Source of the DNA: a virus
Length of the DNA stretch: 37,393 nucleotides
UHGV virus genome: UHGV-0149281
Reading direction: 5' to 3' (one strand)
Shown here piece by piece: positions 1 through 37,393 of this stretch. The translations under genes and the position numbers were made by a program. How positions within the stretch are numbered: position 1 is the stretch's first letter; each line of letters begins with the position of its first letter. The notes beneath the pieces are model-generated. The model was not told where the DNA came from. It saw nothing but the letters and a program-made list of their open reading frames with translations, and ran no database searches.

Positions 1-49
1 CCGCCGTAGCGAGTTCAGATAAAAGAAATCCCCGCGAGTGCGAGGATTG

Positions 50-334
50 TTATTCATTGCAGATATTCACCTTTATCGCGAACACCTTTACCGGTTTATC
101 ACCGAAGTGCGGATGTGTGATTGTCTTGATTTCATATCCGTCATACGGGACGTCAATTCTGCGGCTGGAATCGTCGCGCTTCGGATATCCCTTTGTGATG
201 ATCAGGCGGTCATGCTTACGGTTAACGAGGCGCTTTTTCCAGTAGTCATTACATAGGCGATACTCTTCCGTTTTCTCGCCCCGCTTCATCTGGTCGAAGT
301 ATTCGCCGTTCACTGCCAGTTGCAGATTAGCCAT
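50..334 (-). CDS. hypothetical protein, possibly ASCH/PUA-like fold
   Basis: 94-aa ORF; N-terminal region (FDQMKRGEKTEEYR) resembles ASCH-domain proteins from memory; overlaps upstream gene by 8 nt, suggesting an operon. Confidence 0.5.
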   Translation of the reverse strand: MANLQLAVNGEYFDQMKRGEKTEEYRLCNDYWKKRLVNRKHDRLIITKGYPKRDDSSRRIDVPYDGYEIKTITHPHFGDKPVKVFAIKVNICNE

Positions 335-1124
335 TGTCAGCCTCCTGCTGCGGTGCTGCTGGTGCGGCGGCGAGCATTTTCGAGTAGCAATGCACTGTAT
401 TCAGCCAGAACCCAACCACCGATTGTCCAGCACGCAACATATCTTTTGTTGGGTCAATCGGAACAAGTTTCCATCCATCCGGAATCACCGGAGAGTTGCC
501 AGGCTTCACATATCCACTGTGTGCGTCGGCATCGTATTCAAGAATGTCCGGCTCCTCTGACAATTCACCAATCAAATGGCGCATGCGGTCAGATTCGTAG
601 CGAACGCGGTCAGGATACTCGGAACGCTCGATTGTGATGCCTTCCCATGGGTGCTGGCCTTTTCGATGCAGCATTACGGTCCAGTTTGTTTTGCCGTTCG
701 TTTCAGGCATTGATCCGTACCAGACTGTTAGTTCTGGCTTGCCATCGGCACCCTGAAGCATGGCGGCGCGATAGGCGTTCCAGCCAACAGCTTTTCCGTG
801 TTCAAACGCGCTGTCAAAGTCATCATCCATTTCCATCGCAGCGGGCACAGATACCGGCGCTGGCGTGGCAGAGCGATACAGAAGAACATCACCCATCTCT
901 GCTCTGGACGCAGGCCATACGTCTGCATCAGAGCCAGATTTGAGATAATCAAGATTGGACTGGTCGATTACGCACACAGCCTCCGCTTCGAGCGATGCCA
1001 GCGCGATACGCAGGGCAGCCAGCGTATTACTGTCGTCTTCATCCAGGCCGAACGGGATTTCATCGCGGGTGGCTTCCATGTCGGCAATTTTCTGCTGTAG
1101 CCATTGTTTGGTAAGTGTGCTCAT
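327..1124 (-). CDS. hypothetical early-left (pL operon) protein, 265 aa
   Basis: Long ORF, acidic; ATGA overlap with the upstream gene (1121-1124), co-directional with the erf operon. Confidence 0.6.
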   Translation of the reverse strand: MSTLTKQWLQQKIADMEATRDEIPFGLDEDDSNTLAALRIALASLEAEAVCVIDQSNLDYLKSGSDADVWPASRAEMGDVLLYRSATPAPVSVPAAMEMDDDFDSAFEHGKAVGWNAYRAAMLQGADGKPELTVWYGSMPETNGKTNWTVMLHRKGQHPWEGITIERSEYPDRVRYESDRMRHLIGELSEEPDILEYDADAHSGYVKPGNSPVIPDGWKLVPIDPTKDMLRAGQSVVGFWLNTVHCYSKMLAAAPAAPQQEADNG

Positions 1125-1910
1125 GATGCCTCTCCTTTACCGGCTGCGGCGCGGTCGATTCGTTCAATTTCGGCCAGAATAAGTGCGCCAGCTTTCACAA
1201 GGTCACGACGCGGATTTGTCGGCTTCCACCATTCTGGTGTCCACGGCCAGCCAAATGGAATGCGGTTAAATGGATGGATGGCATTCAGTACGTAGCATGA
1301 GGATGCCCACAGTAACTGCGATTTGCTGTACTGGTCATCATGCTCAGGCGTCCATCCCTCAGCTGATTGATGGCGTTGACGCTCTGCAATTACTGACTGA
1401 ACGGCATTGGATAGCGATTTCACACCCTGCGCACGCACTTCAGCCAGGAAAGCGTCGGTGGCTGGGGTTTTGTTATCTGACTCCAGCCACTGGTTGTAGT
1501 AATAATCGAACATGCCAGTAGGATAACCACATCCGCCGTGCACGTGGTCTTTCATAGCAGAACCACACATGCAGTAGTCATTGTCAGTATTACTAATGAT
1601 GTCGATAAGTTGCTGTGTCCGTTGCTTCAACATCGCATTCTCCGCCGCCAGCGCCGAAAACTTCTCGTGTGCCAACTTAACAGCTGCATCAGCCTGCTTA
1701 ATTGACTCAGTCGCTTTCTGGTGGTCTTCGGCCAGCCCTGCTAAATCAGCCTCCAGTTCGGCTAGGCGTTCATTTAATGCATCTCGTTCATCCAGTAGAG
1801 CCAGCACAACCTGAGGTGTGACTTTCATACGAAATGCCAGCAATTTTTGAGGTGTTGCTACTGTTTCAATTGCTACTGCTGCCTCACGCAGTACCTGATA
1901 GTCAATCTTG
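1121..1910 (-). CDS. hypothetical protein with N-terminal coiled coil and Cys/His-rich C-terminal region
   Basis: ORF open from 1936; likely GTG start at 1910 preceded by AAGGAGG; heptad-like N-terminal region; CMCGS..HVHGGCG motif. Confidence 0.55.
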
Positions 1911-1911
1911 C

Positions 1912-2112
1912 TCACTGGTTGCCTCCTTTGCGCCACATCGCATTCAGATATTTGTTGTCATTAACAGAACCGAAACTCTTTCTCTTAAGCAATTCCTCTC
2001 TCGATGGCATTGGCTTTACGCGTTGGCGAATAATCATTTCTGCCGGAAGAATGCCGGGATTGTATGCAAGTCCTCTCATGGTAAATTCCTCAGTCATTAC
2101 TGATAGCGCCAT
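1912..2112 (-). CDS. small hypothetical protein (66 aa)
   Basis: ORF overlapping the 3' end of the upstream gene by 23 nt; no strong RBS seen. Confidence 0.3.
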
Positions 2113-2386
2113 AGCGTGAGCGGTAATTACGCAGGCGCGGGTCGATATATTCAGGGAATTTGTCTATTGTCGCTTTTCGCAACGGTCGCATTGCTGTTTC
2201 GTTTGTTCGGTCCCTCTCATCTTTTAACGCGAGCTGTATATCGCGTCGGTACATCCGTTCTGCTTTTGTTTCTGGTGGCAGAGCAAGAAACGCGTCGAAA
2301 ATGTTTTTGATATTTTCCAGCACCTCCGACTTGGAGCTACCGGAGCAGTTGCGCGCGTCGTCCGCACCATACAGAGGCGCTGGCAT
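2090..2386 (-). CDS. small early protein, possible Abc2-like anti-RecBCD protein
   Basis: 98-aa ORF immediately distal to erf in the pL operon, the size and position of P22 abc2; assignment is by synteny, not sequence. Confidence 0.55.
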
Positions 2387-2409
2387 AATGGAATCCTTAT
2401 GTTGCTACT

Positions 2410-2793
2410 TTAGAAGGGAATTGAATCGTCGTATTCAGGATGATTTTGATGATTGCTACTTTGCTGCTGTTGGCTGTTTCCTGAGGTTGCAAATCCAATC
2501 TTTGCATTCAGTAATTCAAGAGTGATTGATTGACCATTTTGCCCCTGATAAACATCAACCCTGATGTTTTCTCCGGTAATTTCTACAATGCCACCTTCAA
2601 CAAGAACACTACGGTAGTAATCCGCTTGCGCTCCCGGCTTGGCAAATACAACGGCGCTGTAGTTTGTCCATTCTTTCTTTTTTGTCTGGCGATCGTAATA
2701 CTGAACGCCAGCACGGATGTTGAATCCGATATTTTCCCCGGCCTGAAACTCTCTTGCGGGCTTGTTTAGTCTTACAGTAATCGAATGTGCCAT
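2410..2793 (-). CDS. SSB-like protein with acidic C-terminal tail
   Basis: Start ATG at 2793 overlaps the erf stop (TAATG); C-terminus ...HPEYDDSIPF resembles the SSB DDDIPF tail; preceded by a Gln/Ser-rich linker. Confidence 0.65.
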   Translation of the reverse strand: MAHSITVRLNKPAREFQAGENIGFNIRAGVQYYDRQTKKKEWTNYSAVVFAKPGAQADYYRSVLVEGGIVEITGENIRVDVYQGQNGQSITLELLNAKIGFATSGNSQQQQSSNHQNHPEYDDSIPF

Positions 2794-3398
2794 TAAGCAG
2801 CCGCTCCTTCTAATTCGTCTCGTCTGATGTTGTAAACGTCCTGCGCTTTGTGCTGCTCCGGTGTGCCTTCGAGCATCTTCCACGCTTTGGCGAACGCCTG
2901 TTTAAGCTCTTCTACGGTGTTTTTCTGCATTGCTGCGTCAGTGAATGCTTTTAGAACCTGTTCAGGTGTAGGTGATGGTTTTGATTGCTTTGCTGCTGCG
3001 TTCTGCTGATGTTTATGCTCGTCTGTATCTGCATCTTTCGCATCATCAATGCCGAACAAACCATTGAGGCAATACTTGCGCGCATAAGAACTTGTAGCTC
3101 CAGTAACTTGTGCAGAATCCATTCCTTTCTTGCTTTCTTCCTCTCGTGCAAGAGCGGTTGCCGTATGACTGTTTTCGCCATCGGTAATAGTTGCCGTAGC
3201 TTTCACGTAATACCGATCACCAATCAACACAACTTCATCGCTGATTGATAAAAACAGGCCATTCAGTAACGGCTTAACGCCTTCAAGAATGTCTTCGCAG
3301 CTTCTGTATTTATATTTGCCGAATGAGTTGTACTGATTCTTTGGCGCGTTCAGATTCTCCTGAATAGCTGCCAGTCTTGCGTAAAATTCTTTGCTCAT
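2793..3398 (-). CDS. erf: Erf-family single-strand annealing recombinase
   Basis: MSKEFYARLA...NAPKNQYNSFGKYKYRSCEDILEGVKPLL matches remembered P22 Erf nearly residue for residue over the N-terminal domain. Confidence 0.9.
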   Translation of the reverse strand: MSKEFYARLAAIQENLNAPKNQYNSFGKYKYRSCEDILEGVKPLLNGLFLSISDEVVLIGDRYYVKATATITDGENSHTATALAREEESKKGMDSAQVTGATSSYARKYCLNGLFGIDDAKDADTDEHKHQQNAAAKQSKPSPTPEQVLKAFTDAAMQKNTVEELKQAFAKAWKMLEGTPEQHKAQDVYNIRRDELEGAAA

Positions 3399-3499
3399 AT
3401 GATTGTTCTCAGAATGGACACGGCCCAAGGAAATAACGCTGATTTAATACTTCGACTCGTGACAAATTAAGGCATACCCGCATTCCTTCGCGGTCGCCA

Positions 3500-3658
3500 T
3501 TATGGCGATACCAGAGAGCTTTCTGCGTGTACATGCGTCTCTGTAACTTGCTCTCCTTCACTGTGGTTGCAAGTGACATGAATATCTCCTTCGTTACCGA
3601 TTAAATCTTTCATCTGACGAATGAATTCTTCGTCTGACCAGTTATCTGTAAAACTCAT
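3500..3658 (-). CDS. small early protein (kil/arf position)
   Basis: 52-aa ORF from ATG 3658, overlapping the cIII stop by ATGA; position between cIII and erf. Confidence 0.4.
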   Translation of the reverse strand: MSFTDNWSDEEFIRQMKDLIGNEGDIHVTCNHSEGEQVTETHVHAESSLVSP

Positions 3659-3825
3659 GGGCGGCCTTGTTGTTTCAAAATATCCCAAAGCTTTTCGAGC
3701 AAGCTTTTCATTCTTGGTTGTTTAAAGTCTGCTCCGGTTAAAATATTTTTTCGTGAATGCTGTACCGATAAAATCGGGTTGAAAGGGCGAACCGATGCCG
3801 CCCCTGCAATAGCGAACTGTTGCAT
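3655..3825 (-). CDS. cIII: cIII-like protein (protease inhibitor that stabilises cII)
   Basis: 56 aa; MQQFAIAG...SLLEKLWDILKQQGRP parallels lambda CIII (MQYAIAG...); RBS AGGAG 6 nt upstream of the ATG. Confidence 0.8.
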   Translation of the reverse strand: MQQFAIAGAASVRPFNPILSVQHSRKNILTGADFKQPRMKSLLEKLWDILKQQGRP

Positions 3826-3888
3826 AGGATGCTCCTTCTGTTTTATTGCATAACGAAAACGCCTCGAATGAAGCGTTATTGGTATGCA

Positions 3889-3916
3889 TATAAAAAGGCC
3901 CTCACACTGGAGGGCA
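3889..3916 (-). terminator. rho-independent terminator within the pL operon (tL1-like)
   Basis: Minus-strand RNA GCCCUC-CAGUGU-GAGGGC followed by a U-run. Confidence 0.55.
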
Positions 3917-4010
3917 AAGAAGATTTCCAATAATCAGAACAAGTCGGCTCCTGTTTAGTTACGAGCGACATTGCTCCGTGTATTCACTCGTTGGAATGAA
4001 TACACAGTGC

Positions 4011-4199
4011 TTATTCGTCATGCATTTCAGGTAATTCTTCGTATTCGACGCCCCATACGAGTTTACACCAACTAACTCGCTCATATCTTTTACAGAAATC
4101 AGACCACATAACTTGTGTTCCATCATGGTTTGTTATTACTTCTGTAATATCACCAACACTAACAAAACTGGTATTAGAAGCGGTTATTTTTACTTTCAT
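4011..4199 (-). CDS. hypothetical small protein (62 aa), AT-rich
   Basis: ORF with TAATG overlap to the upstream gene; low GC. Confidence 0.5.
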   Translation of the reverse strand: MKVKITASNTSFVSVGDITEVITNHDGTQVMWSDFCKRYERVSWCKLVWGVEYEELPEMHDE

Positions 4200-4495
4200 T
4201 ACTTATCCCCAAGAGCTTTTCTTATTGCTGCGAGACCTTTATTAACAGCTCCATACCATTCTGGATATGTTGTCGTTGTTCTATTTTTGGTTTGCTTAAG
4301 TAATAACTGAAGTGCTTCGAGAAGGTCAGGTGCTGCCGCTATTAGATTGGCATCTTCAATGCATTGAACTTCCTCACAGATTGCAATATACGAACGCCAG
4401 CCTGCGCCATTTTCAAGTGAGTCTGCCTGGATGATTTTAATCTCATCCCCATCCATCATTATTTCCCACTTACCTTCAGTACCTTTAAATTCCAT
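4199..4495 (-). CDS. hypothetical protein (98 aa) with LIAAAPDLLEAL motif
   Basis: ORF in the pL operon; the motif is recurrent in enterobacterial prophage early proteins as I remember them. Confidence 0.55.
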   Translation of the reverse strand: MEFKGTEGKWEIMMDGDEIKIIQADSLENGAGWRSYIAICEEVQCIEDANLIAAAPDLLEALQLLLKQTKNRTTTTYPEWYGAVNKGLAAIRKALGDK

Positions 4496-4541
4496 GTTAG
4501 CCTCTGTTGTTTATGCCAAAAATAAAGGCCGACTATGCGGC

Positions 4542-5012
4542 CTAGTAGAATACCCAATTTTCTGTTTCTTGGTTGTGTCCAAAGTTATATTCAATATCTG
4601 GTGTTGATGTATCAATATTCTTCATCCCATCAACAAGAGTTGATACAACAGCCAAATCTTGTTTGATTCTCATTAAATGGTATTTCTTCCGGCGCAATAA
4701 ACTTTCAATGGCAAGTTTCTTCGTTGGGAATGCAAAAGATCTTTCTGCATTTTTTGCTACTTTCTTAATTGCATATCTATTTCTCTTTTGTTTCCATTCC
4801 TGTAACCACTGATTTGGTGCTGGTTTAAAATTAACAATCCAATGCGCAGGAACCAACCATGCATAATGCTCTGTCTGATGAAAAGCTATATATTGAAGTG
4901 CGAATATTTTGATTCCATCTTCTTCAACTGTCGCCTGGAATCTCCAGAAAACAGGCATTCCATCATGTTCAGTTTCTGATTCAGGAAAAGGTACGCTCCA
5001 TGATTTTGTCAT
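4542..5012 (-). CDS. hypothetical protein (156 aa), AT-rich, directly downstream of N
   Basis: ORF in markedly AT-rich DNA; sits where lambda/P22 carry ral/sieB/gene 17; no recognisable motif. Confidence 0.55.
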   Translation of the reverse strand: MTKSWSVPFPESETEHDGMPVFWRFQATVEEDGIKIFALQYIAFHQTEHYAWLVPAHWIVNFKPAPNQWLQEWKQKRNRYAIKKVAKNAERSFAFPTKKLAIESLLRRKKYHLMRIKQDLAVVSTLVDGMKNIDTSTPDIEYNFGHNQETENWVFY

Positions 5013-5020
5013 ATCTCACC

Positions 5021-5320
5021 TCAAATAAGTGGCTTGCTGCCTAATTTCATTTTCTGGCGACCAACACAAGTCACACCCATTTCACTGCGTGGCTTGCGGT
5101 AGTAAATACGGTTCTGTTTACGCTCGACTTCATCTGCCTTCTTGCAGAGAAGGCTTCCGAGTGATGCTGCTTTGTCTGCTCTGACGCAACCAGAGAGCTT
5201 TAGCGCAATTTTTCGCGCCAGTCGCTGTTCTTCCATTGCCTGCTCACGTTGAGCCTGTCTGCGTGCTCTGCGGCGATTTCTGGCGTTATCGTCAGCCAGA
5301 TATGTAATGACTACTGTCAT
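5021..5320 (-). CDS. N: N-like transcription antiterminator
   Basis: N-terminal arginine-rich motif (NARNRRRARRQAQREQ); C-terminus RKPRSEMGVTCVGRQKMKLGSKPLI parallels lambda N; GGAGG RBS; nutL immediately upstream. Confidence 0.85.
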   Translation of the reverse strand: MTVVITYLADDNARNRRRARRQAQREQAMEEQRLARKIALKLSGCVRADKAASLGSLLCKKADEVERKQNRIYYRKPRSEMGVTCVGRQKMKLGSKPLI

Positions 5321-5426
5321 GTTGACCTCCGATGATTGACTTTGGCGGTGACGCGCCGGGTGCTTATCTTCCGGTTGCCGTCGTGCAGCTGCACTTCACG
5401 TCACCCCAAAGCCAACTACTCTTTGG

Positions 5427-5469
5427 TTCCCGCATTTCGGCGGGACAATCCCATCAATGTTAAAGAGCC
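5427..5469 (-). promoter_or_regulatory. nutL (boxA + boxB)
   Basis: Minus-strand boxA GCTCTTTAAC followed 12 nt later by the boxB hairpin UCCCGC-CGAAAU-GCGGGA, identical to the boxB at nutR. Confidence 0.75.
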
Positions 5470-5516
5470 TGCCAATCTGTTCCGTTTGGCTACCAGCGTC
5501 CTGCTGATGGCTAAAG

Positions 5517-5556
5517 AATACTGTAGGTATTTTATTGTGTAAATACCCAAGGTATT
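5517..5556 (-). promoter_or_regulatory. oL operators / pL promoter region
   Basis: Two 15-bp palindromes AATACTGTAGGTATT and AATACCCAAGGTATT (consensus AATAC-N5-GTATT), the same consensus as at oR. Confidence 0.65.
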
Positions 5557-5688
5557 TATTTTTGGTGAAATAATGATAAGCAAATGAATACAAAGGATAT
5601 TTATTTTTTTCGGTGTCTGCTTGTTCAGTGCTTTTTATGCGGGATATGTGAAGTGGATCCCGATAGCTATTGCTGCCGGGATTATAGG

Positions 5689-6057
5689 TTAGTCAGCGAA
5701 GGTTAAGACGAGAATTACCTTAATGATGTCTGCTACAACAGACACGGCCATAGATAAACCAAAGACGATCCAAGCCACAGTGATGTCTTCACTACCATCG
5801 TATAGAGTTCCGTAATCACTGGTGTAAGGCGTAAATGTCGCGCCTTGATACAATAGGTATAAGCTTGATCCATAGAGGATAAATGCAGATATCCCTTGTA
5901 TTGCTATGACCACTAGAATCATGAAACGAGCTGATCTATGCGCCCAAGCCTGGCTTATTTTTTCTGATAGAGATTTCGCAATAAAAGCATGCGCTAAGCC
6001 GTAAATTGTCGAGATTGCCAACATCCCAAAAAAGCTTGCTATAGCGGTTCCAACCAT
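5689..6057 (-). CDS. small polytopic membrane protein downstream of cI (rex-like position)
   Basis: ORF with several hydrophobic helices; ATG at 6057 (alternative TTG at 6078 overlapping the cI stop); same strand as cI. Confidence 0.65.
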   Translation of the reverse strand: MVGTAIASFFGMLAISTIYGLAHAFIAKSLSEKISQAWAHRSARFMILVVIAIQGISAFILYGSSLYLLYQGATFTPYTSDYGTLYDGSEDITVAWIVFGLSMAVSVVADIIKVILVLTFAD

Positions 6058-6074
6058 AATCGCCCCTTGCGTGA

Positions 6075-6791
6075 TCAAACCAGCCTTAGTTTTGTCTCAA
6101 TTGCAACGCCTATAATCTTGCAGTTTCCATTGATTGGCACGAGAGGCCATGCAGGATTAAGTCCCTTGAGGTATTTATTTCCGCCGTCGATTATCAGCTT
6201 CTTGAATGTTGCTTCGTTAGAGTCAGAAAGTTTTGCTATGACCAAGCTGCCGTTGATCGCCTCCCTTCCGGTATCGAAAAGAACGAATGTTCCCTCTGGA
6301 ATGCTTAACCCAACCGGTGCCGTCATTGAATCACCTTCCACTTTAAGCCAGAACGCATTACCTTGAATATGCGCGTCAGACTCAAGCCAAACATCTATGT
6401 CTTTAATGGTGTATGGTTCGCATGCTTCACACCACGAGCCAGCCTGGATACTGCTTAACACCGGATACCTCTTTCCTGCTCTGTATTCCCCTGCATACCT
6501 TACGTTGGCATCGCTCTTAAGGCTTTCTGCCTGTTCTGCAACCTTGGCAGCAATTGACTGGCTAAAATCAGCAATTGAGACTTGCAACAAACGTGCAAAA
6601 CCAGATGCGACCTCAACGTTTAGCGCGTTTCTGCCATTAAGATAATGCCCTACCGCTCCTTGGGTGATACCCAGTTCATCAGCGATTGAGTATTGGGTTA
6701 TTCCCAATTCTTTCTTTTTTGACTCATACAAAGCCTTAAGCCGCTTAGCGTCTTCGAGCTGTTCTGTCGTCAGTGATTTTTTATTTTCCAT
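6075..6791 (-). CDS. cI: CI-type prophage repressor (HTH + LexA/S24 peptidase-like domain)
   Basis: 238 aa; N-terminal HTH (QYSIADELGITQGAVGHYLNG); C-terminal domain has the S24 Ser/Lys-type motifs (GDSM...K); divergent from cro. Confidence 0.9.
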   Translation of the reverse strand: MENKKSLTTEQLEDAKRLKALYESKKKELGITQYSIADELGITQGAVGHYLNGRNALNVEVASGFARLLQVSIADFSQSIAAKVAEQAESLKSDANVRYAGEYRAGKRYPVLSSIQAGSWCEACEPYTIKDIDVWLESDAHIQGNAFWLKVEGDSMTAPVGLSIPEGTFVLFDTGREAINGSLVIAKLSDSNEATFKKLIIDGGNKYLKGLNPAWPLVPINGNCKIIGVAIETKLRLV

Positions 6792-6826
6792 AGCTTAATT
6801 CTAGTAGCTAAGGTACTTAAACTAAA

Positions 6827-6866
6827 AATACCCTGAGTATTGATTGCTTTGAATACCTGTAGTATT
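6827..6866. promoter_or_regulatory. oR operators with divergent pR/pRM
   Basis: Palindromes AATACCCTGAGTATT (6827-6841) and AATACCTGTAGTATT (6852-6866) between cI and cro. Confidence 0.65.
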
Positions 6867-6897
6867 CTTTGTTCATGGTTAATAACGGAGAGTGCAT

Positions 6898-7092
6898 ATG
6901 ATTCGAATGACACTTGCCGATTACGCCAAAATCCATGGACAGGCTAAAGCAGCCAGTGACTTTGGTGTAATCCAGTGCGCTATCAGTAAGGCCATTCTGG
7001 CAGGCCGTAACATTATGGTTACGGTAAAGCCTGATGGCAGTGTGATTGGAGAGGAAGTTCGTCCTTTCCCAAGCAACAAGAAAAACAAATAG
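6898..7092 (+). CDS. cro: Cro repressor
   Basis: [34 protein letters not shown]....[16 protein letters not shown] parallels lambda Cro; GGAG RBS. Confidence 0.9.
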
Positions 7093-7098
7093 TAACAC

Positions 7099-7143
7099 CG
7101 CTCTTTAACAGTCATGGTCCTCATTCCCGCCGAAATGCGGGAA
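7099..7143 (+). promoter_or_regulatory. nutR (boxA + boxB)
   Basis: boxA CGCTCTTTAACA followed by the boxB hairpin TTCCCGC-CGAAAT-GCGGGAA. Confidence 0.8.
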
Positions 7144-7200
7144 TACAACGCGCATAAGTTGATGCGCATAACTTCTTATTAGTTAAGGAAATACTTACAT

Positions 7201-7479
7201 ATGCAACTTACAAGTACTCGCAAGAAAGCGAATGCAATTACAAGCAACATCCTGAATCGAATTGCTGTACGTGGTCAGCGAAAGGTTGCCGACGCGTTAG
7301 GGATTAATGAATCGCAAATTTCGCGATGGAAAGACAGCTTTATCCCAAAGATGGCCATGCTTCTGGCTGTTCTTGAATGGGGAGTTGTTGATGATGAGAT
7401 GGCGAGACTTGCTCAGCAGGTGGCATCGATTCTCACAAAAGAAAAACGCCCAGCTGTTGGTAGCAGTCTGGACGCTTAA
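7201..7479 (+). CDS. cII: cII transcriptional activator
   Basis: ...SQISRWK..FIPKMAMLLAVLEWGVVDDEMARLAQQVASILT matches lambda CII closely. Confidence 0.9.
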   Translation: MQLTSTRKKANAITSNILNRIAVRGQRKVADALGINESQISRWKDSFIPKMAMLLAVLEWGVVDDEMARLAQQVASILTKEKRPAVGSSLDA

Positions 7480-7513
7480 GCACACTGTGTTACGCCAAGT
7501 AACAGGAGTAATT

Positions 7514-7918
7514 ATGCCAGGACAAACCAAGCAAGTAAACACCGGCATAAAGGCCGGTGACAAGTTCGAAACCGTATATCCATTTATCTTCGTATGCACA
7601 GATTATCAGTCTTATGACGGCAACGTGCATACCGATGAGCGCTGGATTGGCGGTTGTCACAAAAATTATGAGCCAGCCGATTGTGGTTATGGTGATCAGT
7701 GTTTTTACACCGCTGATGCTGAAGGAAAGAGAATTCTTGAGGTTCTGGCAGTGGTGGAAATGCCAGGCAACTGGCAGCGCAGAATCATTTATTCGTGCCA
7801 CCTCATAGAGCCTGAAGGCAAGGAGAGGAAAGGAAGGAAGGCTTACACAGTCACCGAATCAAGGTTTTTAAAAATGTCTACTGGTTACTTCGCTGATTAC
7901 GAAGTAGAGGAGGCTTAA
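7514..7918 (+). CDS. hypothetical Cys-containing protein (134 aa) inserted between cII and O
   Basis: ATG 7514 with AGGAG RBS; in frame with a longer ORF overlapping cII that was rejected; no recognisable motif. Confidence 0.6.
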
Positions 7919-8064
7919 TGACAAAACCACTCAGTCCTTACCAGGACAAAATTCACAAACACATACTACGTGATCGCTTCCTGTCCAGCTTCAAGCAGCC
8001 TGGTCGATTCCGGGCTGAGTTGGAAAAAGTGAAGCTGATGCAGAAGGAGAAAGGTCATGAGTAA
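7918..8064 (+). CDS. small basic hypothetical protein (48 aa)
   Basis: ATG overlaps the upstream stop (TAATG) with GGAGG RBS; its stop overlaps the O start. Confidence 0.4.
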
Positions 8065-8917
8065 TCTTGCAACCGTAACACATTTAAGGCCTTCACAACG
8101 GCCTGTGGAGCGTCGTGTGGCAGAAGTTGAAGATGGTTATACCCGTCTTGCAAATGCCCTGTATGAAGAGCTTATCGGCGCAGATTTAACGAAAAATCAG
8201 AGCAAGGTTGCCCACGCCATATGCCGTAAAACATACGGCTACGGTAAAAAGATGGATCGCATCTCTGATAGTCAGTTAGCTCAAATTACCAGGCTGCCAA
8301 GACAGAAGGTAAACAAGGCCAAGAATGAGCTTATCGCGATGAAGGTTATCCTTCGCGAAGGCCAGCAAATCGGTCCTAACAAGAACATCGAAGAATGGCA
8401 AATCGAAGGGTGTCACTACTCTGGTGATAATGTCACTGCATTGGTGACAAAAAGTGTCACCAAAACGGTGACAGCGCTGTCACCAAAACAGGGACACACA
8501 AAAGAAACTATTACAAAAGAAAAAAGAAATAATAAAAACACTATGTCCGAAAGTGTTCGGACGGAGTGTGAAAAATCACATGACCGTCACGAAGAAACCG
8601 ACAAGGCATTCGAGGAAATATTCTGGTGTGCAGGCATGCGGAAATCCGGGAAGAAAAACGCGGCTTCGGCATTCAGAACACAGTTCAGGGAATGGCGTAA
8701 AACTACAAGGGGTACGGCAAGCGAGTTTGCCACGATGCTGGCAGAAGACATCGCATGCAGGAATGGTAAGCAGTTCGGATTCGACAGGTTGTTACCATCG
8801 AGCTACCTGAACGGTCAACGCTGGAACGACGAGAAGCCAGAAACTATTCAACCACAATCCAAACCATCATCCGCAATCACCGTATCGAAAACTGGCTACG
8901 TGTTTTTCGACAGGTGA
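8057..8917 (+). CDS. O: replication initiator, lambda O-type
   Basis: N-terminal domain ([46 protein letters not shown]) parallels lambda O; iterons lie inside the gene. Confidence 0.85.
8410..8545. repeat. replication origin: four iterons plus AT-rich region inside O
   Basis: Four GTCAC-N6-GGTGA-type repeats at about 20-24 bp spacing (8411-8495), then an A-rich stretch (8496-8545), mirroring lambda ori architecture. Confidence 0.75.
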
Positions 8918-8920
8918 ACC

Positions 8921-9028
8921 ATGAAATCAAAAATCAAATCGCTACTGGTCGCTGGTTATAACCACGGCTGGTTAAGTATTTCGTTTGTCGATTTCTGGTT
9001 TAAAAATCTCAATCTGAGGGAATCATGA
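8921..9028 (+). CDS. small hypothetical ORF (35 aa)
   Basis: Stop overlaps the primase-helicase start (ATGA). Confidence 0.25.
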   Translation: MKSKIKSLLVAGYNHGWLSISFVDFWFKNLNLRES

Positions 9029-10905
9029 GGCCAAGTGAACTCAGCGACCTGCTTTGGGCGCAGGTTGACAGGGTGGCTCCGCACCTGTTGCCAAACGGCA
9101 AGAAAGAGGGGCATGAGTGGGTTGCCGGTAACGTCAACGGTGACAAGGGAAACAGCCTTAAGGTCAATCTTAGCGGCAAGAAAAAATGGGCTGATTTCGC
9201 TGAGGGAGACGGCGGTGACATGCTTGATTTGTGGATGGCATGTCGTGGAATTAACCTGCATCAGGCTATGCAGGAAGCGAAAGCATTTCTCGGTATCAAG
9301 GATGACGATCACCATTTCGATGCCAAACGTGAGAAGAAATTCTCCAGACCTGATCGCAAGAAAATAGCCCGCTACGTTACCAGAACAGAATCCCATCTTG
9401 AGTACCTGCAATCGCGTGGCATATCGCCAGAAGTCGTAAAGCGCTACGAGGTTGTCAGCGGCAAGGTGTGGAATGGAGAACGAGAACTTGATGCACTGGT
9501 GCTTCCGTACAAACGCGATGGTGAGTTGTTGCAGGTCAAGCGAATCAGCACTGAGCGCCCGGACGGGAAGAAAGTCATTATGGCAGAAGGTGATTGTGAA
9601 CCTTGTCTGTTCGGATGGCAGGCTCTGGACGCTGGCGTGAGGGCGGTTGTGCTTTGCGAAGGCGAAATTGATTGTATGAGCTATGCGCAATACGGCATCT
9701 CGGCGTTATCCGTGCCGTTTGGTGGAGGAAAAGGCGCTAAGCAACAGTGGATTGAGTTTGAGTATCACAACCTCGACAGGTTTGAGGAAATATTCATCTC
9801 GATGGACGTTGATGATGTTGGTCGTGAAGCCGCAAGGGAAATCGCAAGCCGACTCGGTGAACATCGTTGCCGTCTTGTTACTCTGCCGTACAAAGACATC
9901 AACGAATGCCTGATGAACGGTGTTACCGAGGATGAAATCTGGCAGTACATCGGCACGGCATCCTACTTCGACCCTGAAGAACTCTACAGCGCGCGAGAGT
10001 TTTACCAGGACACTATCAACGCTTTCTACGGCAAGCAGCAGTATCTGTTTAATCCACCGTGGGAATCTCTGGCATATAAATTCCAGTTCCGTGAGGCAGA
10101 GTTGACGCTGGTCAATGGTGTGAACGGTCACGGAAAAACGGAGGTTGTCGGGCATATGGCACTTGAGGCAATGCGTCAGGGTGTGAAGACGTGCATCGCG
10201 TCACTTGAGCTGAAGCCTGGTATTCTCCTTAAGCGCCTTACCCGTCAGGCGACGTGCTGCAAGATTCCGCCAGTGCTGGAAATTGACTCTGCATTTAAAT
10301 TTTATGACGAAAGACTTTGGGTGTTTGGCCTGACCGGAACGGCGAAAGCCGACAGGCTGATCGAAATATTCGACTACGCTCGCCGCCGATACGGGATCCA
10401 GTTATTCATCATCGACAGCCTGATGAAATGTGGCATAGGCGACGATGACTATAACGGGCAGAAGGCGTTTGTTGACTCGATTTGCGACTTCAAAAACAAA
10501 ACAAACTCCCACGTCATTCTCGTTACTCACTCGCGAAAAGGAGACAGCGAAGAAAAACCAACCGGGAAAATGGACGTAAAAGGCTCTGGAGCGATAACAG
10601 ACCTGACAGACAACCTTTTCATCATCTGGCGTAACAAGGCTCGCGAGAGAGCGTTACAGAGAGTTCAGAGTGGTGAAAAGATGTCAGAGAAGGACGAACA
10701 GCTACTGGCATCTCCGGCATCTGTTTTGATGCTTGAAAAACAACGTAACGGCGAAGGTTGGGAAGGTGGCGTCCCTTTGTTCCTTGACGAGCAATCGCAC
10801 CAGTTCCTGCAACTTGAATCAGGATCGCCTTATAGCTACATCGCCAATATGCCGAAATCGGAATATGACGAGGCGTGGCGACAGGAAAACGTGACGGAGT
10901 ATTAA
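9025..10905 (+). CDS. bifunctional primase-helicase (Toprim + DnaB-like ATPase, T7 gp4-like)
   Basis: Toprim signature VVLCEGEIDCMSY...ISMDVDDVGREAA...LPYKDINECLMNG aligns with T7 gp4; Walker A GVNGHGKT and helicase motifs in the C-terminal half. Confidence 0.85.
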   Translation: MRPSELSDLLWAQVDRVAPHLLPNGKKEGHEWVAGNVNGDKGNSLKVNLSGKKKWADFAEGDGGDMLDLWMACRGINLHQAMQEAKAFLGIKDDDHHFDAKREKKFSRPDRKKIARYVTRTESHLEYLQSRGISPEVVKRYEVVSGKVWNGERELDALVLPYKRDGELLQVKRISTERPDGKKVIMAEGDCEPCLFGWQALDAGVRAVVLCEGEIDCMSYAQYGISALSVPFGGGKGAKQQWIEFEYHNLDRFEEIFISMDVDDVGREAAREIASRLGEHRCRLVTLPYKDINECLMNGVTEDEIWQYIGTASYFDPEELYSAREFYQDTINAFYGKQQYLFNPPWESLAYKFQFREAELTLVNGVNGHGKTEVVGHMALEAMRQGVKTCIASLELKPGILLKRLTRQATCCKIPPVLEIDSAFKFYDERLWVFGLTGTAKADRLIEIFDYARRRYGIQLFIIDSLMKCGIGDDDYNGQKAFVDSICDFKNKTNSHVILVTHSRKGDSEEKPTGKMDVKGSGAITDLTDNLFIIWRNKARERALQRVQSGEKMSEKDEQLLASPASVLMLEKQRNGEGWEGGVPLFLDEQSHQFLQLESGSPYSYIANMPKSEYDEAWRQENVTEY

Positions 10906-10931
10906 ATGACCATCTACATCACTGAGCTAAT

Positions 10932-10962
10932 AACAGGGGCTATTTACACAGTAGCCCTTTTT
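10932..10962 (+). terminator. rho-independent terminator (tR2-like, entry to nin region)
   Basis: GGGCTA...TAGCCC hairpin followed by TTTTTTATT just after the primase-helicase stop. Confidence 0.5.
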
Positions 10963-10990
10963 TATTGGATTAAGAACGAGGGGGATCCTG

Positions 10991-11194
10991 ATGGACACCG
11001 TTAACGGAATGTGTTCAGACGCACCGCGTGCCAAAAAATGTAAATGCGGAAAATCACCGACAATATTCGACATGGAGAGCGGGTGCCAAATCTACTGTGC
11101 TAACCACGCCGCTGTGGCGGCCGCGAATTATCGCAGTGCAGTAACGGAGTGGAATAACCTGAAATCTGTTAGAGAGGGAAGTCATGAATCTTGA
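10991..11194 (+). CDS. small Cys-rich hypothetical protein (possible zinc ribbon)
   Basis: 67 aa with CKCG...C..YCANH cysteine pairs. Confidence 0.5.
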   Translation: MDTVNGMCSDAPRAKKCKCGKSPTIFDMESGCQIYCANHAAVAAANYRSAVTEWNNLKSVREGSHES

Positions 11195-11366
11195 CGAGCA
11201 AGATGCACAAACTATTAGCTCATACATAAGGGCATCAAGACCAGATTACAAAGGTCCGGTATTCGTAGATTTATCTCGCCTTGAGGAGATTTACATGTGG
11301 GAAGCAAAGCTACGTACGCATTTTTTTATTCGTAAGATGACTAGCAACATTACAAAACCAATGTAA
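11184..11366 (+). CDS. hypothetical protein (60 aa)
   Basis: ORF overlapping the upstream gene end, nin-region operon. Confidence 0.4.
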   Translation: MNLDEQDAQTISSYIRASRPDYKGPVFVDLSRLEEIYMWEAKLRTHFFIRKMTSNITKPM

Positions 11367-11380
11367 CTGGAGAGGTGAAT

Positions 11381-11599
11381 ATGAGCACACTCGCAGACCT
11401 TATTCATGCCGATATGGCGGAAGATGGAGCAAGGCGTAATAGGTACTGGAAATCATCAAGCCTTCCAGTTTGTGAAAGATTCAACCACAGGCCAAAACCA
11501 AAACGTAGCCGGCGAGACAAAGTGTTGAAAAAACTCATGCAAATTAACATGGCTGGTTTTGTCAGATTCGTGAGTGAAACGACTAACGGGGATTGATAT
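11381..11599 (+). CDS. hypothetical basic protein (72 aa)
   Basis: ATG 11381 with GGAGAGG RBS. Confidence 0.45.
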
Positions 11600-11951
11600 G
11601 GACGAATCAAGAAAGTCTTTCGAGCAATGGGCATCAAAGCAATTCAATATCTCAGTAGAGGAAATTGTTAATAAGCGAATGCTGGGTGATTACCTGCACA
11701 ACCCAGACTTACATAATGCATGGCAAGCATGGATAGATAGCAGGGCGGCAATAGAAATTGAGCTACCAAAGCCTCATGCACATCTTATATGGATTCAGGC
11801 TGGTCATGCGCCTGACGATTATTGGGATGATGTGGCGGTGTCATATAGCGAAAAGGATAAATGCTGCGACGGTTCAGACCGCTATCCTGTGCATGCTGGA
11901 TGGGAAATTGAAGAGGTTCTTCGCGCCGCTGGAATCAAAGTGAAGGAGTAA
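11598..11951 (+). CDS. hypothetical protein (117 aa)
   Basis: ATG 11598; operon context. Confidence 0.5.
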   Translation: MDESRKSFEQWASKQFNISVEEIVNKRMLGDYLHNPDLHNAWQAWIDSRAAIEIELPKPHAHLIWIQAGHAPDDYWDDVAVSYSEKDKCCDGSDRYPVHAGWEIEEVLRAAGIKVKE

Positions 11952-11953
11952 CG

Positions 11954-12364
11954 ATGAAGCAAACAATCTTCCTCCGAACTAAGCAACAACAGCAAGCCGC
12001 AATAAATGCCATCCTCGCAACACCACTCGATAAAGACAAGCCAATCACCATCCGCATTACTGACTACAAGCGCAACCTTGACCAGAACGCAAAATTTCAC
12101 GCGATGCTGTCGGATATCGCTCATCAGGTTCAATGGTGCGGCAAATGGTTAAAACCGGAACAATGGAAGGTTTTGTTGATCAGCGGTCATGCAGTGGCAA
12201 CAAAGCAGGAAGCTGATGTTTTGCCCGGGCTTGAAGGCGAATACGTCAACATTCGCGAAAGCAGCGCGCAGATGAGTGTGAAGCGTATGGCAAGTCTGAT
12301 TGAGTACACGACAGCCTGGGCTATTGGTCAGGGTGTCAGATTTACCGACAGGAGGTATGAATGA
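11954..12364 (+). CDS. ninB: NinB recombination protein
   Basis: AINAIL...DKPI...I.....R.LDQNAK.HAML.D...QV.W.GKWL..E.WK parallels lambda NinB; AAGGAG RBS. Confidence 0.85.
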
Positions 12365-12543
12365 GGCGACAGCGACGAAGTTTCACCGACATCATCTGCG
12401 AAAACTGCAAATACCTTCCAACGAAACGCTCCAGAAATAAACGCAAGCCAATCCCAAAAGAATCTGACGTAAAAACCTTCAACTACACGGCTCACCTGTG
12501 GGATATCCTGTGGCTTAGAGAACGTGCGAGGAAAACAAGGTGA
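12361..12543 (+). CDS. ninE: NinE
   Basis: [49 protein letters not shown] matches lambda NinE. Confidence 0.85.
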
Positions 12544-12710
12544 TTGACCCAAATCGAAGTTACGAACAAGAAAGCGTCGAGCGGGCTTTAACGTGCGCTA
12601 ACTGCGGTCAGAAGCTGCATGTGCTGGAAGTTCACGTGTGCTCCGATAGCTGCGCAGAACTGATGAGCGATCCGAATAGCTCAATGTACGAGGAAGAAGA
12701 CGATGAATGA
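12540..12710 (+). CDS. ninF: NinF
   Basis: GTG start; [33 protein letters not shown]...[10 protein letters not shown] matches lambda NinF. Confidence 0.8.
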
Positions 12711-12804
12711 GTTAATAAATGGCAATGCCATCAAAATGACAAGCATTGAAATCGCTGAGTTGGTGGGTAACGGAATGCTGAAAGTAACAGGGGAGGCTGC
12801 TTAA
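12703..12804 (+). CDS. small ORF (33 aa)
   Basis: Overlaps neighbours at both ends. Confidence 0.25.
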   Translation: MNELINGNAIKMTSIEIAELVGNGMLKVTGEAA

Positions 12805-13094
12805 TGGCCAATCTACGCAAAGAAGCACGCGGCAGAGAATGTCAGGTACGTATTTACGGCGTATGCAATGGCAATCCTGAAACTACAGTTCTGGCACATT
12901 ACCGGATGGCTGGAATTTGCGGAACGGGAATGAAGCCTGACGACCTGATCGGCGCATGGGCTTGTAGTGACTGCCACGCGGAGATCGACCGACGCACCCA
13001 TAATCTCGACAACAAAGACGCCAGACTTTACCACCTCGAAGGCGTGATCAGGACGCAGGCGATACTGCTGAAGGAGGGGAAGATTAAGTCATGA
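12804..13094 (+). CDS. DUF1364/YbcO-like putative nuclease with Cys/His cluster
   Basis: 96 aa; C..C....H...C..C.SDCH motifs; resembles YbcO-type prophage proteins from memory. Confidence 0.6.
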
Positions 13095-13486
13095 AAACCT
13101 ACCGAATAAAATTGCCGTGGCCTCCTTCAAACAACCGATATTGGCGACACTCAAGAGGGATCCACTACATCAGCGACTGGGGGAAGAGATACCGAAAAGA
13201 AGTAATCGAAATAATCTAGCAACAACAGCTAGACATCAAAATCACACCTCGCATCAGAATAACCATCCACGCAGCACCTCCCGATAACCGCAAACGAGAT
13301 TTGGACAATCTGCCCAAAGCCGTTTTTGACGCACTCACCAGTGCGGGCTTCTGGCTGGATGACGGTCAGATAGACGATATGCGCATCAAGCGCTATCAGG
13401 CGATTAAAGGTGGAATGCTTGTGTTGGTTGTGACTGAAACATGCGGGAGTTTGCCAATGATTACAGAGCTACTGGAGGCCGCATGA
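13091..13486 (+). pseudogene. rusA: rusA Holliday-junction resolvase interrupted by an in-frame amber codon
   Basis: N-terminal [20 protein letters not shown] and C-terminal RKRDLDNLPKAVFDALTSAGFWLDDGQIDD both match RusA in one frame, separated by TAG at 13217-13219. Confidence 0.75.
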
Positions 13487-13653
13487 CGTTCTCAGTAAAA
13501 ACCATTCCAGACATGCTCGTTGAAGCATACGGAAACCAGACAGAAGTAGCACGCAGACTGAAATGTAGTCGCGGCACGGTAAGAAAATACGTTGATGATA
13601 AAGACGGGAAAATGCACGCCATCGTCAACGACGTTCTCATGGTTCATCGCTGA
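13483..13653 (+). CDS. ninH: NinH
   Basis: [56 protein letters not shown] matches lambda NinH. Confidence 0.85.
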
Positions 13654-13666
13654 TGGAGTGAAAGAG

Positions 13667-14332
13667 ATGCGCTATTACGAAAGAATTGATGGCAGCAAAT
13701 ACCGAAATATTTGGGTAGTTGGCGATCTGCACGGATGCTACACGAACCTGATGAAAAAACTGGAGACGATAGGATTCGACACCAAAAAAGACCTGCTTAT
13801 CTCGGTGGGCGATTTGGTTGATCGCGGTACAGAGAACGTCGAATGCCTGGAATTAATCACATTCCCCTGGTTCCGAGCTGTACGTGGAAACCATGAGCAA
13901 ATGATGATTGATGGCTTATCAGAGCGTGGAAACGTCAATCACTGGCTGCTTAATGGCGGTGGCTGGTTCTTTAATCTCGATTACGACAAAGAAATTCTGG
14001 CTAAAGCTCTTGCCCATAAAGCAGATGAACTTCCGTTAATCATTGAACTGGTGAGCAAAGGTAAAAAATATGTCATCTGCCACGCCGATTATCCTTGTGA
14101 CGAATACGAGTTTGGAAAGCCAGTTGATCATCAGCAGGTAATCTGGAACCGCGAACGAATCAGCAACTCACAAGACGGGATCGTAAAAGAAATCAAAGGA
14201 GCGGACACGTTCATCTTTGGTCATACGCCAGCAGTGAAACCACTCAAGTTTGCCAACCAGATGTATATCGATACCGGCGCAGTGTTCTGCGGAAACCTCA
14301 CATTGATTCAGGTACAGGGAGAAGGCGCATGA
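13667..14332 (+). CDS. ninI: NinI Ser/Thr protein phosphatase
   Basis: 221 aa; metallophosphatase motifs GDLHG, GDLVDRG, GNHE matching the lambda phosphatase. Confidence 0.9.
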
Positions 14333-14952
14333 GACTCGAAAGCGTAGCTAAATTTCATTCGCCAAAAAGCCCGATGATGAGCGACTCACCACGGGCTACG
14401 GCTTCTGACTCTCTTTCCGGTACTGATGTGATGGCTGCAATGGGGATGGCGCAATCACAAGCCGGATTCGGAATGGCTGCATTCTGCGGTAAGCATGAAC
14501 TCAGCCAGAACGACAAACAAAAGGCTATCAACTATCTGATGCAATTTGCACACAAGGTATCGGGGAAATACCGTGGCGTGGCAAAGCTTGAAGGAAATAC
14601 TAAGGCAAAGGTACTGCAAGTGCTCGCAACATTCGCTTATGCGGATTATTGCCGTAGTGCCGCGACGCCGGGCGCAAGATGCAGAGATTGCCACGGTACA
14701 GGCCGTGCGGTTGATATAGCAAAAACAGAGCAGTGGGGGAGAGTTGTCGAGAAAGAGTGCGGAAGATGCAAAGGCGTCGGTTATTCAAGGATGCCAGCAA
14801 GCGCCGCATATCGCGCTGTAACGATGCTAATACCAAACCTTACCCAACCTACCTGGTCACGCACTGTTAAGCCGCTGTATGACGCTCTGGTTGTGCAATG
14901 CCACAAAGAAGAGTCAATCGCAGACAACATTTTGAATGCGGTCACACGTTAG
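14329..14952 (+). CDS. Q: late antiterminator Q
   Basis: 207 aa with the zinc-binding CRDCHGTG...CGRCKG region; matches lambda Q. Confidence 0.9.
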
Positions 14953-14993
14953 CAGCATGATTGCCACGGATGGTAACATATTAACGGCATGAT

Positions 14994-15023
14994 ATTGACT
15001 TTTTGAATAAAGTTGGGTAAATT
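14994..15023 (+). promoter_or_regulatory. late promoter pR' (with qut region)
   Basis: TTGACT -35, 17-bp spacer, TAAATT -10, as in lambda pR'. Confidence 0.75.
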
Positions 15024-15057
15024 TGACCCAACGATGGATAAATGCACTCGTTAAATA

Positions 15058-15090
15058 AAGCCCTGAGTTAATAGCTCGGGGCTTTTTGCG
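15058..15090 (+). terminator. tR' terminator
   Basis: GCCCTGAG...CTCGGGGC hairpin followed by TTTTT. Confidence 0.65.
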
Positions 15091-15385
15091 TTTTAATCAC
15101 GACCTTTCTGAAAGCACATCAAACCAAATACCAGACAGACAAAAATAATCACCTTATCCGCTGTGGCTACGGTGCGGTGTGCTTTGCATAAAAGAAAACC
15201 AGCTCAATGGCTGGCTTCGTGAAAGCGGGTGGCAAGAAGTTGCGCTAACAACCTCCTGCCGTTTTGCCCGTGCATATCGGTCACGAACAAATCTGATTAC
15301 TAAACACAGTAGCCTGGATTTGTTCTATCAGTAATCGACCTTATTCCTAATTAAATAGAGCAAATCCCCTTATTGGGGGTAAGAC

Positions 15386-15709
15386 ATGAAGATGCCAGAA
15401 AAACATGACCTGTTAGCCGCCATTCTCGCGGCAAAGGAACAAGGCATCGGGGCAATCCTTGCGTTTGCAATGGCGTACCTTCGCGGCAGATATAATGGCG
15501 GTGCGTTTACAAAAACAGTAATCGACGCAACGATGTGCGCCATTATCGCCTGGTTCATTCGTGACCTTCTCGACTTCGCCGGACTAAGTAGCAATCTCGC
15601 TTATATAACGAGCGTGTTCATCGGCTACATCGGCACTGACTCGATTGGTTCGCTTATCAAACGCTTCGCTGCTAAAAAAGCCGGAGTAGAAGATGGTGGA
15701 AATCAATAA
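15386..15709 (+). CDS. S: holin S (class I, dual-start motif)
   Basis: [41 protein letters not shown] matches lambda S. Confidence 0.95.
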
Positions 15710-16169
15710 TCAACGTAAGGCGTTCCTCGATATGCTGGCGTGGTCGGAGGGAACTGATAACGGACGGCAGAAAACCAGAAATCATGGTTATGACGTCATT
15801 GTAGGCGGAGAGCTATTCACTGATTACTCTGATCACCCTCGCAAACTTGTCACGCTAAACCCAAAACTCAAATCAACAGCCGCCGGGCGTTACCAGCTTC
15901 TTTCCCGTTGGTGGGATGCCTATCGTAAGCAGCTTGGCCTGAAAGACTTCTCTCCGAAAAGCCAGGACGCTGTGGCACTGCAACAGATTAAAGAGCGTGG
16001 CGCTTTACCGATGATTGACCGCGGTGATATTCGTCAGGCTATCGACCGTTGCAGCAATATCTGGGCTTCACTTCCGGGGGCTGGTTATGGTCAGTTCGAG
16101 CATAAGGCTGACAGCCTGATTGCAAAATTCAAAGAAGCTGGCGGAACGGTCAGAGAGATTGAGGTATGA
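15693..16169 (+). CDS. R: endolysin R (lytic transglycosylase)
   Basis: [51 protein letters not shown] matches lambda R. Confidence 0.95.
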
Positions 16170-16603
16170 GCAGAGTAACCGCGATTATCTCCGCTCTGGT
16201 TATCTGCATCATCGTCTGCCTGTCGTGGGCGGTCAATCATTACCGGGATAACGCCATGACCTACAAAGAGCAGCGCGATAAGGCCGCATCCACAGTCGCT
16301 GACATGCAGAAGCGTCAACGTGATGTAGCAGAACTCGACGCCAGATACACAAAGGAGCTTGCTGATGCTAACGCGACTATCGAAAGTCTCCGTGCTGATG
16401 TTTCTGCTGGTCGTAAGCGCCTGCAAGTCGCCGCCACCTGTGCAAAGTCAACGACCGGAGCCAGCAGCATGGGCGATGGAGAAAGCCCAAGACTTACAGC
16501 AGATGCTGAACTCAATTATTACCGTCTCCGAAGTGGAATCGACAAGATAACCGCGCAGGTTAACTACCTGCAGGAGTACATCAGGACGCAATGCCTTCGA
16601 TGA
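16166..16603 (+). CDS. Rz: i-spanin Rz
   Basis: N-terminal TM ([30 protein letters not shown]) matches lambda Rz; the central region diverges (mosaic). Confidence 0.9.
16365..16550 (+). CDS. Rz1: o-spanin Rz1 lipoprotein embedded in Rz (+1 frame)
   Basis: Lipobox LLVVSAC followed by a proline-rich segment; AAGGAG RBS; entirely inside Rz. Confidence 0.8.
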
Positions 16604-16779
16604 TAGCGATAATTTTACTCATCATCCTTCACATCTGGCTCTGTAGACAGGGTGGTGATCACTTCTGGAGTAAATCCAGATTAAACATCTCATTGCTGAT
16701 GCTTGATATTGAGCATCTGGCGCGCAGTAAGGGGCTGCGTTGAGATAAGAGCCAGTTCATTACAAATACCAGGATTTAG

Positions 16780-16802
16780 CCTCGCATTCGCGGGGTTTTT
16801 TA
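16780..16802 (+). terminator. rho-independent terminator after the lysis cassette
   Basis: RNA CCUCGC-AUUC-GCGGGG (one U-G wobble) followed by UUUUUUAUU. Confidence 0.55.
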
Positions 16803-16825
16803 TTCCCAACTCCATAGGTAATTTT

Positions 16826-17305
16826 ATGACCCAGCATATTGGCGTAAAACTGATTAACGCCTTTCCGATGACGAGACAGGCATATAACGATTTTCGTGGC
16901 TGGCAGCTTCCTGCCGGAGAAAACGGCGAGGACGAAGGCTATCTGGTTGAATATCTGGATGGCGGAAAACCTAACACCGATCGCTTTGATGGCTACGTTA
17001 GCTGGAGTCCAAAAGAAGTATTCGAAAAGGCTTATCGTCCGGTATCAGGGTTAAGTTTCGGCCTTGCCATGGAAGCGTTAAAACAGGGCAAAAGTTTGCA
17101 GCGGGCAGGATGGAATGGGAAAGACCAGTTTGTTTATCTCGTGAAAGGGGAAAAATTAGCGTCTGCGTTGGGTTATGGCTTTGGCGAATATGTTGGCGAG
17201 CCAACTTTCAATGACACGCTTGTATTGAAAAACTCACAGAACCGCCTTGCTACATGGGTTCCATCCATTGGCGACCTGATGGCTGAAGACTGGCAAATCA
17301 TTTAA
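16826..17305 (+). CDS. hypothetical protein with C-terminal DUF2829-like domain (possible Tad2-like nucleotide sponge)
   Basis: 159 aa from ATG 16826; motif FGLAMEALKQGKSLQRAGWNGKDQFVYL resembles the DUF2829 signature as I remember it; not verified. Confidence 0.6.
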   Translation: MTQHIGVKLINAFPMTRQAYNDFRGWQLPAGENGEDEGYLVEYLDGGKPNTDRFDGYVSWSPKEVFEKAYRPVSGLSFGLAMEALKQGKSLQRAGWNGKDQFVYLVKGEKLASALGYGFGEYVGEPTFNDTLVLKNSQNRLATWVPSIGDLMAEDWQII

Positions 17306-17608
17306 CCATGTAGGCATTACAAAGCCTATCTACGGGTGGGCTTGATAATGAAACCGGAGTTAATTTCTGGCCACTAATTAACGGCAGTACAGCGAAACAA
17401 CCCAAGCCAGTAAGTGGGGAAATAACACTGGCAGCCACTGAAAGATGAACCTCCAGCCTTATGGCAAAAAAGATTCTTTGTGGTGGCGGACTGATGGAAA
17501 GACATCGGTTATTGCAGAAACCATTCAATGAGTGGTCTCGACAATGGCTTATACCCTACACGGGATAACTTAACTGATATCCCTTTTAACGGATAAACGG
17601 AGCCAACA

Positions 17609-17851
17609 ATGGCAGAGATTATTCCCATGACTGAAGAACAGAAATTCCAGTTAGAGATTTACAAACTGGTCATGAACCAGAACGCAGCAGCAGAAGAAGC
17701 ATTTCAGTTCATTGGTACTGACGAGCTGAAGCTTGAGCTATTTAAAATTCACTTCCAGTCAGGCGGCGCTAATTCAGATATCACGACCCGTACTATCGAA
17801 GCGGTGCGTAAATCGAAGGAGGCGTTAGACCTGTTCACCGCTGGAGTGTGA
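17609..17851 (+). CDS. hypothetical acidic protein (80 aa)
   Basis: ATG 17609 with GGAG RBS; stop abuts the next gene start. Confidence 0.55.
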   Translation: MAEIIPMTEEQKFQLEIYKLVMNQNAAAEEAFQFIGTDELKLELFKIHFQSGGANSDITTRTIEAVRKSKEALDLFTAGV

Positions 17852-17852
17852 T

Positions 17853-18242
17853 ATGGCTAAGGCCAAATGGCACAAACTCCCGGCGTTCACCATTCCGCTG
17901 TTTCAAAGTGCACACGTCTACCTCGCAACAACCAGAGAACAGTTTCAGCACGCTGATAAATTCCTTGGCGGCAGCGGGGATGAGAAGCCATTCAATCTTG
18001 GGCTTGCAAGCAACTATGAAAACACTGATACGGGTGAGCGATGCTATCTGATTGGAGTATTCGATCAGCAGATCGCTACGCTCGTTCATGAGTGCGCCCA
18101 CGTCTGCTTTTACGTTTGCTCTGATGTCGGCGTGACGACAAGGCCTGAAGATGCCAACGAGACGTACTGTTACATGCTGGACAGGATGGTTAATCACTTC
18201 CTGCCATTCATTCAGGAGAAACAAGATGTATCACTGGAATAA
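17853..18242 (+). CDS. hypothetical protein with HExxH motif (putative zinc metallopeptidase)
   Basis: 129 aa; LVHECAHVCF contains HExxH within a predicted helix, with additional downstream Glu/Asp/His. Confidence 0.6.
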   Translation: MAKAKWHKLPAFTIPLFQSAHVYLATTREQFQHADKFLGGSGDEKPFNLGLASNYENTDTGERCYLIGVFDQQIATLVHECAHVCFYVCSDVGVTTRPEDANETYCYMLDRMVNHFLPFIQEKQDVSLE

Positions 18243-18420
18243 TCAATCCCCTTATTGCCAATGCCAACGCTGCCCGTGCTGCGGGAAGATTGTTAACCAA
18301 TTTACTGGCAACAATTTCTTCAAGACTGGTTATGGATATGGTGTTGCGGGTAGCGTTAATTGCTCTGGGGCTGCTGCTGAAACGACATCAAACACAGGCA
18401 AGCAGGAAGGAGCTAAGTAA
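18226..18420 (+). CDS. small Cys-rich protein (64 aa), possible zinc ribbon
   Basis: AGGAG RBS 9 nt upstream; CQCQRCPCCGK motif; an alternative overlapping ORF at 18290-18490 is hydrophobic. Confidence 0.35.
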   Translation: MYHWNNQSPYCQCQRCPCCGKIVNQFTGNNFFKTGYGYGVAGSVNCSGAAAETTSNTGKQEGAK

Positions 18421-18514
18421 TGGTAATCAAAGTTTGTTCAGGCTCTCAGGGCTTCGACAACCCATCCAAATTCCGCGAAGAGTGGGATAAGCAAACAGAA
18501 GGGAAATAATCAAT

Positions 18515-19003
18515 ATGGCAGCACCAAAGGGCAACCGATTTTGGGAGGCCCGCAGCAGTCATGGGCGAAATCCTAAATTCGAATCGCCTGAGGCGCTGTG
18601 GGCTGCTTGTTGTGAATACTTCGAGTGGGCTGATGATAACCCGCTATGGGAGGGTAAGGTATTTTCATATCAGGGAAAAATAATTAAGGCTAATGTCCCT
18701 AAGATGCGAGCCATGACTATTTCAGGATTGTGTACCTTCCTTGATATCACCAGGCAAACATGGGGAACCTTCCGGTCAATGGAAGGTTTTTCTGACGTCA
18801 CATCACGAGCGGAAGACATCATCTACGACCAGAAATTCTCTGGCGCAGCCGCTGACCTTCTCAACGCTAACATCATCGCCCGTGATTTGGGCCTCAAAGA
18901 GCAGTCGCAAGTTGAAGACGTGACACCTGATAAGGGAGATCGCGATAAGCGGCGCTCTCGTATCAAGGAGCTATTCAACCGTGGAACTGGACGCGATTCT
19001 TGA
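18515..19003 (+). CDS. terminase small subunit (P22 gp3-like)
   Basis: 162 aa, the length of P22 gp3; position immediately upstream of the large terminase. Confidence 0.85.
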
Positions 19004-20480
19004 TAACCTGAGCGACGAAGAGCAAATCGAATTGCTCGAGCTACTCGAAGAAGAAGAGAACTACCGGAACACACACCTGCTATATGAATTTACGCCATAC
19101 AGCAAACAGCGTGAGTTCATCGACGCCGGGCATGACTATCCAGAGCGCTGTTTTATGGCTGGTAACCAGCTTGGTAAGTCATTTACTGGTGCTGCTGAAG
19201 TCGCGTTTCACCTTACCGGGCGTTATCCGGGCACAAAAGGCTATCCTGCTGATGGTAAATATGGTGGGGAGTGGAAAGGTAAGCGTTTCTATGAGCCTGT
19301 TGTCTTCTGGATTGGTGGCGAGACAAACGAGACTGTAACCAAAACGACTCAACGCATCCTGTGCGGTCGTATCGAAGAGAATGATGAGCCAGGCTACGGT
19401 TCCATACCTAAAGAAGACATCATTAGCTGGAAGAAGTCTCCTTTCTTTCCGAACCTTGTTGATCATCTTCTGGTTAAGCATCACACGGCTGATGGCGTTG
19501 AAGATGGCATTTCAATCTGCTACTTCAAACCATACTCGCAAGGCCGCGCTCGCTGGCAGGGTGACACAATCCACGGCGTGTGGTTTGACGAAGAGCCACC
19601 ATACAGCATTTATGGCGAAGGGCTTACCCGTACCAACAAATACGGGCAATTCTCAATTCTGACGTTTACCCCGCTGATGGGGATGTCTGACGTTGTTACC
19701 AAGTTCCTGAAGAATCCCAGCAAGTCTCAGAAAGTGGTCAACATGACCATCTATGACGCTGAGCACTACACCGACGAGCAGAAAGAGCAAATCATCGCAT
19801 CCTATCCCGAGCATGAGAGAGAGGCGCGTGCTCGCGGTATTCCTACGATGGGTAGTGGTCGAATCTTCCAGATACCGGAAGAGACGATTAAGTGTCAGCC
19901 GTTCGAGTGTCCTGATCACTTCTACGTAATTGGCGGGATGGATTTCGGATGGGATCACCCGCAGGCGCAGGTTCAGCTTTGGTGGGATAAGGACGCAGAC
20001 ACAATCTACGTTTCACGCGTGTGGAAGGCGAAAGAAAAAACAGCCGTTCAGGCGTGGGGAGCCGTTAAATCATGGGCGCATAAAGTGCCAACTGCATGGC
20101 CTCATGACGGAAACCAGCATGAGAAGGGCGGCGGTGAGCAGCTCAAAGGGCAGTATGCGGACGCTGGATTTATGATGTTGCAGGAGCATGCGACATGGCC
20201 TGATGGCGGTAACGCTGTTGAGCCTGGCATCACTGAATTGCGAGACATGATTCTCGACGGTCGCTTCAAAGTATTCAACACCTGTGAGCCATTCTTTGAG
20301 GAGTTCCGCCTCTATCACCGTGATGAAAACGGGAAAATCGTCAAGCTTAACGACGACGTGCTATCCGCCGTTCGCTATGCATACATGATGCGCCGCTTCG
20401 CAAAAATGATGCGCGACATCAAAAAGCCAAAAGAGAAAAAGATACCAGCCCCAATCAGGCCCATCGCACGGAGAACTTAA
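18981..20480 (+). CDS. terminase large subunit (P22 gp2-like)
   Basis: 499 aa; Walker A-like NQLGKS; sequence matches remembered P22 gp2. Confidence 0.95.
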
Positions 20481-22646
20481 ATGGCCGACGAAAACAGACT
20501 CAATTCCATTCTGTGTAAGTTTGACGCAGACTGGATGGCGAGCGATGAAGCCAGAACCGAGGCGACAAATGACCTGTATTTTAGCCGAGTGTCGCAATGG
20601 GATGACTGGCTATCAAACTACACCACCCTGCAATATCGCGGACAATTCGATGTTGTCCGCCCGGTGGTCAGGAAGTTGGTCGCAGAGATGCGCCGGAACC
20701 CTATCGACGTTCTCTTCCGACCAAAAGACGGTGCTAATCCTGATGCAGCCGATGTGTTGATGGGGATGTATCGTACTGATATGCGCCATAACACGGCAAA
20801 GATTGCCGTTAACGTTGGCGTTCGTGAGCAGATAGAGTCCGGCGTTGGTGCATGGCGTCTGGTCACACAGTACGAAGACAACGATCCAACAAGCAACAAT
20901 CAGGTAATCAGACGCCTGCCAATCCATGAAGCCTGCTCACACGTCATATGGGACGCCAACAGCAAGCAGATGGATAAGAGCGACGCTAAGCACTGCACGG
21001 TGATTAACGCTTTGTCACGCAATGGCTGGAAAGAGTTCGCAGAGGATTACGGTATTGATCCTGACACGCTGCCATCTTTCCAGAATCCAAACGATACATG
21101 GCTGTTTCCGTGGGTATCGAATGATGTCGTCTACGTCGCTGAGTATTACGAGGTCGAAGAGAAGAAAGAGAAAGTCTTCATCTATCGCGACCCGCTGACA
21201 GGTGAGCCAGTCAGCTATTACCAGCAGGATATCAAAGACGTCATCGACGACCTGGCTAATCGTGGATTCATTAAGGTAGCAGAGCGTAAGGTGAAGCGTC
21301 GGCGTGTGTATAAGTCGATCATCACCTGCACGCAGATACTGAAAGACCGCGAGAAGATAGCCGGAGAGCATATTCCAATCGTTCCAGTGTATGGCGAATG
21401 GTCATTCGCTGGTGACAAGGAGTGCTACGAAGGAGTGGTAAGGCTGACGAAAGACGGTCAACGCCTTCGTAACATGATCATGTCATTCAACGCCGATATT
21501 GTTGCTCGCTCACCGAAGAAGAAACCGACCTTCTTCCCTGAGCAAATCGAAGGCTACGAATACATGTACGGTGGAAATGATGACTATCCGTACTATCTGC
21601 AGAACAGGACCGATGAAAACGGTAGCGACCTGCCGATTGGTCCAATCTCCTACATGGAAAACCCTGAAGTGCCGCAAGCCAACGCTTATATGCTTGAGGC
21701 TGCCACCAACGCAGTGAAAGAGGTGGCTAGTCTTGGTGTGGATGCGCAGGCAGCAAACTCTCAGGTCGCTTTCGATACCGTCAATCAACTGAACATGCGG
21801 GCAGACCTTGAGACATACGTGTTTCAGGATAACCTGGCTACCGCAATGCGACGTGATGGCGAGATTTATGCCTCAATGGTCAACGATATTTATGACGTTC
21901 CTCGTCATGTAACGCTGACACTTGAAGATGGAAGCGAGAAAGACGTTCAACTCTATGCGCAAGTTGTCGATTACCAGTCCGGCAATGTGGTCACACTCAA
22001 CGACATTCGCGGTCGCTATGAGTGCTATACAGACGTTGGACCATCCTTCCAGAGTATGAAGGAACAGAACCGCGCAGAGATTCAGGAGTTGCTCACCAAG
22101 GTTCCGCAAGGTACTCCAGAGTTCCAGATGCTGATGCTGCAATACTTCACGCTGCTTGACGGTAAAGGCGTCGAGATGATGCGAGAGTACGCGAACAAGC
22201 AACTGGTGATGATGGGGCTTAAGAAACCAGAAACACCTGAAGAGATGGAGATGGTACAGCAGGCTCAACAGCAGCCGCAGCAGCCATCAGCAGAGCAAAT
22301 TCAGGCGCAGGGTATCCTTCTGCAAGGTCAGGCTGAATTGCTCAAGGCAGAGAACCAACAGGCGCAGATTCAGGTTGAAGCCGCCAAGGTTGAAGCTCAA
22401 AACCAACTCAACGCCGCGAAGATTGCAGAAATCTTCAACAATATGGACCTCGACAAGCAGGCAGAACTGCGTGAGTACCTCAAGCTCGTAGGTCAATTCC
22501 AGCAACAGCGCAGCAAAGATGCTCGTGCTAACGCTGAGCTGCTTCTTAAAGATGCAGACCAGGCTCATTCACAACGCATGGATTTCGCGAATCTTATGCG
22601 TCAAGTTCAAATCTCCTCCGGCGGAGTAGCCGAGACACCTCAATAA
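20481..22646 (+). CDS. portal protein (P22 gp1-like)
   Basis: 721 aa; MADNENRL...[17 protein letters not shown]...[18 protein letters not shown] matches P22 portal; Gln-rich C-terminal barrel region. Confidence 0.95.
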
Positions 22647-22659
22647 GAGAGAGTTAATC

Positions 22660-23571
22660 ATGGACCAAACCACCGACATTCAGGCTTCTGAAGAATTAAC
22701 CCTGCCCGGCAATCATGCAGCGGCATCTGCTGATGGCTTAGTTGTCGATAATGCCAACGACAACGCAGGTCAGGAAGAAGGCTTCGAGATTGTCCTGAAA
22801 GACGATGAGAAACCAAAACAAGACCCGGCAACTAATGCTGAATTTGCCCGTCGCCGCATCGAACGCAAACGCCAGCGTGAGCTTGAGCAACAGATGGAAG
22901 CGGTTAAGCGTGGAGAGTTGCCGGAGCACCTGCGGGTGAACCCTGAGTTACCAAAACAACCAGACCCTAACGATTATCTTTCCGAAGATGCACTGGCTAA
23001 GTACGACTATGACCAGAGCCGCGCACTGGCTGCCTTCCAGCAGGCAAATAGTGAATGGCAGATCAAGGCTATGGACGCACGAAGCCAGGCTGTCGCCGAG
23101 CAGGGTCGCAAAACTCAGGAGTTCACCCAGCAATCAGCGCAATACGTCGAGGCAGCCCGTAAGCACTACGACGCAGCGGAAAAGCTCAATATCCCTGACT
23201 ATCAGGAGAAAGAGGATGCATTCATGCAACTGGTGCCGCCAGCAGTCGGTGCCGACATCATGCGCCTCTTCCCGGAGAAATCCGCTGCTCTCATGTATCA
23301 CCTTGGTGCTAATCCTGAGAAAACACGCCAGTTGCTGGCGATGGACGGGCAATCCGCGCTGATTGAACTCACTCGACTGTCAGAACGTTTAACTCTCAAG
23401 CCTCGAGCCAAACCTGTTTCAGAAGCCCCGCTACCTGATGAACCCATTCAGGGACACGCTGTTGCTGCAAATATATCTGCGATTGAAAAGCAGATGGAAG
23501 CGGCAGCAAACAAAGGGGATGTAGAGACATACCGCAAGCTCAAGGCGCAACTGAATAAAGGAATTCGATAA
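22660..23571 (+). CDS. scaffolding protein (P22 gp8-like)
   Basis: 303 aa; [31 protein letters not shown]...[31 protein letters not shown] matches P22 gp8. Confidence 0.95.
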
Positions 23572-24093
23572 TTATTTCGATATCGTGATGTTGTTTTCCT
23601 CGTCAAACTTTCTGATTACTTCTTTCGCCTCTTCGAATGAAGAACATACTTTTTGCACTCTTGCATTAAGCAGTCGCTTATGAGCGATCCATCTTTTCCG
23701 CGTGTTGCAAAAGTAAACTCCAGATATTCCGCTGGAGTTATTTTTAGATAGTTTGATTCTATTCCTTTGGTTTGCTGATTTTTTCACAAGACGAAGATTT
23801 TCAATTCTGTTGTCGTGGCGAATCCCATTTATATGGTCAATTTCCATGCCTTCTGGAATATCTCCGTTAAACATTACCCATACGATGCGGTGTGCTAGCC
23901 ACTTAATGCCGTTAATTCTTATGCGGATATATCCATTGCTTTCTAAAAGACCAGCAACTTTCCCAGCGTGTTTTGCATTCCAAACGTTGTGATAGTTGCG
24001 ATTCTTTTTGTTGTTGAAAAATTCAGAGCTTCTGGCTTTCCAAACCAAAGAGCCATCGCGGTATTCGAAGTATTCATTCAGTTCCATGCTCAT
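23572..24093 (-). CDS. free-standing HNH homing endonuclease with AP2-like DNA-binding domain
   Basis: 173 aa; HNH motif EIDHINGIRHDNRIENLRLV; C-terminal SGISGVYF...KRWIAHKR AP2-like; AT-rich; opposite strand to the head operon. Confidence 0.85.
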   Translation of the reverse strand: MSMELNEYFEYRDGSLVWKARSSEFFNNKKNRNYHNVWNAKHAGKVAGLLESNGYIRIRINGIKWLAHRIVWVMFNGDIPEGMEIDHINGIRHDNRIENLRLVKKSANQRNRIKLSKNNSSGISGVYFCNTRKRWIAHKRLLNARVQKVCSSFEEAKEVIRKFDEENNITISK

Positions 24094-24160
24094 AACCCTA
24101 ATGCGCTATATGTTGATATAACAATAGTATAGCACATAAAGAAAGTAAGGTATTCAATAT

Positions 24161-25456
24161 ATGACTCTCAAAGAAGGGCAGTTAGTTACTTACGCTATCG
24201 ATGAAATCATCGAAACCGTCCAGAACCTGACGCCAATGGCGTCCAAAGTGACAAAATACACCCCTCCGGCAGAATCCATGCAGCGTTCAAGCAACACCGT
24301 GTGGATGCCTGTTGAGCAGGAAGCGCCAACCCAGACTGGCTGGGATTTAACTGGCAACGCAACCGGGATTCTGGAACTCTCCGTGAAATGCAACATGGGC
24401 GGTCCGGATAACGATTTCTTCGAGCTTCGTGCAGATGACCTGCGTGATGAGCGTTCTTACCGTCGCCGCATTCAGGCATCCGCCAAAAAACTGGCGAATA
24501 ACATTGAGTCAGCGATTGCCAAACAGGCAACTGAAATGGGCTCGCTTGTTGTTCACGATACCCGCGCAATTGGTCCATCTACTGGCCTGTCTGGCTGGGA
24601 TTTTGTGTCTGATGCAGAGCGCCTGATGTTCTCCCGTGAGCTAAACCGCGATATGGGCATCAGTTACTTCCTGAACCCTGACGATTACCGCAAAGCAGGA
24701 CGCAACCTGGTAGATGGTGACATCTTCGGTCGCGTTCCTGAAGAAGCGTATCGCAACGGTACTATTCAGCGTCAGATTGCTGGCTTTGATGAAATTCTTC
24801 GCTCACCGAAACTTCCGGCAGTTACCAAGTCAACCGCTACTGGTGTAACTGTTTCTGGTGCGCAGAAGTTTAAGCCGCAGGCATACACCCTTGATACCGA
24901 TGGTAACAAAGAGAACGTCGACAACCGTGTTGCAACGGTGACCGTATCCTCCACCACCGGGTTTAAGCGCGGCGACAAAATCAGCTTCACTGGTGTGAAA
25001 TTCCTGTCTCAGATGGCGAAGAATGTGCTAACTGATGACGCGACTTTCTCAATCACTCGTGTGATCGATGGTACTCACATCGAAATCACGCCGAAACCGA
25101 TTGCACTGGATGACGCGTCACTGACAAAAGAAGAGAAGGCTTACGCTAACGTAAACACCTCTCTTGCTGATGCCACTCCGGTAAACGTTCTGAACGTGGC
25201 AACAACCACCGCTAACGTGTTCTGGGCTGATGACTCAATCCGTCTGCTGTCTCAGCCGATCCCGGTAACCCATGAACTGTTTGCTGGCATGAAAACGTCT
25301 TCCTTCAGCATTCCTGGTATTGGTGTTAACGGCATCTTCGCAACGCAGGGTGATATCAACACTCTGTCTGGTAAGTGCCGTATTGCTGTGTGGTATTCAG
25401 CATGTGCTGTACGACCAGAGGCAATTGGTGTTGGTCTGCCTAACCAGACCGCGTGA
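24161..25456 (+). CDS. major capsid (coat) protein (P22 gp5-like)
   Basis: 431 aa; [21 protein letters not shown]...[15 protein letters not shown] matches P22 coat. Confidence 0.95.
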
Positions 25457-25464
25457 TAACCAGA

Positions 25465-25488
25465 GGGAGCTTCGGCTCCCTTTTTTAT
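25465..25488 (+). terminator. hairpin terminator/attenuator after the coat gene
   Basis: GGGAGC-TTCG-GCTCCC followed by TTTTTT. Confidence 0.6.
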
Positions 25489-25500
25489 CTGGAGACAAGC

Positions 25501-25731
25501 ATGACACACATGATCTTTCGTCATGGCGACATGAAGAAGTGGAAAGGAGTTGGGTACGACTTTGAAATCGTGAAAGCCGAAGAGCTTCAGGAATATCTGG
25601 ATGCTGGCTGGGTTGCACATCCTGATGATCTTCTGAAGGATGTTGAAGAGCCAGAGCCAGAAGAAAAACAGCGTAAAAAGCCTGGTCGAAAACCTAAGGC
25701 GGCAGCAGATGAACCTGACAACGAAGGGTGA
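25501..25731 (+). CDS. small acidic/basic hypothetical protein (76 aa)
   Basis: ATG 25501 with GGAG RBS; overlaps the gp4 start by 23 nt. Confidence 0.45.
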
Positions 25732-26209
25732 TTTAGTCCTTGCAGCATTACGTAAGCTCGGTGTTGCATCAAATGCCACGTTAACCGATGTCGAACCGCA
25801 GTCTATGGAAGACGGCGTCAACGACCTTGAAATGATGATGGCTGAATGGCTTGGCGGTGATGCGTCACCTGGGATCAACGTTGGCTACATTTTTGCTGAT
25901 GCAGATGTTGCTCCGGATCCGGGCGATGAGCACGGCTTATCAAATAACGCTATAAATGCTGTCATTTTCAACCTTGCCTGCCGCATTGCTCCGGATTATG
26001 CGCTGGAAGCGTCTGCAAAACTTATAACCACTGCCAGATACGGGAAAGAGCAACTCGTCAAACTGTCTGCAATGGACAGAGCAAAAGCCGCTAAATGTAA
26101 GTCCGGTTATCCAAACCGTATGCCTGTTGGTAGCGGTAATCAGTTGGCGAAGTGGAACGGTTGGAATTACTTCCACCGGAAGGAACCTTGCGATAACGGG
26201 AGCGAATAA
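25709..26209 (+). CDS. head completion/portal-closure protein (P22 gp4-like)
   Basis: 166 aa; [37 protein letters not shown] matches P22 gp4. Confidence 0.9.
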
Positions 26210-27628
26210 ATGCCGATTCAGCAACTTCCGCTTATGAAAGGTGTCGGCAAAGATTTCAGAAACGCCGACTATATCGACTATCTGCCAGTGAATATGTTGG
26301 CTACACCCAAAGAAATCCTCAACAGCAGCGGATATCTTCGCTCATTCCCGGGCATTGCCAAACGTTCTGATGTGAACGGCGTATCGCGAGGCGTCGAGTA
26401 CAACATGGCGCAGAATGCTGTTTATCGCGTGTGTGGTGGCAAGCTGTATAAGGGCGAAAGTGAAGTCGGTGATGTTGCCGGAAGTGGTCGCGTATCAATG
26501 GCGCATGGTCGGACATCACAGGCGGTAGGCGTTAATGGTCAACTGGTCGAGTATCGTTATGATGGCACGGTTAAAACCGTCTCAAACTGGCCTACAGACA
26601 GTGGATTCACTCAGTATGAGTTAGGTTCGGTTCGTGACATTACGCGCTTACGTGGGCGTTATGCGTGGTCAAAAGACGGAACTGATTCATGGTTTATCAC
26701 TGACCTTGAAGACGAATCGCACCCTGACCGATACAGCGCACAATATCGTGCAGAGTCTCAGCCTGACGGCATCATCGGCATCGGAACATGGCGAGACTTC
26801 ATCGTCTGCTTTGGTTCATCGACGATTGAATATTTCTCCCTGACTGGCGCAACCACCGTTGGTGCTGCTTTGTATGTCGCACAGCCATCACTGATGGTGC
26901 AAAAAGGAATAGCCGGAACCTACTGCAAAACGTCGTTTGCTGATTCTTATGCATTTATCAGCAATCCGGCAACAGGTGCGCCGTCTGTGTATATCATCGG
27001 CTCCGGTCAGGTATCACCAATCGCCAGCGCGAGCATTGAGAAAATACTACGCTCCTACACTGCTGATGAACTGGCTGATGGCGTGATGGAGTCTCTGAGA
27101 TTTGATGCGCATGAGTTGCTGATTATCCATCTTCCGCGCCATGTCCTCGTATACGACGCATCTTCAAGCGCCAATGGTCCGCAATGGTGTGTGCTGAAAA
27201 CCGGCCTGTATGACGATGTGTACCGCGCTATCGACTTCATTTATGAGGGCAATCAGATAACGTGCGGCGACAAACTGGAATCGGTGACCGGGAAATTGCA
27301 TTTCGATATCAGCAGTCAGTATGGGCTTCAACAGGAACACCTGCTGTTTACTCCACTGTTCAAAGCGGATAACGCCAGAGTTTTCGACTTTGAGATTGAA
27401 TCGTCAACTGGCGTTGCGCAGTACGCCGACCGCCTTTTTCTCTCTGCAACCACTGACGGCATAAATTACGGACGTGAGCAGATGATTGAACAGAATGAAC
27501 CGTTCGTTTACGACAAACGCGTTTTGTGGAAGCGAGTTGGGCGCATCAGGAAAAATGTCGGCTTCAAATTGCGCGTTATCACGAAGTCACCTGTCACTCT
27601 GTCAGGCTGCCAGATAAGGATTGAGTAA
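26210..27628 (+). CDS. tail hub protein (P22 gp10-like)
   Basis: 472 aa; near-identical to remembered P22 gp10 along its length. Confidence 0.95.
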
Positions 27629-28329
27629 TGGCTGATTCGAATCTCAACACCCCTGTTATTGTGCAGGCGACGCGGCTCGATACATCAATCCTTCCACGCA
27701 ATATCTTCTCGCAGTCGTATCTGCTGTACGTTATCGCACAGGGTACTGATGTTGGTAACGTGGCGAACAAGGCCAACGAGGCCGGACAGGGCGCTTATGA
27801 CGCACAAGTCAGGAACGATGAGCAGGATGTGATTCTGGTCGATCACGAAGAAAGAATTCGTCAGCTCCGCATCGACGTAGACGACCATGAAATCCGTATT
27901 ACTGCAAATACCAATGCAATCGCGTCGCTGGATGTCAGACTAACCACGGCTGAAGGTGAAATAGTCACCTTGCAGGCTGATGTCAGTGCTCTCGATGGTA
28001 GAGTGACGGAGGCTGAAGGAAATATTTCTGCATTGCAGGACGATTACGTATCGAAAACAGCCACAGCAACACAATCGCTGGCATCCCCCCTCAACGTAAC
28101 AACATCCTATTCAGTCGGCGGTACCAAGGTTATCGGTGCTCGTCAGACAGGATGGACAGCGGCAACCGGAACGGCACTCCTCGGCGCATTCAACGCTAAC
28201 CAGGCATACACTGTCGGCACTACGTACACGCAATCCGAAGTCGCGGCTCTCGCTACAGGTTTGCAGCAGGCGCGGCAGCGTATTCTGGCGCTTGAAACGG
28301 CACTTAGATTACATGGGCTGATTGACTGA
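27628..28329 (+). CDS. tail needle (P22 gp26-like)
   Basis: 233 aa trimeric coiled-coil needle; N-terminal 140 aa match P22 gp26; C-terminal tip diverges. Confidence 0.9.
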
Positions 28330-28784
28330 TGATTACATTCAAACCAACGCGAAACATCGACCTGATCGAAGCAGTCGGAAATCACCCTGACATTATTGCC
28401 GGAAGCAACAACGGTGATGGATACGACTACAAGCCTGAATGCCGTTACTTTGAGGTGAACGTGCACGGTCAGTTTGGCGGCATTGTTTACTATCAGGAGA
28501 TTCAGCCGCTGACATTCGATTGCCACGCCATGTACCTGCCAGAGGTTCGTGGATTCAGCAAGGAAATCGGGCTGGCGTTCTGGCGATACATTCTGACTAA
28601 CACCACCGTTCAGTGCGTAACATCGTTCGCTGCACGCAAATTCCGCCACGGTCAGATGTACTGCGCAATGATTGGCCTTAAGCGTGTAGGAACCATCAAG
28701 AAATACTTCAAAGGCGTGGATGACGTGACTTTTTACAGCGCAACACGTGAAGAACTAATCGACTTCCTGAATCACGGGAGATAG
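28329..28784 (+). CDS. P22 gp14-like protein
   Basis: 151 aa ORF at the syntenic position between gp26 and gp7. Confidence 0.75.
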   Translation: MITFKPTRNIDLIEAVGNHPDIIAGSNNGDGYDYKPECRYFEVNVHGQFGGIVYYQEIQPLTFDCHAMYLPEVRGFSKEIGLAFWRYILTNTTVQCVTSFAARKFRHGQMYCAMIGLKRVGTIKKYFKGVDDVTFYSATREELIDFLNHGR

Positions 28785-28786
28785 CC

Positions 28787-29482
28787 ATGTTATATGCATT
28801 TAAGCTGGGCAGAAAACTGCGCGGCGAGGAACCTTATTGCCCTGAAAAAGGCGGGAAAGGTGGCAGTTCTGATAAAAGCGCAAAGTATGCAGCAGAAGCT
28901 CAGAAGTATGCCGCAGACCTGCAAAATCAGCAGTTCAACACCATCATGAACAACCTGAAGCCGTTTACTCCTCTGGCTGATAAGTATGTCGGCAGCCTCG
29001 AGAACTTATCGTCTCTGGAAGGGCAAGGTCAGGCACTTAACCAGTATTACAACTCTCAGCAGTACAAAGATCTTGCTGGTCAGGCTCGCTATCAGAGTCT
29101 GGCGGCAGCGGAAGCAACAGGTGGATTGGGTTCCACTGCAACCGGTAATCAGTTAGCAACAATCGCACCAACGCTTGGTCAGCAATGGCTATCTGGTCAG
29201 ATGAACAACTACCAGAATCTGGCAAATATTGGTCTTGGCGCACTGCAAGGTCAGGCAAACGCCGGGCAGACATATGCCAACAACATGAGTCAGATTTCGC
29301 AGCAAAGTGCGGCTCTTGCAGCGGCAAATGCCAACAGACCATCAGCAATGCAATCTGCTATTGGCGGAGGTGCGTCTGGTGCTATTGCTGGGGCTGGACT
29401 TGCGAAATTAATTGGTTCATCAACTCCGTGGGGTGCTGGTATCGGTGCTGGTATCGGTCTGCTTGGTTCACTGCTTTATTAA
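28787..29482 (+). CDS. ejection protein (P22 gp7-like)
   Basis: 231 aa; N-terminal MLYAFKLGRKLRGEEPYCPEKGGKGGS; Gln/Ala-rich; C-terminal glycine-zipper hydrophobic segment. Confidence 0.9.
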   Translation: MLYAFKLGRKLRGEEPYCPEKGGKGGSSDKSAKYAAEAQKYAADLQNQQFNTIMNNLKPFTPLADKYVGSLENLSSLEGQGQALNQYYNSQQYKDLAGQARYQSLAAAEATGGLGSTATGNQLATIAPTLGQQWLSGQMNNYQNLANIGLGALQGQANAGQTYANNMSQISQQSAALAAANANRPSAMQSAIGGGASGAIAGAGLAKLIGSSTPWGAGIGAGIGLLGSLLY

Positions 29483-29491
29483 GGGGTAATC

Positions 29492-30871
29492 ATGGCTACG
29501 TGGCAACAGGGTATTAATTCTGGTGGTTTTCTGGCTGGCATCGGTACGCAAAATGAGAATGCGCCAAAGGCAAGCGACATTAACGCAACGCTTGGTCTGA
29601 TCCGCGAAAACAATGAACTGGCTCGCTCAGGTGCAAATAACGTTGGTCTGACCGCGTTACGTGGTCTGGCTGGAGTTGCTGATATTTACAATCAGGAACA
29701 GCAACAGAAAGCTATTAGTGCGTTCAATAAGGTTCACGCTGATGCATGGGCTTCTGGTGATCCATCGGGACTATTTAAGTTTGCCCAGGAAAATCCAGCG
29801 TTTGTTGCACAGGCACAACAGGCGTTTTCCGGTCTTAATGAGCAGCAACGCAACGATATGGGCGATTTAGCCATGAGGGCTAACGTCGCTCTTTCTCAGG
29901 GACCGGAAGCCTACAGTAAATTCATTACTGACAACAAGGACAGGTTAAATCGCGTGGGGGCGAATGCTGACTGGATGATTCAGACAGGTATCCAGAATCC
30001 AGAGCAGCTATCACACATGCTGACTACTATGTCTCTCGGTGCGCTTGGACCAGAAAAGGCGTTTGCTGTTCAGGATAAGATGGCTGGTCGTGAAATTGAC
30101 CGAGGCAGGCTGGCAGAGACAATCCGCAGCAATCAGGCTGGCGAGGCGCTAACAGCGCGTGGTCAGAATATCACGATGCGCGGTCAGGATTTATCGATGC
30201 AGAGAGCATCAATGAAAGGGTCGGTTGGGAATAATGAGCGTACAGTTCAGTTAGCAGATGGCAGAACTGTAACGGTAGGCGGGAAGCTTCACGGCGCTGG
30301 GGCTAATGCGTTCTACGAAGGTATCGACAACGAGGGGAATATGGTTCGCGTTCCTGCTGGCTCTATTGCCGCTCCGGCTACATCGGCAGCAAGCGCGCAG
30401 AATTACGCAATGAAGAAAGATCTTGATGCAATTTCTGGTGCATCAATTGACGATCTTGGCTTCATGACTGGCATTACAGGCTCTTCAGGTTCTCCTGCTC
30501 TTGGTGCAGATATTCGTAGCCGTGCATCTGGTGGTGATCAGAGGAAACTATACAACGCTGCACAGCGAATCCAAGGAAAGATGCAGAATCAGGGCATTGC
30601 AGCAGCCAGAGACATGGGGGCATCCGGTATCAACACCGTTGCAGAAGCAAAGCTGTATTTTCAAGGTATGCCACAGGTTGATTTCTCAAGCCCTGAAGCA
30701 CTGCAACAATCAATGCGCGACATTCAGCAATATACCGACAATTACAACCAACAATATAACGTTAATGTCGGTAATGGAGGGAAGAAATCATCAATGCAAC
30801 AGCCGCCTACTCAGCAATCAGCAGGAGGTAGCTACACGTCAAAATCAGGCATTCAATTTACGGTGGAATGA
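29492..30871 (+). CDS. ejection protein (P22 gp20-like)
   Basis: 459 aa ORF at the syntenic position; start overlaps the gp16 gene end. Confidence 0.85.
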
Positions 30872-32997
30872 TGAAAGTAACTGCAAACGGTAAGACATTT
30901 ACCTTTCCTGATGGTACGAGCACCGAAGATATTGGCACCGCCATTGATGAGTATTTTGCTGGTCAGGCTGTTCAGCAACAAACAGTTAATCAGGCCAATA
31001 ATGCACCAACACGGGAAGAACCATCATTGATGCAACAAGCTGGCGATTGGCTCACTGGTGGTCAAAGTGCAGGGCAAATTGCAGAACAGGCTGGTCGTGG
31101 TCTGGTAAACATACCATTTGACGTATTGCAGGGTGGCGCAAGTCTGATTAATGCAATCAGTCAGGGGCTTGGTGGCCCCAAGGTTTTGGATGATGTCTAT
31201 CGCCCTGTCGATCGACCGACAGACCCTTACGCGCAAGCCGGTGAAACAATTGGTGGGTATCTCCTGCCAATTGGCACAGCAGCAAAAGCTGCTGGAGCGC
31301 CAGCAAAGCTCGCAGGAGACATCGGTTCCGCAGGAAACATGATTGCCGGTTCTCTTGCTGATGCTGCAAATCAGGAGGGTGATTTTGCACAAAATGCTGC
31401 CATTAACGGTGGTATCAATATTGGTGCTCAAAGCGTTCTTTCAGGTGTCGGGCGCGTTATTGCGCCAAGAGTTTCACAGGCTCTTGGTGGTGCAGCACTG
31501 AATTCTGCTAATGATGTTTCCAGGATGGCAAAGTCAGGTGCTGGGCGTCAGTCAATTGCCAGTCAGGCCGCTAATGTGTCCGAAGATGTAGCAAAAGCGG
31601 CTGAGTCTGCTGGAATTGATATAAACGCATTAACACCAGGAATGCGATCTGGAAGTCGTGGAATTGCACAAGCCGAAGGCGCATTGGCATCAACACCAGG
31701 AATTGTTCAGGACGCCCATCAGGCAGCATTTAACGAAATATCATCAAAGTTAAGTCGAAACCTTGATGAATTTGGGGCCGCATCTGGAACGGCATCAGAA
31801 AAAAGTGCGGCTATAAAACAAAGGATTCTTCAAAATCTTGATCAGATGAAGGATGCCGAGCGCGCGGCATGGGATGACGTGCGGTCAACAATGCCAAATC
31901 AAAAAGCAAGAATGCTAAATGGTAATGCCGTTATTCAGGCAGAGCGATCTGCTGGCATACCGCTTACTCCTGAAATGAAACAGTTTGTTCAGGCAAACAA
32001 TCAAGGTGGAGTAACATTTGATGGCATGAAAGCATGGAGAGCGAAATTTGCTGATGCGGAGCAAAAATATAAGCGTGGCGGAGAGGCAAATGCGGCAAGG
32101 AGAGCAGGGGAAATACGCCGGGCAATTACTGATGATATGCGCACAATGGCGGAAAACGGCGGATTTCTTGATGACTGGCAGAAAGCTAATGATCTGTCTA
32201 AAGCGAGGTTATCAGCACAAGAGAGTGCAGAGTCTGTTTTCGGGCGTGATTTGGCAACAGATGCACTGATTACGAATGGAGTAAAATCCCTTCAATCATC
32301 GTCAGCTAAAGGTCTTAATGGTCCTGCTGGGTTCCATTCTATGATCCGCGCGCTGCCAGAATCAGAGCGTGTTCCTGCTATATCATCAATGTTGCAAGAT
32401 GCTATCTCGCATGGTGTACGTGGTGGCAAAGCTGATGCAGCAGGAATTAACCATATCGCAGGGATACTTACCCCACAAAATGTAAAAGCCATTAGCAGGT
32501 ATTCCTCAGAACTTGGAAGAATTGCTGATGCATATGGCACTCTTGCAAGAGCAGCAGTGAAACCTCAGCAGTATATTGAAAGAACAGGGAGAACTGCCAA
32601 TGTACTACGCGATCTGGATGCCGGTTTATCCAACGTCACATCAACAGTGTTAAATGCAATTGCCAACTCAACATCAGGTGCAATTGTTGGTGGAGCAGGA
32701 GGAGGGGGTATTGCAGGCGCTGCCGCAGGTGCTTTAGTTGGCGCCGGGTTAAAAGGTGCTGTATCTAAAATTGCCACCACGCGTAGCGGTCGATATGCGA
32801 TAGAGAAAGCAGTTCAGGAAGCCACGAAAGCAGTAAGAGCTGGCGGAAGTAAAGAAGCATTAGCGGCGGCGGAACGCAGATTTATGGCAAATAAAGCCGC
32901 CGTAAAAGCAATACGTGATGCAGTTGGAAACGAAGAGTTCAATCGCTTAGCGAGGGCTGGCATTGTAGCGTCGCTAAGCGGAATAGCACAGGAGTAA
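30868..32997 (+). CDS. ejection protein (P22 gp16-like)
   Basis: 709 aa, Ala/Gly-rich; last gene of the ejection-protein block before the ImmI region. Confidence 0.85.
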
Positions 32998-33321
32998 TTA
33001 ATCATCCATGGATGGATTGAGCTTATCTCGTGTTGATGTGGCGATTTGTCCTACATTCCTAAGCCAAGATTTCAAATCCTTGATATTGTCATTGATTTCA
33101 TGAATATCTTCTTTTTTTAGTCTGTTAATATTATTCTCAATAATTTCAATGGATTGCTCAATATCAGATATAGTGAATGATAGTTTGTTCTTCTCATCTT
33201 TTATTGAGTTTTTAAGTGCTTCGTTCTCAGTCTTGAGGTCAGATATCTTTTGTTTTAAAGATGCCAGTTGGTACTGAACCACAATGAGTGCGATAGCTAT
33301 CACGATAACTGTTGTATACAC
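32998..33321 (-). CDS. small membrane-anchored coiled-coil protein (sieA-locus replacement)
   Basis: GTG start with strong AAGGAGG RBS; N-terminal TM (YTTVIVIAIALIVV) then a heptad coiled coil; very AT-rich. Confidence 0.65.
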   Translation of the reverse strand: MYTTVIVIAIALIVVQYQLASLKQKISDLKTENEALKNSIKDEKNKLSFTISDIEQSIEIIENNINRLKKEDIHEINDNIKDLKSWLRNVGQIATSTRDKLNPSMDD

Positions 33322-33439
33322 ACCAACCTCCTTAGTTTTGAGCAGGATACCATGAAAAAAGTAAACATCTTTTGCCTACTTCACATTTGAATGGTTTGTC
33401 ATTAGGATGTTTCCGGTTTTTTCAAATATGGAAATTGAT

Positions 33440-33859
33440 ATGAAGAGGATTATCGGCGTTGTTGCTGGCGCTATATTGTTATCTGGGTGCGCAACTATTG
33501 TTGGTGACGAAACACAGCTCGTGCAAGTGAACAGCAATCCTTCCGGTGCGAGCTTTAAAGTAAAAGACGAATCAGGCGTGATTGTTGCGCAAGGCAAGAC
33601 CCCGCAAGGAGTAACTCTTGCCAAGTCAGATGGTAGTTATTTTGGCAAAAAGAGCTACCAGATCACTATGGAAAAGGATGGGTACGAACCAGTTACCCTG
33701 CCAATCAAAGCCAATGCTAATGGTTGGTATATTGGTGGAAACCTTGTGTTTGGTGGGTTAATTGGTTGGCTTGCTGTAGATCCTTTTAATGGCGGGATGT
33801 ATACCTTGAAGCCAAAAGAGGCAAACGCATCTCTTATACCATCAACAAAGCAAGACTAA
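33440..33859 (+). CDS. lipoprotein of unknown function
   Basis: Signal peptide with lipobox LLSGC; Gly-rich C-terminal segment GGNLVFGGLIGWLAVDPFNGGMY; own terminator. Confidence 0.75.
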   Translation: MKRIIGVVAGAILLSGCATIVGDETQLVQVNSNPSGASFKVKDESGVIVAQGKTPQGVTLAKSDGSYFGKKSYQITMEKDGYEPVTLPIKANANGWYIGGNLVFGGLIGWLAVDPFNGGMYTLKPKEANASLIPSTKQD

Positions 33860-33867
33860 TAAATAGG

Positions 33868-33890
33868 ACCCACCTTCAGGTGGGTTTTTT
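33868..33890 (+). terminator. rho-independent terminator
   Basis: CCCACC-TTCA-GGTGGG followed by TTTTTT; overlaps the mnt 3' end. Confidence 0.7.
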
Positions 33891-34127
33891 GTACAAATCC
33901 TTCAGCGTATCAAACACCATCTTCTTAACAAGCTCTGACTGCTCATCAGCGAGTCGTTCTGCATCGTCGCGATATCCAGTCACAGGCGATGGTTTTGATA
34001 GAGCATCTTGGACGATTTGTAACAACTCGGAGTTCATTGATCTCCCATTCGCCTCCGCCCTGAATTTTAATTTCTCCCTTACTTCCATAGGCATACGGAA
34101 GTTAAAGTGCGGATCATCTCTAGCCAT
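33876..34127 (-). CDS. mnt: Mnt repressor (ribbon-helix-helix)
   Basis: MARDDPHFNFRMPMEVREKLKFRAEANGRSMNSELLQIVQDAL matches P22 Mnt. Confidence 0.95.
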   Translation of the reverse strand: MARDDPHFNFRMPMEVREKLKFRAEANGRSMNSELLQIVQDALSKPSPVTGYRDDAERLADEQSELVKKMVFDTLKDLYKKPT

Positions 34128-34218
34128 GCCATCACTCCAAGTTAGTGTATTGACATGATAGAAGCACTCTACTATATTCTCAATAGGTCCACGGTGGACC
34201 TATATTGTGAGGTGAATA
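34128..34218. promoter_or_regulatory. Omnt/Oarc operators with divergent Pmnt/Pant promoters
   Basis: Arc operator-like ATGATAGAAGCACTCTACTAT and Mnt operator palindrome AGGTCCACGGTGGACCT between mnt and arc. Confidence 0.8.
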
Positions 34219-34379
34219 TGAAAGGAATGAGCAAGATGCCGCAGTTCAATTTGCGGTGGCCTAAAGAAGTATTGGATTTGGTACGCAAGGTGGCGGAAGA
34301 GAATGGTCGGTCTGTTAACTCTGAGATTTATCAGAGAGTAATGGAAAGCTTTAAGAAGGAAGGGCGCATTGGCGCGTAA
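34219..34379 (+). CDS. arc: Arc repressor
   Basis: [53 protein letters not shown] matches the 53-aa P22 Arc. Confidence 0.95.
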
Positions 34380-34450
34380 AGTTGAAGCCCCAACTGCGGG
34401 AACAGTCAGGGCTTCGGTATCAACAAATCGGATTAGGAAATATTGACATG
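34380..34450 (-). ncRNA. sar: candidate sar antisense RNA (against the ant RBS)
   Basis: P22 makes a short antisense RNA across the arc-ant junction; the junction is conserved here; boundaries not determined. Confidence 0.35.
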
Positions 34451-35326
34451 AAAAGTATAGCAAAGGCACAAAACGATTTCACCATCTTCAAATTCGGCGA
34501 CAGTGAAATCCGCGTCATCAACAAATGCGGTGAGCCGTGGTTTGTAGCAAAAGATGTTTGTGATGCTTTAACCCTGACTAACTCACGCAAGGCGCTTACT
34601 GCACTTGATGACGATGAAAAGGGAGTAACTTTAAGTTACACCCTTGGTGGTGAGCAGAATCTAAGCATTGTTAGCGAATCAGGTATGTATACATTGGTTC
34701 TGCGCTGCCGCGATGCTGTCAATAAAGGTTCGGTCCCGCACAAATTCCGCAAGTGGGTAACAGCAGAAGTTCTGCCTTCAATTCGCAAACATGGCGAGTA
34801 TGTGAAAGGCAAGAAAACCACTGTTGAGGAAAGAACACCGCTACGCGATGCAGTAAACATGCTGGTAGGAAAGAAAGGACTTCGCTATGACGATGCATAC
34901 AGTATGGTTCATCAGCGTTTTGGTATTGACAGCATTGATGAACTTTCAATTGAACAAATCCCGCTGGCCGTAGAGTACATCCACAGGGTAGTGCTTGAAG
35001 GTGAATTCATCGGAAAACAAGAGAAGAAAACCAACGAGCTTTCTGCAAAAGAAGCAAACAGCCTTGTATGGCTCTGGGATTATGCTAACCGTTCACAGGC
35101 ATTATTCCGCGAACTGTATCCGGCATTAAAACAAATTCAATCGAACTATTCCGGCAGATGCTACGACTACGGTCATGAATTCTCGTATGTTATCGGAATG
35201 GCGAGAGACGTTTTAATCAATCACACACGAGATGTTGATATCAATGAGCCAGACGGACCAACGAATCTTTCCGCATGGATGAGACTTAAGAATAAAGAAT
35301 TGCCTCCTTCAGTACATAACTACTGA
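34448..35326 (+). CDS. ant: antirepressor Ant
   Basis: 292 aa; N-terminal KilA-N/Bro-N-like region; sequence parallels P22 Ant; follows arc. Confidence 0.9.
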
Positions 35327-35345
35327 CAGATAACCAACGCAACGA

Positions 35346-35368
35346 CCCAGCTTCGGCTGGGTTTTTTT
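35346..35368 (+). terminator. rho-independent terminator after ant
   Basis: CCCAGC-TTCG-GCTGGG followed by TTTTTTT. Confidence 0.75.
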
Positions 35369-35426
35369 ATGCCCAAAATTCACCGTAGCCATGCTGCGGC
35401 GATTCCTTGTATCTGGAGCAAATTAA

Positions 35427-37343
35427 ATGACAGACATTACAGCCAATGTTGTGGTAAGCATGCCTTCGCAACTCTTCACTATGGCTCGTTCTTTTAAAGC
35501 CGTTGCCAATGGCAAAATTTATATCGGTAAAATTGACACTGACCCGGTAAATCCTGAAAACCAGATTCAGGTTTATGTAGAGAATGAAGACGGCTCTCAC
35601 GTTCCTGTTTCGCAACCAATCATCATTAACGCTGCTGGTTACCCGGTATATAACGGACAGATTGCCAAGTTCGTAACTGTGCAGAATCATTCCATGACTG
35701 TGTATGATGCTTATGGTTCGCAGCAGTTCTATTTTCCGAATGTGTTGAAGTATGACCCTGATCAACTTTCTTCGCGCTTATCATCTGATGATGGTGCTTC
35801 TTATATTTCATTTAAGAAGCCTTATGCTGATGCTGCAACCAGAAAAGCATCTGACTACTTTAATCAGGAAATTAATGTAGATGACTTTGGTGCGTATGGC
35901 GATGCCTACTTATTGAACGGAGAAGATAACCCAAGCAAGCATGACGACACACACGCATTTCAGGCCGCTCTGATTGCTGCGTGGCGTGCAGGTGGTGTTA
36001 AAGTAGTAGCCACTCCGTGGAAAAGCTATTACATCGCTGGTAAAGTTTATGTGTTGGCTTCGGAATCCCTATCCGACATTGAAGCAACTAATTTCCCTAA
36101 GCGTCGGATGCAAGTGATAGATTTTCAGGGCGCTCGTATCGTTGGGCGGGACGACACTTCCGACACAACTAATGTGTTCATGGAAACAGGTTACATAAGT
36201 TCTACTGGCTCTATAGCTTCTGTATTTGGGAAATCTGGGGAAGAATACTTAGCCACAGGAACCACCATTCGTAACGCAACCTTGGTTAACTTCTATCAGG
36301 GGTTCCGTTTACGTGACCATGTATTTGGTTGTGAGGTTACAGATATTGTTGGAGTAAACGTCCAGCAGTTAGTTTACACTCAGCGATGTTTCTACTCACT
36401 GTTCCGTAACCTGCAATGTAACGGCACATATACTACCGGCCTGCATCGCTATCACTTCACTGATGAATGCAACATTCAACCTCTGGTTTCTGTCAACACA
36501 GGACAGTGTGATGTAGGTATTAAGTTTGAAGGTGCGGTTGAAGCTCTTACGCTGTTCAACTGCGGCATTGAAAGTTTTCGCACCCACGGCGTTTGGATTG
36601 CAGGAGCATACAACATCAAGTTCGATTCATGCTACATAGAGTCAAACGAAAGCAATGTATACGGTGTTATAGCTACGAGCGCAAATAACATTACGCTGGA
36701 TAACTGCTGGATTTACGGTAGCAGTATGAAAATGTTTGGTGCATTCGACGACAATACCAACGTAAGAATTATGCCTAATAACCGTATTGGAGGAGGGGCG
36801 GTTTGGTGGGATCTTAACGAAGGGTCGCCGTACAACCTTTCCGATATTCACTGGCAAACAGATATAAAGGCAGGTGGTGTAACACTTCCTGCGGCATCCG
36901 CTAAAGAAGCCAGCACGGTGGAACAGACGATAGTTTTCTACCATCCAGATTTTGGCTTGAGTTCAATCGTAGGAAAAGCAAAACAAACGAGTAAATACCA
37001 CCCGCAGCTTGTTAACGGCAAAATGAGTAACGGTAGCTCTGCTGCACATACAGTTGGCGCAAGTGTCTCTACAGAGGTTTCAGGTTCAGACACTAGAGCA
37101 AAATGGACAACGCAAATACAATACTCTGATACACAGCTTATTTTTTTAGCATTGAAGATAGATCATAACTTAGGGACATGGTTTTGGTTAGGTGTTGTGG
37201 CAGGAGATAAAGCGATGGTTATTTCAACATCTGATGAATCAAAGACTCCGGTTATAAGTAATGAAAATGGGTTTGTCGTAGTAGAGAGTCCGCTTCTTAT
37301 GACGCCAATAAATGTTCATGGTGGAGAAATAAGATTGCTATAG
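35427..37343 (+). CDS. tailspike: P22 gp9-like head-binding domain fused to a divergent beta-helix receptor-binding domain
   Basis: First ~115 aa ([11 protein letters not shown]...[34 protein letters not shown]...NVLKYDPDQ) match the P22 tailspike; the remainder diverges with beta-helix-like repeats; 3' end AT-rich. Confidence 0.85.
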
Positions 37344-37393
37344 TTGACAAAACTATCATCAAATTCTTAATCGATCGATGACTTACTGTGGTT

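Follow-up and report, generated by a model that had tools for sequence, protein, structure and literature searches.

A candidate stretch of exchangeable genes and short linkers between N and cIII in the pL operon of a lambdoid phage genome

The window analysed here is the whole 37,393-nucleotide stretch of the virus genome UHGV-0149281, in which Pfam identifies cI, Cro, CII, Erf and Abc2. On the minus strand, just downstream of cI (6075-6791) and a 129-aa ORF, a consensus scan located a putative pL-like sigma-70 promoter (TTTACA-17-TATTCT, 5515-5543) amid operator-like inverted repeats. It is followed on the same strand by nutL (5428-5468), with an exact boxA, GCTCTTTAACA (5458-5468), and a boxB-like hairpin, UCCCGC-CGAAAU-GCGGGA (5428-5445); a second exact boxA on the plus strand, past cro (7100-7110), marks nutR. 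The gene for the antiterminator N (5021-5320, minus strand, 99 aa) was recognised with phrog_271 (E=6.8e-36) and also gave a weak Pfam N_peptide match under the family cut-off (E=0.0012). The cIII gene (3655-3825, minus strand, 56 aa from an internal ATG at 3825) matches phrog_550, 'CIII' (E=4e-22), over residues 36-91 of the long cIII ORF. It is preceded by a structured leader (3858-4005, minus strand) defined by a fold z-score of -5.6 and a terminator scan, which includes a perfect 12-bp hairpin (3978-4005) and two terminator-like hairpins (3898-3915 and 3858-3877). An Rfam scan of 3300-6200 gave nothing above noise. The left arm of the window is of the HK97 type: N, a gp45 homologue, a structured terminator region, cIII, an ORF in the kil position, erf and abc2.

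Three minus-strand ORFs of 156, 98 and 62 aa lie between N and cIII, as originally predicted. ORF156 (4542-5012) encodes an 18.6 kDa protein of pI 9.05 whose central segment is very basic, ORF98 (4199-4495) an acidic protein of pI 4.7, and ORF62 (4011-4199) a small acidic protein. The GC calculation bears out the claim that they are more AT-rich than the flanking genes: GC is 0.361 in ORF156, 0.407 in ORF98 and 0.354 in ORF62, compared with 0.497 in N and 0.439 in cIII, and GC3 is 0.25-0.30 across the three ORFs. The 1002-bp interval that they occupy (4011-5012) is the lowest-GC kilobase of the window (0.378 against a mean of 0.476, sd 0.031), and only 0.14% of sliding windows are as GC-poor. 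The antisense strand of the interval also holds several ORFs, as is expected for AT-rich DNA.

These antisense ORFs, together with the fact that none of the three genes has an assigned function, might suggest non-functional filler or decaying DNA in which AT-richness creates long ORFs. We find this scarcely credible. Strong purifying selection contradicts it (pN=0.10 and pS=0.80 for ORF156 against an 83%-identical homologue; omega of 0.05-0.28 in the selection tests, with ORF62 at 0.28 against a Salmonella homologue and 0.09 against a metagenomic one), as do full-length conservation over Enterobacterales genera and distant phages and the good Shine-Dalgarno sequences of the ORFs. The substitution patterns mark all three as genuine protein genes under purifying selection. 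The proteins are also already known: their exact sequences are public on hundreds to thousands of contigs, and the annotation 'hypothetical' goes back to the genome papers of HK97, 933W and P22.

ORF156 aligns over its full length with phrog_1636 (residues 1-156 on profile 1-156, E=5.4e-112). It is 98.7% identical to HK97 Gp45 (NP_037731), 100% identical to an unannotated ORF of H-19B and 99.4% identical to its counterparts in 933W-type Stx phages. On this level of identity, ORF156 is the same gene as HK97 gp45, 933W L0079 (AAD25424) and the H-19B ORF (PHROG 1636). These named members agree with it in length and in their place directly downstream of N, ahead of the first terminator and cIII; only the upstream N allele and the downstream block differ. 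About 70 of 80 IMG/VR loci, like HK97 and 933W, have the order N-ORF156. This N-proximal place is not universal, since in Pectobacterium a homologue adjoins xis-int, far from the operon start. Distant relatives of about 140 aa head early operons in unrelated phages; a Vibrio phage carries a homologue near the start of its early operon and, in Salmonella phage NX263, the homologue opens an operon that also contains genes for a DNA-binding protein, a MarR-family protein and a sliding clamp. An exhaustive profile search with the family reached 87 clusters of small proteins, and the 40 of these that were aligned and scanned gave no credible Pfam or annotated PHROG match. Database records and the searchable literature assign no function to any member of the HK97 Gp45/L0079 family.

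ORF98 matches phrog_1273 (E=5e-32). Nearly all of its homologues carry a precomputed PF27050 ('Phage_P22_Y8K6') assignment, including those 97-100% identical to it and, among these, the representative of its exact-sequence cluster (P0003); a direct Pfam scan of ORF98, using a model set without PF27050, gave no match. These assignments would place ORF98 in PF27050, the P22 orf78 family. Its identity is 97% with mEp043_046 and 42% with BTP1 gp34 (E=2e-20). In a blastp comparison against a 13-sequence set it is 39% identical to P22 orf78 over the C-terminal 46 or so residues, which include both family motifs (E=7e-5). P22 orf78 (the '8.6 kDa protein'), BTP1 gp34, ST104 orf18 and mEp043_046 are of the same size class as ORF98, and the family has in common with it both hallmark motifs (the AAPD/ELLEAL helix and the C-terminal AAIxKALGxE) and a pL operon location flanked by N/ral and cIII. 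ORF98 departs from P22 orf78 in its N-terminal domain and middle segment. The assignment of the interval to the pL operon slot in which lambda and P22 carry ral, gene 17 and the like is upheld, and ORF98 proves to be a homologue, in both sequence and place, of orf78, which P22 carries between ral and gene 17 (gene order ral-orf78-orf87-17-c3).

Within the ORF98 family the conserved motifs EDAxLIAAAPDLLEALQ and AAIxKALGxx flank a hypervariable middle segment, of which there are 22 types among 95 relatives. The motif singled out in the original prediction, LIAAAPDLLEAL, corresponds to residues 51-62 of ORF98 and is nearly invariant within the family. An AlphaFold2 model built on the family alignment (pLDDT 73.5) predicts a three-strand meander and a helical hairpin. 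The hypervariable tip of this hairpin, where 22 unalignable variants lie between two invariant motifs, could determine specificity, serving as a cassette that directs a shared inhibitor scaffold to different targets.

ORF62 matches phrog_10407, again over its full length (residues 1-62 on profile 1-62, E=6.2e-46). Residues 3-56 align at 57-61% identity with the C-terminal half of RB49ORF076c and of its homologues in other Krischvirus phages, in Salmonella 9NA/SP069 and in an Aeromonas phage (PHROGs 10407 and 16117). The family core is KITKSNTSFVxVG...WSxFCxRYExxSW...WGVEYEE. In RB49 ORF076c, whose gene belongs to a small-ORF cluster near gene 38 of this virulent myovirus, an unrelated N-terminal stretch of 60 residues precedes the domain in the same protein, whereas ORF62 is free-standing and probably coupled to a PF27050 gene. 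The possibility that the RB49 protein represents a fusion of ORF98-like and ORF62 parts (a 'Rosetta stone') was rejected: judged by eye, its N-terminus carries neither PF27050 motif.

None of the three proteins matched Pfam (E<=0.1, Ral PF11058 included, PF27050 absent from the model set) or NCBIfam, and their PHROG matches are to families of 'unknown function' only. ORF98 and ORF62 had no match in PADLOC-DB, where ORF156 gave only a spurious match to Cas1_II (E=0.0097, 13 bits). Single-sequence and profile searches of the PDB returned no credible match. Foldseek comparison of the ORF156 and ORF98 models with BFVD returned only unnamed phage proteins, at E>=5e-3, with no significant fold match. 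Profile and structure searches thus found no housekeeping function, in keeping with the original prediction. Two families known from this slot were ruled out directly with blastp: matches of the interval proteins to P22 Ral were insignificant and those to the P22 gene 17 family had E>8.

The three ORFs had been described as translationally coupled. This may apply to ORF98 and ORF62, whose stop and start codons overlap by 1 nt (TAATG), but not to the other junctions: an 8-nt gap with a GGTGAG Shine-Dalgarno sequence separates the N stop from the ORF156 ATG, and a 46-nt spacer holding a terminator-like hairpin and a T-run separates ORF156 from ORF98. Translation of ORF62 would probably be coupled to that of ORF98. 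Behind a PF27050 gene the overlap recurs in Salmonella P22-like prophages (as TGATG), where the PF27050 gene is about 44% and ORF62 74% identical to its E. coli counterpart. A further arrangement has ORF62 behind a PF27050 remnant truncated to 44 aa.

An overlap kept in this way might serve to enforce stoichiometric co-expression of a two-gene pair, either toxin-antitoxin-like or inhibitor-chaperone, and a PF27050-type C-terminus (...KALGDK/EE) always precedes ORF62, also where only the 44-aa remnant is left. We nevertheless regard such a pair as rather unlikely. PF27050 genes more often precede other small ORFs (a 53-aa ORF, BTP1 gp33 or P22 orf87), as where ORF98 has Ral upstream and the different 53-aa partner downstream; ORF62 homologues in other phages are solitary or fused to unrelated N-termini; and neither protein has a toxin or antitoxin domain. 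A type II toxin-antitoxin system was rejected on the same grounds, its would-be partners being swapped or absent and Pfam, NCBIfam and PADLOC revealing no such domain.

The distribution of the genes in 5,426 complete E. coli genomes shows how loosely they are associated. ORF156 was found in 593 genomes (about 11%), the ORF98-ORF62 pair in 60 and all three genes together in 12. The other two genes are missing beside about 98% of ORF156 copies, and 80% of ORF98-ORF62 pairs occur without ORF156. The term 'cassette' used in the original prediction therefore does not hold, because ORF156, ORF98 and ORF62 assort independently across genomes, and the interval is better split into three independent targets. 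A single co-inherited, translationally coupled system, such as a multi-component anti-defence or takeover module, might be suggested by the adjacency, common strand and shared AT-richness of the ORFs and by the recurrence of a near-identical full array in the few genomes that carry it (for example, E7476, O128:H27 90-9281 and E2348/69). In addition, ORF156 lies directly upstream in 12 of the 60 genomes with the pair (20%, against a base rate of 11%), a weak excess calculated without phylogenetic correction. Such a system is very improbable in our judgement: the separate occurrences contradict it, the terminator-like hairpin and 46-nt gap part ORF156 from ORF98, and each gene is found alone in unrelated phages.

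Among the 80 IMG/VR loci, ORF156 stands behind at least three different N alleles, and the gene that follows it may be ssb/ea10, a gp17-like gene, a TolA-like gene, ORF98 or cIII itself. In about 60 of them its stop directly abuts a junction of the type found at 3858-4005, and the HK97 record marks a putative terminator after gp45 at the matching position. Between the ORF156 stop and this conserved hairpin junction, the window carries a block that is absent from most of its relatives and consists of a terminator-linker, the PF27050 gene and the overlapping ORF62. The comparison fits either insertion of this block into an HK97-type array or its deletion in the majority. Overall, this is ordinary lambdoid mosaicism, in which long-catalogued 'hypothetical' accessory genes shuffle independently.

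The genes are flanked, whatever their neighbours, by near-identical short linkers: TTATTTGAGGTGAGATATG, which forms one conserved linker between N alleles and ORF156 in the 80 IMG/VR loci, a 41-bp terminator-linker, and the ACGAATAAGCACTGTGTATTCA... junction. Linker sequences at lambdoid module boundaries have reportedly been described in comparative genomics of HK97, HK022 and HK620. Those of the window resemble them as short, near-identical sequences flanking each gene and differ in that one doubles as a predicted intrinsic terminator. This is the 41-bp segment at about 4503-4543, which comprises the hairpin at 4516-4543 and the next 20 or so nucleotides. It behaves as a portable linker, or 5' leader, of PF27050-family genes and is found alone beside other genes in many E. 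coli genomes.

The hairpin itself (4516-4543, minus strand), identified by terminator scan and folding as a putative analogue of tL1, has the structure AGGCCG-CATAGT-CGGCCT followed by TTATTTTTGG, that is, a 6-bp stem with five G-C pairs, a 6-nt loop and a U-rich tail. It is present in the centroid structure, with a stem of about -8.5 kcal/mol, and the local fold is no stabler than that of shuffled sequence (z=0.05). In one locus (L099) it is intact although the neighbouring ORF156 homologue is saturated at synonymous sites. Its form, a G+C-rich stem-loop followed by a U-run, is that of an intrinsic terminator, and termination at this site is predicted.

A terminator-linker in this position would shift the temporal class of the genes behind it. 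The interval had been proposed to be immediate-early. This may be so for ORF156, which lies upstream of the first predicted terminator and would be made with N before antitermination, but ORF98 and ORF62, situated between predicted terminators, would need N-modified polymerase and be delayed-early. Such a linker would illustrate how exchanging modules can shift genes from one temporal class to another. A crude consensus scan, which a weak lysogen-active promoter could escape, located no promoter-like site on the coding strand within 4000-5020. From this we infer that the three genes are probably not expressed in the lysogen, pL driving their transcription upon infection or induction.

The genes might instead be morons expressed from the prophage, like sieB, rexAB or HK97 gp15, that protect the lysogen by defence or superinfection exclusion. 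They are AT-rich, horizontally shuffled and very common in E. coli prophages, and their slot also holds exclusion-related genes. We consider such a role improbable, given that they run in the direction of pL transcription, beyond the operators and nutL, and have no promoter-like site on their strand within 4000-5020, and given the lack of PADLOC matches and of evident membrane segments, and homologues in strictly virulent phages. Both the ORF62 family and the family of the ORF98 N-terminal half occur in virulent phages, which suggests a general infection-stage role rather than one in lysogeny. The SieB/Esc family itself was ruled out by the Pfam and NCBIfam results together with the orientation and promoter scan: P22 sieB/esc lies on the opposite strand with its own promoter, whereas the interval genes are co-oriented with pL.

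The accessory genes of lambda and P22 (ral, sieB/esc, gene 17 and ea10) are non-essential and mosaic, occupy the same operon slot and share the early pL expression logic with tL terminators. ORF156, ORF98 and ORF62 have no sequence resemblance to Ral, SieB/Esc, gp17 or Ea10. Elsewhere the slot contains Ral (antirestriction), Nmad5, a DNA-modification enzyme (PMC11846954), a P22 gp17-like gene labelled 'allows growth on Fels-2 lysogen' and a pentapeptide-repeat protein. Another prophage (locus L005) has a gp17 homologue, 86% identical, in this N-cIII slot and, in sister prophages, Ral and gp17-like genes fill it beside ORF98 or ORF62. With such neighbours, and also Abc2, all known for counter-defence or exclusion roles, the idea of host takeover or anti-defence is a reasonable one, and a role of this kind is plausible by slot association. 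Guilt by association is a weak guide here; ssb/ea10-like and TolA-like genes are found in the slot too.

We therefore lean, with some reserve, towards reading the interval as a stretch of the hypervariable N-cIII slot made up of exchangeable single-gene modules and short linkers, expressed early from pL, with binding of a host or competitor target as our guess at function. The proteins are small and look non-enzymatic and dispensable. Most likely, on admittedly weak inference, they would take part in counter-defence, counter-exclusion or takeover by binding, at an early stage of infection, a macromolecule of the host or of a competing phage. The acidic ORF98 and ORF62 proteins may be inhibitors that bind other proteins, and the basic helix of ORF156 may mean that this protein works through nucleic acid or a protein that handles it. 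The searchable literature reports no anti-defence activity for any of the three and contains nothing relevant on L0079, HK97 gp45, PF27050, the AAPDLLEAL motif or the family identifiers; the supplements of an accessory-gene screen (PMC12373910) do not include the interval sequences as text.

It must also be weighed whether ORF156, rather than acting against the host, is a nucleic-acid-binding regulator of phage development that, as has been suggested of some exo-xis genes, modulates early transcription, antitermination, replication or the choice between lysis and lysogeny. Its pI, the 16 K/R in residues 74-118 and a long helix predicted at 98-131 are consistent with such a function (the AlphaFold2 model, based on the family alignment, is of low confidence, with a pLDDT of 62.8). 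Its Shine-Dalgarno sequence abuts the N stop, it is N-adjacent in most lambdoid carriers, and the operon led by the NX263 homologue also encodes a DNA-binding protein and a MarR-family regulator. We think a regulator unlikely, however: no HTH or other DNA-binding domain was detected in ORF156, the Pectobacterium homologue lies beside xis-int, and occurrence with at least three unrelated N alleles, together with absence from many lambdoid phages, lambda and P22 among them, argues that it is not a core part of the switch. That ORF156 is instead an undescribed immediate-early counter-defence or takeover protein, made with N before antitermination, is a tentative suggestion, and one that we hold with considerable doubt. 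DefenseFinder applied to phi367 and phi296, both carriers of ORF156, identified a methyltransferase, Ral and Gam only (PMC12502783), and so gives no sign that ORF156 is in that database. ORF156 is the best experimental candidate of the three, being highly conserved, probably co-expressed with N, and present both in many Stx-converting phages, which are clinically important, and in the tractable HK97. If it does neutralise a common E. coli defence, this would bear on the spread of Stx phages between strains.

The window is a lambdoid prophage with its early-left (pL) operon on the minus strand. In the reading order of that strand, cI (6075-6791; HTH_3 and Peptidase_S24) is followed by an ORF of 129 amino acids (5689-6078), a pL-like promoter (5515-5543), nutL (an exact boxA at 5458-5468 and a boxB-like hairpin at 5428-5445), N (5021-5320; phrog_271), the three ORFs of interest, named here by their length in amino acids (ORF156, 4542-5012; ORF98, 4199-4495; ORF62, 4011-4199), a structured leader of about 150 nt (3858-4005) and cIII (3655-3825; phrog_550). 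An ORF in the kil position, erf and abc2 then follow, reading leftwards. A second exact boxA (7100-7110, plus strand) marks nutR after cro, and the two exact copies of this rrn-type boxA (GCTCTTTAACA), one on either side of the immunity region, are oriented as nutR and nutL should be. Both sites and the gene order agree with the original prediction that the three genes lie in the pL operon, after N and before cIII.

The AT-richness reported for this DNA is real and extreme for the window. With a GC content of 0.378, the 1002-bp interval is the lowest kilobase in the 37 kb (window mean 0.476, sd 0.031); sliding windows with so little GC make up only 0.14% of the total. Individual values are 0.361 (ORF156), 0.407 (ORF98) and 0.354 (ORF62), with a GC3 of 0.25-0.30, compared with 0.497 for N and 0.439 for cIII. 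Homologue comparison indicates that the ORFs are real genes under purifying selection: ORF156 gives pN=0.10 and pS=0.80 against an 83%-identical homologue and an omega of about 0.05 against 933W; omega for ORF62 is 0.28 against a Salmonella homologue and 0.09 against a metagenomic one. Conservation is extensive in alignments of 20 and 30 homologues; the ORF62 alignment contains nine sequences, two of them frameshift fusions. A 55-aa ORF (3959-4126, minus strand) shares the 3' half of ORF62 in a different frame and continues through the hairpin downstream. It is probably not a gene. In two 79-aa database 'proteins' (P0165 and P0173) a frameshift fuses the ORF62 N-terminus to this frame.

The three genes were also thought to form a translationally coupled cassette, but they are not a cassette and are not all coupled. 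The only overlap, a single base (TAATG), is that of ORF98 with ORF62. ORF156 starts 8 nt after the N stop codon, with a GGTGAG Shine-Dalgarno sequence in between, and is parted from ORF98 by 46 nt containing a terminator-like hairpin (AGGCCG-CATAGT-CGGCCT) and then TTATTTTTGG. At a segment coverage of at least 80%, ORF156 occurs in 593 of 5,426 complete E. coli genomes, the ORF98-ORF62 pair in 60 and the whole 1002-bp array in 12. BLAST break-points in these genomes fall at the gene borders, and a 41-bp piece (approximately 4503-4543: hairpin, T-run and ORF98 leader) occurs alone next to other genes.

In 80 IMG/VR loci, all with ORF156, the gene is preceded by at least three unrelated N alleles via one short linker, TTATTTGAGGTGAGATATG, and followed by various genes (ea10/ssb-like, P22 gp17-like, TolA-like or a member of Pfam family PF27050, to which ORF98 is assigned) or directly by cIII. 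In about 60 of the 80, ACGAATAAGCACTGTGTATTCATTCCAACGAGTGAATACAC lies directly 3' of the ORF156 stop codon; this is the sequence that follows ORF62 in the window, including the shared ACGAATAA. The other two genes also change partners: ORF98 in locus L004 and in mEp043 is preceded by Ral and followed by a different ORF of 53 aa, which overlaps it, and ORF62 in locus L005 is preceded by a 44-aa remnant keeping only the PF27050 C-terminus. The N-cIII slot ranges from 677 to 3,102 bp (61 loci). On the simplest reading, the window would carry the common HK97-type array (N, gp45, terminator region, cIII) plus an extra block of terminator-linker, PF27050 gene and ORF62, which may have been inserted here or, equally, deleted in the majority.

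The terminator-linker seems to travel with the PF27050 family, since two very divergent PF27050-like genes also follow it (L006 2975-3226, 83 aa, MEAAPDLLEAL; L099 4517-4813, 98 aa, AANELLQAF ... AQAAMSKA). The hairpin (4516-4543) is unbroken in L099, where synonymous divergence in the adjacent ORF156 homologue has reached saturation; this suggests either selection on the hairpin or its recent exchange. The cIII leader (3858-4005) is the conserved junction that comes directly after ORF156 in most related phages. Its fold is far more stable than that of shuffled sequence (z=-5.6). It includes a perfect 12-bp hairpin and two terminator-like hairpins (3898-3915 and 3858-3877), and has no match in Rfam.

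All three genes were already known, having been sequenced, annotated and catalogued in HK97, 933W, H-19B, P22 and Pfam/PHROGs. ORF156 is HK97 Gp45 (98.7% identical) and 933W L0079 (99.4%), and is 100% identical to an unannotated ORF after N in H-19B; it occurs in 88 phage records, mostly of Stx-converting phages. Homologues of 55-85% identity are found in Salmonella, Pectobacterium, Cronobacter, Brenneria and Rosenbergiella. In Pectobacterium odoriferum a 63%-identical homologue (L088 5001-5477) is not a neighbour of an N gene: it directly precedes xis and int, at the distal end of the early-left region. An exhaustive profile search extended the family by about 70 clusters of distant proteins, 130-155 aa in length (PHROGs 13631 and 25384); the 40 clusters scanned gave no credible domain match and no annotated PHROG. 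The AlphaFold2 model (pLDDT 62.8) has a three-stranded sheet, short helices and a long helix (98-131). The protein is basic (pI 9.05; 16 K/R within residues 74-118); that it is a nucleic-acid-binding regulator of phage development is an unlikely alternative to the role in host or competitor interaction considered below.

ORF98 is acidic (pI 4.7) and was assigned to PF27050 ('Phage_P22_Y8K6') via precomputed assignments on its homologues. The family is presumably named after P22 orf78, an 8.6-kDa protein encoded between ral and gene 17; other members are BTP1 gp34, ST104 orf18 and mEp043_046. Between an invariant EDAxLIAAAPDLLEALQ helix and a C-terminal AAIxKALGxE helix, the family has a hypervariable segment with 22 unalignable types among 95 close relatives (from homologues P0001-P0120). 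Middle segments pair freely with N-terminal ones: one N-terminal domain type combines with at least 17 middle types, and the window's middle type occurs with six N-terminal clusters (at least three clearly distinct domain types). The ORF98 model (pLDDT 73.5) combines a three-strand meander with a confidently predicted helical hairpin, whose tip this segment forms. Either recombination uses the conserved motifs as linkers, or the tip confers specificity and can be swapped. ORF62 (PHROG 10407) is also acidic (pI 4.8). In virulent Krischvirus phages its domain makes up the C-terminal half of RB49ORF076c and related proteins, and it is further present in Salmonella 9NA-like phages and one Aeromonas phage.

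Transcription from pL in lambda ends at tL1, shortly downstream of N, unless the polymerase has been modified by N. By analogy ORF156, positioned ahead of the first terminator-like hairpin like its counterpart in HK97 (whose annotation has a putative terminator behind gp45), would be made with N. ORF98 and ORF62, placed between the hairpin at 4516-4543 and those at 3898-3915 and 3858-3877, would be delayed-early. The immediate-early expression predicted for all three would apply at most to ORF156. A promoter scan found no promoter-like sites on the coding strand of the interval, which makes expression in the lysogen unlikely.

Searches of Pfam, NCBIfam and PADLOC with the three proteins, and of the PDB by sequence or profile, gave no credible matches, and we found no study of them in the literature. 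The exact proteins occur in at least 1,000 (ORF156), 775 (ORF98) and 571 (ORF62) contigs of public collections, always as 'hypothetical protein'. In sister prophages the slot holds Ral, the DNA-modifying enzyme Nmad5 (PMC11846954), a pentapeptide-repeat protein and a homologue of P22 gp17 ('allows growth on Fels-2 lysogen'). An ORF156 homologue heads an operon in Salmonella phage NX263 and another lies close to the start of an early operon in a Vibrio phage; virulent phages carry relatives of ORF62 and of the N-terminal half of ORF98. From these neighbours and relatives we infer, weakly, that the genes probably act in early interaction with the host or a competitor. The predicted host-takeover or anti-defence function is partly supported, being plausible by context; a specific role in counter-defence, counter-exclusion or host takeover is a tentative assignment, at rather less than an even chance. 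Defence expressed from the prophage is less likely than either this or a regulatory role of ORF156. ORF156 is the one worthwhile experimental target of the three.

Pentapeptide-repeat proteins are known DNA mimics, so the gene encoding one (229 or 152 aa) between Ral/N and the PF27050-ORF62 pair in two Salmonella P22-like prophages (L100 2980-3669; L101 3176-3634) is a candidate anti-nuclease gene of the slot. Elsewhere in the window, a 203-aa ORF (7307-7918, plus strand) with no match in Pfam lies in another frame over the 3' part of cII and reaches the small ORF before the replication gene. The 129-aa ORF that directly follows cI and precedes pL (5689-6078, minus strand) is hydrophobic and membrane-like, with no Pfam match. 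The same place is taken by rexAB in lambda and BstA in BTP1. The ORF is a candidate exclusion or defence gene expressed from the prophage.

What the first reader, a model, noticed from the sequence alone, without database searches (positions are those of the whole stretch)
5689..6057. Membrane protein co-transcribed downstream of cI, at the rexAB position
A ~122-aa protein with about four hydrophobic helices follows the cI stop on the same strand, between cI and oL/pL. In lambda this slot holds rexA/rexB, which are expressed in the lysogen from pRM; here there is a single membrane protein with no RexA partner. It is the strongest candidate in the window for a lysogen-expressed abortive-infection or exclusion function.
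Basis: partly seen in the sequence, partly recalled or inferred. Interest (0 to 1): 0.7.

Follow-up and report, generated by a model that had tools for sequence, protein, structure and literature searches.

The report
HkaS: orphan membrane protein after cI
A small three-helix membrane protein gene (hkaS of phage HK620, function still unknown) sits directly behind the prophage repressor gene, in a slot where related prophages carry known anti-phage genes, so it is a reasonable but untested candidate for a lysogen-expressed phage-exclusion protein.

Summary
The ORF is real: window 5689-6057, minus strand, 122 aa. It starts 17 nt after the cI stop, has its own Shine-Dalgarno sequence, and is followed by a stem-loop and then the leftward operators and pL. 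It is the gene annotated in 2001 as hkaS ("unknown") in phage HK620, at 98% aa identity. It travels with the HK620-type cI in podoviruses, siphoviruses, Stx2c phages and 146 of 5426 complete E. coli genomes.

It has three long transmembrane helices, not four (AlphaFold pLDDT 92), with predicted N-out/C-in topology. It is not a RexB homologue (Pfam RexB negative, hhalign 0.7%). It is also unrelated to 434 Hex and P22 SieA, and it matches no Pfam, NCBIfam or PADLOC model and no known fold.

The family is an orphan: 2 representatives among 1.84 billion proteins. Every one of the 9 contexts examined is cI→hkaS, and in 8 of them N follows. It is under purifying selection but changes about 4 times faster than cI.

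In related cI families the same slot holds RexA/RexB, BstA, Hex-like proteins and PADLOC candidate defence genes. So the positional argument for a lysogen-expressed exclusion or abortive-infection function is sound, but function and expression are inferred, not shown. Verdict: known uncharacterised gene, moderately interesting.

The parts
5689..6057 (-). hkaS coding sequence: 122 aa plus stop. Predicted three-TM inner-membrane protein, N-terminus out and C-terminus in.
   Evidence: ORF and translation. 98% aa identity to HK620 hkaS, annotated 'unknown'. phrog_6534, unknown function, 4.8e-79. AlphaFold2 pLDDT 92 with three long helices. Hydropathy and charge distribution.
6058..6074 (-). 17-nt cI-hkaS spacer carrying the Shine-Dalgarno AAGGGG (6063-6068), 5 nt before the ATG.
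   Evidence: Sequence. A comparable SD 5-9 nt before the ATG and a 17-21 nt gap are kept in four diverged lineages although the spacer sequence differs. No promoter or terminator match lies here.
6075..6791 (-). cI repressor, 238 aa: the upstream gene of the inferred pRM/pRE operon.
   Evidence: HTH_3 8e-10 and Peptidase_S24 5e-24. phrog_4 transcriptional repressor. Annotated cI in HK620.
5657..5682 (-). Stem-loop starting 7 nt after the hkaS stop: candidate end or stabiliser of the immunity transcript. It has no U-tract.
   Evidence: RNA fold. Equivalent hairpins with unrelated sequence occur at the same place in L002 (z = -3.4) and L006. The terminator scan found no canonical intrinsic terminator. 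The HK620 record places tIMM slightly further downstream.
5517..5601 (-). Leftward operator cluster (AATAYC-N4-GTATT at 5517-5531, 5542-5556, 5587-5601) overlapping the pL-like promoter (TTTACA-17-TATTCT, 5543-5515).
   Evidence: Pattern search gave 10 strand-hits against 1.0 expected. Promoter scan. HK620 annotation of OL1, OL2 and pL. The block is invariant across diverged lineages.
5021..5320 (-). N antiterminator: the first pL gene, which marks the far border of the slot.
   Evidence: phrog_271 6.8e-36. Pfam N_peptide, weak. The N genes next to hkaS homologues are unrelated (18-36% identity), so the mosaic boundary lies between hkaS and N.

Best explanation
This is hkaS, an accessory ('moron') gene of the HK620-type immunity module. 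It is transcribed leftward with cI from pRM in the lysogen and from pRE during establishment. It is translated from its own Shine-Dalgarno sequence and inserted in the inner membrane as a three-helix bundle. The N-terminus and an acidic, fast-evolving 18-residue hairpin loop face the periplasm. A basic, conserved amphipathic helix and the invariant C-terminal ILVLTFAD lie at the cytoplasmic face.

Its most likely job is to protect the lysogen against superinfecting, heteroimmune phages by acting at the inner membrane. It has no soluble domain and no partner gene, so I favour interference with phage DNA entry or with a host membrane factor needed for it. That mechanism resembles P22 SieA, T4 Imm and HK97 gp15. 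I rank it above a RexB-style triggered depolarisation.

Shown: the gene is real, its position, its signals, its predicted fold and topology, its orphan status, and the defence-rich occupancy of the slot. Inferred: expression from pRM, membrane location, and any exclusion function.
For: Gene reality and linkage. There are 122 codons with no indels down to 52% identity. pN is 0.27-0.33 against a saturated pS of about 0.8, and cI in the same modules has pN 0.07-0.08. All 9 contexts looked at (window, HK620, L002-L006, L034, L091-L093) have cI followed by hkaS, and all but the unexamined L034 then have N.

Operon architecture. The gap is 17-21 nt with a conserved SD and no intervening promoter or terminator match. 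A stem-loop and then the operators and pL lie downstream.

Membrane protein. AlphaFold2 gives pLDDT 92 and three helices of 28-33 residues. K/R residues cluster in loop 1 and D/E residues in loop 2.

The slot is a defence hotspot in this very cI family. Occupants include RexA plus RexB, BstA (PADLOC 1.2e-115), three Hex-like proteins, PDC-S42, PDC-M63A and PDC-M03A. The literature says the same of the cI-N region and lists rexAB, 933W stk and 434 hex as pRM co-transcribed exclusion genes (PMC8585504; PMC3564112).

Precedent and variability. A stand-alone three-TM inner-membrane exclusion protein exists: P22 SieA (PMC10883804). The periplasmic loop is the least conserved segment, with 2 of 18 residues invariant against 25-37% elsewhere.

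Carriers. The module is carried by phages with different virion types (HK620 and this window are P22-like; mEpX2, HK630 and HK140 belong to different phage lineages, long-tailed by my own knowledge, which no tool confirmed; plus Stx2c phages). This argues for a function not tied to the carrier's own virion.
Against: There is no experimental or transcript evidence for hkaS. No paper in the library names its function. It has no similarity to any known exclusion or Abi protein: PADLOC 0 hits, RexB 0.7%, Hex 0.1% and SieA 0.3% by hhalign. PHROGs gives only its own unknown family. Fold searches return only generic helical bundles.

Guilt by position is not proof. The same slot also holds genes not known to be defensive (DUF1275, a Tlde1-domain protein, small ORFs) or is empty. 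Hex also acts on repressor stability rather than only on exclusion. Faster evolution and a variable loop are equally explained by relaxed constraint on a small membrane protein.
Confidence: 0.5

Rival explanations
1. RexB-like abortive-infection effector without RexA. HkaS oligomerises into a latent channel. A membrane event of the infecting phage (ejection proteins, a holin or another membrane protein) triggers it, it depolarises the cell, and the infection aborts.
For: It occupies the same slot as rexAB, shown by real exchange in a related cI family. Conserved polar residues lie inside the helices (Q54, S65, S106, D110, K113), and an invariant cytoplasmic amphipathic helix could act as a gate. 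Single-gene Abi proteins exist in this slot, for example BstA.
Against: There is no sequence relation to RexB and there are three helices rather than four. No sensor domain or partner is present. The only non-membrane parts are two loops of about 15-18 residues, so a trigger is hard to picture. No channel-like structural match was found.
Confidence: 0.2
2. Lysogeny-management factor rather than defence. HkaS tunes prophage stability or induction, as 434 Hex does for repressor cleavage or as RexB alone does for ClpXP substrates. It could act on a membrane protease or partner (FtsH/HflKC) or on the cI C-terminal domain.
For: Hex, in the same slot of 434, lowers spontaneous induction 30-fold (PMC3564112). 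hkaS stays with a ~90% identical cI C-terminal domain even where the DNA-binding domain has been swapped (L034). It is strictly co-inherited with one cI clade, whose members are at least 86% identical among the full-length cI genes compared.
Against: Co-inheritance is expected from 17-nt physical linkage alone. cI relatives with C-terminal domains up to 76% identical carry other cargo. A polytopic protein with almost no cytoplasmic mass is an unlikely inhibitor of RecA-mediated cleavage. There is no similarity to Hex.
Confidence: 0.12
3. Lysogenic-conversion factor unrelated to phages: a small membrane protein that changes host envelope physiology, such as stress, acid, bile or antimicrobial-peptide tolerance, or small-solute leak.
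For: It is expressed only in the lysogenic state by inference. It is found in 2.7% of complete E. coli genomes from gut, food-animal and STEC sources. Some slot occupants are not known defence genes (DUF1275, Tlde1).
Against: There is no match to any transporter or envelope family. The family is confined to one phage immunity module, whereas host-benefit factors usually spread more widely. The known occupants of the slot are predominantly anti-phage.
Confidence: 0.1
4. Non-functional or decaying ORF carried along by linkage to cI.
For: It evolves about 4 times faster than cI at non-synonymous sites. A few frameshifted variants exist (P0006, P0007, P0009).
Against: Non-synonymous change is well below synonymous change. 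Length is strictly conserved and there are 43 invariant columns, including the whole C-terminus. The SD is conserved. Intact clusters hold hundreds of members against 1-2 for the frameshifted ones. AlphaFold2 gives a confident model from only 7 sequences.
Confidence: 0.03

Closest known systems
HkaS of coliphage HK620 (AAK28867; phrog_6534)
   Same: The same gene: 98% aa identity, the same 122 aa, and the same place between cI and tIMM/OL.
   Different: Nothing material. It has been annotated 'unknown' or 'hypothetical protein' since 2001, and in all 146 E. coli genomes that carry it.
Lambda RexB (Pfam PF15968), the membrane component of the RexAB abortive-infection system
   Same: A small polytopic inner-membrane protein encoded downstream of cI and upstream of OL/pL. 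The slot is interchangeable: rexA-rexB follow an HK620-like cI in locus L010.
   Different: No sequence relation (Pfam negative at E<=1; hhalign probability 0.7%). Three helices against RexB's four (the RexB number is from my own knowledge; no tool checked it). No RexA partner. 122 aa against 144 aa.
P22 SieA (inner-membrane superinfection exclusion protein)
   Same: A stand-alone, prophage-expressed protein with three predicted TM helices and little soluble mass. This is the closest architectural and mechanistic analogue (PMC10883804).
   Different: No sequence similarity (hhalign 0.3%). SieA is 162-164 aa and has a conserved cytoplasmic FxRYPxEAxxFNK motif, which is absent here. SieA has its own promoter and sits in the immI region beside gene 16, not behind the repressor.
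434 Hex ('repressor protection' / heterologous exclusion protein)
   Same: A single accessory gene directly after the repressor on the pRM transcript, shown by RT-PCR for 434 (PMC3564112). Hex-like genes occupy the slot next to cI relatives (L062, L063, L071).
   Different: Hex is a signal-peptide protein with a soluble body, not a polytopic membrane protein. hhalign probability is 0.1%.
BstA (BTP1 prophage Abi protein downstream of cI)
   Same: A single-gene defence protein in the same cI-N slot that presumably shares the repressor promoter (PMC8585504). A BstA homologue follows a cI 69% identical to this one (L013).
   Different: BstA is a soluble DNA-binding protein of about 300 aa with a cognate aba self-immunity element. 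It is unrelated in sequence and architecture.

Membership tests
RexB (PF15968) / RexAB system | Sequence match to the RexB family model | tested here: not met
   The Pfam scan at E<=1 gives no RexB hit. The same model scores lambda RexB at 8.5e-92. hhalign probability is 0.7%.
RexB (PF15968) / RexAB system | Adjacent RexA sensor gene | tested here: not met
   Only 17 nt separate cI and hkaS, and only operators and pL follow. No RexA hit was found. RexA was readily detected in L010 as a control.
RexB (PF15968) / RexAB system | Four transmembrane helices | tested here: not met
   Three hydrophobic peaks and three long helices in the pLDDT-92 model. The four-helix count for RexB itself is from my own knowledge and was not checked with a tool.
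RexB (PF15968) / RexAB system | Location downstream of cI on the immunity transcript, upstream of OL/pL | tested here: met
RexB (PF15968) / RexAB system | Abortive infection of T4 rII and other phages with membrane depolarisation | not testable with these tools
   This needs phage challenge and membrane-potential assays.
P22 SieA-type injection blockers | Sequence similarity to one of the three SieA types, including the cytoplasmic FxRYPxEAxxFNK motif | tested here: not met
   hhalign probability 0.3% against P22 SieA. The motif is absent from the HkaS sequence. The motif is taken from PMC10883804.
P22 SieA-type injection blockers | Integral inner-membrane protein with about three TM helices that acts alone | tested here: inconclusive
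   The three-TM architecture is predicted and no partner gene is conserved. Membrane location and sufficiency are not measured.
P22 SieA-type injection blockers | Blocks DNA delivery of specific phages; escape mutations map to ejection proteins | not testable with these tools
   This needs K+ efflux or DNA-entry assays and selection of escape mutants.
cI-N slot accessory genes co-transcribed with the repressor (rexAB, hex, stk, bstA class) | Same strand, immediately 3' of cI, with no intervening promoter or terminator, and before OL/pL | tested here: met
   A 17-nt gap with an SD. The scan finds nothing between the genes. Operators and pL lie downstream.
cI-N slot accessory genes co-transcribed with the repressor (rexAB, hex, stk, bstA class) | Variable, non-essential cargo: related repressors carry different genes in the slot | tested here: met
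   Among 80 species-level cI relatives only one carries an hkaS homologue. The others have RexAB, BstA, Hex-like, PDC-* or other genes, or nothing.
cI-N slot accessory genes co-transcribed with the repressor (rexAB, hex, stk, bstA class) | Transcript from pRM extends through the gene in lysogens | not testable with these tools
   No expression data are available. RT-PCR evidence exists only for 434 hex.
Class I holins (lambda S105 type) | Three TM helices (N-out, C-in) plus a charged cytoplasmic C-terminal tail, encoded in the lysis cassette | tested here: not met
   The topology is similar. However, the protein ends 3 residues after TM3 (…LVLTFAD) with no charged tail, and it lies in the immunity region, not in the late operon. 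The defining features of the family are from my own knowledge.

The most novel reading that the evidence does not exclude
HkaS is the founding member of a new single-gene, membrane-only anti-phage family. The 122-aa three-helix protein, with no sensor domain and no partner, would on its own recognise an incoming phage's membrane-inserting ejection or tape-measure machinery through its fast-evolving periplasmic hairpin. It would then either block DNA entry or collapse the membrane. The family is absent from every defence catalogue and is confined to one repressor lineage of enterobacterial prophages, including Stx2c phages.
Probability: 0.4. Interest if true: 0.6.

Novelty: new member of a known kind. 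Interest (0 to 1): 0.4.

Why it matters
If HkaS is an exclusion determinant, it would add a sequence-orphan, minimal membrane protein to the short list of inner-membrane phage blockers (SieA, Imm, gp15, RexB). It would give a simple one-gene handle on how phage DNA crosses the inner membrane. It would also explain part of the phage-resistance profile of about 2.7% of sequenced E. coli, including STEC strains that carry Stx2c prophages with this immunity module.

The survey adds a direct demonstration that, within one repressor family, the slot behind cI exchanges RexAB, BstA, Hex-like and several PADLOC candidate systems. The slot is therefore a practical place to mine for further defence genes. 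If HkaS has no phage phenotype, the gene remains an ordinary uncharacterised moron.

Tried and rejected
Searches that found nothing:
- Pfam, NCBIfam and PADLOC gave no family for HkaS. The weak Pfam hits (Cation_ATPase_C at 0.0035, TssN at 0.061) are below cut-off and are typical hydrophobic noise.
- A word-indexed search of 5.8 billion proteins found only 12 clusters. An exhaustive profile search of 1.84 billion representatives found only 2, so no remote relatives could inform function.
- Direct profile comparisons with lambda RexB, 434 Hex and P22 SieA were all negative.
- The terminator scan found no canonical intrinsic terminator after hkaS. Only a stem-loop without a U-tract is present.
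- Rfam found no RNA family in the hkaS-OL spacer.
- GC content gave no moron signature: hkaS is at 0.43-0.44, like cI.
- Literature searches for hkaS, mEpX2, HK630, HK140 and 'downstream of cI' found no functional study.

Ideas rejected:
- A prophage sRNA paper (svsR, PMC12803456) concerns the 3' end of another cI and was set aside.
- A cleavable signal peptide (AHA-F at residue 24) was rejected because the site is not conserved in homologues.
- A 129-aa form starting at TTG 6078 was rejected because the ATG has the conserved SD.

Full report
**What is there**

The window is a mosaic P22-like (Lederbergvirus-type) temperate phage or prophage of E. coli. Its immunity region reads, on the minus strand:
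- cI, 6075-6791, 238 aa (HTH_3 + Peptidase_S24)
- a 17-nt spacer
- the ORF in question, 5689-6057, 122 aa
- a non-coding stretch of about 90 nt
- three operator-consensus sites and a pL-like promoter
- a nutL region
- N, 5021-5320 (phrog_271)

cro (6892-7092) and cII (7201-7479) lie on the other side.

The ATG at 6057 is preceded by AAGGGG at 6063-6068. An in-frame TTG at 6078, which some gene callers use (P0001, 129 aa), overlaps the cI stop and lacks such a signal.

**It is a known, uncharacterised gene**

The 1.6 kb around the ORF is 99% identical to the immunity regions of HK620, mEpX2, HK630, HK140, HF4s, HZ41, phi296/phi367 and two Stx2c-converting phages. Only 16 of 50,697 phage records encode the protein.

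In the HK620 record (AF335538, Clark et al. 2001) it is hkaS, product 'unknown'. That record places a terminator of the cI transcript (tIMM) after it, followed by OL3-OL1/pL.

It forms PHROG 6534, 'unknown function'. It is present once in 146 of 5426 complete E. coli genomes, always chromosomal and always 'hypothetical protein'. No paper in the held library discusses its function.

**It is a real gene under selection, tightly tied to one cI lineage**

A search of 5.8 billion proteins found 12 clusters (52-97% identity) from E. coli, Salmonella and Hafnia. An exhaustive profile search of 1.84 billion representatives found only 2. The family is an orphan.

Homologues at 52-60% identity were located on contigs. 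A further one at 55% identity turned up in Buttiauxella.
- In every case the gene follows a cI by 17-21 nt and has an SD 5-9 nt before the ATG, although the spacer sequence differs. In the eight contexts where the downstream genes were examined, it also precedes an N gene.
- The neighbouring N genes are unrelated (18-36% identity), so the mosaic joint lies just beyond hkaS.
- Between lineages, synonymous sites are saturated in both cI and hkaS (pS about 0.8). Non-synonymous differences are 0.07-0.08 in cI and 0.27-0.33 in hkaS.
- All homologues are exactly 122 aa, with 43 invariant positions.

So hkaS has co-diverged with cI for a long time, under purifying selection about four-fold weaker than on the repressor.

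In the Buttiauxella locus the repressor's DNA-binding domain has been replaced (about 20% identity), while its C-terminal domain is about 90% identical and hkaS is retained. This is what 17-nt linkage predicts.

**The protein**

AlphaFold2 with only seven sequences gives a confident model (pLDDT 92.1, pTM 0.79):
- three long helices: 2-29, 41-73 and 89-121
- a short amphipathic helix, 31-38
- a beta-hairpin, 78-86

Hydropathy shows three peaks in all lineages. Loop 1 holds four K/R residues and one acidic residue. Loop 2 holds no basic and four acidic residues. By the positive-inside rule, the N-terminus and loop 2 are periplasmic, and loop 1 and the C-terminus are cytoplasmic.

The helices are simply long.

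Conserved features are:
- the loop-1 helix (K33, I34, Q36, W38, H40, R44)
- YLLY...TF.PY at the periplasmic end of TM2
- a polar stripe in TM3 (S106, D110, K113)
- the invariant C-terminus ILVLTFAD

The periplasmic loop is the most variable segment, with 2 of 18 positions invariant against 25-37% elsewhere.

**What it is not**

- Not RexB. The Pfam RexB model scores lambda RexB at 8.5e-92 but does not hit HkaS even at E<=1. hhalign probability is 0.7%.
- Not 434 Hex. Hex is a signal-peptide protein, and hhalign probability is 0.1%.
- Not P22 SieA. hhalign probability is 0.3%.
- No PADLOC, NCBIfam or Pfam family matches.
- No fold match beyond generic helical bundles in BFVD or PDB.
- A class I holin shares the 3-TM N-out/C-in layout. 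HkaS, however, has no charged C-terminal tail and sits in the immunity operon.

**The slot**

I fetched 80 species-level relatives of this cI (40-76% identity) and read the gene that follows each. Only one carries hkaS. The others include:
- rexA (Pfam 1.3e-96, PADLOC 1.7e-109) followed by a rexB 98% identical to lambda's (L010)
- BstA (L013, PADLOC 1.2e-115; L048 looks alike but was not scanned)
- three Hex-like proteins (L062, L063, L071)
- PADLOC candidates PDC-S42, PDC-M63A (DUF6932) and PDC-M03A (HipA-like)
- a NYN protein, a Tlde1-domain protein, a DUF1275 membrane protein and tiny 1-2-TM ORFs
- several loci with nothing

Six of the ten larger occupants tested match known or candidate defence models.

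This agrees with the literature. The cI-N interval is a known hotspot of mosaic diversity holding rexAB and bstA (PMC8585504). rexAB, 933W stk and 434 hex are co-transcribed with the repressor from pRM and exclude other phages (PMC3564112).

**How it most likely works**

Shown:
- gene, signals and position
- predicted fold and topology
- orphan distribution
- defence-rich slot

Inferred:
- The only leftward promoters upstream are pRM and pRE. pL and pR fire away from the gene. HkaS should therefore be made in the lysogen and during establishment, and not in lytic growth.
- A hairpin 7 nt after the stop (5657-5682) recurs with a different sequence in other lineages. It may end or stabilise the transcript. 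No canonical terminator was found.
- The protein is almost entirely membrane-embedded and has no conserved partner. The module also rides in phages of different lineages: P22-like phages such as HK620 and this window, phages of other lineages such as mEpX2, HK630 and HK140, and Stx2c phages.

From this I favour a SieA/Imm/gp15-like action at the inner membrane. HkaS would interfere with the DNA-entry conduit of heterotypic phages, or with a host membrane factor they need, and the variable periplasmic hairpin would be the contact surface.

Rough probabilities, which sum to 0.95 with the rest left to readings not listed:

| Reading | Probability |
|---|---|
| Any anti-phage role | about 0.5 |
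| – entry block | about 0.3 |
| – RexB-like triggered channel | about 0.2 |
| Hex-like lysogeny tuning | about 0.12 |
| Other lysogenic conversion | about 0.1 |
| Non-functional | about 0.03 |

**Verdict**

It is unsupported by homology and untested experimentally.

The gene has been in the databases since 2001 as 'unknown', so this is not a discovery of a new feature. It is a reasonable candidate for a new member of the class of repressor-linked accessory genes. Interest is moderate: cheap to test, an orphan family, and present in STEC prophages.

Noticed in passing
window 32998-33321 (minus strand): A 107-aa ORF with an N-terminal hydrophobic anchor and a long coiled-coil-like, K/E/N-rich body (phrog_5962, unknown function). 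It lies just after the 709-aa ORF at 30868-32997, in the position where P22 has sieA beside gene 16. It is a second candidate for a prophage-expressed membrane or exclusion protein in this window.
   Followed up: partly
window 5587-5601 (minus strand): A perfect operator-consensus site (AATATCCTTTGTATT) lies 45 bp beyond OL2. It is invariant in lineages whose hkaS is only 52-60% identical. The HK620 record instead places OL3 at about 5563-5580, where sequence is not conserved. The true third leftward operator may be this site, which would also limit where the immunity transcript can end.
   Followed up: partly
L010 3324-4610 (Siccibacter colletis prophage): A cI 76% identical to the window's is followed by rexA and by a rexB 98% identical to lambda RexB. 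This implies very recent transfer of the lambda rex cassette behind a non-lambda repressor.
   Followed up: partly
L034 2501-3543 (uncultured Buttiauxella sp.): A repressor with an unrelated N-terminal DNA-binding domain but a ~90% identical C-terminal domain is followed by an hkaS homologue (55% identity). This is a domain-swap recombinant of the immunity module.
   Followed up: partly
window 23572-24093 (minus strand): A 173-aa HNH endonuclease ORF (phrog_99, 1.3e-50) is inserted on the opposite strand between the 303-aa and 431-aa late ORFs, which are scaffold- and coat-sized in P22 gene order. It is likely a homing endonuclease.
   Followed up: no
window 7514-7918 (plus strand): A 134-aa ORF (phrog_30464, unknown function) lies between cII and the DUF2740-like small ORF and replication genes. 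HK620 has no gene at this place.
   Followed up: no
window 4542-5012 (minus strand): A 156-aa ORF immediately after N (phrog_1636, unknown function) lies in a stretch of low GC (0.35-0.37, against 0.43-0.54 nearby). HK620 has a different gene (hkaQ) here.
   Followed up: no
window 5888-5902 (plus strand, inside hkaS): A one-mismatch match to the operator consensus (GATATCCCTTGTATT) lies within the hkaS coding sequence. About one such match is expected by chance in the window.
   Followed up: no

Follow-up and report, generated by a model that had tools for sequence, protein, structure and literature searches.

A rare accessory gene, ORF134, and the ordinary orf48 gene share the cII-O junction of a P22-like lambdoid prophage

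Two genes, ORF134 (134 aa) and ORF48 (48 aa), lie between cII and the replication initiator gene O in the DNA analysed here (37,393 nucleotides in all, hereafter the window), which is a P22-like lambdoid prophage of Escherichia coli. ORF134 is a rare, conserved accessory gene and the only truly extra gene at the junction. In the explanation that we consider the best overall (probability roughly 45%), both are early genes of the pR operon, and the product of the rare accessory gene ORF134 would be an early, non-enzymatic binder, with counter-defence or host modulation as its likeliest task. The anatomy of the junction and the classification of the two genes (ORF48 as a standard DUF2740 gene, ORF134 as a rare accessory gene) are close to certain. 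The junction and its surroundings comprise the following features:

6075-6791, leftward: cI
6892-7092: cro
7201-7479, plus strand: cII, the lysogeny activator, 92 aa (Pfam Phage_CII, E 4.4e-43)
7441-7503, minus strand: putative oop-like (HK639 "M3-like") antisense RNA of ~62 nt (from its fold and the HK639 and P22-pbi annotations)
7511-7539, minus strand: predicted pO-like promoter (promoter scan)
7514-7918, plus strand: ORF134, 134 aa (PHROG 30464)
7918-8064, plus strand: ORF48, 48 aa, basic (Pfam DUF2740, PF10872, E 9e-29)
8057-8917, plus strand: O-type replication initiator, 286 aa (Pfam Phage_rep_O, E 1.1e-37)
9025-10905: Toprim primase/DnaB-like helicase fusion, 626 aa (PHROG 239)

NinB, the Q antiterminator, lysis genes and P22-type morphogenesis genes follow 3' of the helicase fusion, and a sar RNA (Rfam, 71.6 bits; 34380-34446, minus strand) marks the P22-type immI/ant region, which confirms the P22-like nature of the prophage. 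The gene after O is the primase/helicase fusion and not a lambda P-type or DnaC-type loader; the gap of 107 nt between the two holds a short ORF (8921-9028). At 5689-6078 on the minus strand, the start of a hydrophobic ORF of ~122-129 aa (PHROG 6534, no Pfam match) overlaps the end of cI by 4 nt. Transcription of this ORF together with the repressor in the lysogen is probable, which makes it a candidate prophage-expressed membrane accessory gene.

The preliminary description, made from the letters alone, had reported two ORFs of 134 and 48 aa between cII and O, a good ribosome-binding site for each with coupling to the start of O, a Cys-containing longer protein and a basic shorter one, and all of this agrees with our reading of the window. 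The two ORFs are present exactly at 7514-7918 and 7918-8064. ORF134 runs from an ATG at 7514 to a TAA at 7916-7918, with AGGAG upstream at 7504-7508, and its product has five Cys residues and a pI of 5.2. The ATG of ORF48 (7918-7920) overlaps this stop codon (TAATG), is preceded by GAGGAGG and opens a frame that ends with a TAA at 8062-8064 (product pI 10.1); the last 8 nt of ORF48 are shared with O, whose ATG is at 8057, so that start/stop overlaps link the genes down to O.

ORF48 matches PF10872 with 99.4 bits (cut-off 27, E 9e-29) over all 43 profile positions (1-43), and it is the same gene as P22 orf48, HK022 gp53 and HK620 hkaW: its identity is 98% to HK620 HkaW and HK022 gp53 and 83% to P22 Orf48, each likewise of 48 aa. 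It stands immediately upstream of an O-type (PF04492) gene whose start it overlaps. The same orf48-initiator layout is present in P22-pbi, HK620 and an Erwinia phage, and a tblastn search found the family in 127 phage records, always immediately 5' of O or gene 18. The dN/dS of ORF48 is ~0.29 against P22 and an Erwinia phage. ORF48 is the standard gene before O-type initiators and is translationally coupled to O. It is usual at the cII-O junction in more than 700 E. coli genomes, and lambda is the exception in having no orf48-type gene there (PMC3349717). The two-gene insertion of the preliminary description therefore exists in comparison with lambda, but against the real relatives of this prophage only ORF134 is extra and ORF48 is the usual resident. 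Similarly, its remark that neither protein has a recognisable domain is right for ORF134 (no Pfam match at E <= 0.1, no NCBIfam match at E <= 1) but not for ORF48, which is a DUF2740 protein.

A literature search found no paper mentioning DUF2740, and ORF48 matched no PADLOC-DB defence family at E <= 1. PHROG 1913 labels DUF2740 "tail protein", a label that has spread into many RefSeq phage annotations (e.g., hkaW in NC_002730) and that is almost certainly wrong, because the gene invariably occupies an early-operon position before O. The "orf48" of Silas et al. follows those authors' own numbering (gnarl1), and we set it aside as unrelated to P22 orf48. In several loci small ORFs of 48-54 aa lie between an ORF134 homologue and the initiator (4405-4551 in L028, ~4393-4557 in L076, L077 and L081), the one in L028 resembling a divergent DUF2740 by eye (...HKNIERD...), which suggests that a small basic protein before the initiator is a recurrent feature.

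For ORF134, homologues were taken from 79 loci, which gave 57 distinct gene sequences (the window copy and 56 homologues). None of the 57 contains an internal stop, and dN/dS is 0.045-0.11 wherever dS is unsaturated (Nei-Gojobori, with the window copy as reference); on this pattern of substitutions ORF134 is shown to be protein-coding under strong purifying selection. The coding status of both ORFs, on which the preliminary description had staked its claim beforehand, is thereby upheld, frames being intact and constrained at the codon level, and the region is not a regulatory RNA, since its sole RNA element (the oop-like one) lies upstream of ORF134 and only the promoter falls within the first codons. 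It is scarcely credible that the ORFs are non-functional, either as chance frames or because the region serves mainly as regulatory RNA. Other long overlapping ORFs do occur on both strands (7490-7801, minus; 7557-7808, plus) and a putative antisense RNA is nearby, but against this stand the dN/dS of ~0.05, the 56 distinct intact homologues, a structure model with a pLDDT of 94 and 188 family representatives for ORF134, the Pfam family of ORF48, and the confinement of the RNA element to 7441-7503, outside ORF134. We regard a non-coding or spurious reading as excluded.

ORF134 belongs to PHROG 30464 over its full length (E 2.7e-95; residues 1-134 on profile positions 1-134), a profile that also matched 71 of 72 diverse members of the family. 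Its closest named relative is gp53 of phage HK639 (HK639_53, YP_004934083.1; 91% amino acid identity), and further relatives were found in the Hafnia phage Meifeng and in Klebsiella phages, with more remote ones (27% identity) in Leptolyngbya and Plectonema cyanophages. A word-indexed search returned 26 clusters only, all from Enterobacterales; an HMM search of 1.84 billion representatives (clusters at 50% identity) returned 188 proteins at E <= 1e-3, nearly all of them stand-alone proteins of 115-150 aa. The sole multi-domain member seen was P0072, a metagenomic protein of 280 aa that joins an N-terminal DUF3850/ASCH domain (PUA-like, of RNA-binding type) to an ORF134-like domain; as a single case, possibly a gene-calling fusion, it was dropped as a clue to function. 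No Pfam family is shared across the 72 family members, ORF134 matched no PADLOC-DB defence family at E <= 1, and general profile and structure searches found no likeness to a known anti-defence protein. The supplements to the Silas et al. screen contain no peptide motifs of ORF134 or ORF48, and literature searches with HK639, the accession numbers and the PHROG identifier found nothing on the function of ORF134.

The comparison of presence and absence among relatives, which the preliminary description had proposed as a check, was made in 5,426 complete E. coli genomes. The junction was matched in 718 of these, where ORF48 is usual, and ORF134 occurs in 2 of the 718 (CFSAN061770 and MS 115-1); the top-ranked of the other 716 read cII, DUF2740, O. 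ORF134 DNA was found in the same 2 of the 5,426 genomes and nowhere else in them, even at blastn sensitivity, in none of 72,556 plasmids and in 4 of 185,579 species-representative genomes. The MS 115-1 copy lies at 3244468-3245567 of NZ_CP146665.1. This strain is the source of a well-studied type III CBASS system, and the co-occurrence with ORF134 may be coincidental.

The borders of the extra DNA can be placed closely. In a megablast comparison, identity to HK620 spans 7201-7451 and 7918-8064 of the window, which delimits an extra block at 7452-7917 (466 bp). The alignment diverges from 7447 on, and the last ~28 nt of cII (from 7452) are within the block. At the left border HK620 and PSJ-07 have a different sequence in the last ~nine codons of cII and in the 34-nt spacer, and from 7483 on the sequence is that of the leader of the HK639 homologue; at the right border the block ends in ...GAGGAGGCTTAATG, in place of the ...GGAGTCATTATG that precedes orf48 in relatives. 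The exchange therefore took place where genes adjoin, within short conserved sequences for ribosome binding and translation start. ORF134 was acquired by mosaic exchange via the conserved gene-boundary sequences "GGAGTAATTATG" and "TAATG", in a block that also carries a separate variant of the putative oop-like antisense RNA.

The block carries the regulatory elements of the junction as well as the gene. A promoter scan predicted a pO-like motif on the minus strand (7539-7511: TTTACT, a spacer of 17 nt, TG-n-CATAAT), the -10 element of which overlaps the start codon of ORF134 and the -35 element of which lies within codons 7-9. The putative RNA would run from ~7503 to 7441 (~62 nt) and fold, at -21.4 kcal/mol, into a 5' hairpin and a GC-rich terminator hairpin followed by UUUUU; one of its ends lies within the 3' end of cII and the other just before the Shine-Dalgarno site of ORF134. 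Rfam has no model that matched it (window and 7100-8200 searched). The HK639 annotation has an "M3-like RNA" in the corresponding position, with its end 11 nt before the ATG, and that of P22-pbi gives a lambda-pO-like leftward promoter over the start of orf48 and a leftward terminator at the end of c1. The predicted architecture is that of lambda oop: a leftward sigma-70 promoter over the start of the first gene after cII, and a short, terminated RNA in the 3' end of cII.

The motif is kept in 35 of the 36 distinct loci in which an ORF134 homologue follows a cII-like gene, and a hairpin with a T-run ends the putative RNA in 31 of the 36, with many different stem sequences; these terminator stems vary among relatives with compensating changes. 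In the Klebsiella-type loci, the motif is absent from all 22 distinct examples and the proteins have no N-terminal extension. Furthermore, mean nucleotide identity is 86% over the 37 nt that extend from the Shine-Dalgarno site through codon 9, against 71% in the remainder of the gene, with identity at third codon positions there as low as 33-52%. Although the protein is least ordered in the stretch specified by the first nine codons, identity is higher there, which fits a constraint from the promoter at the level of the DNA. To judge from these patterns, a putative pO promoter is dual-coded in the first nine codons of ORF134.

Such an arrangement might suggest that ORF134 itself modulates the decision between lysis and lysogeny, via the stability or activity of cII or via the oop/pO circuit. 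The gene comes straight after cII on the same transcript, pO falls within its opening codons and its ribosome-binding site borders on the oop-like RNA, so that convergent transcription from pO could also tune its expression. The layout of cII, oop and pO is the same with any next gene, however, be it O in lambda or orf48 in P22 and HK620 (PMC3349717), and this constancy makes the promoter overlap a matter of position and not specific to ORF134. Klebsiella and distant homologues, moreover, have neither cII nor pO as a neighbour, and we consider a role in this decision decidedly unlikely.

The contexts of the homologues are of two main kinds. In the first (36 distinct loci), the homologue is the first gene after a cII-like gene, of which there are at least five unrelated types, and overlaps by 1-4 nt either the start of the initiator gene or that of a small orf48-like gene. 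The initiators fall into at least six unrelated clusters, HK639-type and PF04492 O-type among them. In the second, found in Klebsiella prophages, cI and cro are followed by O, a DnaC-like gene, small ORFs, the ORF134 homologue and an Ead/Ea22-like gene, with DUF1367 and RusA later; this is the nin-type accessory region after the replication genes. In the Klebsiella loci L040-L071 the 3' end of the homologue overlaps the start of the Ead/Ea22-like gene by 26 nt, and these highly variable proteins all begin with MEWRTAMT(D/N)ITEL, i.e., a constant N-terminus is followed by diverse bodies. Distant homologues (25-35% identity), from a Rhizobium prophage, cyanophages and soil or other metagenomic phage contigs of ~40 kb, lie in blocks of small early genes; their neighbours include ERF/YqaJ recombinases, MT-A70 or N6/N4 methyltransferases, DnaB and integrase, and in one metagenomic phage the homologue lies three genes before DnaB. 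The methyltransferases are not specific evidence for a function, since they are common in the early regions of phages. No partner gene is conserved across the 79 close loci and six distant contexts, and the early or accessory regions of temperate phages are the only places where homologues were found.

The main rival to counter-defence or host modulation is a dedicated role in replication, with ORF134 as an accessory factor that is held by coupling in a fixed ratio to the initiator and that aids or regulates origin firing, helicase recruitment or the timing of the initiator. In 36 of 58 distinct contexts the gene lies directly upstream of the initiator or of orf48-O with overlaps of 1-4 nt, which fits a replication-linked role equally well, and the proximity to replication genes in the Klebsiella prophages and to DnaB in the metagenomic phage points the same way. 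Yet the downstream partners belong to at least six unrelated initiator families, which makes a specific protein-protein partnership unlikely; the Klebsiella copies come after O and the DnaC-like gene, among nin-type accessory genes; distant homologues have recombination, methylase or integrase genes as neighbours and no initiator close by; and 716 of the 718 E. coli genomes with the same cII/orf48/O junction lack ORF134. Weakened by the diversity of the initiators, the Klebsiella context and these 716 prophages, the replication role appears unlikely to us.

The predicted structure bears on what kind of protein ORF134 may be. AlphaFold2 gave a pLDDT of 84 with 20 sequences and, with 72, a pLDDT of 94 and a pTM of 0.79. 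Both models agree in secondary structure and show seven or eight beta strands, of which some are long and bent, and one short C-terminal helix. ORF134 is thus predicted with high confidence to be a compact, mostly beta, single-domain protein. When this predicted model was compared with PDB and BFVD, the fold had no relative among solved structures, and BFVD yielded one unnamed ORF134 homologue; a profile search of PDB sequences returned only noise (E ~0.4-1, including ribosomal protein S17). Small beta folds of the SH3/Tudor-like and hot-dog-like kinds (PA1645, 2xu8; MaoC dehydratases; CarD; Tudor) likewise have long, curved antiparallel strands, and ~55-80 residues of ORF134 superpose on folds of one or the other kind; one cyanophage homologue has been deposited as "SH3 protein".

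Among the 72 diverse members, the conserved positions are G15, Y22, P23, F24, W44, G47, A67, G71, P84, R90, P100, G102, T114, F118 and Y129, i.e., almost all Gly, Pro or aromatic, with R90 alone both polar and near-invariant. Such a signature is structural: no set of catalytic residues or metal ligands is conserved among the 72. C48 is Cys in 45 of the 72 and otherwise Val or Thr, and the other four Cys are lineage-specific; a Cys-rich metal-binding or zinc-finger protein was accordingly rejected as a candidate, there being no conserved set of Cys/His ligands. ORF134 is not an obvious DNA mimic either, as it is only mildly acidic (pI 5.2).

Regulatory, replication-accessory and anti-defence roles had been suggested in the preliminary description, each of them a candidate only. 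Counter-defence or host modulation is, in our view, the most likely role of ORF134, at somewhat less than an even chance. Its patchy distribution combined with high conservation, its independence from neighbouring core genes, its presumably early expression and the lack of a catalytic signature make this role the most probable one. ORF134 would be transcribed from pR, and its translation would follow soon after infection or induction. The protein would act stoichiometrically by binding a component of the host or of a competitor and not as an enzyme, and would be dispensable for replication and lysogeny.

The same patchy, accessory-type distribution could be expected of a gene for defence or superinfection exclusion by which the prophage protects its lysogen, and lambdoid prophages often bear exclusion genes near the immunity region. 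ORF134, however, comes after cro and cII in the pR operon, which is repressed, with no rightward promoter of its own in the scan and no PADLOC match, and it is small, soluble and without enzymatic motifs; protection of the lysogen therefore seems very unlikely.

ORF134 is, in sum, an ordinary early accessory gene of phages, and what is mildly notable about it is the lack of a solved structural relative and the dual-coded putative promoter. A bolder reading, which we put forward as doubtful, would make it the first member to be characterised of a widespread unnamed family (at least 188 clusters at 50% identity) with an unseen small beta fold, an early inhibitor of a bacterial immune system or other host factor that travels as a self-contained cassette across proteobacterial and cyanobacterial temperate phages and that in the lambdoids has been adapted to carry pO in its disordered N-terminal codons. 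If ORF134 does serve in counter-defence or host modulation, a Pfam-less family of temperate phages in several phyla would gain a function, and a probable new fold would be added to the phage inhibitors. For the junction itself, a long-known, ordinary gene (orf48/DUF2740) can now be told apart from a truly rare cassette, and the layout of cII, oop and pO is kept whichever gene follows cII, i.e., lambdoid modules are swapped without breaking the regulation. DUF2740, for its part, is present in hundreds of prophages, always coupled to O, and it carries a "tail protein" label that is almost certainly wrong.

Compared with known systems, ORF134 resembles the accessory genes of lambdoid phages (the "morons", the nin-region ORFs, ren, ral and the genes of the Silas et al. 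screen), which are likewise small, patchy, located at module boundaries and part of early operons; like them it moves independently of its neighbours and yet is strongly conserved, and it differs in that its sequence matches none of the named accessory or anti-defence genes. The nearest counterpart, HK639 gp53 (annotated as "hypothetical protein"), likewise has a cII-like gene before it and the initiator after it, and the leader, the pO promoter and the 5' half of the antisense RNA are common to both loci, but the flanking cII-like gene (181 aa) and initiator of HK639 are unrelated to those of the window and orf48 is missing there. ORF48 sits, as do P22 orf48 and HK620 hkaW, directly before an O-type initiator whose start it overlaps, and its sole difference from the P22, HK022 and HK620 counterparts is that it is not the first gene after cII here. 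The regulatory elements conform to the order of cII, oop, an "orf", O and P described for lambdoid phages (PMC3349717): as in lambda, an antisense RNA of ~60 nt with two hairpins and an intrinsic terminator would lie in the 3' end of cII (PMC3349717), whereas the first gene after cII is ORF134 in place of O or orf48 and the RNA is another sequence variant.

Follow-up and report, generated by a model that had tools for sequence, protein, structure and literature searches.

Introduction

Phage P22 encodes an O-type initiator with internal iterons, followed by a phage replicative helicase, and has no loader (PMC8022706, PMC10307801). A related arrangement was annotated in phage ES18, whose GenBank record (AY736146, 2005) describes gp59 as "similar to phage lambda gpO" with a rep_origin "similar to lambda ori", lists gp60 as a product of 35 aa and names gp61 a "putative primase/helicase; similar to phage T7 gene 4". 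This ES18-type pairing of a lambda O with a T7 gp4-like protein has already been described in a comparative study, in which the ES18-type protein is called "nonhomologous" to P22 gp12 (PMC10307801), and the epsilon34 module was given the same reading (PMC2629481). The hybrid of an O-type initiator and a gp4-like primase-helicase is therefore not new and is ordinary in P22-like and lambda-like phages. As a discovery, the module carries little weight, having been annotated since the ES18 record, treated in comparative papers and found in about 5% of complete E. coli genomes.

Here, we analyze such a module in UHGV virus genome UHGV-0149281, of which the whole stretch of 37,393 nucleotides is referred to as the window. 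The original prediction, made from the letters alone, had placed a hybrid replication module at 8057-10905, and we found all of its elements there. Judged by sequence comparison, the locus is very likely the early-right replication module belonging to a P22-like temperate phage or prophage, of the type first annotated in ES18 gp59-gp60-gp61.

Results

Organization and occurrence of the module

The module opens with an O-type initiator gene, whose C-terminus is of the ES18 type, and continues with a 35-aa ORF and a gene for a 626-aa primase-helicase (Table 1); it sits between cII and the nin genes (NinB at 11954-12364). Its DNA is 98.7% identical to that of Sf101 and 98.5% identical to that of mEp043. 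ES18 and epsilon34 match from the fourth iteron onward at 88% DNA identity, the ES18 match starting at 8484, and the DNA match of the Stx2 phages begins at 8533. The same module is present in epsilon34 (gp50-52), Sf101, mEp043, SEN22 and g341c, and 298 of 5426 complete E. coli genomes (about 5%) carry it. We could assign it to no numbered type of the "Eru" scheme, which classifies the replication regions of Stx phages.

Table 1. Features of the replication module (positions counted from the first letter of the window).
Feature	Position	Strand	Basis or remark
O-type replication initiator gene, 286 aa	8057..8917	+	Pfam, TIGRFAM and lambda O matches
O N-terminal origin-binding domain, aa 20-114, coding region	8114..8398	+	Pfam PF04492, TIGR01610
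Iteron 1, TGTCACTACTCTGGTGATAA	8411..8430	+	repeat and pattern scans
Iteron 2, TGTCACTGCATTGGTGACA	8431..8449	+	repeat and pattern scans
Iteron 3, TGTCACCAAAACGGTGACA, near-perfect palindrome	8455..8473	+	repeat and pattern scans
Iteron 4, TGTCACCAAAACAGGGACA, degenerate copy	8478..8496	+	2 mismatches to the originally predicted pattern
A+T-rich tract, 83% A+T	8497..8537	.	almost the same sequence as the A+T-rich part of lambda ori
O C-terminal domain, ES18 type, aa 157-286	8525..8914	+	phrog_33384, E 2e-87
Imperfect palindrome ACACTATGTCCGAA/TTCGGACGGAGTGT	8538..8569	.	right of the A+T tract
Last 19 codons of O	8858..8914	+	only initiator part common to the unrelated initiator of Salmonella phage S107
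Conserved 35-aa ORF, ES18 gp60 homologue	8921..9028	+	phrog_21848, E 4e-26
T7 gp4-like bifunctional primase-helicase gene (predicted), 626 aa	9025..10905	+	domain and motif matches
N-terminal region, aa 29-75, aligning with the DnaG-type zinc-finger region	9109..9249	+	TIGR01391
Toprim primase catalytic domain, aa 209-296	9649..9912	+	Toprim_2, acidic motifs
Toprim motif EGEID	9658-9672	+	alignment
Toprim motif MDVDD	9802-9816	+	alignment
Toprim motif KDINE	within 9889-9906	+	alignment
DnaB-family (superfamily 4) helicase domain, aa 356-594	10090..10806	+	Pfam, T7 gp4 alignment
Walker A GVNGHGKT	10117-10140	+	
SLE	within 10201-10215	+	
Walker B LFIIDS	10402-10419	+	
THSRKG	within 10522-10542	+	helicase motif
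GSGAITDLTD	10582-10611	+	helicase motif
KQRNG	within 10735-10758	+	helicase motif

A lambda-like initiator with a different C-terminal domain

The O gene is preceded by a Shine-Dalgarno-like AAGGAG, its start overlaps the end of a DUF2740 ORF (7918-8064), and its product shares 99-100% identity with O of Sf101 and mEp043. The N-terminal part matched Phage_rep_O (PF04492) over aa 20-114 with an E of 1.1e-37 (128.9 bits, cut-off 28.7) and TIGR01610 over aa 23-114 with an E of 1.7e-30 (105.4 bits, cut-off 45.5). Over residues 1-157 it shares 49% identity with lambda O, in line with the prediction of a lambda-like DNA-binding domain. Past aa 157, on the other hand, BLASTP finds no similarity to lambda O, as the predicted difference between the two C-termini implied, and the PHROG families of the C-terminal domains are disjoint (phrog_33384, 270, 9327 and 9474 in the window; phrog_2357, 391, 2514 and 9773 in lambda). 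By both BLASTP and PHROG, the window O lacks the lambda-type P-binding C-terminal domain. A PDB sequence search with O returned nothing meaningful (best E 0.63), so that, by sequence, no solved structure is related to the C-terminal domain, and a Pfam search with the O C-terminus alone, at E values up to 1, gave no family.

The origin inside the O gene

The iterons and the A+T-rich tract lie in the initiator's own gene, between its two domains, as expected for an O-type initiator. We found exact GTCAC-N6-GGTGA matches three times on the + strand and once on the − strand (inside iteron 3), all within 8412-8472, and a further copy at 8479-8494, GTCACCAAAACAGGGA, that departs from the pattern at 2 positions when read on the + strand and at 1 on the − strand. 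The original prediction had counted four iterons of this pattern inside the O frame; three of them are exact, while the fourth carries mismatches, and "four" should therefore be read as three exact copies and one degenerate copy. The 19-bp iterons start 20, 24 and 23 bp apart, which is the spacing of the annotated lambda iterons. The iteron pattern is far above chance: shuffled sequences gave 0.08 matches per whole window and none of the 100 shuffles reached four.

To the right of the iterons, the A+T-rich tract was found within the O reading frame, as predicted, and is presumed to be the site of melting. The same tract is the recombination junction between the N-terminal and C-terminal modules of O (KEKR, aa 154-157). 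The palindrome that follows lies where lambda ori has one, differs from it in sequence, and is common to the window, ES18 and Min27. A scan for promoters and terminators gave no excess over shuffles, and two "terminators", at 8455-8485 and 8545-8562, were rejected because they coincide with the iterons and the ori palindrome. The Rfam search of the replication region found no RNA family.

Could the locus be a decayed, non-functional prophage remnant with repeats that arose by coincidence? This reading is hardly credible, and the comparisons already refute it: the three ORFs are each intact, near-identical copies are present in the plaque-forming phages Sf101, mEp043 and ES18, synonymous and non-synonymous differences stand at 191:36, and 0.08 exact iteron matches are expected by chance against the 4 seen in 61 bp.

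Replication functions that the phage lacks

The predicted absence of lambda P was borne out by tblastn, which found no P or Ren homologue in the whole window (best E 2.7). We found no loader gene in the window or in the genome of Sf101, and the complete genome of this relative holds no further replication protein and no polymerase. By these sequence searches, the phage is without a P gene, a DnaC-like loader gene and a DNA polymerase gene.

The predicted primase-helicase

The 626-aa protein begins 5 nt downstream of a GAGGGA. Its best solved relatives are T7 gp4 and Twinkle, which agrees with the predicted T7 gp4-type union of Toprim and a DnaB-like helicase; T7 gp4 heads the PDB matches (E 2.5e-22, residues 192-539). 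Pfam assigned Toprim_2 to aa 209-296 (E 3e-12) and AAA_25, just above its cut-off, to aa 356-507, and a DnaB_C match at aa 497-594 fell just below the Pfam cut-off. The Toprim motifs EGEID, MDVDD and KDINE align with E157, D207/D209 and D237 of T7 gp4, and GVNGHGKT, SLE, LFIIDS and THS align with K318, E343, D424 and H465. Closer alignment of the helicase domain thus showed Walker A and Walker B to be intact. The candidate equivalent of the arginine finger, KQRNG (within aa 571-578), falls in the sub-threshold DnaB_C match; the pairwise alignment with T7 stops before R522, at an insertion of ~35 aa that precedes KQRNG.

Does the protein make primers as well as unwind DNA? Its first 100 aa hold no Cys4 zinc motif, with a single Cys (C73) and no CxxC pair, and the homologue in phage Fraca is alike in this respect; primase activity is consequently not assured. 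T7 gp4 and DnaG depend on the Cys4 zinc motif to recognize their template, and metazoan Twinkle no longer has either the motif or primase activity. It is thus conceivable, if rather unlikely, that the 626-aa protein replaces only P and DnaB, its primase part being inactive or auxiliary, and that host DnaG primes, much as P22 gp12 works with DnaG according to the citation of Wickner 1984 in PMC8022706. Against this stand the acidic Toprim motifs (EGEID, DxD and KDxNE), all of which are kept and align with the catalytic residues of T7 gp4, and the N-terminal region, which still fits the dnaG model (positions 27-155 of TIGR01391 match aa 26-143, E 9e-10). Moreover, the gene differs from the ES18 copy by 191 synonymous and 36 non-synonymous codon differences, a pattern that points to strong purifying selection on the whole gene; its extension over the primase half also speaks against an inactive primase part.

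A PADLOC search yielded weak matches only (DRT "RTasDnaG-like", E 3e-10; mad8, E 4e-5). We rejected a reading as a defence system, as these matches reflect generic Toprim and P-loop domains.

A conserved 35-aa ORF

The ATG of the small ORF between the two large genes lies 5 nt after an AGGTGA, and the TGA of the ORF overlaps the ATG of the primase-helicase gene at 9025 (ATGA). The ORF retains its frame and length in ES18, SEN22, eps34, Min27, S107 and the divergent phage Fraca. The predicted translational coupling of this ORF to the primase-helicase gene would be a plausible consequence of the overlap.

Natural domain swaps link the O C-terminus to its partner

Phage PhiR12_2 carries O residues 1-157 as in the window, followed by the lambda C-terminus, which is identical to lambda from the junction on; its P protein is 97% identical to lambda P, and Ren is also present. 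In ES18 and epsilon34, conversely, a lambda-type N-terminus with its iterons is joined to the window-type C-terminus and primase-helicase, and in Min27 and other Stx2 phages a third iteron type is joined to the same pair. Three types of N-terminus and iterons thus occur with the window-type O C-terminus and primase-helicase. In phage Fraca, the O C-terminus is 55% and the primase-helicase 61% identical, and the small ORF is present. The O C-terminus is co-inherited with the primase-helicase, the two having been exchanged together in at least four independent combinations. The original prediction took the C-terminal difference to be consistent with a different partner, and these recombinants, in which the C-terminus tracks the partner, fit that view and support, at the sequence level, an O C-terminus matched to its partner.

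We also considered whether the C-terminal family is exclusive to primase-helicase partners. This failed on its distant members: homologues of the C-terminal core with 37-44% identity adjoin a DnaC-like loader in Pseudomonas phage Skulduggery and have no neighbouring helicase gene in Vibrio phages PVA1 and D65. Because these pairings differ, the family is not exclusive. The same pairings would suit a model in which host DnaB fires the origin, recruited by the O C-terminus directly or via DnaC, and the primase-helicase serves another stage (late rolling-circle replication, restart or counter-defence). We regard this model as very improbable, as the primase-helicase gene stands in the exact place of P, right after O, and was swapped together with the O C-terminus in each of those combinations, and neither the window nor the Sf101 genome has a loader gene.

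In S107, the same primase-helicase goes with an initiator whose C-terminal domain is different and has only the last 19 residues in common. Selection at the protein level on this 19-aa tail could not be separated from recent recombination, as the underlying DNA hardly varies either, showing 1 synonymous change across six comparisons.

Discussion

How might the origin fire? Beyond the binding of iterons by O, the steps that follow are those that we infer by analogy. O dimers would attach to the iterons by their N-terminal domains, with distortion of the A+T-rich tract. The C-terminal domain, which in lambda recruits the P-DnaB complex, may here recruit the phage's hexameric primase-helicase, possibly via the last 19 residues or the 35-aa protein. 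The primase-helicase would then unwind the DNA and make primers, with DNA synthesis by the host Pol III holoenzyme. The module would in this way replace P, DnaB and probably DnaG, and would probably have no need for the DnaK/DnaJ/GrpE remodelling that frees DnaB from P in lambda. Initiation independent of DnaB and DnaG, as originally proposed, would follow from such a scheme.

In its fullest form, this is self-contained origin firing: the O-some would load the primase-helicase directly, without a loader, DnaB/DnaC/DnaG or DnaK/DnaJ/GrpE, docking would occur via the invariant 19-residue O tail and/or the conserved 35-aa protein, and the template would be recognized without a zinc finger. We put this forward as a possibility, tentatively. 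In the searchable literature, we found no experiments on the module, including on its independence of DnaB or DnaG.

In practice, several records label the primase-helicase as "P", "hypothetical protein" or "coil containing protein", and the 35-aa gene is often left uncalled. Compared with lambda-P phages, those with the module should depend differently on host DnaB, DnaG and chaperones, a difference that bears on host range, P-mediated toxicity and the Stx2 phages, among which Min27 and 24B carry the same O C-terminus and primase-helicase. Furthermore, the domain-swap series is a ready genetic system for how an O-type initiator picks its helicase. PhiR12_2 and the window-type phages, which share the O N-terminus and origin and differ in C-terminus and partner, form a natural pair for the self-contained reading.

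Compared with known systems, the module is closest to that of ES18, with the same gene order, an O C-terminus that is 94.5% identical, a primase-helicase that is about 94% identical and a small ORF that differs by two residues. ES18 and epsilon34, on the other hand, have lambda's own N-terminal domain and TCCCTC-type iterons, whereas the window, Sf101, mEp043 and SEN22 belong to another specificity type, TGTCAC-N7-GTGACA. With lambda O/P and ori-lambda, the window shares the N-terminal family, four in-gene iterons and their spacing, the A+T tract, a right-hand palindrome and the placement of the replication genes after cro-cII. It differs from lambda in lacking P and Ren, a phage primase-helicase standing in for the P-DnaB route, and in its O C-terminal domain, which has no detectable sequence similarity to that of lambda.

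The 626-aa protein resembles T7 gp4 (PDB 5ikn, 6n7i, 1q57) and mitochondrial Twinkle in the fusion, by way of a linker, of a Toprim primase domain to a DnaB-family helicase domain, in the conserved Toprim acidic residues, Walker A/B, catalytic Glu and sensor His, and in an acidic C-terminal tail with an aromatic last residue. However, identity is only about 25%, Cys4 is absent and ~35 extra residues precede KQRNG; the window phage, moreover, encodes no polymerase, and its origin is of the iteron type and depends on an initiator. P22 gene 18/gene 12 belongs to the same group (P22-like, Lederbergvirus), but P22 gp12, a DnaB-like helicase, has no primase domain and depends on host DnaG.

An Initiator Gene with an Internal Lambda-Like Origin

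The module opens with an initiator gene, and residues 20–114 of its product clear the curated thresholds for the lambda O N-terminal domain by a wide margin (PF04492, E 1.1e-37; TIGR01610, E 1.7e-30), as the original prediction had proposed. Inside this gene lie four iterons of 19–20 bp, followed directly by the A+T-rich tract that had likewise been placed within the O frame. The repeat pattern first suggested for the iterons, GTCAC-N6-GGTGA, has three exact matches on the plus strand and one on the minus strand, all within 8412–8472, against a chance expectation of 0.08 matches per whole window in shuffled sequence. The fourth repeat in the gene is degenerate and departs from the pattern at two positions. 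The fuller consensus, TGTCAC-N7-GTGACA, is an inverted repeat, as in the lambda iterons, and the start-to-start spacing (20, 24 and 23 bp) is that of the four annotated lambda iterons. The A+T-rich tract is nearly identical to the corresponding segment of the lambda ori. Besides the four repeats, a fifth site, GTAACGTCAACGGTGA (9128–9143, plus strand), comes within one mismatch of the iteron pattern. Located ~630 bp to the right of the origin, in the 5' end of the coding sequence for the primase-helicase, it may be a chance occurrence.

Coordinates of the replication module, its surroundings and the comparison loci with insertions
Feature	Coordinates	Strand	Remarks
cI-type repressor	6075–6791	minus	upstream of module
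Cro	6892–7092		upstream of module
CII	7201–7479		upstream of module
O-type initiator gene	8057–8917		286 aa
Iteron 1	8411–8430		inside initiator gene
Iteron 2	8431–8449		inside initiator gene
Iteron 3	8455–8473		inside initiator gene
Iteron 4	8478–8496		inside initiator gene; degenerate
A+T-rich tract	8497–8537		41 bp, 83% A+T
Palindrome	8538–8569		14-nt arms; after A+T-rich tract
35-aa ORF	8921–9028		starts 3 nt past O stop codon
Primase-helicase ORF	9025–10905		626 aa
NinB	11954–12364		downstream of module
sar antisense RNA, P22 immI region	34380–34446	minus	Rfam RF00262, 71.6 bits (gathering score 43)
Insertion-bearing primase-helicase, Klebsiella phage phiKp_30	L007 782–3688
Insertion-bearing primase-helicase, Min27	L003 1995–4577

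The Primase-Helicase and the Small ORF

Domain annotation of the 626-aa protein bore out the predicted architecture, with a Toprim domain at residues 209–296 and a P-loop, DnaB-like domain at residues 356–594. Its closest solved relatives are T7 gp4 (E 2.5e-22, residues 192–539 aligned) and the mitochondrial helicase Twinkle, while the T7-like gp4 proteins of phage genomes share about 25% identity with it over residues 111–538. On alignment with T7 gp4, the key primase and helicase motifs are intact: EGEID corresponds to E157, MDVDD to D207/D209, KDINE to D237, GVNGHGKT to K318, SLE to E343, LFIIDS to D424 and THS to H465. The KQRNG motif is likely the arginine finger, with no direct alignment to T7 R522. 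The gene differs from that of ES18 by 191 synonymous and 36 non-synonymous codons and is under strong purifying selection.

Could the protein then be called a member of the T7 gp4 type? Residues 26–143 match a dnaG model, but the first 100 residues contain a single Cys and no CxxC pair, and the zinc motif, one of the defining features of gp4, is thus missing from the N-terminal region. Consequently, the term "T7 gp4-like" is right for the Toprim-helicase core, whereas membership in the strict sense fails. The main rival to a self-sufficient primase-helicase starts from this difference: the zinc-less primase part would be inactive and DnaG still needed, as for P22 gp12. A literature search found no experiments on the dependence of the module on DnaB, DnaG or chaperones.

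In phiKp_30, Min27 and other Stx2 phages, the Walker A motif of the primase-helicase is interrupted by an extra ~342 aa (GHGK / ACPL...VATHN / TEVV), at a point corresponding to ~10137/10138 of the window. Hint and LAGLIDADG_3 domains identify this insertion as an intein that carries a homing endonuclease; the allele in the window lacks an intein.

The 35-aa ORF forms its own PHROG family (phrog_21848, E 4e-26) and is annotated in the ES18 and epsilon34 records. Both frame and length are kept in ES18, SEN22, epsilon34, Min27, S107 and Fraca, and the phiKp_30 copy keeps the frame and ends two codons earlier. The epsilon34 copy differs synonymously at 8 codons and non-synonymously at 10, with the LL(V/I)AGYNHGWL core spared. 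Its TGA stop overlaps the ATG of the primase-helicase gene, and in six of seven relatives the two overlap or abut, the exception being phiKp_30 with about 130 bp between them. Because of this arrangement, and because the primase-helicase gene has its own GAGGGA ribosome-binding site, the predicted translational coupling is plausible but unproven.

Co-Inheritance of the O C-Terminus and the Replication Partner

A tblastn search of the window with the lambda proteins P and Ren and with the C-terminus of lambda O gave no match (best E 0.22–3), in line with the predicted absence of P. Sf101, a close relative with a complete genome, has no other replication gene and no polymerase, and the window holds no unaccounted ORF of at least 180 aa as a further candidate. 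The O C-terminus had also been expected to differ from that of lambda; indeed, the two show no BLASTP similarity, and their PHROG families are disjoint.

Initiator modules and partners in lambdoid phages
Phage	O N-terminus/iterons	O C-terminus	Partner
Lambda	lambda type	lambda type	P
PhiR12_2	window type (N-terminus, aa 1–157 identical)	lambda type (identical from junction on)	P (97% to lambda) + Ren
ES18, epsilon34	lambda type	window type	35-aa ORF + primase-helicase
Window, Sf101, mEp043, SEN22	window type	window type	35-aa ORF + primase-helicase
Min27-type Stx2 phages	third type	window type	primase-helicase

Natural recombinants support the inference that this C-terminus fits a different partner, as the C-terminus type goes with the partner. 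The junction always falls at the KEKR codons, which lie in the A+T-rich tract, and in Escherichia phage PhiR12_2 (L016 3001–4891) both the C-terminal domain and the partner have been exchanged naturally at this tract. Behind an unrelated N-terminus, the divergent phage Fraca shows joint divergence of the C-terminal domain (55% identity), small ORF and primase-helicase (61%), and in Vibrio phage 1.172.O a C-terminus of weak similarity is likewise accompanied by a 60% identical primase-helicase. In the classical view of lambda, origin specificity resides in the O N-terminus, and the C-terminus makes contact with the partner that delivers the helicase; the recombinant pattern agrees with these roles.

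Two qualifications apply. Among distant members of the C-terminal family, a DnaC-like loader adjoins in Skulduggery, and no helicase gene adjoins in Vibrio PVA1 and D65. Furthermore, the small ORF and primase-helicase (94%) recur in Salmonella phage S107 (L013 2183–4881) after an unrelated initiator, a "primosomal protein I" with Pro-rich repeats that has only its last 19 residues in common with the window O (window 8858–8914), the junction lying 57 nt inside the initiator gene. This tail may be a docking element; as its DNA is almost invariant, recent recombination explains the shared residues equally well.

In the Min27 record (L003, EU311208; 1109–1885 and 4568–4903), the O C-terminus is out of frame with the annotated O, and the primase-helicase is split, its last 111 aa being listed on their own as a "putative DNA primase" and its main part as "P". 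These breaks have the appearance of frameshifts or sequencing errors, and the names given are misleading.

A P22-Like Genomic Setting

The window is the genome of a P22-like (Lederbergvirus-type) temperate phage or prophage. The terminase, portal, scaffold and coat genes of P22-like coliphages have matches in its right part, and the sar RNA match confirms a P22-like second immunity region.

Downstream of cII and ahead of the DUF2740 gene lies a 134-aa ORF (7514–7918, plus strand) with a full-length match to phrog_30464 (E 3e-95) and no Pfam family. Megablast against the phage collection gave no hit, and Sf101 lacks the ORF, which has the look of an inserted accessory gene. The 48-aa DUF2740 ORF (7918–8064, plus strand) overlaps the O start by 8 nt and is kept upstream of O in many lambdoid phages, a position that makes its RefSeq and PHROG label of "tail protein" implausible. 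A promoter-like site at 7511–7559 on the minus strand (TTTACT-17-CATAAT, upstream TG), just downstream of cII and directed back to it, recalls the pO/oop arrangement of lambda, in a scan whose total promoter count was not above that of shuffles. Just past the primase-helicase stop, a terminator-like hairpin of 10 pairs (10935–10959, plus strand), with a T-run after it, lies within a 32-aa ORF (10906–11004, phrog_5907); it may correspond to a tR2-type terminator of lambda, placed where the nin region begins.

Proposed Mechanism and Relation to Known Modules

Sequence comparison establishes the parts list, motif integrity and co-inheritance, and the most likely mechanism is inferred to run as follows. 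O binding to the iterons would destabilize the A+T-rich tract, and its C-terminus would recruit the phage primase-helicase, possibly via the O tail or the small protein. The primase-helicase would self-assemble on the melted DNA for unwinding and priming, with DNA synthesis by the host Pol III.

The hybrid module is confirmed, and its proposed interpretation is supported. The 2849-bp region is 98.7% identical in Shigella phage Sf101, 98.5% in coliphage mEp043 and 91% in Salmonella phage SEN22; from about 8484 on, it is 88% identical in Salmonella phages ES18 and epsilon34, and from 8533 on, 97–98% identical in Stx2 phages such as Min27 and 24B. Carriers make up 298 of 5426 complete E. coli genomes. 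Epsilon34 genes 49–53 are the ES18 replication region (PMC2629481). The module is an ordinary, widespread and previously annotated lambdoid replication module, and the interpretation coincides point for point with the annotation in the ES18 GenBank record, in which gp59 is "similar to phage lambda gpO", the rep_origin is "similar to lambda ori", gp60 is the 35-aa ORF and gp61 is a "putative primase/helicase; similar to phage T7 gene 4".

Follow-up and report, generated by a model that had tools for sequence, protein, structure and literature searches.

An amber allele of rusA in a clonal P22-like prophage of wild Escherichia coli, most probably a product of ordinary gene decay

The rusA gene of the virus genome UHGV-0149281 is interrupted by a single in-frame amber codon, which is most probably a recent C-to-T nonsense null mutation in a clonal prophage of wild E. 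coli and a case of ordinary gene decay; we put the probability of this reading at roughly 0.86. In outline, one recent transition would have converted the Gln43 codon CAG to amber and become fixed in the prophage lineage. Translation would then end after 42 residues, ahead of the Arg segment and the catalytic residues, and yield no active resolvase. The whole stretch of DNA analysed, here called the window, is 37,393 nucleotides long; it spans from just inside the int side of the prophage to 50 bp past the tailspike gene, and it includes neither int nor either att site. The features discussed below are listed in Table 1.

The rusA frame runs from its ATG to a TGA at 13484–13486 and translates as 42 codons, a stop, and a further 88 codons, so that the full-length frame is broken at codon 43. 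When Gln43 was restored, the protein matched the Pfam RusA family PF05866 over residues 9–106 with 69.6 bits (E=4.9e-19, against a cut-off of 22.8 bits) and the E. coli RusA structure 1Q8R over residues 1–117 (E=1e-37). Because both matches run across the TAG, the locus is read as a single broken gene, and a chance juxtaposition of two ORFs is excluded by the homology that crosses the stop. The preliminary description of this DNA had stated that the two halves of rusA lie in one frame and are parted only by the TAG; frame and homology both agree with it. In the alignment to 1Q8R, the motifs RKRDLDNLPK and WLDD are conserved, i.e., the catalytic residues and the Arg segment are still encoded. 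The 42-residue N-terminal piece alone matched no Pfam family, and no gene had been called at rusA by the gene callers on contigs identical to the window. By its sequence, it is a pseudogene or null allele of the RusA family.

Table 1. Coordinates of rusA, its interrupting codon and associated features in the window.
Feature	Position	Strand	Remarks
N-like antiterminator	5021..5320	-	phrog_271, E=6.8e-36
ybcO-like gene (DUF1364), intact	12804..13094	+	Overlaps rusA start; Pfam YbcO E=1.4e-43
rusA (RusA-family Holliday-junction resolvase)	13091..13486	+	131 codons; stop at codon 43
Predicted 42-aa truncated product (N-terminal strand, flexible loop, part of helix alpha1)	13091..13216	+	No catalytic residue; PMC1636454
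Perfect 6-bp inverted repeat TCTAGC-N7-GCTAGA, made by the C-to-T change	13215..13233	+	Arms 13215–13220 and 13228–13233; ancestral TCCAGC imperfect
Amber TAG, from CAG (Gln43) via C-to-T at 13217	13217..13219	+	Alignment column 127
C-rich, G-poor tract after the stop, possible Rho loading region	13220..13297	+	Composition only; Rho effect putative
Untranslated catalytic core	13286..13363	+	Alignment to 1Q8R; residue roles PMC1636454
Arg-rich DNA-binding segment	codons 66-69	+	In untranslated core
D70	13298-13300	+	Catalytic, after stop
D72	13304-13306	+	Catalytic, after stop
K76	13316-13318	+	Catalytic, after stop
D90-D91	13358-13363	+	Catalytic, after stop
ninH, natural short 56-aa allele	13483..13653	+	ATG overlaps rusA stop (ATGA); own GGAGG Shine-Dalgarno
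ninI (Ser/Thr phosphatase), intact	13667..14332	+	213/221 identical to lambda
Q antiterminator, intact	14329..14952	+	206/207 identical to lambda

In E. coli RusA, D70, D72, K76 and D90/D91 are critical for cleavage and residues 66–69 form an Arg-rich DNA-binding segment; in the monomer, two helices flank a sheet of four strands, and the protein works as a dimer (PMC1636454). A product of 42 residues would be unable to form this fold. The first in-frame restart candidate after the stop is a TTG at codon 71, which is already past D70 and has no obvious ribosome-binding site. Because all of the cleavage residues lie 3' of the stop and there is no in-frame restart before codon 71, the TAG allele is almost certainly null, as judged from the sequence together with the published mutagenesis. 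The stop had been assigned to a poorly conserved linker, which is true in so far as K-12 RusA has a Lys at position 43; however, Gln, encoded by CAG, is invariant at this position in 49 of 49 close relatives. Helix alpha1 begins near residues 28–29 in the published structure (PMC1636454), and residue 43 is more likely to lie inside or at the end of this helix than in a linker.

Intact versions of the gene are common. A search of 5,426 complete E. coli genomes by megablast returned 31 records with this rusA allele group, at 96.5–99.7% identity and none at 100%; all 31 are listed as intact rusA/RusA features, and the TAG occurs in none of them. The six best of these alleles are identical to the window rusA at 395 of 396 positions, and in the one that was base-aligned for its single difference (strain E2, in an alignment of five representatives with the window) that sole difference is the C-to-T change of CAG to TAG. 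Codon 43 is also CAG in each of the relatives that were fetched (44/44, plus 5/5 further), none of which has an internal stop. In IMG/VR, a 35-base pattern gave 39 exact matches in its CAG version and none in its TAG version; the TAG version had no match in JGI metagenome contigs either, and in the GTDB representative genomes neither version matched, so that this last scan was uninformative. The TAG is thus derived, and a single transition separates it from an intact allele that is common. Over longer distances, intact rusA is under purifying selection (pN/pS 0.08 against the allele of phage L), which argues that the gene is functional in these relatives. Its loss in the present lineage is apparently recent, with no further changes accumulated. 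The preliminary description had listed a recent inactivating mutation among its explanations and had proposed a comparison with intact alleles in related prophages; that comparison, in which all alleles have CAG and the nearest is one base away, bears the explanation out, since the window allele carries a single derived C-to-T change and is otherwise identical to intact ones. A literature search found no paper on an interrupted rusA in E. coli prophages.

We consider it unlikely that the stop is functionally leaky, such that a near-cognate tRNA-Gln or a supE-like host suppressor provides low but sufficient RusA and the mutation attenuates the gene rather than inactivating it. Low levels of RusA are enough to suppress ruv defects in K-12, and since the ancestral codon CAG specifies Gln, a Gln inserted at UAG would give back precisely the wild-type sequence. 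In E. coli, near-cognate tRNAs at UAG do insert mainly Gln or Tyr (PMC4333366; PMC11126739), and the +4 base is a C and not the termination-favouring T (PMC11126739). However, readthrough in E. coli is linked to G-rich upstream bases or a +4 G, while upstream bases that are free of G and contain T are associated with efficient termination (PMC11126739). The context here is TAATC-TAG-C, in which the five upstream bases include T and lack G, and the +4 base is not G. Only a weak 6-bp hairpin (z=-1.8) was found around the stop, and the TAG is confined to one clonal lineage, being present in 0/49 relatives, 0/39 IMG/VR pattern matches and 0/31 E. coli alleles. Neither conservation of the stop among homologues nor a context or structure that promotes programmed readthrough was thus observed. 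ARAGORN found no tRNA gene, and hence none with a CUA anticodon, in the window or in the 10-kb host flanks (loci L071 and L074), the region over which the proposed check for amber suppressors was run. A leaky stop, as previously suggested, therefore finds little in its favour, given a stop that is unconserved in any relative, an unfavourable context and no local suppressor tRNA, although trace insertion of Gln by near-cognate decoding might still regenerate some wild-type RusA.

A premature stop could in principle also bring Rho-dependent polarity to bear on the downstream genes ninH, ninI and Q, as the 78 nt directly 3' of the TAG have 37% C and 12% G, proportions that are typical where Rho loads. 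The ninH gene has a GGAGG four bases 5' of its ATG, and this ribosome-binding site, together with the N-like antiterminator, should limit any such polarity, so that expression of ninH-ninI-Q would persist. It is very doubtful that the amber is an adaptive attenuator, in which trace readthrough supplies RusA during lytic growth and the exposed C-rich Rho-loading tract ties ninH-ninI-Q more strictly to N. If it were, one base would retune both resolvase dosage and late-gene timing. From what is established for lambda, the loss of rusA would be tolerated. Lambda forms plaques without its nin region, which is silent in the lysogen, and the host supplies RuvABC. As an accessory recombination gene of this dispensable region, rusA would be expendable in lytic growth, and in the lysogen it would be silent in a host with its own RuvABC.

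The TAG was found in contigs assembled from three different read sets. These were located through exact-product look-ups of neighbouring small genes, as contigs with the gene order of the window and no gene called between ybcO and ninH; no called protein corresponded to the 42-aa N-terminal piece, since gene callers skip it. Codon 43 is TAG in NODE_10 (159 kb) of the ENA assembly ERZ652503, which is 100% identical to the window over 20.2 kb, and in the Logan contigs SRR4305296_761 and SRR8090709_4914, which are 100% identical over 13.2 kb and 5.1 kb, respectively (the TAG is carried by our loci L060/L062/L066, L068 and L070). For the parts of the window outside these stretches, contigs from ERZ28649716, ERZ28650773 and ERR11815624 gave 100% identity. 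The prophage thus occurs with zero mismatches in at least four metagenome-derived sample sets (ERZ652503, ERZ28649716/SRR4305296, ERZ28650773/SRR8090709 and ERR11815624), and the lack of SNPs between samples implies a single clone that was widely or repeatedly sampled. A literature search on the sample accessions gave no match, and the exact prophage is absent from the 5,426 complete E. coli genomes, from the INPHARED phages and from IMG/VR. An intact CAG rusA is present on the same nin haplotype, comprising a 33-codon roi remnant, ybcO, a 131-codon rusA and a 56-codon ninH, in GCA_003145465.1, GCA_050375755.1 and SRR14272569. Because contigs with the TAG and 100% identity come from three samples, and the intact CAG occurs on the same haplotype elsewhere, the amber is genuine and heritable, and belongs to a single clonal lineage of the prophage.

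There is accordingly hardly any room for a sequencing or assembly artefact in which the true sequence has CAG. The difference is a single base, and the TAG allele is missing from the 5,426 complete E. coli genomes, IMG/VR and the JGI metagenomes, as an error would be; however, it is found in contigs of three read sets produced by at least two pipelines (ENA assembly and Logan), with 100% identity over 5–20 kb, at a site that is outside any homopolymer and has no Dcm or Dam motif. Of the sequencing or strain artefact that had been raised for this codon, the sequencing error is rejected by the recurrence of the TAG in three separately sequenced samples, while the allele itself is specific to one clonal lineage.

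The element is a temperate phage, a P22-like/lambdoid mosaic. The genes for terminase, portal, scaffold, coat, gp4/10/26, ejection proteins and tailspike are of the P22 type, and the phages that match best, HZ41, IME10, APC_JM3.2, Dewey and Louie, do so with coverage of at most 67%. The early and nin-Q-lysis regions are lambdoid and include genes for an N-like antiterminator, a cI-like repressor and a primase/helicase, as well as cII-like and O-like genes. Flanking sequences were obtained from the contigs ERZ28649716 and ERZ652503 (L074, 11563–12948; L071, 11918–21917). On the left, a lambda-type int-xis segment with 98.3% DNA identity to lambda ends at lambda position 27724, in the attP core, and is followed by ybhC-ybhJ-ybhI-ybhH. 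On the right lie ybhB-bioA-bioBFCD-uvrB, and the ybhB-bio segment has matches of up to ~99% in 5,425 of the 5,426 E. coli genomes. Because of the int-xis/attP flank and the ybhC and ybhB-bio junctions, we conclude that the prophage occupies att-lambda of a wild E. coli lineage. Apart from rusA, the prophage looks intact. A search of the window (tblastn/blastp against the ORFs of 49 related loci) revealed no other premature stops in real gene frames; besides rusA and a natural ninH allele, the whole-window comparison yielded only noise in non-coding frames, and the virion genes that were checked against annotated relatives are equal in length to their counterparts.

The relationship to lambda varies along the element. 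In BLAST comparisons with lambda NC_001416, DNA identity is 93.8% for ninE-ninF, 97.0% for ninH-ninI-Q (48 mismatches in 1,578 bp) and 92.5% for S-R-Rz, and ninB has no DNA match. At the protein level, Q is 99.5%, S 99.1%, R 98.7% and NinI 96.4% identical to lambda, and NinH is identical at 56 of 56 positions but is 12 residues shorter; Rz is 61% identical. The near-identity to lambda that had been reported thus applies to NinH, NinI, Q, S and R, less well to NinE (90%) and NinF (89%), and not to NinB (39%). Similarity of this kind is normal for natural lambdoid modules and does not point to recent descent from a laboratory strain, for which we would expect more than 99.9% DNA identity in the shared segments, where 92.5–97.0% was found in the nin, Q and lysis regions and 98.3% in int-xis.

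Chemical mutagenesis of phages classically yields C-to-T changes to amber, and the 99–100% identity of the Q, S, R and NinH proteins, along with the lambda-like int-xis, could suggest that the mutation or a lambda-derived segment came from a laboratory phage stock, as the preliminary description had considered; but this is most improbable in view of the DNA divergence of the shared blocks, the dissimilar NinB and Rz, the P22-like or otherwise non-lambda virion and replication modules, the integration of the element in E. coli chromosome contigs from metagenomes, and the presence of the same nin haplotype with intact rusA in other wild genomes.

Two further genes in the window were noted in the course of the annotation. 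Between the scaffold (22660–23571) and coat (24161–25456) genes, on the opposite strand, is a gene for a 173-aa HNH endonuclease (23572–24093, minus strand; Pfam HNH_3, E=3.9e-22), an arrangement shared with phage Dewey. The gene probably entered the head-gene cluster as a mobile homing endonuclease. Just 3' of the lysis cassette, at 16826–17305 on the plus strand, is a gene for a Tad2-like (Thoeris anti-defence 2-like) protein (PF11195, E=6.4e-22), a candidate anti-defence gene.

The C-to-T change converts the imperfect repeat TCCAGC-N7-GCTAGA, a quasipalindrome, into a perfect inverted repeat. We enumerated all single substitutions in rusA and the nin-Q region and found that only 1.3–2.0% of them complete such a repeat, counting perfect stems of 6 bp or more, with a loop of 3–12, that include the mutated base. 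Completion of this kind is what template switching in a quasipalindrome would be expected to leave behind. With a stem of 6 bp and a test that was applied post hoc, this is suggestive of template switching in the quasipalindrome as the source of the mutation, and we treat it as a lead. If correct, it would constitute a small natural case of template-switch mutagenesis in a prophage. A methylation-linked miscall or deamination hotspot was also considered and discarded: the site lies in neither a CCWGG nor a GATC sequence, and no motif is common to the changed sites.

The closest characterised relatives of the gene are RusA of the E. coli K-12 prophage DLP12 (1Q8R/2H8C) and Rus of phage 82, which belong to the same family, have the same catalytic residues (D70/D72/K76/D90-91) and occupy the same slot, 3' of ybcO (DUF1364) in the nin region between ninB/orf and Q. 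The window rusA differs from these in its amber at codon 43 and in its length, 131 aa compared to 120 aa, owing to a C-terminus that is 11 residues longer. In DLP12 the gene is intact, though its expression is poor (PMC4118853). Intact alleles of 131 aa are found in the prophage of E. coli E2 (WP_000861015.1), phage JEP4 and the Salmonella phages L and ST64T, with 91.9–99.7% DNA identity to the window. These P22-like/lambdoid alleles have the same ybcO-rusA-ninH order with overlapping start and stop codons, but differ in having CAG at codon 43 and being annotated as intact. In lambda, the equivalent slot between ninF and ninH is filled by rap (ninG), which encodes a branch-specific endonuclease that is a functional analogue of RusA but structurally unrelated to it; rusA and rap thus share the ninR slot between orf/ninB and Q as structurally distinct resolvases (PMC4118853). 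NinG is absent from the window; it takes the place of RusA in many relatives that share the short NinH.

The mutation seen here is most probably ordinary gene decay with no recoding signal, and it matters little beyond annotation, where the locus should be given as an amber (Q43*) pseudogene of rusA, carried by a P22-like att-lambda prophage that is otherwise intact. It does provide a clean natural nonsense null in a dispensable nin-region gene, and the allele could serve as a lineage marker for a clone that is present in several metagenomes.

Several neighbouring nin genes also depart from their lambda or panel counterparts. The NinH frame ends with a TGA (13651–13653) at codon 57, which is GGA in lambda and five close relatives, giving 56 aa in place of 68; the short protein keeps its HTH (Pfam Phage_NinH positions 1–56 of 60), and ninI starts 13 nt 3' of the short ninH without overlap. 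In NinF (12540–12710), codon 37 (12648–12650) encodes a C37S substitution of the fourth Cys of a CxxC...CxxC motif, a Cys that is invariant in 13 panel alleles; the adjacent Cys38 might substitute for it. Compared to our first panel of 49 loci, these changes, together with ninE R50L, a 621-bp deletion in roi and the rusA Q43* itself, looked like a compelling cluster of private nin lesions. In ninI, Q, R and Rz, almost every private change was synonymous. That panel was biased, having been chosen through the rusA pattern, and the exact-product look-ups ruled the cluster out: the ninE, ninF, roi and ninH changes are common natural alleles. The 56-aa NinH occurs in 97 assembly-collection blocks from many phage backgrounds, and among the assembly-collection contigs 17 carry NinF C37S, 7 carry NinE R50L and 8 carry the 33-aa roi remnant. 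Of these changes, the rusA TAG alone is lineage-specific, and the apparent private lesions from a small reference panel, which vanished once a larger collection was queried, illustrate a caution of method. The roi remnant itself is a 33-codon ORF (12703–12804) left by the in-frame internal deletion in a roi/KilAC antirepressor gene, with a 3-bp overlap at the junction (12768–12770); intact roi genes of 240 aa are present in five of the related loci (L046, L030, L017, L047 and L037), and the remnant was found in at least three different phage backgrounds.

Follow-up and report, generated by a model that had tools for sequence, protein, structure and literature searches.

A Tad2-family predicted sponge and a putative zincin-like protein in the three-slot post-lysis region of a P22-like Escherichia coli prophage

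Described sponges and the present locus

Most work on Tad2 sponges concerns lytic Bacillus phages, phages from gut metagenomes and N4-like phages. In SPO1 Tad2 (Gp34.65; PDB 8SME/8SMF/8SMG, 8WJE), W25, N26, W73 and D79 are contact residues (bioRxiv 10.1101/2023.05.01.538930). Phage N4 encodes a 160-aa protein, gp49, adjoining gp48, which is Acb4, and an "anti-signalling hotspot" of N4-like phages collects sponge genes (bioRxiv 10.64898/2026.06.04.730250). In RyR Tad (Pectobacterium phage CB1 gp68), an N-terminal domain is followed by a domain that sequesters gcADPR. Finally, a 2026 study put forward Kapi1_043 of E. coli phage vB_EcoP_Kapi1 as a Tad2-like anti-defence protein, and reports that no other gene of the Kapi1 prophage is as strongly expressed in the lysogen (PMC12922286).

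We analysed a window of 37,393 nt, the whole stretch of viral DNA under study, which represents a P22-like E. coli prophage. The region of interest is an accessory region after the lysis genes and before the terminase genes, flanked by Rz and the small terminase gene (Table 1); matches to PF03245 and PF16677 bear out a sequence-only reading that had placed about 1.9 kb of DNA between these two genes. Our preferred reading, which we hold with a probability of roughly 75%, is that this is a three-slot accessory region in which slot A encodes a Tad2-family sponge joined to a separate N-domain and slot C a minimal zincin-like protein. P22-like phages (Lederbergvirus) would accordingly possess a moron-type accessory region between their lysis and terminase genes, with slot cargo swapped by recombination.

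Table 1. Features of the region between the lysis and terminase genes, in window coordinates.
Feature	Position	Strand	Evidence or remark
Rz	16166-16603		PF03245, E 1e-36
orf50 (Sf6 gene 65 family)	16591..16743	+	phrog_11822, E 2e-37; overlaps Rz stop
Left CATTACAAA junction repeat	16758..16766	+	Empty-site alignment with CAVP773; junction listing
Intrinsic-terminator-like hairpin (AGCCUCGC/GCGGGGUU) and U-run	16778..16803	+	8 pairs, dG -14 kcal/mol, z -2.9
159-aa ORF	16826-17305	+	N-domain and Tad2 domain
N-domain, residues 1-74	16826..17047	+	Highly conserved family without Pfam model
Tad2 (DUF2829) domain, residues 75-159 and stop codon	17048..17305	+	PF11195
Conserved spacer	17306..17608	+	Holds slot-B insertion point 17500/17501, empty here
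Right CATTACAAA copy	17315..17323	+	Within conserved stem-loop CATTA..AAGCCTATC-TACG-GGTGGGCTT..TAATG
35-codon ORF in spacer	17461-17568		Fused in frame to DUF2560 in ST64T orf118
DUF2560 gene, 80 aa (P22 orf80, HK620 hkbM, Sf6 gp67)	17609..17851	+	PF10834, 147.7 bits, E 1e-43
129-aa HExxH protein (ST64T Orf-129, phage L Orf129, epsilon34 gp70 family)	17853..18242	+	Slot-C cargo; phrog_1365, E 2e-37
Cys-rich 63-aa ORF	18227-18420		Open frame with good Shine-Dalgarno sequence
Linker to terminase gene	18243..18514	+	Holds 63-aa and 29-aa ORFs
29-aa ORF	18420-18509		Called by some annotators
Small terminase subunit (P22 gp3 type)	18515..19003	+	PF16677, E 8e-31; phrog_606, E 4.5e-71; right boundary of accessory region

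The Tad2 domain and its N-terminal partner

Profile searches support the assignment of the 159-aa protein to DUF2829/Tad2, first made from a motif. The motif lies in this ORF, residues 77-159 match PF11195 over profile positions 2-73 of 73 (78.3 bits against a cutoff of 25, E 6.4e-22), and phmmer finds both the solved SPO1 Tad2 (8sme/8wje, E 3e-26) and ModTad2 (E 2e-18). Residues 75-159 align without gaps to SPO1 Tad2, which is likewise a PF11195 protein, at 48% identity, versus 44% to ModTad2, and show the N-terminal helix and the antiparallel sheet with helical loops of the Tad2 fold. SPO1 residues W25, N26, W73 and D79 correspond to W96, N97, W144 and D150, all unchanged across 48 homologues, and S76 is also kept. 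In contrast, the residues on the adenine side and those that coordinate water are not the ones found in SPO1 Tad2 (T65N, D67Q, H71A and T78G). Among the variable pocket positions, L134 and A142 are as in ModTad2, while N136, Q138 and G149 are unlike both proteins. The present protein also departs from SPO1 Tad2 in its extra 74-residue N-terminal domain and in its setting, a temperate phage with a Gram-negative host. Judged by family, fold and pocket residues, the C-terminal domain is a bona fide Tad2-family member, predicted to act as a sponge for TIR-made ADP-ribose-derived signals. The exact 159-aa protein is present on at least 1000 public contigs.

Kapi1_043 is found in this slot too, with flanks and terminator shared, and its N-terminal ~100 residues are identical to those of the 159-aa protein. 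It is longer (173 aa) and 70% identical overall, with residues ~100-150 of the Tad2 domain divergent and extended; slot C of Kapi1 holds a 59-aa gene instead of the HExxH gene. Since Kapi1_043 has already been proposed as Tad2-like, the 159-aa protein joins a known kind. The same architecture of N-domain and Tad2 recurs in N4 gp49 (hhalign E 4e-29; PF11195 E 8e-24).

By analogy with the SPO1, Hgm and Mod Tad2 structures, the protein may form a tetramer whose inter-protomer pockets, with W96, N97, W144 and D150, would bury the signal of a Thoeris TIR protein, most likely 3'cADPR (1''-3' gcADPR). Sequestration of this signal would leave the Thoeris effector silent and allow the phage to replicate. 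The Kapi1 host, which has no Thoeris system (PMC12922286), counts against this explanation, as do the replaced adenine-side and water-coordinating residues. Furthermore, the Tad2 family is functionally diverse, with members that counter Thoeris of types I, II and IV as well as CBASS and Pycsar (bioRxiv 2025.08.24.671296), so family membership does not fix the ligand. One possible but rather unlikely alternative is that the domain sponges another signal, such as His-ADPR (type II Thoeris), N7-cADPR (type IV) or the cyclic nucleotides of CBASS or Pycsar, in which case slot-A alleles would differ in ligand range. Tad2 homologues inhibit all of these systems (same source), and ModTad2, with which L134 and A142 are shared, binds His-ADPR. 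Slot A holds three Tad2 alleles (159, 166 and 173 aa), and in those of Kapi1 and Huey the N-terminal half is identical but residues ~100-150 are replaced and the beta2-beta3 inserts are longer, this insert being the site at which HgmTad2 binds cyclic dinucleotides. The 159-aa allele, however, has a short insert like that of SPO1 Tad2, its nearest relative, and SPO1 Tad2 did not bind the other cyclic nucleotides tested.

In phage Huey, automatic annotation would instead make the 159-aa protein an AcrIIA7-like anti-CRISPR, given that CDS0064 and CDS0066 carry the label "anti-CRISPR protein" and that AcrIIA7 (8kbi, 9kzr), itself a DUF2829 protein, was matched in our sequence search. We consider this very improbable and the reading largely refuted. 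The anti-Cas9 activity of AcrIIA7/HgmTad2 was not reproducible, and the protein binds gcADPR and cyclic dinucleotides instead, while the second Huey "anti-CRISPR" gene is actually PF13876 (Acb4). E. coli is not known to have type II-A CRISPR-Cas, which also counts against an anti-CRISPR role.

The predicted Tad2 sponge is preceded by an N-domain whose family is large (2552 representatives in a profile search) and rich in invariant aromatic and charged residues. Among the top 149 of these 2552, fusion partners include Tad2 (53), Sequestin (38), Acb4 (12) and Acb2/Tad1 (1); domain order varies, and triple fusions exist. The N-domain is also homologous to that of RyR Tad gp68 (hhalign 96%, E 2.6e-9), although the latter lacks several residues invariant in the Tad2-fused set and its C-terminal domain is an RyR repeat (PF02026), not Tad2. 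On its own, the N-domain forms a 95-aa protein in slot C of 21/88 sibling loci. It is a separate, widely shared module, and its partners come from at least four unrelated sponge families. Residues 1-74 showed neither the profile nor the fold of Sequestin (PF21825), Lockin or Acb5. Lockin and Acb5 were rejected as identities for the HExxH protein as well as for the N-domain, both being set apart by their published descriptions.

We tentatively entertain the idea, short of favouring it, that this N-domain is the key novelty of the locus, either as an anti-defence module in its own right, which would sponge some further signal or inhibit a sensor or effector, or as a helper that alters how the sponge behaves, for example in assembly or in evading sponge-sensing systems such as Panoptes. 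Its partners are mostly known sponge domains (Tad2, Sequestin, Acb4, RyR-Tad), the size of the family, its many invariant residues and the stand-alone form point the same way, and Sequestin was found by the same guilt-by-fusion reasoning (bioRxiv 2025.07.12.664507). Conversely, the sole reported test found no apparent activity of gp68_N by itself against type I Thoeris, no Pfam, PDB or PADLOC match points to a mechanism, and the N-domain could do no more than aid solubility or serve as a passive linker. The literature that we searched scarcely mentions that it is recurrently fused to sponge domains of four or five unrelated families.

Cargo slots between the lysis and terminase genes

A catalogue of 88 related loci resolves the region into three variable cargo slots (A, B and C), separated by conserved linkers: orf50, a spacer of ~300 bp and DUF2560. 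The "accessory island" of the sequence-only reading is borne out as such a mosaic. Its claim that the region is absent from P22 is wrong, because P22 has the framework itself and only the cargo differs: rha, orf25, orf80 (DUF2560, with the same PF10834 match, E 1e-43) and orf59c lie between Rz1 and gene 3. In the present phage, slot A holds the Tad2 cassette, slot B is empty and slot C holds the HExxH gene. Tad2 occupies slot A of 7/88 loci and PF13876, the Acb4 sponge family (PMC11722364; bioRxiv 2025.07.12.664507), slot B of 24/88, with both present in 2/88. Two verified anti-defence families, Tad2 and Acb4, therefore recur at one locus in relatives, as expected of an anti-defence hotspot. 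However, much of the other cargo among siblings (Rha, KilA-N, GIY-YIG and Dec) is not known to be anti-defence, so the term "anti-defence island" fits only part of it. GC content (44-51%) gave no foreign-DNA signature.

Acb4 (also Sf6 gene 66 and SPO1 Acb4) is absent from the present phage, and elsewhere some phages carry it as a fusion with the N-domain; its pairing with an N-domain-Tad2 gene, seen in P22-like phages such as Huey, is the same as that of gp48 and gp49 in N4. The P22-like post-lysis region resembles the N4-like hotspot in that both gather sponge genes, but N4 is a lytic phage of an unrelated family (Schitoviridae), and its hotspot is next to the virion RNA polymerase rather than between lysis and terminase genes.

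The slot-A cassette measures 557 bp, with CATTACAAA repeats on both sides, and contains a terminator hairpin and one gene; its limits were set by alignment with E. coli CAVP773, where the slot is empty and CATTACAAA is present in one copy. On its left, orf50 encodes a small protein with a hydrophobic N-terminus and forms the conserved framework of the slot (family present in 50/88 related loci, exact protein on about 1000 contigs). An intrinsic terminator had been proposed upstream of the 159-aa gene, and a terminator-like stem-loop is indeed present at 16778-16797, followed by a T-run; the homologous site in phage epsilon34 is annotated as a Rho-independent terminator. Within the orf50 framework this hairpin stands before every type of slot-A cargo (Rha, KilA-N, GIY-YIG and Tad2 cassettes), whereas empty slot-A sites lack it, with one exception (L071). 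The stem-loop at the right CATTACAAA copy resembles the terminator hairpin, and across 18 sequences its pairs at columns 14-49 either do not vary or change only in ways that wobble pairing allows. Compared with a moron, which has its own promoter and terminator, the cassette carries its terminator hairpin upstream of the cargo gene, not downstream, and the second hairpin, after the gene, has no U-run. A promoter scan of 16400-18700 found no sigma-70-like promoter on the + strand, and inspection by eye around the hairpin gave weak 7/12 matches at best, so that we claim no promoter; this weighs against our preferred reading. For Kapi1_043 in the orthologous slot, high expression in the lysogen is reported, and the slot-A gene may likewise be expressed from the prophage.

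The spacer had been described as a gene-free stretch of ~300 bp, and we likewise find no convincing gene there. In siblings, its slot B carries Acb4/Sf6 gp66, DUF551 or phrog_5425 genes. As a candidate structured RNA, the spacer has a low minimum free energy (MFE z -4.45), yet 0/77 pairs show compensatory changes, with wobble-compatible changes only (18 sequences), and its identity of 92-99% does not exceed that of the genes on either side. An Rfam scan of 14000-19500 at E <= 1 returned a chance snoU85 match alone, outside the region.

At the far end of the region, small Cys-rich and hydrophobic ORFs had also been listed before the terminase gene. Their open frames exist, but signs of a gene are lacking for the 63-aa ORF, which is absent from 15 billion predicted proteins, shows ~7 substitutions among 10 related loci that are all non-synonymous as read off the alignment, and lacks an equivalent downstream of the HExxH genes of other genera. 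The small ORFs are probably not genes; the 29-aa ORF, which some annotators call, stands as a candidate.

The HExxH protein and implications for P22-like phages

The 80-aa DUF2560 gene is coupled to the 129-aa HExxH gene through TGA-t-ATG, as the sequence-only reading had it, and the HExxH motif is invariant. The motif reads HECAH (residues 79-83, 18087-18101), and the protein has 206 homologues, of which all named ones are from Enterobacterales; they include Orf129 of ST64T, L, ST104 and epsilon34, encoded at the same genome position. In the Salmonella phages the Dec decoration gene follows Orf129, versus the linker in the present phage. Our literature search for DUF2560, Orf129 and hkbM gave unrelated papers only.

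An AlphaFold model (pLDDT 86) places HExxH in a helix (74-91) after a beta-sheet, with H79, E80 and H83 invariant; 20 residues past H83, an invariant N102-E103 (18156-18161) opens the next helix (103-127). This is the gluzincin arrangement, in which the third-ligand Glu lies in the helix that follows HExxH. Foldseek retrieved 30 small phage proteins at E <= 1e-3, and those with names in BFVD are SprT-like, PolyVal metallopeptidase, Metalloprotease and IrrE. Model and structural neighbours thus agree with the earlier suggestion of a metalloprotease-like fold, and the protein has, in its predicted structure, a minimal zincin-like fold. By sequence, it belongs to neither SprT, M78 nor any Pfam peptidase family, and phmmer and profile searches against PDB, PADLOC and NCBIfam gave nothing significant; in PADLOC, no protein of the region matched, save for a chance match of the Cys-rich ORF.

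This lack of a sequence match to any peptidase family would suit a protein that uses its metal for other chemistry (for example of the aKG-HExxH hydroxylase type) or for structure, with a role in packaging or late functions rather than in host conflict. TIGR04267 (mod_HExxH) gives a weak sub-threshold match (18 bits against a cutoff of 40), and in four genera the gene always stands directly before the terminase genes, with or without DUF2560 and in either order. We nevertheless find this alternative doubtful: sheet, HExxH helix, spacing and the N-E opening follow gluzincin topology, and the named structural neighbours are metallopeptidases. Moreover, the gene is dispensable, being present in only 13/88 sibling loci, which speaks against a core packaging role.

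Together, our results place a close Tad2 relative in a temperate E. coli phage lineage that is very common, in an exchangeable slot that adjoins a slot with Acb4 in siblings, so that the genetics are tractable (P22, Sf6, HK620 and Kapi1). They open the questions of how anti-signalling genes are exchanged among temperate phages and whether a sponge expressed from a prophage disarms the immunity of its own host. That the N-domain is repeatedly fused to sponge domains of four or five unrelated families offers a specific lead that is cheap to test. A bolder and, in our view, improbable extension is that the N-domain is a new widespread anti-defence module, either sponging a further signal or acting as a helper recruited by all major sponge families, and that P22-like phages have in their post-lysis region an anti-signalling hot spot like the N4-like one. 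If true, its cargo (the 95-aa N-domain protein, the Orf129 mini-zincin, hkbN/orf59c and possibly DUF2560) would be a list of undiscovered immune antagonists, and these candidates would sit in the classic model phages P22, Sf6, HK620 and N4.

Gene content between Rz and the small terminase gene

The window covers nearly all of a P22-like (Lederbergvirus-type) phage genome. A CI-type repressor, replication genes of the O-like and primase-helicase kinds, NinB and Q are present, as are a lambda-type lysis cassette, a terminase of the P22 type, a P22 antirepressor and a head-binding tailspike. The sequence-only reading, which placed an accessory island between Rz and the small terminase gene, was largely correct: both neighbours are recovered by their Pfam families, the 80-aa protein coupled to a 129-aa HExxH protein corresponds to DUF2560 and its translationally coupled neighbour, the roughly 300-bp gene-free stretch is a spacer of 303 bp, and the terminator is a hairpin with a U-run that is annotated as a Rho-independent terminator in epsilon34. 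The claim that the island is absent from P22 was wrong for the framework, since P22 carries rha, orf25, orf80 (DUF2560) and orf59c here. In the interval from Q to holin (window 14952-15386), Kapi1 and E. coli CAVP773 carry genes for tRNA-Asn and tRNA-Thr; ARAGORN found no tRNA in the whole window.

Features of the region and its two neighbours, in window coordinates
Feature	Coordinates	Remarks
Rz	16166-16603	PF03245; left neighbour
orf50	16591-16743	phrog_11822; Sf6 gene 65 family
CATTACAAA, first copy	16758-16766
Hairpin + U-run	16778-16803	8 pairs, dG -14 kcal/mol, z -2.9
159-codon gene	16826-17305	N-domain + Tad2
Spacer	17306-17608	303 bp, without a convincing gene
CATTACAAA, second copy	17315-17323
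35-codon ORF	17461-17568	within spacer (MAKKILCGGGLMERHRLLQ...)
DUF2560 gene	17609-17851	E 1e-43
HExxH gene	17853-18242	129 codons; phrog_1365; translationally coupled to DUF2560 gene
Linker	between HExxH and small terminase genes	272 bp, with small ORFs
Small terminase	18515-19003	PF16677; right neighbour

A predicted Tad2-family sponge and its N-terminal domain

The 159-aa protein is best read as a Tad2-family sponge that would sequester an ADP-ribose-derived signal made by a TIR protein, most likely 3'cADPR. This prediction follows from its profile match, its matches to solved structures and its contact residues. The Pfam profile PF11195 ('Tad2-like') covers residues 77-159 with a score of 78 bits (cutoff 25; E 6.4e-22), bearing out the earlier DUF2829/Tad2 assignment, and a phmmer comparison with all PDB chains recovered SPO1 Tad2 (8sme, 8wje; E 3e-26), ModTad2 (E 2e-18) and, more weakly, SptTad2 and HgmTad2/AcrIIA7. 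SPO1 Tad2 and the window domain align over 85 residues without gaps at 48% identity. The residues that contact gcADPR directly in the SPO1 Tad2 structure (W25, N26, W73 and D79; bioRxiv 10.1101/2023.05.01.538930) correspond to W96, N97, W144 and D150, which, together with S147, are invariant in 48/48 homologues. Adenine-side and bound-water residues differ (T65N, D67Q, H71A and T78G, SPO1 Tad2 to window protein), and these differences matter because the systems on which Tad2 homologues act are now known to comprise CBASS and Pycsar as well as Thoeris of types I, II and IV (bioRxiv 2025.08.24.671296).

At least 1000 public E. coli contigs encode the identical protein, labelled 'DUF2829 domain-containing' or 'Thoeris anti-defense 2-like'. 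Kapi1_043 of phage Kapi1 has the same slot and flanks and is identical over its first ~100 residues. A 2026 transcriptome paper (PMC12922286) reported that, in every condition, no other Kapi1 gene is expressed as highly in lysogens, proposed that Kapi1_043 is Tad2-like and noted that the host has no Thoeris. A Tad2-family sponge gene at this site (slot A, after orf50/Rz) is already foreshadowed by the Kapi1 paper and the database names. The window, Kapi1 (L002 2722-3243) and Huey (L003 2722-3222) alleles, of 159, 173 and 166 aa, share near-identical DNA over codons 1 to ~99 and the final ~10 codons; the Tad2 segments in between look unrelated and are unequal in length, a within-gene mosaicism in which the swapped segment covers the beta2-beta3 insert and the adenine-side residues.

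The most interesting part of the region is the N-domain (residues 1-74). Its conservation exceeds that of the Tad2 domain: 20 positions do not vary across 28 diverse sequences, and many of these hold aromatic or charged residues. Searching 1.84 billion representatives with a profile gave 2552 proteins at E <= 1e-3 (1260 at E <= 1e-10). Among the best 149 of these 2552, the partner is Tad2 in 53, Sequestin (PF21825) in 38, Acb4 in 12, and the Acb2/Tad1 hairpin and WDGH in one each; one of these proteins (P0353) additionally has AP2 and HNH_3 domains. Fusions occur in either domain order and as triples (e.g., Acb4-Ndom-Sequestin). Phage CB1 gp68, the recently described RyR-Tad, has a homologous N-terminal domain (hhalign 96%, E 2.6e-9); tested by itself in the single experiment reported, this domain showed no apparent activity against type I Thoeris. 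A 95-aa protein of sibling P22-like phages, encoded between DUF2560 and terS, is a stand-alone N-domain (phrog_872 N-part, E 1e-9). The domain is present in 137 isolated phage genomes, including N4, whose N-domain+Tad2 protein 'gp49' adjoins the Acb4-family gp48. Given that 'gp48' is the PF13876 protein in GenBank EF056009 (L095 509-1362), the numbering is mismatched with the Pfam name 'N4 Gp49/Sf6 gene 66'. Our literature search found no paper on a systematic association of the N-domain with sponge families.

HExxH protein, spacer and small reading frames

The evidence supports describing the HExxH protein as a minimal zincin-like metalloprotein and as dispensable cargo. Its 206 homologues, every named one from Enterobacterales, include Orf129 of ST64T, L, ST104 and epsilon34, and H79, E80, H83, N102 and E103 are invariant. 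The model (pLDDT 86, pTM 0.82) has a four-stranded sheet, the HExxH helix and a second long helix starting N-E 20 residues past the second His, which we take to be thermolysin-type (gluzincin) spacing. Foldseek returned 30 viral models at E <= 1e-3; those few that carry names are SprT-like, PolyVal metallopeptidase, Metalloprotease and IrrE, in line with the metalloprotease-like fold anticipated earlier. The gene is found again in the interval from lysis to terminase genes in Pantoea, in Paramixta and in a further type of E. coli prophage. In Pantoea prophages (L091/L092 4001-4617) it immediately precedes DUF2560, an order opposite to that of the window, and is again tightly coupled and just ahead of the terminase genes, which hints at a functional link between the two genes.

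We read the spacer as a recombination linker. In many sibling phages the slot-B insertion point falls inside its 35-codon ORF, and in ST64T (L089 1749-2105) a 36-nt deletion joins this ORF in frame to the DUF2560 homologue, forming orf118. The spacer, for which an RNA role is possible, folds at -93.9 kcal/mol vs -73.4 +/- 4.6 for shuffled sequences (z -4.45), but there are no compensatory pair changes across 18 homologous sequences and no Rfam match, and its conservation is no higher than that of neighbouring genes. As for the Cys-rich small ORFs proposed earlier, the 63-codon frame exists but is probably not a real gene: it is absent from a 15-billion-protein collection, has no counterpart in other genera and varies across 10 loci by non-synonymous changes alone (alignment read by eye). 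The 29-codon ORF, annotated in some cases, has thin evidence and is probably not a gene.

Variable cargo at three slots

We compared 88 loci, comprising 80 IMG/VR loci anchored on DUF2560, reference phages and the window.

Cargo at the three slots, as loci of 88
Slot	Position	Cargo
A	after orf50/Rz	Rha 33/88; N-domain+Tad2 7/88; KilA-N 7/88; GIY-YIG 4/88; other KilA-N/Bro-like or antirepressor-like 10/88 (named by eye); remaining loci empty or other cargo
B	within spacer, 17500/17501	PF13876 gene (Sf6 gp66) 24/88; DUF551 5/88; phrog_5425 5/88
C	DUF2560 to terS	95-aa protein 21/88; HExxH gene 13/88; Dec decoration gene 3/88; HslV-like peptidase 1/88

In loci with the orf50 framework, one hairpin lies upstream of all slot-A cargo kinds (Rha, KilA-N, GIY-YIG and Tad2), and cassettes diverge just after its U-run. 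Empty sites lack it, with the exception of L071, which has the hairpin without cargo. Empty slot A in E. coli CAVP773 runs from orf50 directly into the spacer with a single CATTACAAA, and the two window copies flank hairpin and gene. A similar hairpin follows each copy (16758-16803, AGCCTCGC..GCGGGGCT; 17315-17349, AGCCTATC..GGTGGGCT), which suggests a terminator-like element duplicated at the cassette borders.

The slot-C 95-aa protein is mostly accompanied by an hkbN/orf59c-like gene (19 loci). The HslV-family peptidase-like gene (L055 2745-3233; phrog_1040, E 4e-37) takes the position of the window's HExxH gene. A head decoration gene directly follows Orf129 in ST64T (ST64Tp50) and epsilon34 (gp71), its cluster matching phrog_3018, so slot C can also carry a virion accessory gene; in phage L (AY795968) the Orf129 match alone was seen. 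A Paramixta manurensis prophage (L094 1177-1821) carries an AcrIF11-like ADP-ribosyltransferase gene (PF26151) and an adjacent HTH gene between the Q antiterminator and holin, so that this lambdoid prophage offers a further late-region site for anti-defence cargo.

PF13876 corresponds to Acb4, a family of anti-CBASS sponges (PMC11722364; bioRxiv 2025.07.12.664507). Tad2 and Acb4 occur together in 2/88 loci, and the window's cargo combination is unique among the 88 sampled. Together, these results support the interpretation that a P22-like prophage carries, at a defined cargo slot, the gene for a predicted Tad2-family sponge, and they add a three-slot map that ties Tad2 to Acb4 in classic temperate phages, along with the N-domain as a lead.

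Follow-up and report, generated by a model that had tools for sequence, protein, structure and literature searches.

In this phage or prophage of the P22-like (Lederbergvirus) type, the gene that separates the scaffolding from the coat gene is very probably a free-standing HNH–AP2 homing endonuclease gene (HEG), carried as a discrete cassette at the scaffold–coat junction and encoding a predicted nuclease. The window (i.e. the whole 37,393-nt stretch, UHGV-0149281, that was analysed) contains this candidate HEG as an ORF of 173 aa with an ATG start at 23572..24093 on the minus strand, exactly where the first-pass annotation, made from the letters alone, had placed it. On its left lies the scaffolding protein gene of the P22 gp8 type (22660..23571, plus strand; Pfam PF09306, E=1.7e-179) and on its right the coat (major capsid) gene of the P22 gp5 type (24161..25456, plus strand; Pfam PF11651, E=1.3e-164), with the portal and large terminase genes upstream of the region. 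The ORF is arranged tail-to-tail with the scaffold gene, the two stop codons abutting directly (CGATAA/TTATTT, where the scaffold TAA at 23569-23571 marks the left boundary of the insert), and head-to-head with the coat gene, its start being separated from the coat ATG by 67 nt. The ORF has a GC content of 39.1%, the spacer 28.4% and the insert overall 37.9%, versus 52.6% in the scaffold and 51.2% in the coat gene, which bears out the description of an AT-rich ORF that brings its own AT-rich upstream region. The exclusion of an intron or intein form holds equally, as the HNH ORF is a separate gene on the opposite strand within an intergenic insertion, and the scaffold and coat ORFs are both complete. 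A search of the window with the nuclease as query found no paralogues. The related phage Louie has five further annotated HNH genes, all in regions that are not common to the window.

Boundaries of the cassette and the spacer before the coat gene

In close HEG-less relatives the scaffold stop and the coat start share bases in the sequence TAATG, in agreement with the view that the ORF splits an otherwise contiguous scaffold–coat pair. Alignment with such relatives, for which the first-pass annotation had called, gives flank identities of 97–99% and defines the insertion point to the base. Louie and Dewey exhibit the same arrangement as the window (98.7–98.8% identity); in APC_JM3.2, HZ41, IME10 and CurroJimenez_Bas106 both flanks are matched at 97–98% and 590 nt are missing. 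The left boundary is sharp, with no excess of differences at the scaffold 3′ end. The right boundary lies beyond the coat ATG, as coat nt 4-39 carry 14 differences in 36 nt with respect to HEG-less relatives, and beyond nt 39 the differences fall to ~2–3%. The resulting recoded block (coat nt 1-39; 24161..24199, plus strand) always accompanies the HNH gene, and its 14 differences from the common HEG-less allele alter 10 of the 12 codons from 2 to 13, seven of them synonymously and the others as A2T, N4K and L13I. From this excess of differences the foreign unit runs 39 nt into the coat gene and comprises 23572-24199 (628 nt), made up of a 589-nt insert (23572-24160) and the 39-nt recoded block. 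The extension into the coat gene is a refinement that was absent from the first-pass annotation.

The divergent AT-rich spacer (24094..24160) is absent in HEG-less relatives and aligns across four HNH-carrying lineages, i.e. that of the window and those of the metagenomic contigs L074, L075/L076 and L080. On the minus strand, an extended −10-like element, TGCTATACT (24126..24134), can be read from the sequence ∼33 nt upstream of the HNH start, and a −35-like hexamer, TTGAAT (24152-24157), lies 20 nt from it. Counterparts occur as TGCTATAAT in L074, TGCTATACT in L075 and TTGCAT-17 nt-TATAAT in L080. A simple sigma-70 scanner that requires a spacing of 16–18 nt called no promoter in the 67-nt spacer. 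Given an extended −10 motif that is conserved across the four lineages, we hypothesize that the HNH gene possesses a candidate promoter of its own.

On the plus strand, a Shine–Dalgarno-like TAAGGT (24146..24151) is positioned 9 nt upstream of the coat ATG, and the element is kept in all four lineages (GTAAGG in L074, GGTAGGA in L075 and GGTAAGGA in L080). The native coat Shine–Dalgarno sequence (AAGGA) resides inside the scaffold 3′ end in HEG-less genomes and is moved away from the coat gene by the insert. With the TAATG stop/start coupling lost to the insertion, the coat gene needs a new ribosome-binding site, and the TAAGGT of the cassette probably serves as this replacement. An effect of the insertion on coat expression, raised earlier as a possibility, is therefore consistent at the sequence level with the loss of TAATG coupling and the supply of a Shine–Dalgarno element by the cassette itself. 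The cassette would represent a viable break of scaffold–coat translational coupling, made through carrying its own ribosome-binding site. Derivation of the right end of the spacer from the scaffold 3′ end, by duplication and divergence, was considered; the similarity covers only ∼20 nt around the Shine–Dalgarno element, and no ORF remnant was apparent by eye. A terminator-like hairpin inside the ORF (23716-23739), considered as a possible attenuator of late transcription, was dropped as it is not conserved in L075 or L080.

Domain architecture and predicted active site

The encoded protein has the features of an I-HmuI-like HNH nuclease with an AP2 DNA-binding domain, and nuclease activity is predicted for it. 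Residues 66-110 match Pfam HNH_3 with 78 bits (cutoff 24.8; E=3.9e-22), and the protein matches PHROG 99, ‘HNH endonuclease’, with E=1.3e-50. PADLOC returned matches only to generic ‘homing endonuclease’ models, and an NCBIfam search with the nuclease gave no match. Three regions may be distinguished, all encoded on the minus strand. The N-terminal region (residues 1-65; 23899..24093) consists of a beta-hairpin and a helix in the AlphaFold secondary structure and can be aligned to the DNA-binding N-terminus of I-HmuI. It is followed by the HNH (beta-beta-alpha-metal) catalytic core assigned by HNH_3 (residues 66-110, LAHRIVWVMFNGDIPEGMEIDHINGIRHDNRIENLRLVKKSANQR; 23764..23898) and, at the C-terminus, by an AP2-type DNA-binding domain of three strands and a helix that is assigned from profile and fold (residues 121-166; 23596..23733). 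The AlphaFold model reached a pLDDT of 90.4 with a 104-sequence alignment (35.8 and unusable from the single sequence), and the predicted beta-beta-alpha fold resembles that of a solved HNH homing enzyme.

Among solved structures, I-HmuI (1u3e) comes out as the nearest relative whether sequence, profile or fold is compared; it is matched with E=8e-4 from the single sequence (query residues 35-120) and with 2.1e-8 from the 104-member family profile (profile positions 19-113). Residues D86/H87/N99/N108 of the nuclease align with D74/H75/N87/N96 of I-HmuI, which we take to include the catalytic His (general base) and the metal-ligand Asp/Asn. Across the 104 homologues no variation is seen at H68, D86, H87, D94, N95, R96, N99 or L100, and N108 is nearly invariant (>90% conserved). 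The absence of catalytic residues had been named at the outset as evidence that would count against a nuclease; they are present, both as the I-HmuI counterparts and as the family-invariant positions. For the C-terminal domain, the single sequence gives a weak assignment (Pfam AP2, E=0.019) that becomes solid at the family level, where WRI1 is matched at 1.8e-6 and the fold agrees, and many homologues carry PF00847 (AP2) together with HNH_3. The HNH plus AP2-like architecture of the first-pass annotation is hence upheld, in its first half by the HNH_3 match and in its second by family profile and fold.

The likeness to I-HmuI has clear limits, as the two proteins are only ∼24% identical, and I-HmuI is encoded inside a group I intron of Bacillus phage SPO1 and ends in a helix-turn-helix, whereas the present protein is free-standing and ends in an AP2 domain. 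I-HmuI is a nicking enzyme. HNH–AP2 homing endonucleases were reportedly described by Magnani et al. in 2004. They form a recognized class of free-standing phage HEGs that cluster near essential genes, capsid genes included (PMC10448857). The ‘IPA-HNH’ HEGs of the Vibrio phage ICP1 (Barth et al. 2023, PMC10448857) share with our protein an N-terminal HNH, a C-terminal AP2 and a free-standing gene; they are, however, too divergent for Pfam HNH_3 (PMC10448857), which our nuclease matches strongly. In contrast to the ICP1 genes, the gene described here occurs in a temperate P22-like phage, antisense in the late operon and at one fixed intergenic site.

Distribution, mobility and age at the junction

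The insert is present in 20 of 218 complete E. coli genomes with the locus (∼9%), while ∼197 lack it at a flank identity of 96–99%. The nuclease protein is 99–100% identical in 12 IMG/VR contigs, and the gene is absent from all Salmonella P22-like phage records that the scaffold gene matched. This distribution bears on the notion that the protein is a packaging-associated HNH of the HK97 gp74 type, a partner of terminase and portal, as its location inside the head/packaging cluster, ∼3 kb from the large terminase gene, might imply. About 91% of near-identical head modules lack the gene, including those of the cultured phages IME10, APC_JM3.2 and CurroJimenez, and such viable HNH-less relatives effectively refute a packaging role. 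Moreover, P22-type TerS/TerL headful packaging genes are present (PF16677 GP3_package in L075; Terminase_6N/6C), the HNH_3 plus AP2 composition and the I-HmuI fold are of the homing-enzyme type, and the gene is on the opposite strand, leaving this role with next to no probability.

Presence and absence of the cassette can be compared on very similar backbones. The scaffold gene of the window is 100% identical to that of an HNH-less prophage in E. coli M160133. The IMG/VR contig L011, with the HEG, and CurroJimenez_Bas106, without it, form a near-isogenic pair that differs at 19 positions in 4,844 aligned nt; 14 of the 19 fall in coat nt 4-39 and none in the 2,411 nt upstream, and the pair is otherwise set apart by one 590-nt indel. 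Either gain or loss of the cassette would fit the sequences of this pair, as it would for any single event. In a population test on 14 unique HEG haplotypes versus 59 without the HEG, which are not phylogenetically independent, the 14 sites of the block were the only ones with an allele-frequency difference >0.3. Between-class divergence in the scaffold gene (1.14%) is matched by the diversity within the two classes (1.21% and 1.04%), and the same is seen in the coat gene beyond nt 39 (1.89% versus 1.85% and 1.98%). The cassette is thus fully unlinked from its flanks in this sample, which contradicts a split of HEG-carrying and HEG-less flanks into reciprocally monophyletic groups, and recombination at its edges has been frequent enough to erase linkage beyond 39 nt. 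Among 14 carrier sequences (the window, Louie and the 12 IMG/VR contigs), nucleotide diversity amounts to 0.40% in the cassette as against 1.04% in scaffold and 1.98% in coat, i.e. a 2.5–5-fold reduction. Taken together, the unlinked flanks, the near-isogenic pair, the patchy occurrence and the low diversity argue for repeated transfer of a discrete unit among diverse backbones. The earlier proposal of a mobile element within the structural operon finds direct expression in presence or absence at one site and in the lack of linkage to the flanks. That of a free-standing homing endonuclease is well grounded in the intact catalytic residues, the HEG-less relatives and the unlinked flanks, homing itself being predicted.

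The ORF is intact in 14 of 14 carrier sequences, 11 of which encode an identical protein. A decaying, inactive relic of a past invasion would be suggested by the E. coli EEC_W5 assembly, in which a 1-nt deletion splits the HNH ORF. As this assembly also lacks 1 nt in the essential coat gene, probably through an error of assembly or because the prophage is dead, its split gene is uninformative as evidence of decay; with all 14 other copies open, the catalytic residues intact and the gene under purifying selection, a relic is scarcely credible.

More distant homologues give an indication of age. The nearest, at 82%, 73% and 61% aa identity, are found in L074, L075/L076 and L080, respectively, in each case on the strand opposite to the P22-type scaffold and coat genes that flank it, and the coats of these contigs are 89%, 74% and 68% identical to that of the window. 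Compared with its closest HEG-less relative (L137, ∼87% identity), L075/76 has the insert at the same TAATG junction. Between lineages the nuclease gene displays a pS of 0.68–0.94, near saturated or saturated, and a pN of only 0.10–0.26. The dN/dS of ∼0.06 for the nuclease of the window versus that of L074 is comparable with that of the coat. These values point to a HEG family that has been kept functional at the scaffold–coat junction for a long time, which fits continued homing among P22-like phages, possibly with some benefit to the phage as well.

Divergence of the HEG roughly parallels that of the coat across lineages, a pattern that long vertical residence with occasional loss could also produce. 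On a rival reading, the HNH gene would be an old, vertically inherited member of the P22-like head module that is repeatedly lost, the polymorphism being due to deletions and the nuclease perhaps no longer moving. Orthologues at the same site in four lineages, with identities that roughly follow those of the coats, accord with it, as does a chimeric HEG-less allele (see below) that resembles the product of HEG loss. A loss event must, however, restore both TAATG and the exact common 39 nt, which amounts to gene conversion from a HEG-less phage and not to deletion. Furthermore, the cassette is less diverse than its flanks, the backbones of carriers are indistinguishable from the HEG-less pool and so require repeated transfer, and strong purifying selection on an ORF that is open in every one of the 14 sequences argues for continued activity. 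We consider inheritance by descent with repeated loss unlikely and favour the mobile HEG cassette. The first-pass annotation had set an ancestral conserved gene against the homing endonuclease; the part that stands is age, the gene being old at the site, under purifying selection and present in three other lineages, and the part that fails is core status, given its patchy occurrence in E. coli and in none of the Salmonella P22-like records.

Coat alleles and the predicted homing cycle

The recoded block contains a signature that is common to all carriers. In all four HEG-carrying lineages coat codons 5-7 read GAAGGGCAG, and codons 6-7 within them (nt 16-21; nt 18 = 24178, nt 21 = 24181) read GGGCAG. 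An IMG/VR pattern scan for P22-type coat starts gave, among the matches listed, 106 HEG-less alleles (∼21 distinct; E. coli and Salmonella P22/L types), in none of which GGGCAG is found (GGTCAA 99, GGCCAA 5 and GGTCAG 2); the three carriers among the matches listed all have GGGCAG. The coat start of phage L follows the non-carrier pattern. In the L075 lineage the differences from the HEG-less counterpart again cluster, in coat codons 2-9. On these grounds we infer that the enzyme recognizes or cuts within the near-invariant GAAGGTCAA region of coat codons 5-7, the HEG-less junction that would carry this target reading GGAATTCGATAATGGCATTAAATGAAGGTCAACTGGTCACG, and that the synonymous GGT CAA to GGG CAG changes, along with neighbouring ones, would protect HEG-carrying genomes. 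Part of the block has another probable origin, as K4, I13 and TACGCTATC are shared with a natural HEG-less lineage, which is indicative of donor ancestry for that part and not of immunity. The whole recoded block could likewise be donor-lineage sequence between the HEG and the first long identity, and not an immunity determinant.

A third allele is found in eight E. coli genomes that lack the HEG. Its start is of the common type (TAATG and coat nt 1-11), and nt 12-39 are of the HEG-linked type, including GGGCAG. Among 217 E. coli genomes, ∼189 have the common allele, eight the chimeric one and 20 the HEG-carrying one, with no further intermediate alleles in this set. As GGGCAGTTAGTTACT is otherwise exclusive to HEG-carrying alleles, the chimeric allele most likely arose from a carrier, either through patchy conversion or through loss of the HEG. 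It would be a candidate for the HEG-less resistant allele that the life cycle of a HEG predicts.

A homing cycle may be proposed from these features. HEG and HEG-less genomes would meet in one cell when two phages co-infect it, when a lysogen is superinfected or when a prophage is induced. The nuclease, bound to DNA via its N-terminal and AP2 domains, would then nick or cut near the coat start of the HEG-less allele, within the first ∼30 nt and around codons 5-7, and recombinational repair on the HEG-carrying template would copy the cassette in. Genomes that already carry the HEG would be spared by their recoded coat 5′ end, with its GGG CAG in place of GGT CAA and mostly synonymous neighbouring changes. 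Nuclease activity, cut position and promoter are each predicted in this scheme. The free-standing HEGs of T4 afford a parallel in mode of action, as two reports describe them to lie between conserved genes, to cleave the HEG-less allele and to co-convert the flanks (PMC2790892, PMC2988022). Unlike our nuclease, MobE (HNH) and the Seg proteins (GIY-YIG) of T4 have other DNA-binding modules and belong to lytic T-even hosts. The co-converted tract of the present cassette also differs from those of the T4 HEGs in being a fixed 39-nt block, with no hitchhiking in the flanks beyond it.

The nuclease may alternatively be retained for a benefit to the phage, with homing secondary, as a weapon against HEG-less P22-like phages, a means of superinfection exclusion or an AP2-mediated regulator of scaffold and coat. 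The low dN/dS and the keeping of one site across saturating synonymous divergence would suit such a benefit, as would the position of the gene, antisense and with its own promoter-like element, in an operon that lysogens do not express. A precedent is offered by the intron-encoded HNH endonuclease of phage PhiPA3, which cleaves an essential gene of a relative, interferes with a co-infecting phage and may confer a competitive advantage (PMC11620839). That enzyme is encoded within an intron of a jumbo phage, and for our free-standing gene a competitive role is a hypothesis. Only ∼9% of comparable E. coli prophages and no Salmonella P22-like phage records carry the gene, however, and a benefit is in any case compatible with homing, since the same cleavage would serve both; benefit as the primary reason for retention is very unlikely in our view. 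A combined form has a modest chance of being correct, in which the nuclease is made by the prophage from the promoter-like element of the cassette, antisense to the lysogen-silent late operon, and cuts the coat start of incoming HEG-less P22-like phages, thereby acting as an exclusion weapon that also converts the survivors. If true, it would account for why selection on the gene is strongly purifying and why four deeply diverged lineages have kept it at one site.

As a HEG, the cassette appears to be a mobile element that is well supported and ordinary in kind, with homing predicted, and general knowledge of homing endonucleases is unchanged by it; its value lies in a system that is unusually clean and experimentally tractable. 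The gene has already been annotated as ‘HNH endonuclease’ in Louie, Dewey and RefSeq E. coli genomes, and the Louie/Dewey genome announcement does not mention the cassette. A literature search, not exhaustive and thus leaving room for an earlier mention, found no description of a HEG at the P22 scaffold/coat junction, of the 39-nt block or of the allelic series. For capsid assembly and mosaic phage evolution, P22-like phages serve as a classic model, and the coat alleles form a natural three-allele series (sensitive-looking, chimeric and HEG-carrying) with a predicted two-base immunity signature. HEG-carrying phages (Louie and Dewey) and a HEG-less one (CurroJimenez) are in culture on a common E. 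coli K-12 O16 host, such that homing, the length of the co-conversion tract and competitive benefit are directly testable in a temperate phage.

Hairpins at the HNH gene

The HNH ORF that lies antisense between the scaffold and coat genes (23572–24093, minus strand) contains a terminator-like hairpin at 23716–23739 (both strands), with an 8-bp stem followed by a T-run (AACTCCAGATATTCCGCTGGAGTT ATTTTT), that is oriented as late-operon transcription. This hairpin is probably incidental, as only part of it is kept in L074, one of the contigs of other P22-like lineages that carry a diverged HNH homologue, and it is missing from two more such contigs, L075 and L080. A different, GC-rich hairpin (GGGGCGGTAAGCCCC) is observed in L080, the most diverged HNH-carrying lineage, where it lies between the HNH and scaffold stop codons (L080 3340–3350) and parts the convergent genes. 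It is absent from the window, L074 and L075, in which the two stop codons directly adjoin. The L080 hairpin could act as a bidirectional terminator.

The head module and its surroundings

The head module (18515–27836) of the window is 97% identical to that of phage Louie, an HNH carrier, whereas matches to Louie across 1–18500 and 27800–37393 are confined to short mosaic patches, which is typical P22-like mosaicism. The tailspike-like ORF at the window end (35427–37343) is mostly unrelated to its Louie counterpart. Within the head module, the interval from the coat gene to the gp4-type head-tail adaptor gene (25457–26209) is a second variable spot: gene content varies here among otherwise near-identical relatives, and the annotated small ORFs differ between Louie, APC_JM3.2, IME10 and CurroJimenez.

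Other HNH genes and single E. coli genomes

No paralogue of the junction nuclease was found in the window by tblastn. The early regions of Louie (L082, PQ850616.1) hold five more genes with an HNH endonuclease annotation, at L082 22694–23161, 28241–29041 and 32852–33629.

In an E. coli genome labelled DH5alpha (NZ_CP026085.1), the scaffold/coat locus at 1465254–1465373 is P22-like, of the common type and without the HNH gene. A K-12 laboratory strain would not be expected to have such a locus, which points to a wrong label or to a stock that has been lysogenised. In the prophage of E. coli EEC_W5 (L083, CM130020.1), a single base is deleted at each of two places, one in the HNH gene (equivalent to window position 23867) and one in the coat gene (24962); these deletions are likely to reflect either assembly errors or a dead prophage.

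What the first reader, a model, noticed from the sequence alone, without database searches (positions are those of the whole stretch)
32998..33859. Divergent membrane protein / lipoprotein pair at the P22 sieA position
Between gp16 and mnt, where P22 carries sieA, there is a minus-strand 107-aa protein (N-terminal TM, heptad coiled coil, strong AAGGAGG RBS, GTG start, very AT-rich) and a plus-strand 139-aa lipoprotein (lipobox LLSGC, Gly-rich C-terminal segment) with its own terminator. The two are divergently arranged, so each needs its own promoter, and either could be lysogen-expressed. Envelope-located products are typical of superinfection-exclusion or receptor-masking functions.
Basis: partly seen in the sequence, partly recalled or inferred. 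Interest (0 to 1): 0.65.

Follow-up and report, generated by a model that had tools for sequence, protein, structure and literature searches.

The report
Two independent prophage envelope-protein morons
Between the DNA-injection genes and the mnt repressor, this P22-like E. coli prophage carries two real but unrelated accessory genes, a small membrane-anchored helical protein (HkcB) and a mobile outer-membrane lipoprotein that published RNA-seq shows is switched on in lysogens, and neither has a proven function.

Summary
Window 32998-33321 (-) encodes a 107-aa protein with an N-terminal TM helix and a long helix. Window 33440-33859 (+) encodes a 139-aa lipoprotein (lipobox LSGC). They are 118 bp apart and divergent, in the slot where P22 has sieA.

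Both were already annotated as hypothetical genes 14 (hkcB homologue) and 15 of Salmonella phage epsilon34 (97% DNA identity). Both evolve under purifying selection.

They are not a functional pair. In 5426 complete E. coli genomes, hkcB occurs in 72, the lipoprotein gene in 123, and both together in 10.

HkcB is confined to P22-like prophages. It always abuts one lineage of ejection-protein gene 16 and is unrelated to SieA.

The lipoprotein is a promoter-ORF-terminator cassette from a very large Gram-negative family (PEGA-like beta-sandwich plus an invariant Gly-rich motif). The cassette also sits in the tail modules of lambdoid prophages. Its amino-acid-identical copy in prophage Gally of E. 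coli LF82 is transcribed at near-repressor levels in culture medium and in macrophages, while virion genes stay silent.

Superinfection exclusion is plausible, more so for HkcB, but untested. For the lipoprotein, a general host-condition-induced envelope role fits slightly better. A spanin reading is rejected.

Verdict: ordinary morons with some useful new context. Interest is moderate to low.

The parts
30868..32997 (+). Gene 16 homologue (ejection / DNA-transfer protein, 709 aa), HK620/CUS-3/epsilon34 lineage. Its stop codon abuts the hkcB stop codon with 0 nt between them.
   Evidence: ORF. Annotated as ejection protein in epsilon34, CUS-3, HK620 and SEN22. 61-92% identity among all seven hkcB-bearing loci, against 23-38% to the gp16 of loci without hkcB.
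32998..33321 (-). hkcB homologue (epsilon34 gene 14). 107 aa, GTG start. N-terminal TM helix (about residues 2-20), one long helix to residue 101, and a conserved tail W(L/V)(K/R)NVGxIAxSTRDK(L/I)NPSxD(D/N).
   Evidence: (PHROG 5962, E 1e-58, unknown function).
33327..33333 (-). Shine-Dalgarno AAGGAGG of hkcB, 5 nt upstream of the GTG.
   Evidence: Read from the sequence. Conserved in epsilon34, SEN22 and HK620; AAGGGGG in CUS-3.
33344..33352 (-). Candidate extended -10 element TGgTATCCT for hkcB. This is inferred, not shown.
   Evidence: The block TCATGGTATCCTGC is conserved in the four phages where hkcB is divergently transcribed, and absent in CUS-3 where hkcB is the last gene of a minus-strand operon. 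The consensus scan found no full -35/-10 promoter on this strand.
33352..33390 (+). 12-codon remnant (MKKVNIFCLLHI*) of the 5' end of hkcC, the gene that is divergent from hkcB in HK620. It marks where the lipoprotein cassette replaced hkcC.
33380..33408 (+). Predicted sigma70 promoter of the lipoprotein gene: -35 TTCACA, 17-nt spacer, -10 TAGGAT.
   Evidence: 9 of 12 matches. Both hexamers and the spacing are kept in Gally and 720R6 (TTCACG-17-TAAGAT) although the surrounding sequence differs. TAGGATGTTTCCG(A/G)TTTTTT also travels with the gene into a siphophage tail module (L019). The Gally copy is transcribed in lysogens.
33440..33859 (+). Lipoprotein gene (epsilon34 gene 15). 139 aa. Signal peptide residues 1-16, lipobox LSG|C17, Ala at +2, PEGA/transthyretin-like beta-sandwich (about residues 25-95 plus 121-131), and an invariant Gly-rich motif NGWYxxGNxxFGGLIGWLxVDPxxGxM (residues 94-120).
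   Evidence: (PHROG 6823, E 6e-86, unknown function).
33866..33891 (.). Bidirectional rho-independent terminator that ends both the lipoprotein gene and mnt.
   Evidence: Annotated in epsilon34. P22 homology begins at its stem.
33876..34127 (-). mnt repressor gene (context; right border of the variable slot).
   Evidence: Pfam Arc (E 4e-30) plus Repressor_Mnt (E 7e-19). Pant/Pmnt-like divergent promoters at 34150-34183.

Best explanation
The interval contains two independent accessory genes ('morons') in the hypervariable 'ant moron' between gene 16 and the tailspike gene of a P22-like (Lederbergvirus) E. coli prophage. They do not work as a pair.

(1) The lipoprotein gene
- It is a self-contained promoter-ORF-terminator cassette captured from a very widespread Gram-negative lipoprotein family.
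- After signal peptidase II cleavage at Cys17, and with Ala at +2, the protein should be sorted by Lol to the inner leaflet of the outer membrane (inferred).
- It would present a PEGA-like beta-sandwich in the periplasm. Its invariant Gly-rich hydrophobic segment would mediate membrane association or oligomerisation (inferred).
- It is expressed from the prophage independently of lytic genes and is strongly up-regulated in host-like conditions. This is shown for the amino-acid-identical Gally copy.
- My commitment: it is a lysogenic-conversion factor that changes a general property of the envelope, in the way Bor does, rather than masking one phage receptor (about 0.45). Exclusion of incoming phages remains possible (about 0.3).

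(2) hkcB
- It encodes a bitopic inner-membrane protein, a TM anchor plus an ~80-residue helical stalk, in exactly the place of sieA.
- It is physically locked to one lineage of the inner-membrane ejection protein gp16.

The overall confidence given (0.6) is for the framework: two real, independent, prophage-borne envelope-protein morons, with the lipoprotein expressed in the lysogen. The specific mechanisms carry the lower probabilities stated above.
For: Identity and status as real genes
- 97% DNA identity to epsilon34 genes 14 and 15.
- Purifying selection on both.
- Conserved length and conserved motifs.

Independence of the two genes
- hkcB occurs without the lipoprotein gene in CUS-3, HK620 and SEN22. 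The lipoprotein gene occurs without hkcB in Gally, 720R6 and CFSAN004176.
- Counts in 5426 E. coli genomes are 72, 123 and 10.
- A Salmonella locus pairs a 60%-identical HkcB with a nearly identical (1 aa difference) lipoprotein.

Moron nature of the lipoprotein gene
- The same family is inserted between gpT and the tape-measure gene (E. coli), before the tape-measure gene (Proteus), and between gpI and gpJ (Pseudescherichia). Each copy has its own hairpin terminator.
- Chromosomal copies with no phage context also exist.
- The family has 3682 representative clusters. Among 80 GTDB species it spans several proteobacterial classes, Desulfobacterota and Bacteroidota, with no conserved neighbour.

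Expression (PMC9928086 S1 Table; values are log2(fpkm+5), two replicates each)
- GALLYPH_14: 6.2/4.8 in LB, 9.8-10.5 in bacteria-only medium samples, 11.0 in macrophages at 1 h.
- C2 repressor: 8.9-12.0.
- Virion genes: about 3-4.
- Bor in the same strain shows the same pattern.

HkcB
- Same slot and strand as sieA.
- Zero-nucleotide junction with gene 16 in all seven loci examined, all of one gp16 lineage.
- AT-rich.
- Antisense to late transcription, so it is best expressed outside lytic growth (inferred).
- The slot repeatedly holds small envelope proteins in other prophages.
Against: - No phenotype has been measured for either gene.
- There is no transcript evidence for hkcB, and the scan finds no consensus promoter for it.
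- HkcB topology is unresolved. There is no positive charge before the TM helix, and Lys23/Lys25 follow it (Glu3 precedes the TM in HK620). By the positive-inside rule this favours N-out/C-in. A cytoplasmic stalk would rule out a periplasmic block of the conduit.
- The linkage of hkcB to one gp16 lineage may reflect only zero-distance physical linkage in seven related loci.
- The Gally authors scored the locus as 'no moron', because in LB the two genes were 3.3x and 4.5x above background, below their 5x cutoff.
- The Gly-rich motif is modelled with low confidence, pLDDT 53-66.
- Outer-membrane sorting is inferred only from the +2 rule.
Confidence: 0.6

Rival explanations
1. The lipoprotein is a dedicated superinfection-exclusion or receptor-blocking lipoprotein working like Cor or Llp. 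From the inner leaflet of the outer membrane it binds an outer-membrane protein, or blocks the trans-envelope channel, and so stops DNA delivery by incoming phages.
For: - It is a prophage-expressed envelope lipoprotein.
- In every phage context it sits beside injection or tail genes: gp16, tape-measure, gpJ. Cor and Llp sit in comparable positions by established knowledge.
- In P22-like phages it sits next to the sieA slot.
Against: - No homology to Cor, Llp, TraT or Bor. The PHROG Cor hit (E 0.003) covers only the 20-residue signal peptide, and PADLOC gives nothing.
- The family is mainly cellular and very widespread, at more than 50% identity across bacterial classes.
- It is carried by podophages and siphophages that use different receptors.
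- Its expression responds to conditions rather than running constitutively with the repressor.
Confidence: 0.3
2. HkcB is not an exclusion protein. It is an N-out/C-in membrane-tethered cytoplasmic coiled coil with another role, for example abortive infection, modulation of a host membrane complex, or control of the phage's own development.
For: - The charge distribution around the TM helix favours a cytoplasmic C-terminal domain.
- Only generic coiled-coil matches appear in Pfam, NCBIfam, PADLOC and PDB.
- In CUS-3 it is the last gene of a minus-strand operon starting at mnt, which is consistent with a regulatory or lysogeny-linked role.
Against: - Its position and strand are identical to sieA.
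- It is strictly associated with one gp16 lineage.
- SieA's own conserved motif is predicted to be cytoplasmic (PMC10883804), so a cytoplasmic domain does not exclude a block of DNA entry.
Confidence: 0.3
3. The two genes form one two-component envelope system, for example a spanin-like pair (TM/coiled-coil i-spanin plus lipoprotein o-spanin) or another complex spanning the periplasm.
For: - The architectures superficially resemble Rz (TM plus coiled coil) and an outer-membrane lipoprotein.
- There are weak PHROG hits of HkcB to Rz-like spanins, E 0.001-0.002.
- The genes are adjacent.
Against: - The genes are inherited independently: 10 co-occurrences against 72 and 123 single occurrences.
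- They are divergently transcribed and lie outside the lysis cassette.
- The window has a canonical Rz/Rz1 at 16166-16600 and 16365-16544.
- The lipoprotein is a 139-aa beta-sandwich of cellular origin, not a short o-spanin.
- The lipoprotein is expressed in lysogens.
Confidence: 0.03
4. One or both ORFs are decaying or non-functional passengers.
For: - The region is in rapid flux (PMC2629481).
- An hkcC remnant lies between the two genes.
- No function is known for either gene.
Against: - dN/dS of 0.25-0.32 for hkcB, and 0 nonsynonymous against 7% synonymous differences for the lipoprotein gene.
- Conserved length, conserved motifs and a strong ribosome-binding site.
- High transcription of the Gally copy.
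Confidence: 0.03

Closest known systems
Salmonella phage epsilon34 genes 14 and 15; HK620/CUS-3 hkcB
   Same: Same genes. 97% DNA identity over 32900-33950, with identical order and orientation. HkcB is 98% identical to CUS-3 HkcB and 50% to HK620 HkcB.
   Different: The window is an E. coli prophage, 99.8% identical to strain 162.2 in this interval. Elsewhere it is a mosaic relative to epsilon34 and has a different tailspike body. Those genes were only ever annotated as hypothetical (PMC2629481).
P22 SieA (inner-membrane superinfection-exclusion protein, types A-C)
   Same: HkcB has the same genomic slot, the same strand and the same convergent position after gene 16. Both are small inner-membrane proteins. 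SieA targets the gp16/gp20 conduit (PMC10883804).
   Different: No sequence similarity. HkcB has one TM helix and a long helix where SieA has several TM helices. The FxRYPxEAxxFNK motif is absent. No exclusion phenotype has been tested.
Lambda Bor (prophage-expressed outer-membrane lipoprotein moron)
   Same: Both are small lipoproteins encoded by a moron inside the late region and expressed in the lysogen. In LF82 the Bor gene of prophage Perceval and GALLYPH_14 share the same profile: low in LB, high in medium and in macrophages.
   Different: No homology: no Lambda_Bor Pfam hit. The fold and size differ. Serum resistance has not been tested.
Cor (phi80/HK022/N15/T1) and Llp (T5) exclusion lipoproteins
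   Same: Phage-encoded outer-membrane lipoproteins located next to tail or receptor-binding genes.
   Different: The only similarity is the signal peptide (PHROG 1119, residues 1-20, E 0.003). The present family is mainly cellular and occurs in phages with unrelated receptors.
PEGA domain (PF08308) / transthyretin-like, carboxypeptidase-regulatory-like beta-sandwiches
   Different: This protein scores 17.6 bits, below the gathering score of 20.8. The invariant C-terminal Gly-rich motif is not part of PEGA. The domain name carries no function.
Rz/Rz1 two-component spanins
   Same: A TM plus coiled-coil protein next to a lipoprotein.
   Different: Independent inheritance, divergent transcription, a location outside the lysis cassette, and a canonical Rz/Rz1 elsewhere in the window.

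Membership tests
SieA (P22-type superinfection exclusion protein) | Sequence homology to SieA types A, B or C, including the motif FxRYPxEAxxFNK | tested here: not met
   BLASTP of HkcB against P22 SieA gives only an 18-residue match at E 0.047. The motif is absent from the HkcB sequence. The motif definition comes from PMC10883804.
SieA (P22-type superinfection exclusion protein) | Multi-pass inner-membrane protein of about 160-200 aa | tested here: not met
   HkcB is 107 aa with a single N-terminal hydrophobic stretch and one continuous helix.
SieA (P22-type superinfection exclusion protein) | Gene lies between the gene 16 and gene 9 homologues of a P22-like prophage, on the strand opposite the late operon | tested here: met
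SieA (P22-type superinfection exclusion protein) | Blocks DNA injection by P22-like phages | not testable with these tools
   Needs plating and potassium-efflux or DNA-entry assays.
Bacterial lipoprotein (Lgt/LspA/Lnt substrate) | N-terminal signal peptide ending in a lipobox [LVI][ASTVI][GAS]C | tested here: met
   MKRIIGVVAGAILLSG|C. Cys17 is invariant and Ala18 nearly invariant in alignments A3 and A4.
Bacterial lipoprotein (Lgt/LspA/Lnt substrate) | Acylation and outer-membrane sorting (no Asp at +2) | not testable with these tools
   Position +2 is Ala, so Lol export is inferred from the +2 rule. Confirmation needs globomycin or palmitate labelling and membrane fractionation.
Moron (independently expressed insert in a phage operon) | Present or absent between conserved flanking genes in related phages | tested here: met
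   Both genes are variably present between gene 16 and mnt. The lipoprotein gene is also inserted at three different sites in siphophage tail modules.
Moron (independently expressed insert in a phage operon) | Own promoter and terminator | tested here: inconclusive
   Lipoprotein gene: a conserved -35/-10 pair and a hairpin terminator in every context, but no mapped transcription start. hkcB: only a candidate extended -10, and no consensus promoter is found.
Moron (independently expressed insert in a phage operon) | Transcribed from the repressed prophage | tested here: met
   For the lipoprotein only, through its amino-acid-identical copy GALLYPH_14 in published RNA-seq (PMC9928086 S1 Table). 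No data were found for hkcB.
PEGA domain PF08308 | Score at or above Pfam's gathering threshold | tested here: inconclusive
   17.6 bits against a cutoff of 20.8 for this protein. 14 of 48 family members match at E <= 0.01. The fold is compatible.
Cor / Llp / Bor / TraT phage or plasmid lipoproteins | Sequence homology beyond the signal peptide | tested here: not met
   The PHROG Cor match covers residues 1-20 only. There are no Pfam hits to the Lambda_Bor or TraT families at E <= 0.1, and no named viral structural match.
Two-component spanin (Rz/Rz1) | Co-oriented, adjacent or embedded genes in the lysis cassette, inherited together | tested here: not met
   The genes are divergent, lie 17 kb from the lysis cassette, and co-occur in only 10 genomes against 72 and 123. 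A canonical Rz/Rz1 is present at 16166-16600.
FtsB/DivIC/FtsL bitopic division proteins | Profile-level homology | tested here: not met
   Pfam DivIC scores 21.5 bits, below the 28.9 cutoff.

The most novel reading that the evidence does not exclude
HkcB is a non-homologous functional replacement of SieA. In this reading it is a single-pass coiled-coil inner-membrane protein that blocks DNA delivery specifically through the HK620/CUS-3/epsilon34 lineage of the gp16 conduit, which would explain its strict zero-distance linkage to that gp16 lineage. The lipoprotein would be a horizontally mobile outer-membrane factor, induced in host-like conditions, that acts broadly: it would either protect against both podophage and siphophage DNA delivery or raise bacterial survival in macrophages. 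Together they would define two new families of prophage-encoded envelope defence or conversion proteins.
Probability: 0.2. Interest if true: 0.6.

Novelty: new member of a known kind. Interest (0 to 1): 0.35.

Why it matters
The sieA slot of P22-like prophages emerges as a hotspot that repeatedly collects small envelope proteins. Found here were SieA, HkcB, a second TM/coiled-coil protein, and at least three unrelated lipoproteins.

If HkcB excludes phages through the gp16 conduit, it gives a second, simpler handle on how podophage ejection proteins cross the inner membrane.

The lipoprotein cassette is common: 123 of 5426 complete E. coli genomes, plus lambdoid prophages of E. coli, Proteus and other genera. 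It is one of the most highly transcribed Gally genes inside macrophages in the Crohn's-associated strain LF82. That prophage was reported as moron-free, so the gene is an overlooked candidate lysogenic-conversion factor.

Its parent family, thousands of clusters across Gram-negative bacteria, has no known function. A phenotype found in the phage setting would annotate all of them.

Tried and rejected
- Homology of either protein to known defence or exclusion proteins. Pfam, PHROGs, NCBIfam and PADLOC gave only unknown-function PHROGs, coiled-coil noise, a sub-threshold PEGA hit and a signal-peptide-only Cor hit.
- HkcB as an FtsB/DivIC mimic. This was prompted by a position-matched QYxL in the TM helix and a weak DivIC hit. 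hhalign gives probability 0.9%, so it is rejected.
- HkcB profile against the PDB. Only designed or natural coiled coils came back.
- The Gally 171-aa protein in the sieA slot as a SieA homologue. There is no alignment; it is another lipoprotein.
- Guilt by association. In 80 species-representative loci no neighbour is conserved beyond lineage-specific synteny. The first attempt, with the distant alignment, failed for lack of a conserved stretch.
- Spanin-pair reading: rejected.
- Literature. No paper mentions the protein accessions. hkcB appears only in the epsilon34 genome paper. A CRISPRi gut screen of LF82 reports nothing for GALLYPH_13 or GALLYPH_14 in its main text.
- A single continuous heptad register in HkcB: not significant.
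- A PhoP-box-like element upstream of the lipoprotein gene was looked for by eye. The spacing does not fit, and it was not pursued.
Full report
**What is there**

The window is a P22-like (Lederbergvirus) prophage. The interval 32900-33950 is 97% identical to Salmonella phage epsilon34 and 99.8% identical to a prophage of E. coli strain 162.2.

Gene order:
- gene 16 homologue, 30868-32997 (+)
- a 107-aa ORF, 32998-33321 (-)
- a 118-bp spacer
- a 139-aa ORF, 33440-33859 (+)
- a hairpin terminator, 33866-33891
- mnt, 33876-34127 (-)
- arc, ant and the tailspike gene

The two ORFs are epsilon34 genes 14 (an hkcB homologue) and 15. The 2008 genome paper lists them as genes of unknown function in the rapidly changing 'ant moron' (PMC2629481).

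**Are they real genes?**

Yes, both.

HkcB:
- It starts with GTG, with AAGGAGG 5 nt upstream.
- The gene has 33% GC, against 47.6% for the window.
- Only 21 clusters of homologues exist among 5.8 billion proteins. All but one truncated homologue are exactly 107 aa, down to 53% identity.
- The TM helix has invariant Gln16/Gln18, and the C-terminal tail W(L/V)(K/R)NVGxIAxSTRDK(L/I)NPSxD(D/N) is conserved.
- dN/dS against diverged copies is about 0.25-0.32.
- AlphaFold predicts one helix from residue 2 to 101.
- Heptads are clear locally but shift register.

Lipoprotein:
- It has a canonical lipobox (LSG|C17, Ala at +2), with the Cys invariant in 48 distant and 74 close homologues.
- Compared with the Gally copy it has no amino-acid change but 7% synonymous differences.
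- The model is a confident beta-sandwich, pLDDT 85-96 over residues 21-90. The Gly-rich motif NGWYxxGNxxFGGLIGWLxVDPxxGxM is modelled with low confidence.

**They are not a pair**

- hkcB occurs without the lipoprotein gene in CUS-3, HK620 and SEN22.
- The lipoprotein gene occurs next to a different minus-strand gene in three cases. In Gally and 720R6 that gene is a 161-aa lipoprotein with lipobox LLAGC. In E. coli CFSAN004176 it is a different 109-aa TM/coiled-coil protein.
- Among 5426 complete E. coli genomes, hkcB is present in 72, the lipoprotein gene in 123, and the full arrangement in 10.
- A Salmonella locus combines a 60%-identical HkcB with a nearly identical (1 aa difference) lipoprotein.
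- A 12-codon remnant of hkcC, the gene divergent from hkcB in HK620, survives at 33352-33390. It shows that the lipoprotein cassette replaced hkcC.
- A spanin-like reading (TM/coiled coil plus lipoprotein) fails on this distribution, on the divergent orientation, and because the window has a canonical Rz/Rz1 at 16166-16600.

**The lipoprotein cassette**

Distribution of the family:
- 728 hits in the 90%-identity protein collection and 3682 representative clusters in the exhaustive search.
- At more than 50% identity it reaches Pasteurellaceae, Halomonadaceae, Beta- and Zeta-proteobacteria, Desulfobacterota and Bacteroidota.
- No neighbour is conserved across 80 species-representative loci.

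Contexts within Enterobacterales:
- Plain chromosomal contexts in Enterobacter, Leclercia and Kosakonia.
- A typical moron inside the tail modules of unrelated siphophage prophages: between gpT and the tape-measure gene in E. coli (68% identity, more than 400 contigs), before the tape-measure gene in Proteus, and between gpI and gpJ in Pseudescherichia.
- Each of these copies has its own hairpin terminator. One also has the same TAGGATGTTTCCG(A/G)TTTTTT leader as the window.

Promoter: in P22-like phages the predicted promoter is TTCACA-17-TAGGAT at 33380-33408. Both hexamers are retained in Gally and 720R6 although the sequence around them differs.

Published RNA-seq settles the question of lysogen expression for this gene. 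In E. coli LF82, GALLYPH_14 encodes a protein with the same amino-acid sequence as the one here. The log2(fpkm+5) values, two replicates each, are (PMC9928086 S1 Table):

| Gene | LB overnight | Bacteria-only, 1 h and 6 h | Macrophages 1 h | Macrophages 6 h |
|---|---|---|---|---|
| GALLYPH_14 | 6.2 / 4.8 | 9.8-10.5 | 11.0 / 11.0 | 9.4 / 9.5 |
| C2 repressor | 8.9-9.9 | 10.5-11.0 | 12.0 | 11.2-11.3 |
| Virion genes | about 3-4 | about 3-4 | about 3-4 | about 3-4 |

- The neighbouring minus-strand lipoprotein gene GALLYPH_13 is also expressed, at 6-10.3.
- The authors called Gally 'devoid of morons' only because their criterion was five-fold over background in LB. These genes were 3.3x and 4.5x above background.
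- The Bor lipoprotein gene of prophage Perceval shows the same condition profile in the same strain.
- That the B1/B6 samples were grown in macrophage culture medium is my reading of the paper's discussion.

**What the lipoprotein probably does**

- It falls in PHROG 6823, of unknown function.
- Its PEGA score is below threshold, although 14 of 48 relatives match PEGA.
- The Cor hit covers only the signal peptide.

From the +2 rule I infer an outer-membrane, periplasm-facing lipoprotein. I infer that its Gly-rich hydrophobic segment mediates membrane association or oligomerisation.

Three facts shape my preference. The family is ancient and cellular. The cassette rides on phages with different receptors and tail types. 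Its transcription responds to host-like conditions in the way Bor's does. I therefore favour a general envelope-conversion role (about 0.45) over a receptor-specific exclusion role (about 0.3). Its constant placement beside injection or tail genes keeps the exclusion reading alive.

**What HkcB probably does**

HkcB has no homology to SieA and is not an FtsB-like protein. Every other match is coiled-coil noise.

Two facts are informative.
- It sits in exactly the sieA position and on the sieA strand.
- In all seven loci examined (window, epsilon34, CUS-3, SEN22, HK620, a Leclercia prophage and a Salmonella prophage) its stop codon abuts the stop codon of gene 16. That gene 16 always belongs to one lineage, 61-92% identical with a conserved C-terminus. 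Loci with other gp16 types (23-38% identical) carry other genes in the slot.

SieA acts on the gp16/gp20 conduit (PMC10883804). I therefore commit to HkcB being a non-homologous analogue that interferes with DNA delivery through this gp16 lineage. The confidence is only about 0.35, for these reasons:
- The linkage may be purely physical.
- No transcript data exist.
- The promoter is only a candidate extended -10 (TGgTATCCT at 33352->33344). It is conserved where hkcB is divergently transcribed and absent in CUS-3, where hkcB ends an operon that starts at mnt.
- The charge distribution, with no positive residue before the TM helix and Lys23/Lys25 after it, suggests the helical stalk may be cytoplasmic.

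**Comparison with what is known, and novelty**

Both genes were already catalogued as hypothetical. The kind of element, a moron encoding a small envelope protein in a temperate phage, is well known.

What this analysis adds:
- The two genes are independent.
- The lipoprotein cassette moves between podophage and siphophage structural modules.
- Existing data show it to be an overlooked, strongly condition-induced lysogen transcript.
- hkcB is strictly tied to one gp16 lineage.
- The sieA slot emerges as a collector of small envelope proteins.

No function is demonstrated for either gene. I rate the finding 'new member of a known kind', with interest 0.35.

Noticed in passing
window 33352-33390 (+); L013 (HK620) 3459-3824: A 12-codon ORF (MKKVNIFCLLHI*) is the remnant of the 5' end of hkcC. 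The intact HK620 HkcC (121 aa) contains an HExxH motif (HECAH), which suggests a small metallopeptidase-like protein.
   Followed up: partly
L022 (E. coli CFSAN004176) 3175-3504 (-): A different 109-aa protein with an N-terminal TM helix and a coiled coil occupies the sieA slot behind a P22-type gene 16. It uses the same 5' leader and Shine-Dalgarno sequence as hkcB, and the lipoprotein gene lies next to it.
   Followed up: partly
L003 (Gally) 2425-2940 (-); L015 (720R6) 2419-2904 (-): In Gally and 720R6 the sieA slot holds another lipoprotein (MKKSLLIIPLLLAGC..., PHROG 6067, unknown function). It is also transcribed in LF82 lysogens and is induced about 16-fold in macrophages at 1 h compared with LB (PMC9928086 S1 Table).
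   Followed up: partly
L030 (Leclercia sp. W17 prophage) 4514-4918: A 53%-identical hkcB is divergently paired with yet another small putative lipoprotein (134 aa, ...LLLTTGGC...). It is a third unrelated lipoprotein in this hotspot.
   Followed up: no
L002 (CUS-3) 939-3098 versus L013 (HK620) 930-3098: My global alignment gives 77.6% identity between the annotated gp16 proteins of CUS-3 and HK620. The text of PMC10883804 states 26%. The discrepancy is unresolved. It bears on that paper's argument that gp16 explains HK620's partial resistance to SieA.
   Followed up: no
L004-L008 (E. coli lambdoid prophages, e.g. ED1a CU928162.2): The prophages that carry the 68%-identical lipoprotein between gpT and the tape-measure gene also carry a porin (Porin_1) moron between tail genes M and L. 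They also have an Arc/Arc/antirepressor (immI-like) module, with a ClpP-like protease gene, inside the tail region.
   Followed up: no
window 34150-34183: Near-consensus divergent promoters (TTGACA-17-TATATT on the + strand, TTGAGA-17-TATCAT on the - strand) match Pant and Pmnt. With mnt, arc and ant, they indicate an intact immI region.
   Followed up: partly
window 34967-37343: Only the head-binding N-terminus of the tailspike matches epsilon34 (homology ends near 35755). The receptor-binding body is different, in line with an E. coli host and a different O-antigen specificity. Overall the window is a mosaic relative to epsilon34 (79-97% identity in blocks).
   Followed up: partly
L034-L113: The lipoprotein family keeps more than 50% identity from Enterobacterales to Bacteroidota, Desulfobacterota and Zetaproteobacteria. 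That is unusually high for a 139-aa protein of unknown function and suggests either strong constraint or frequent horizontal transfer. Many distant members carry a C-terminal extension of about 30-40 residues ending in ...(V/L)LL.D(V/L)P......L.(R/P)(V/I).
   Followed up: partly
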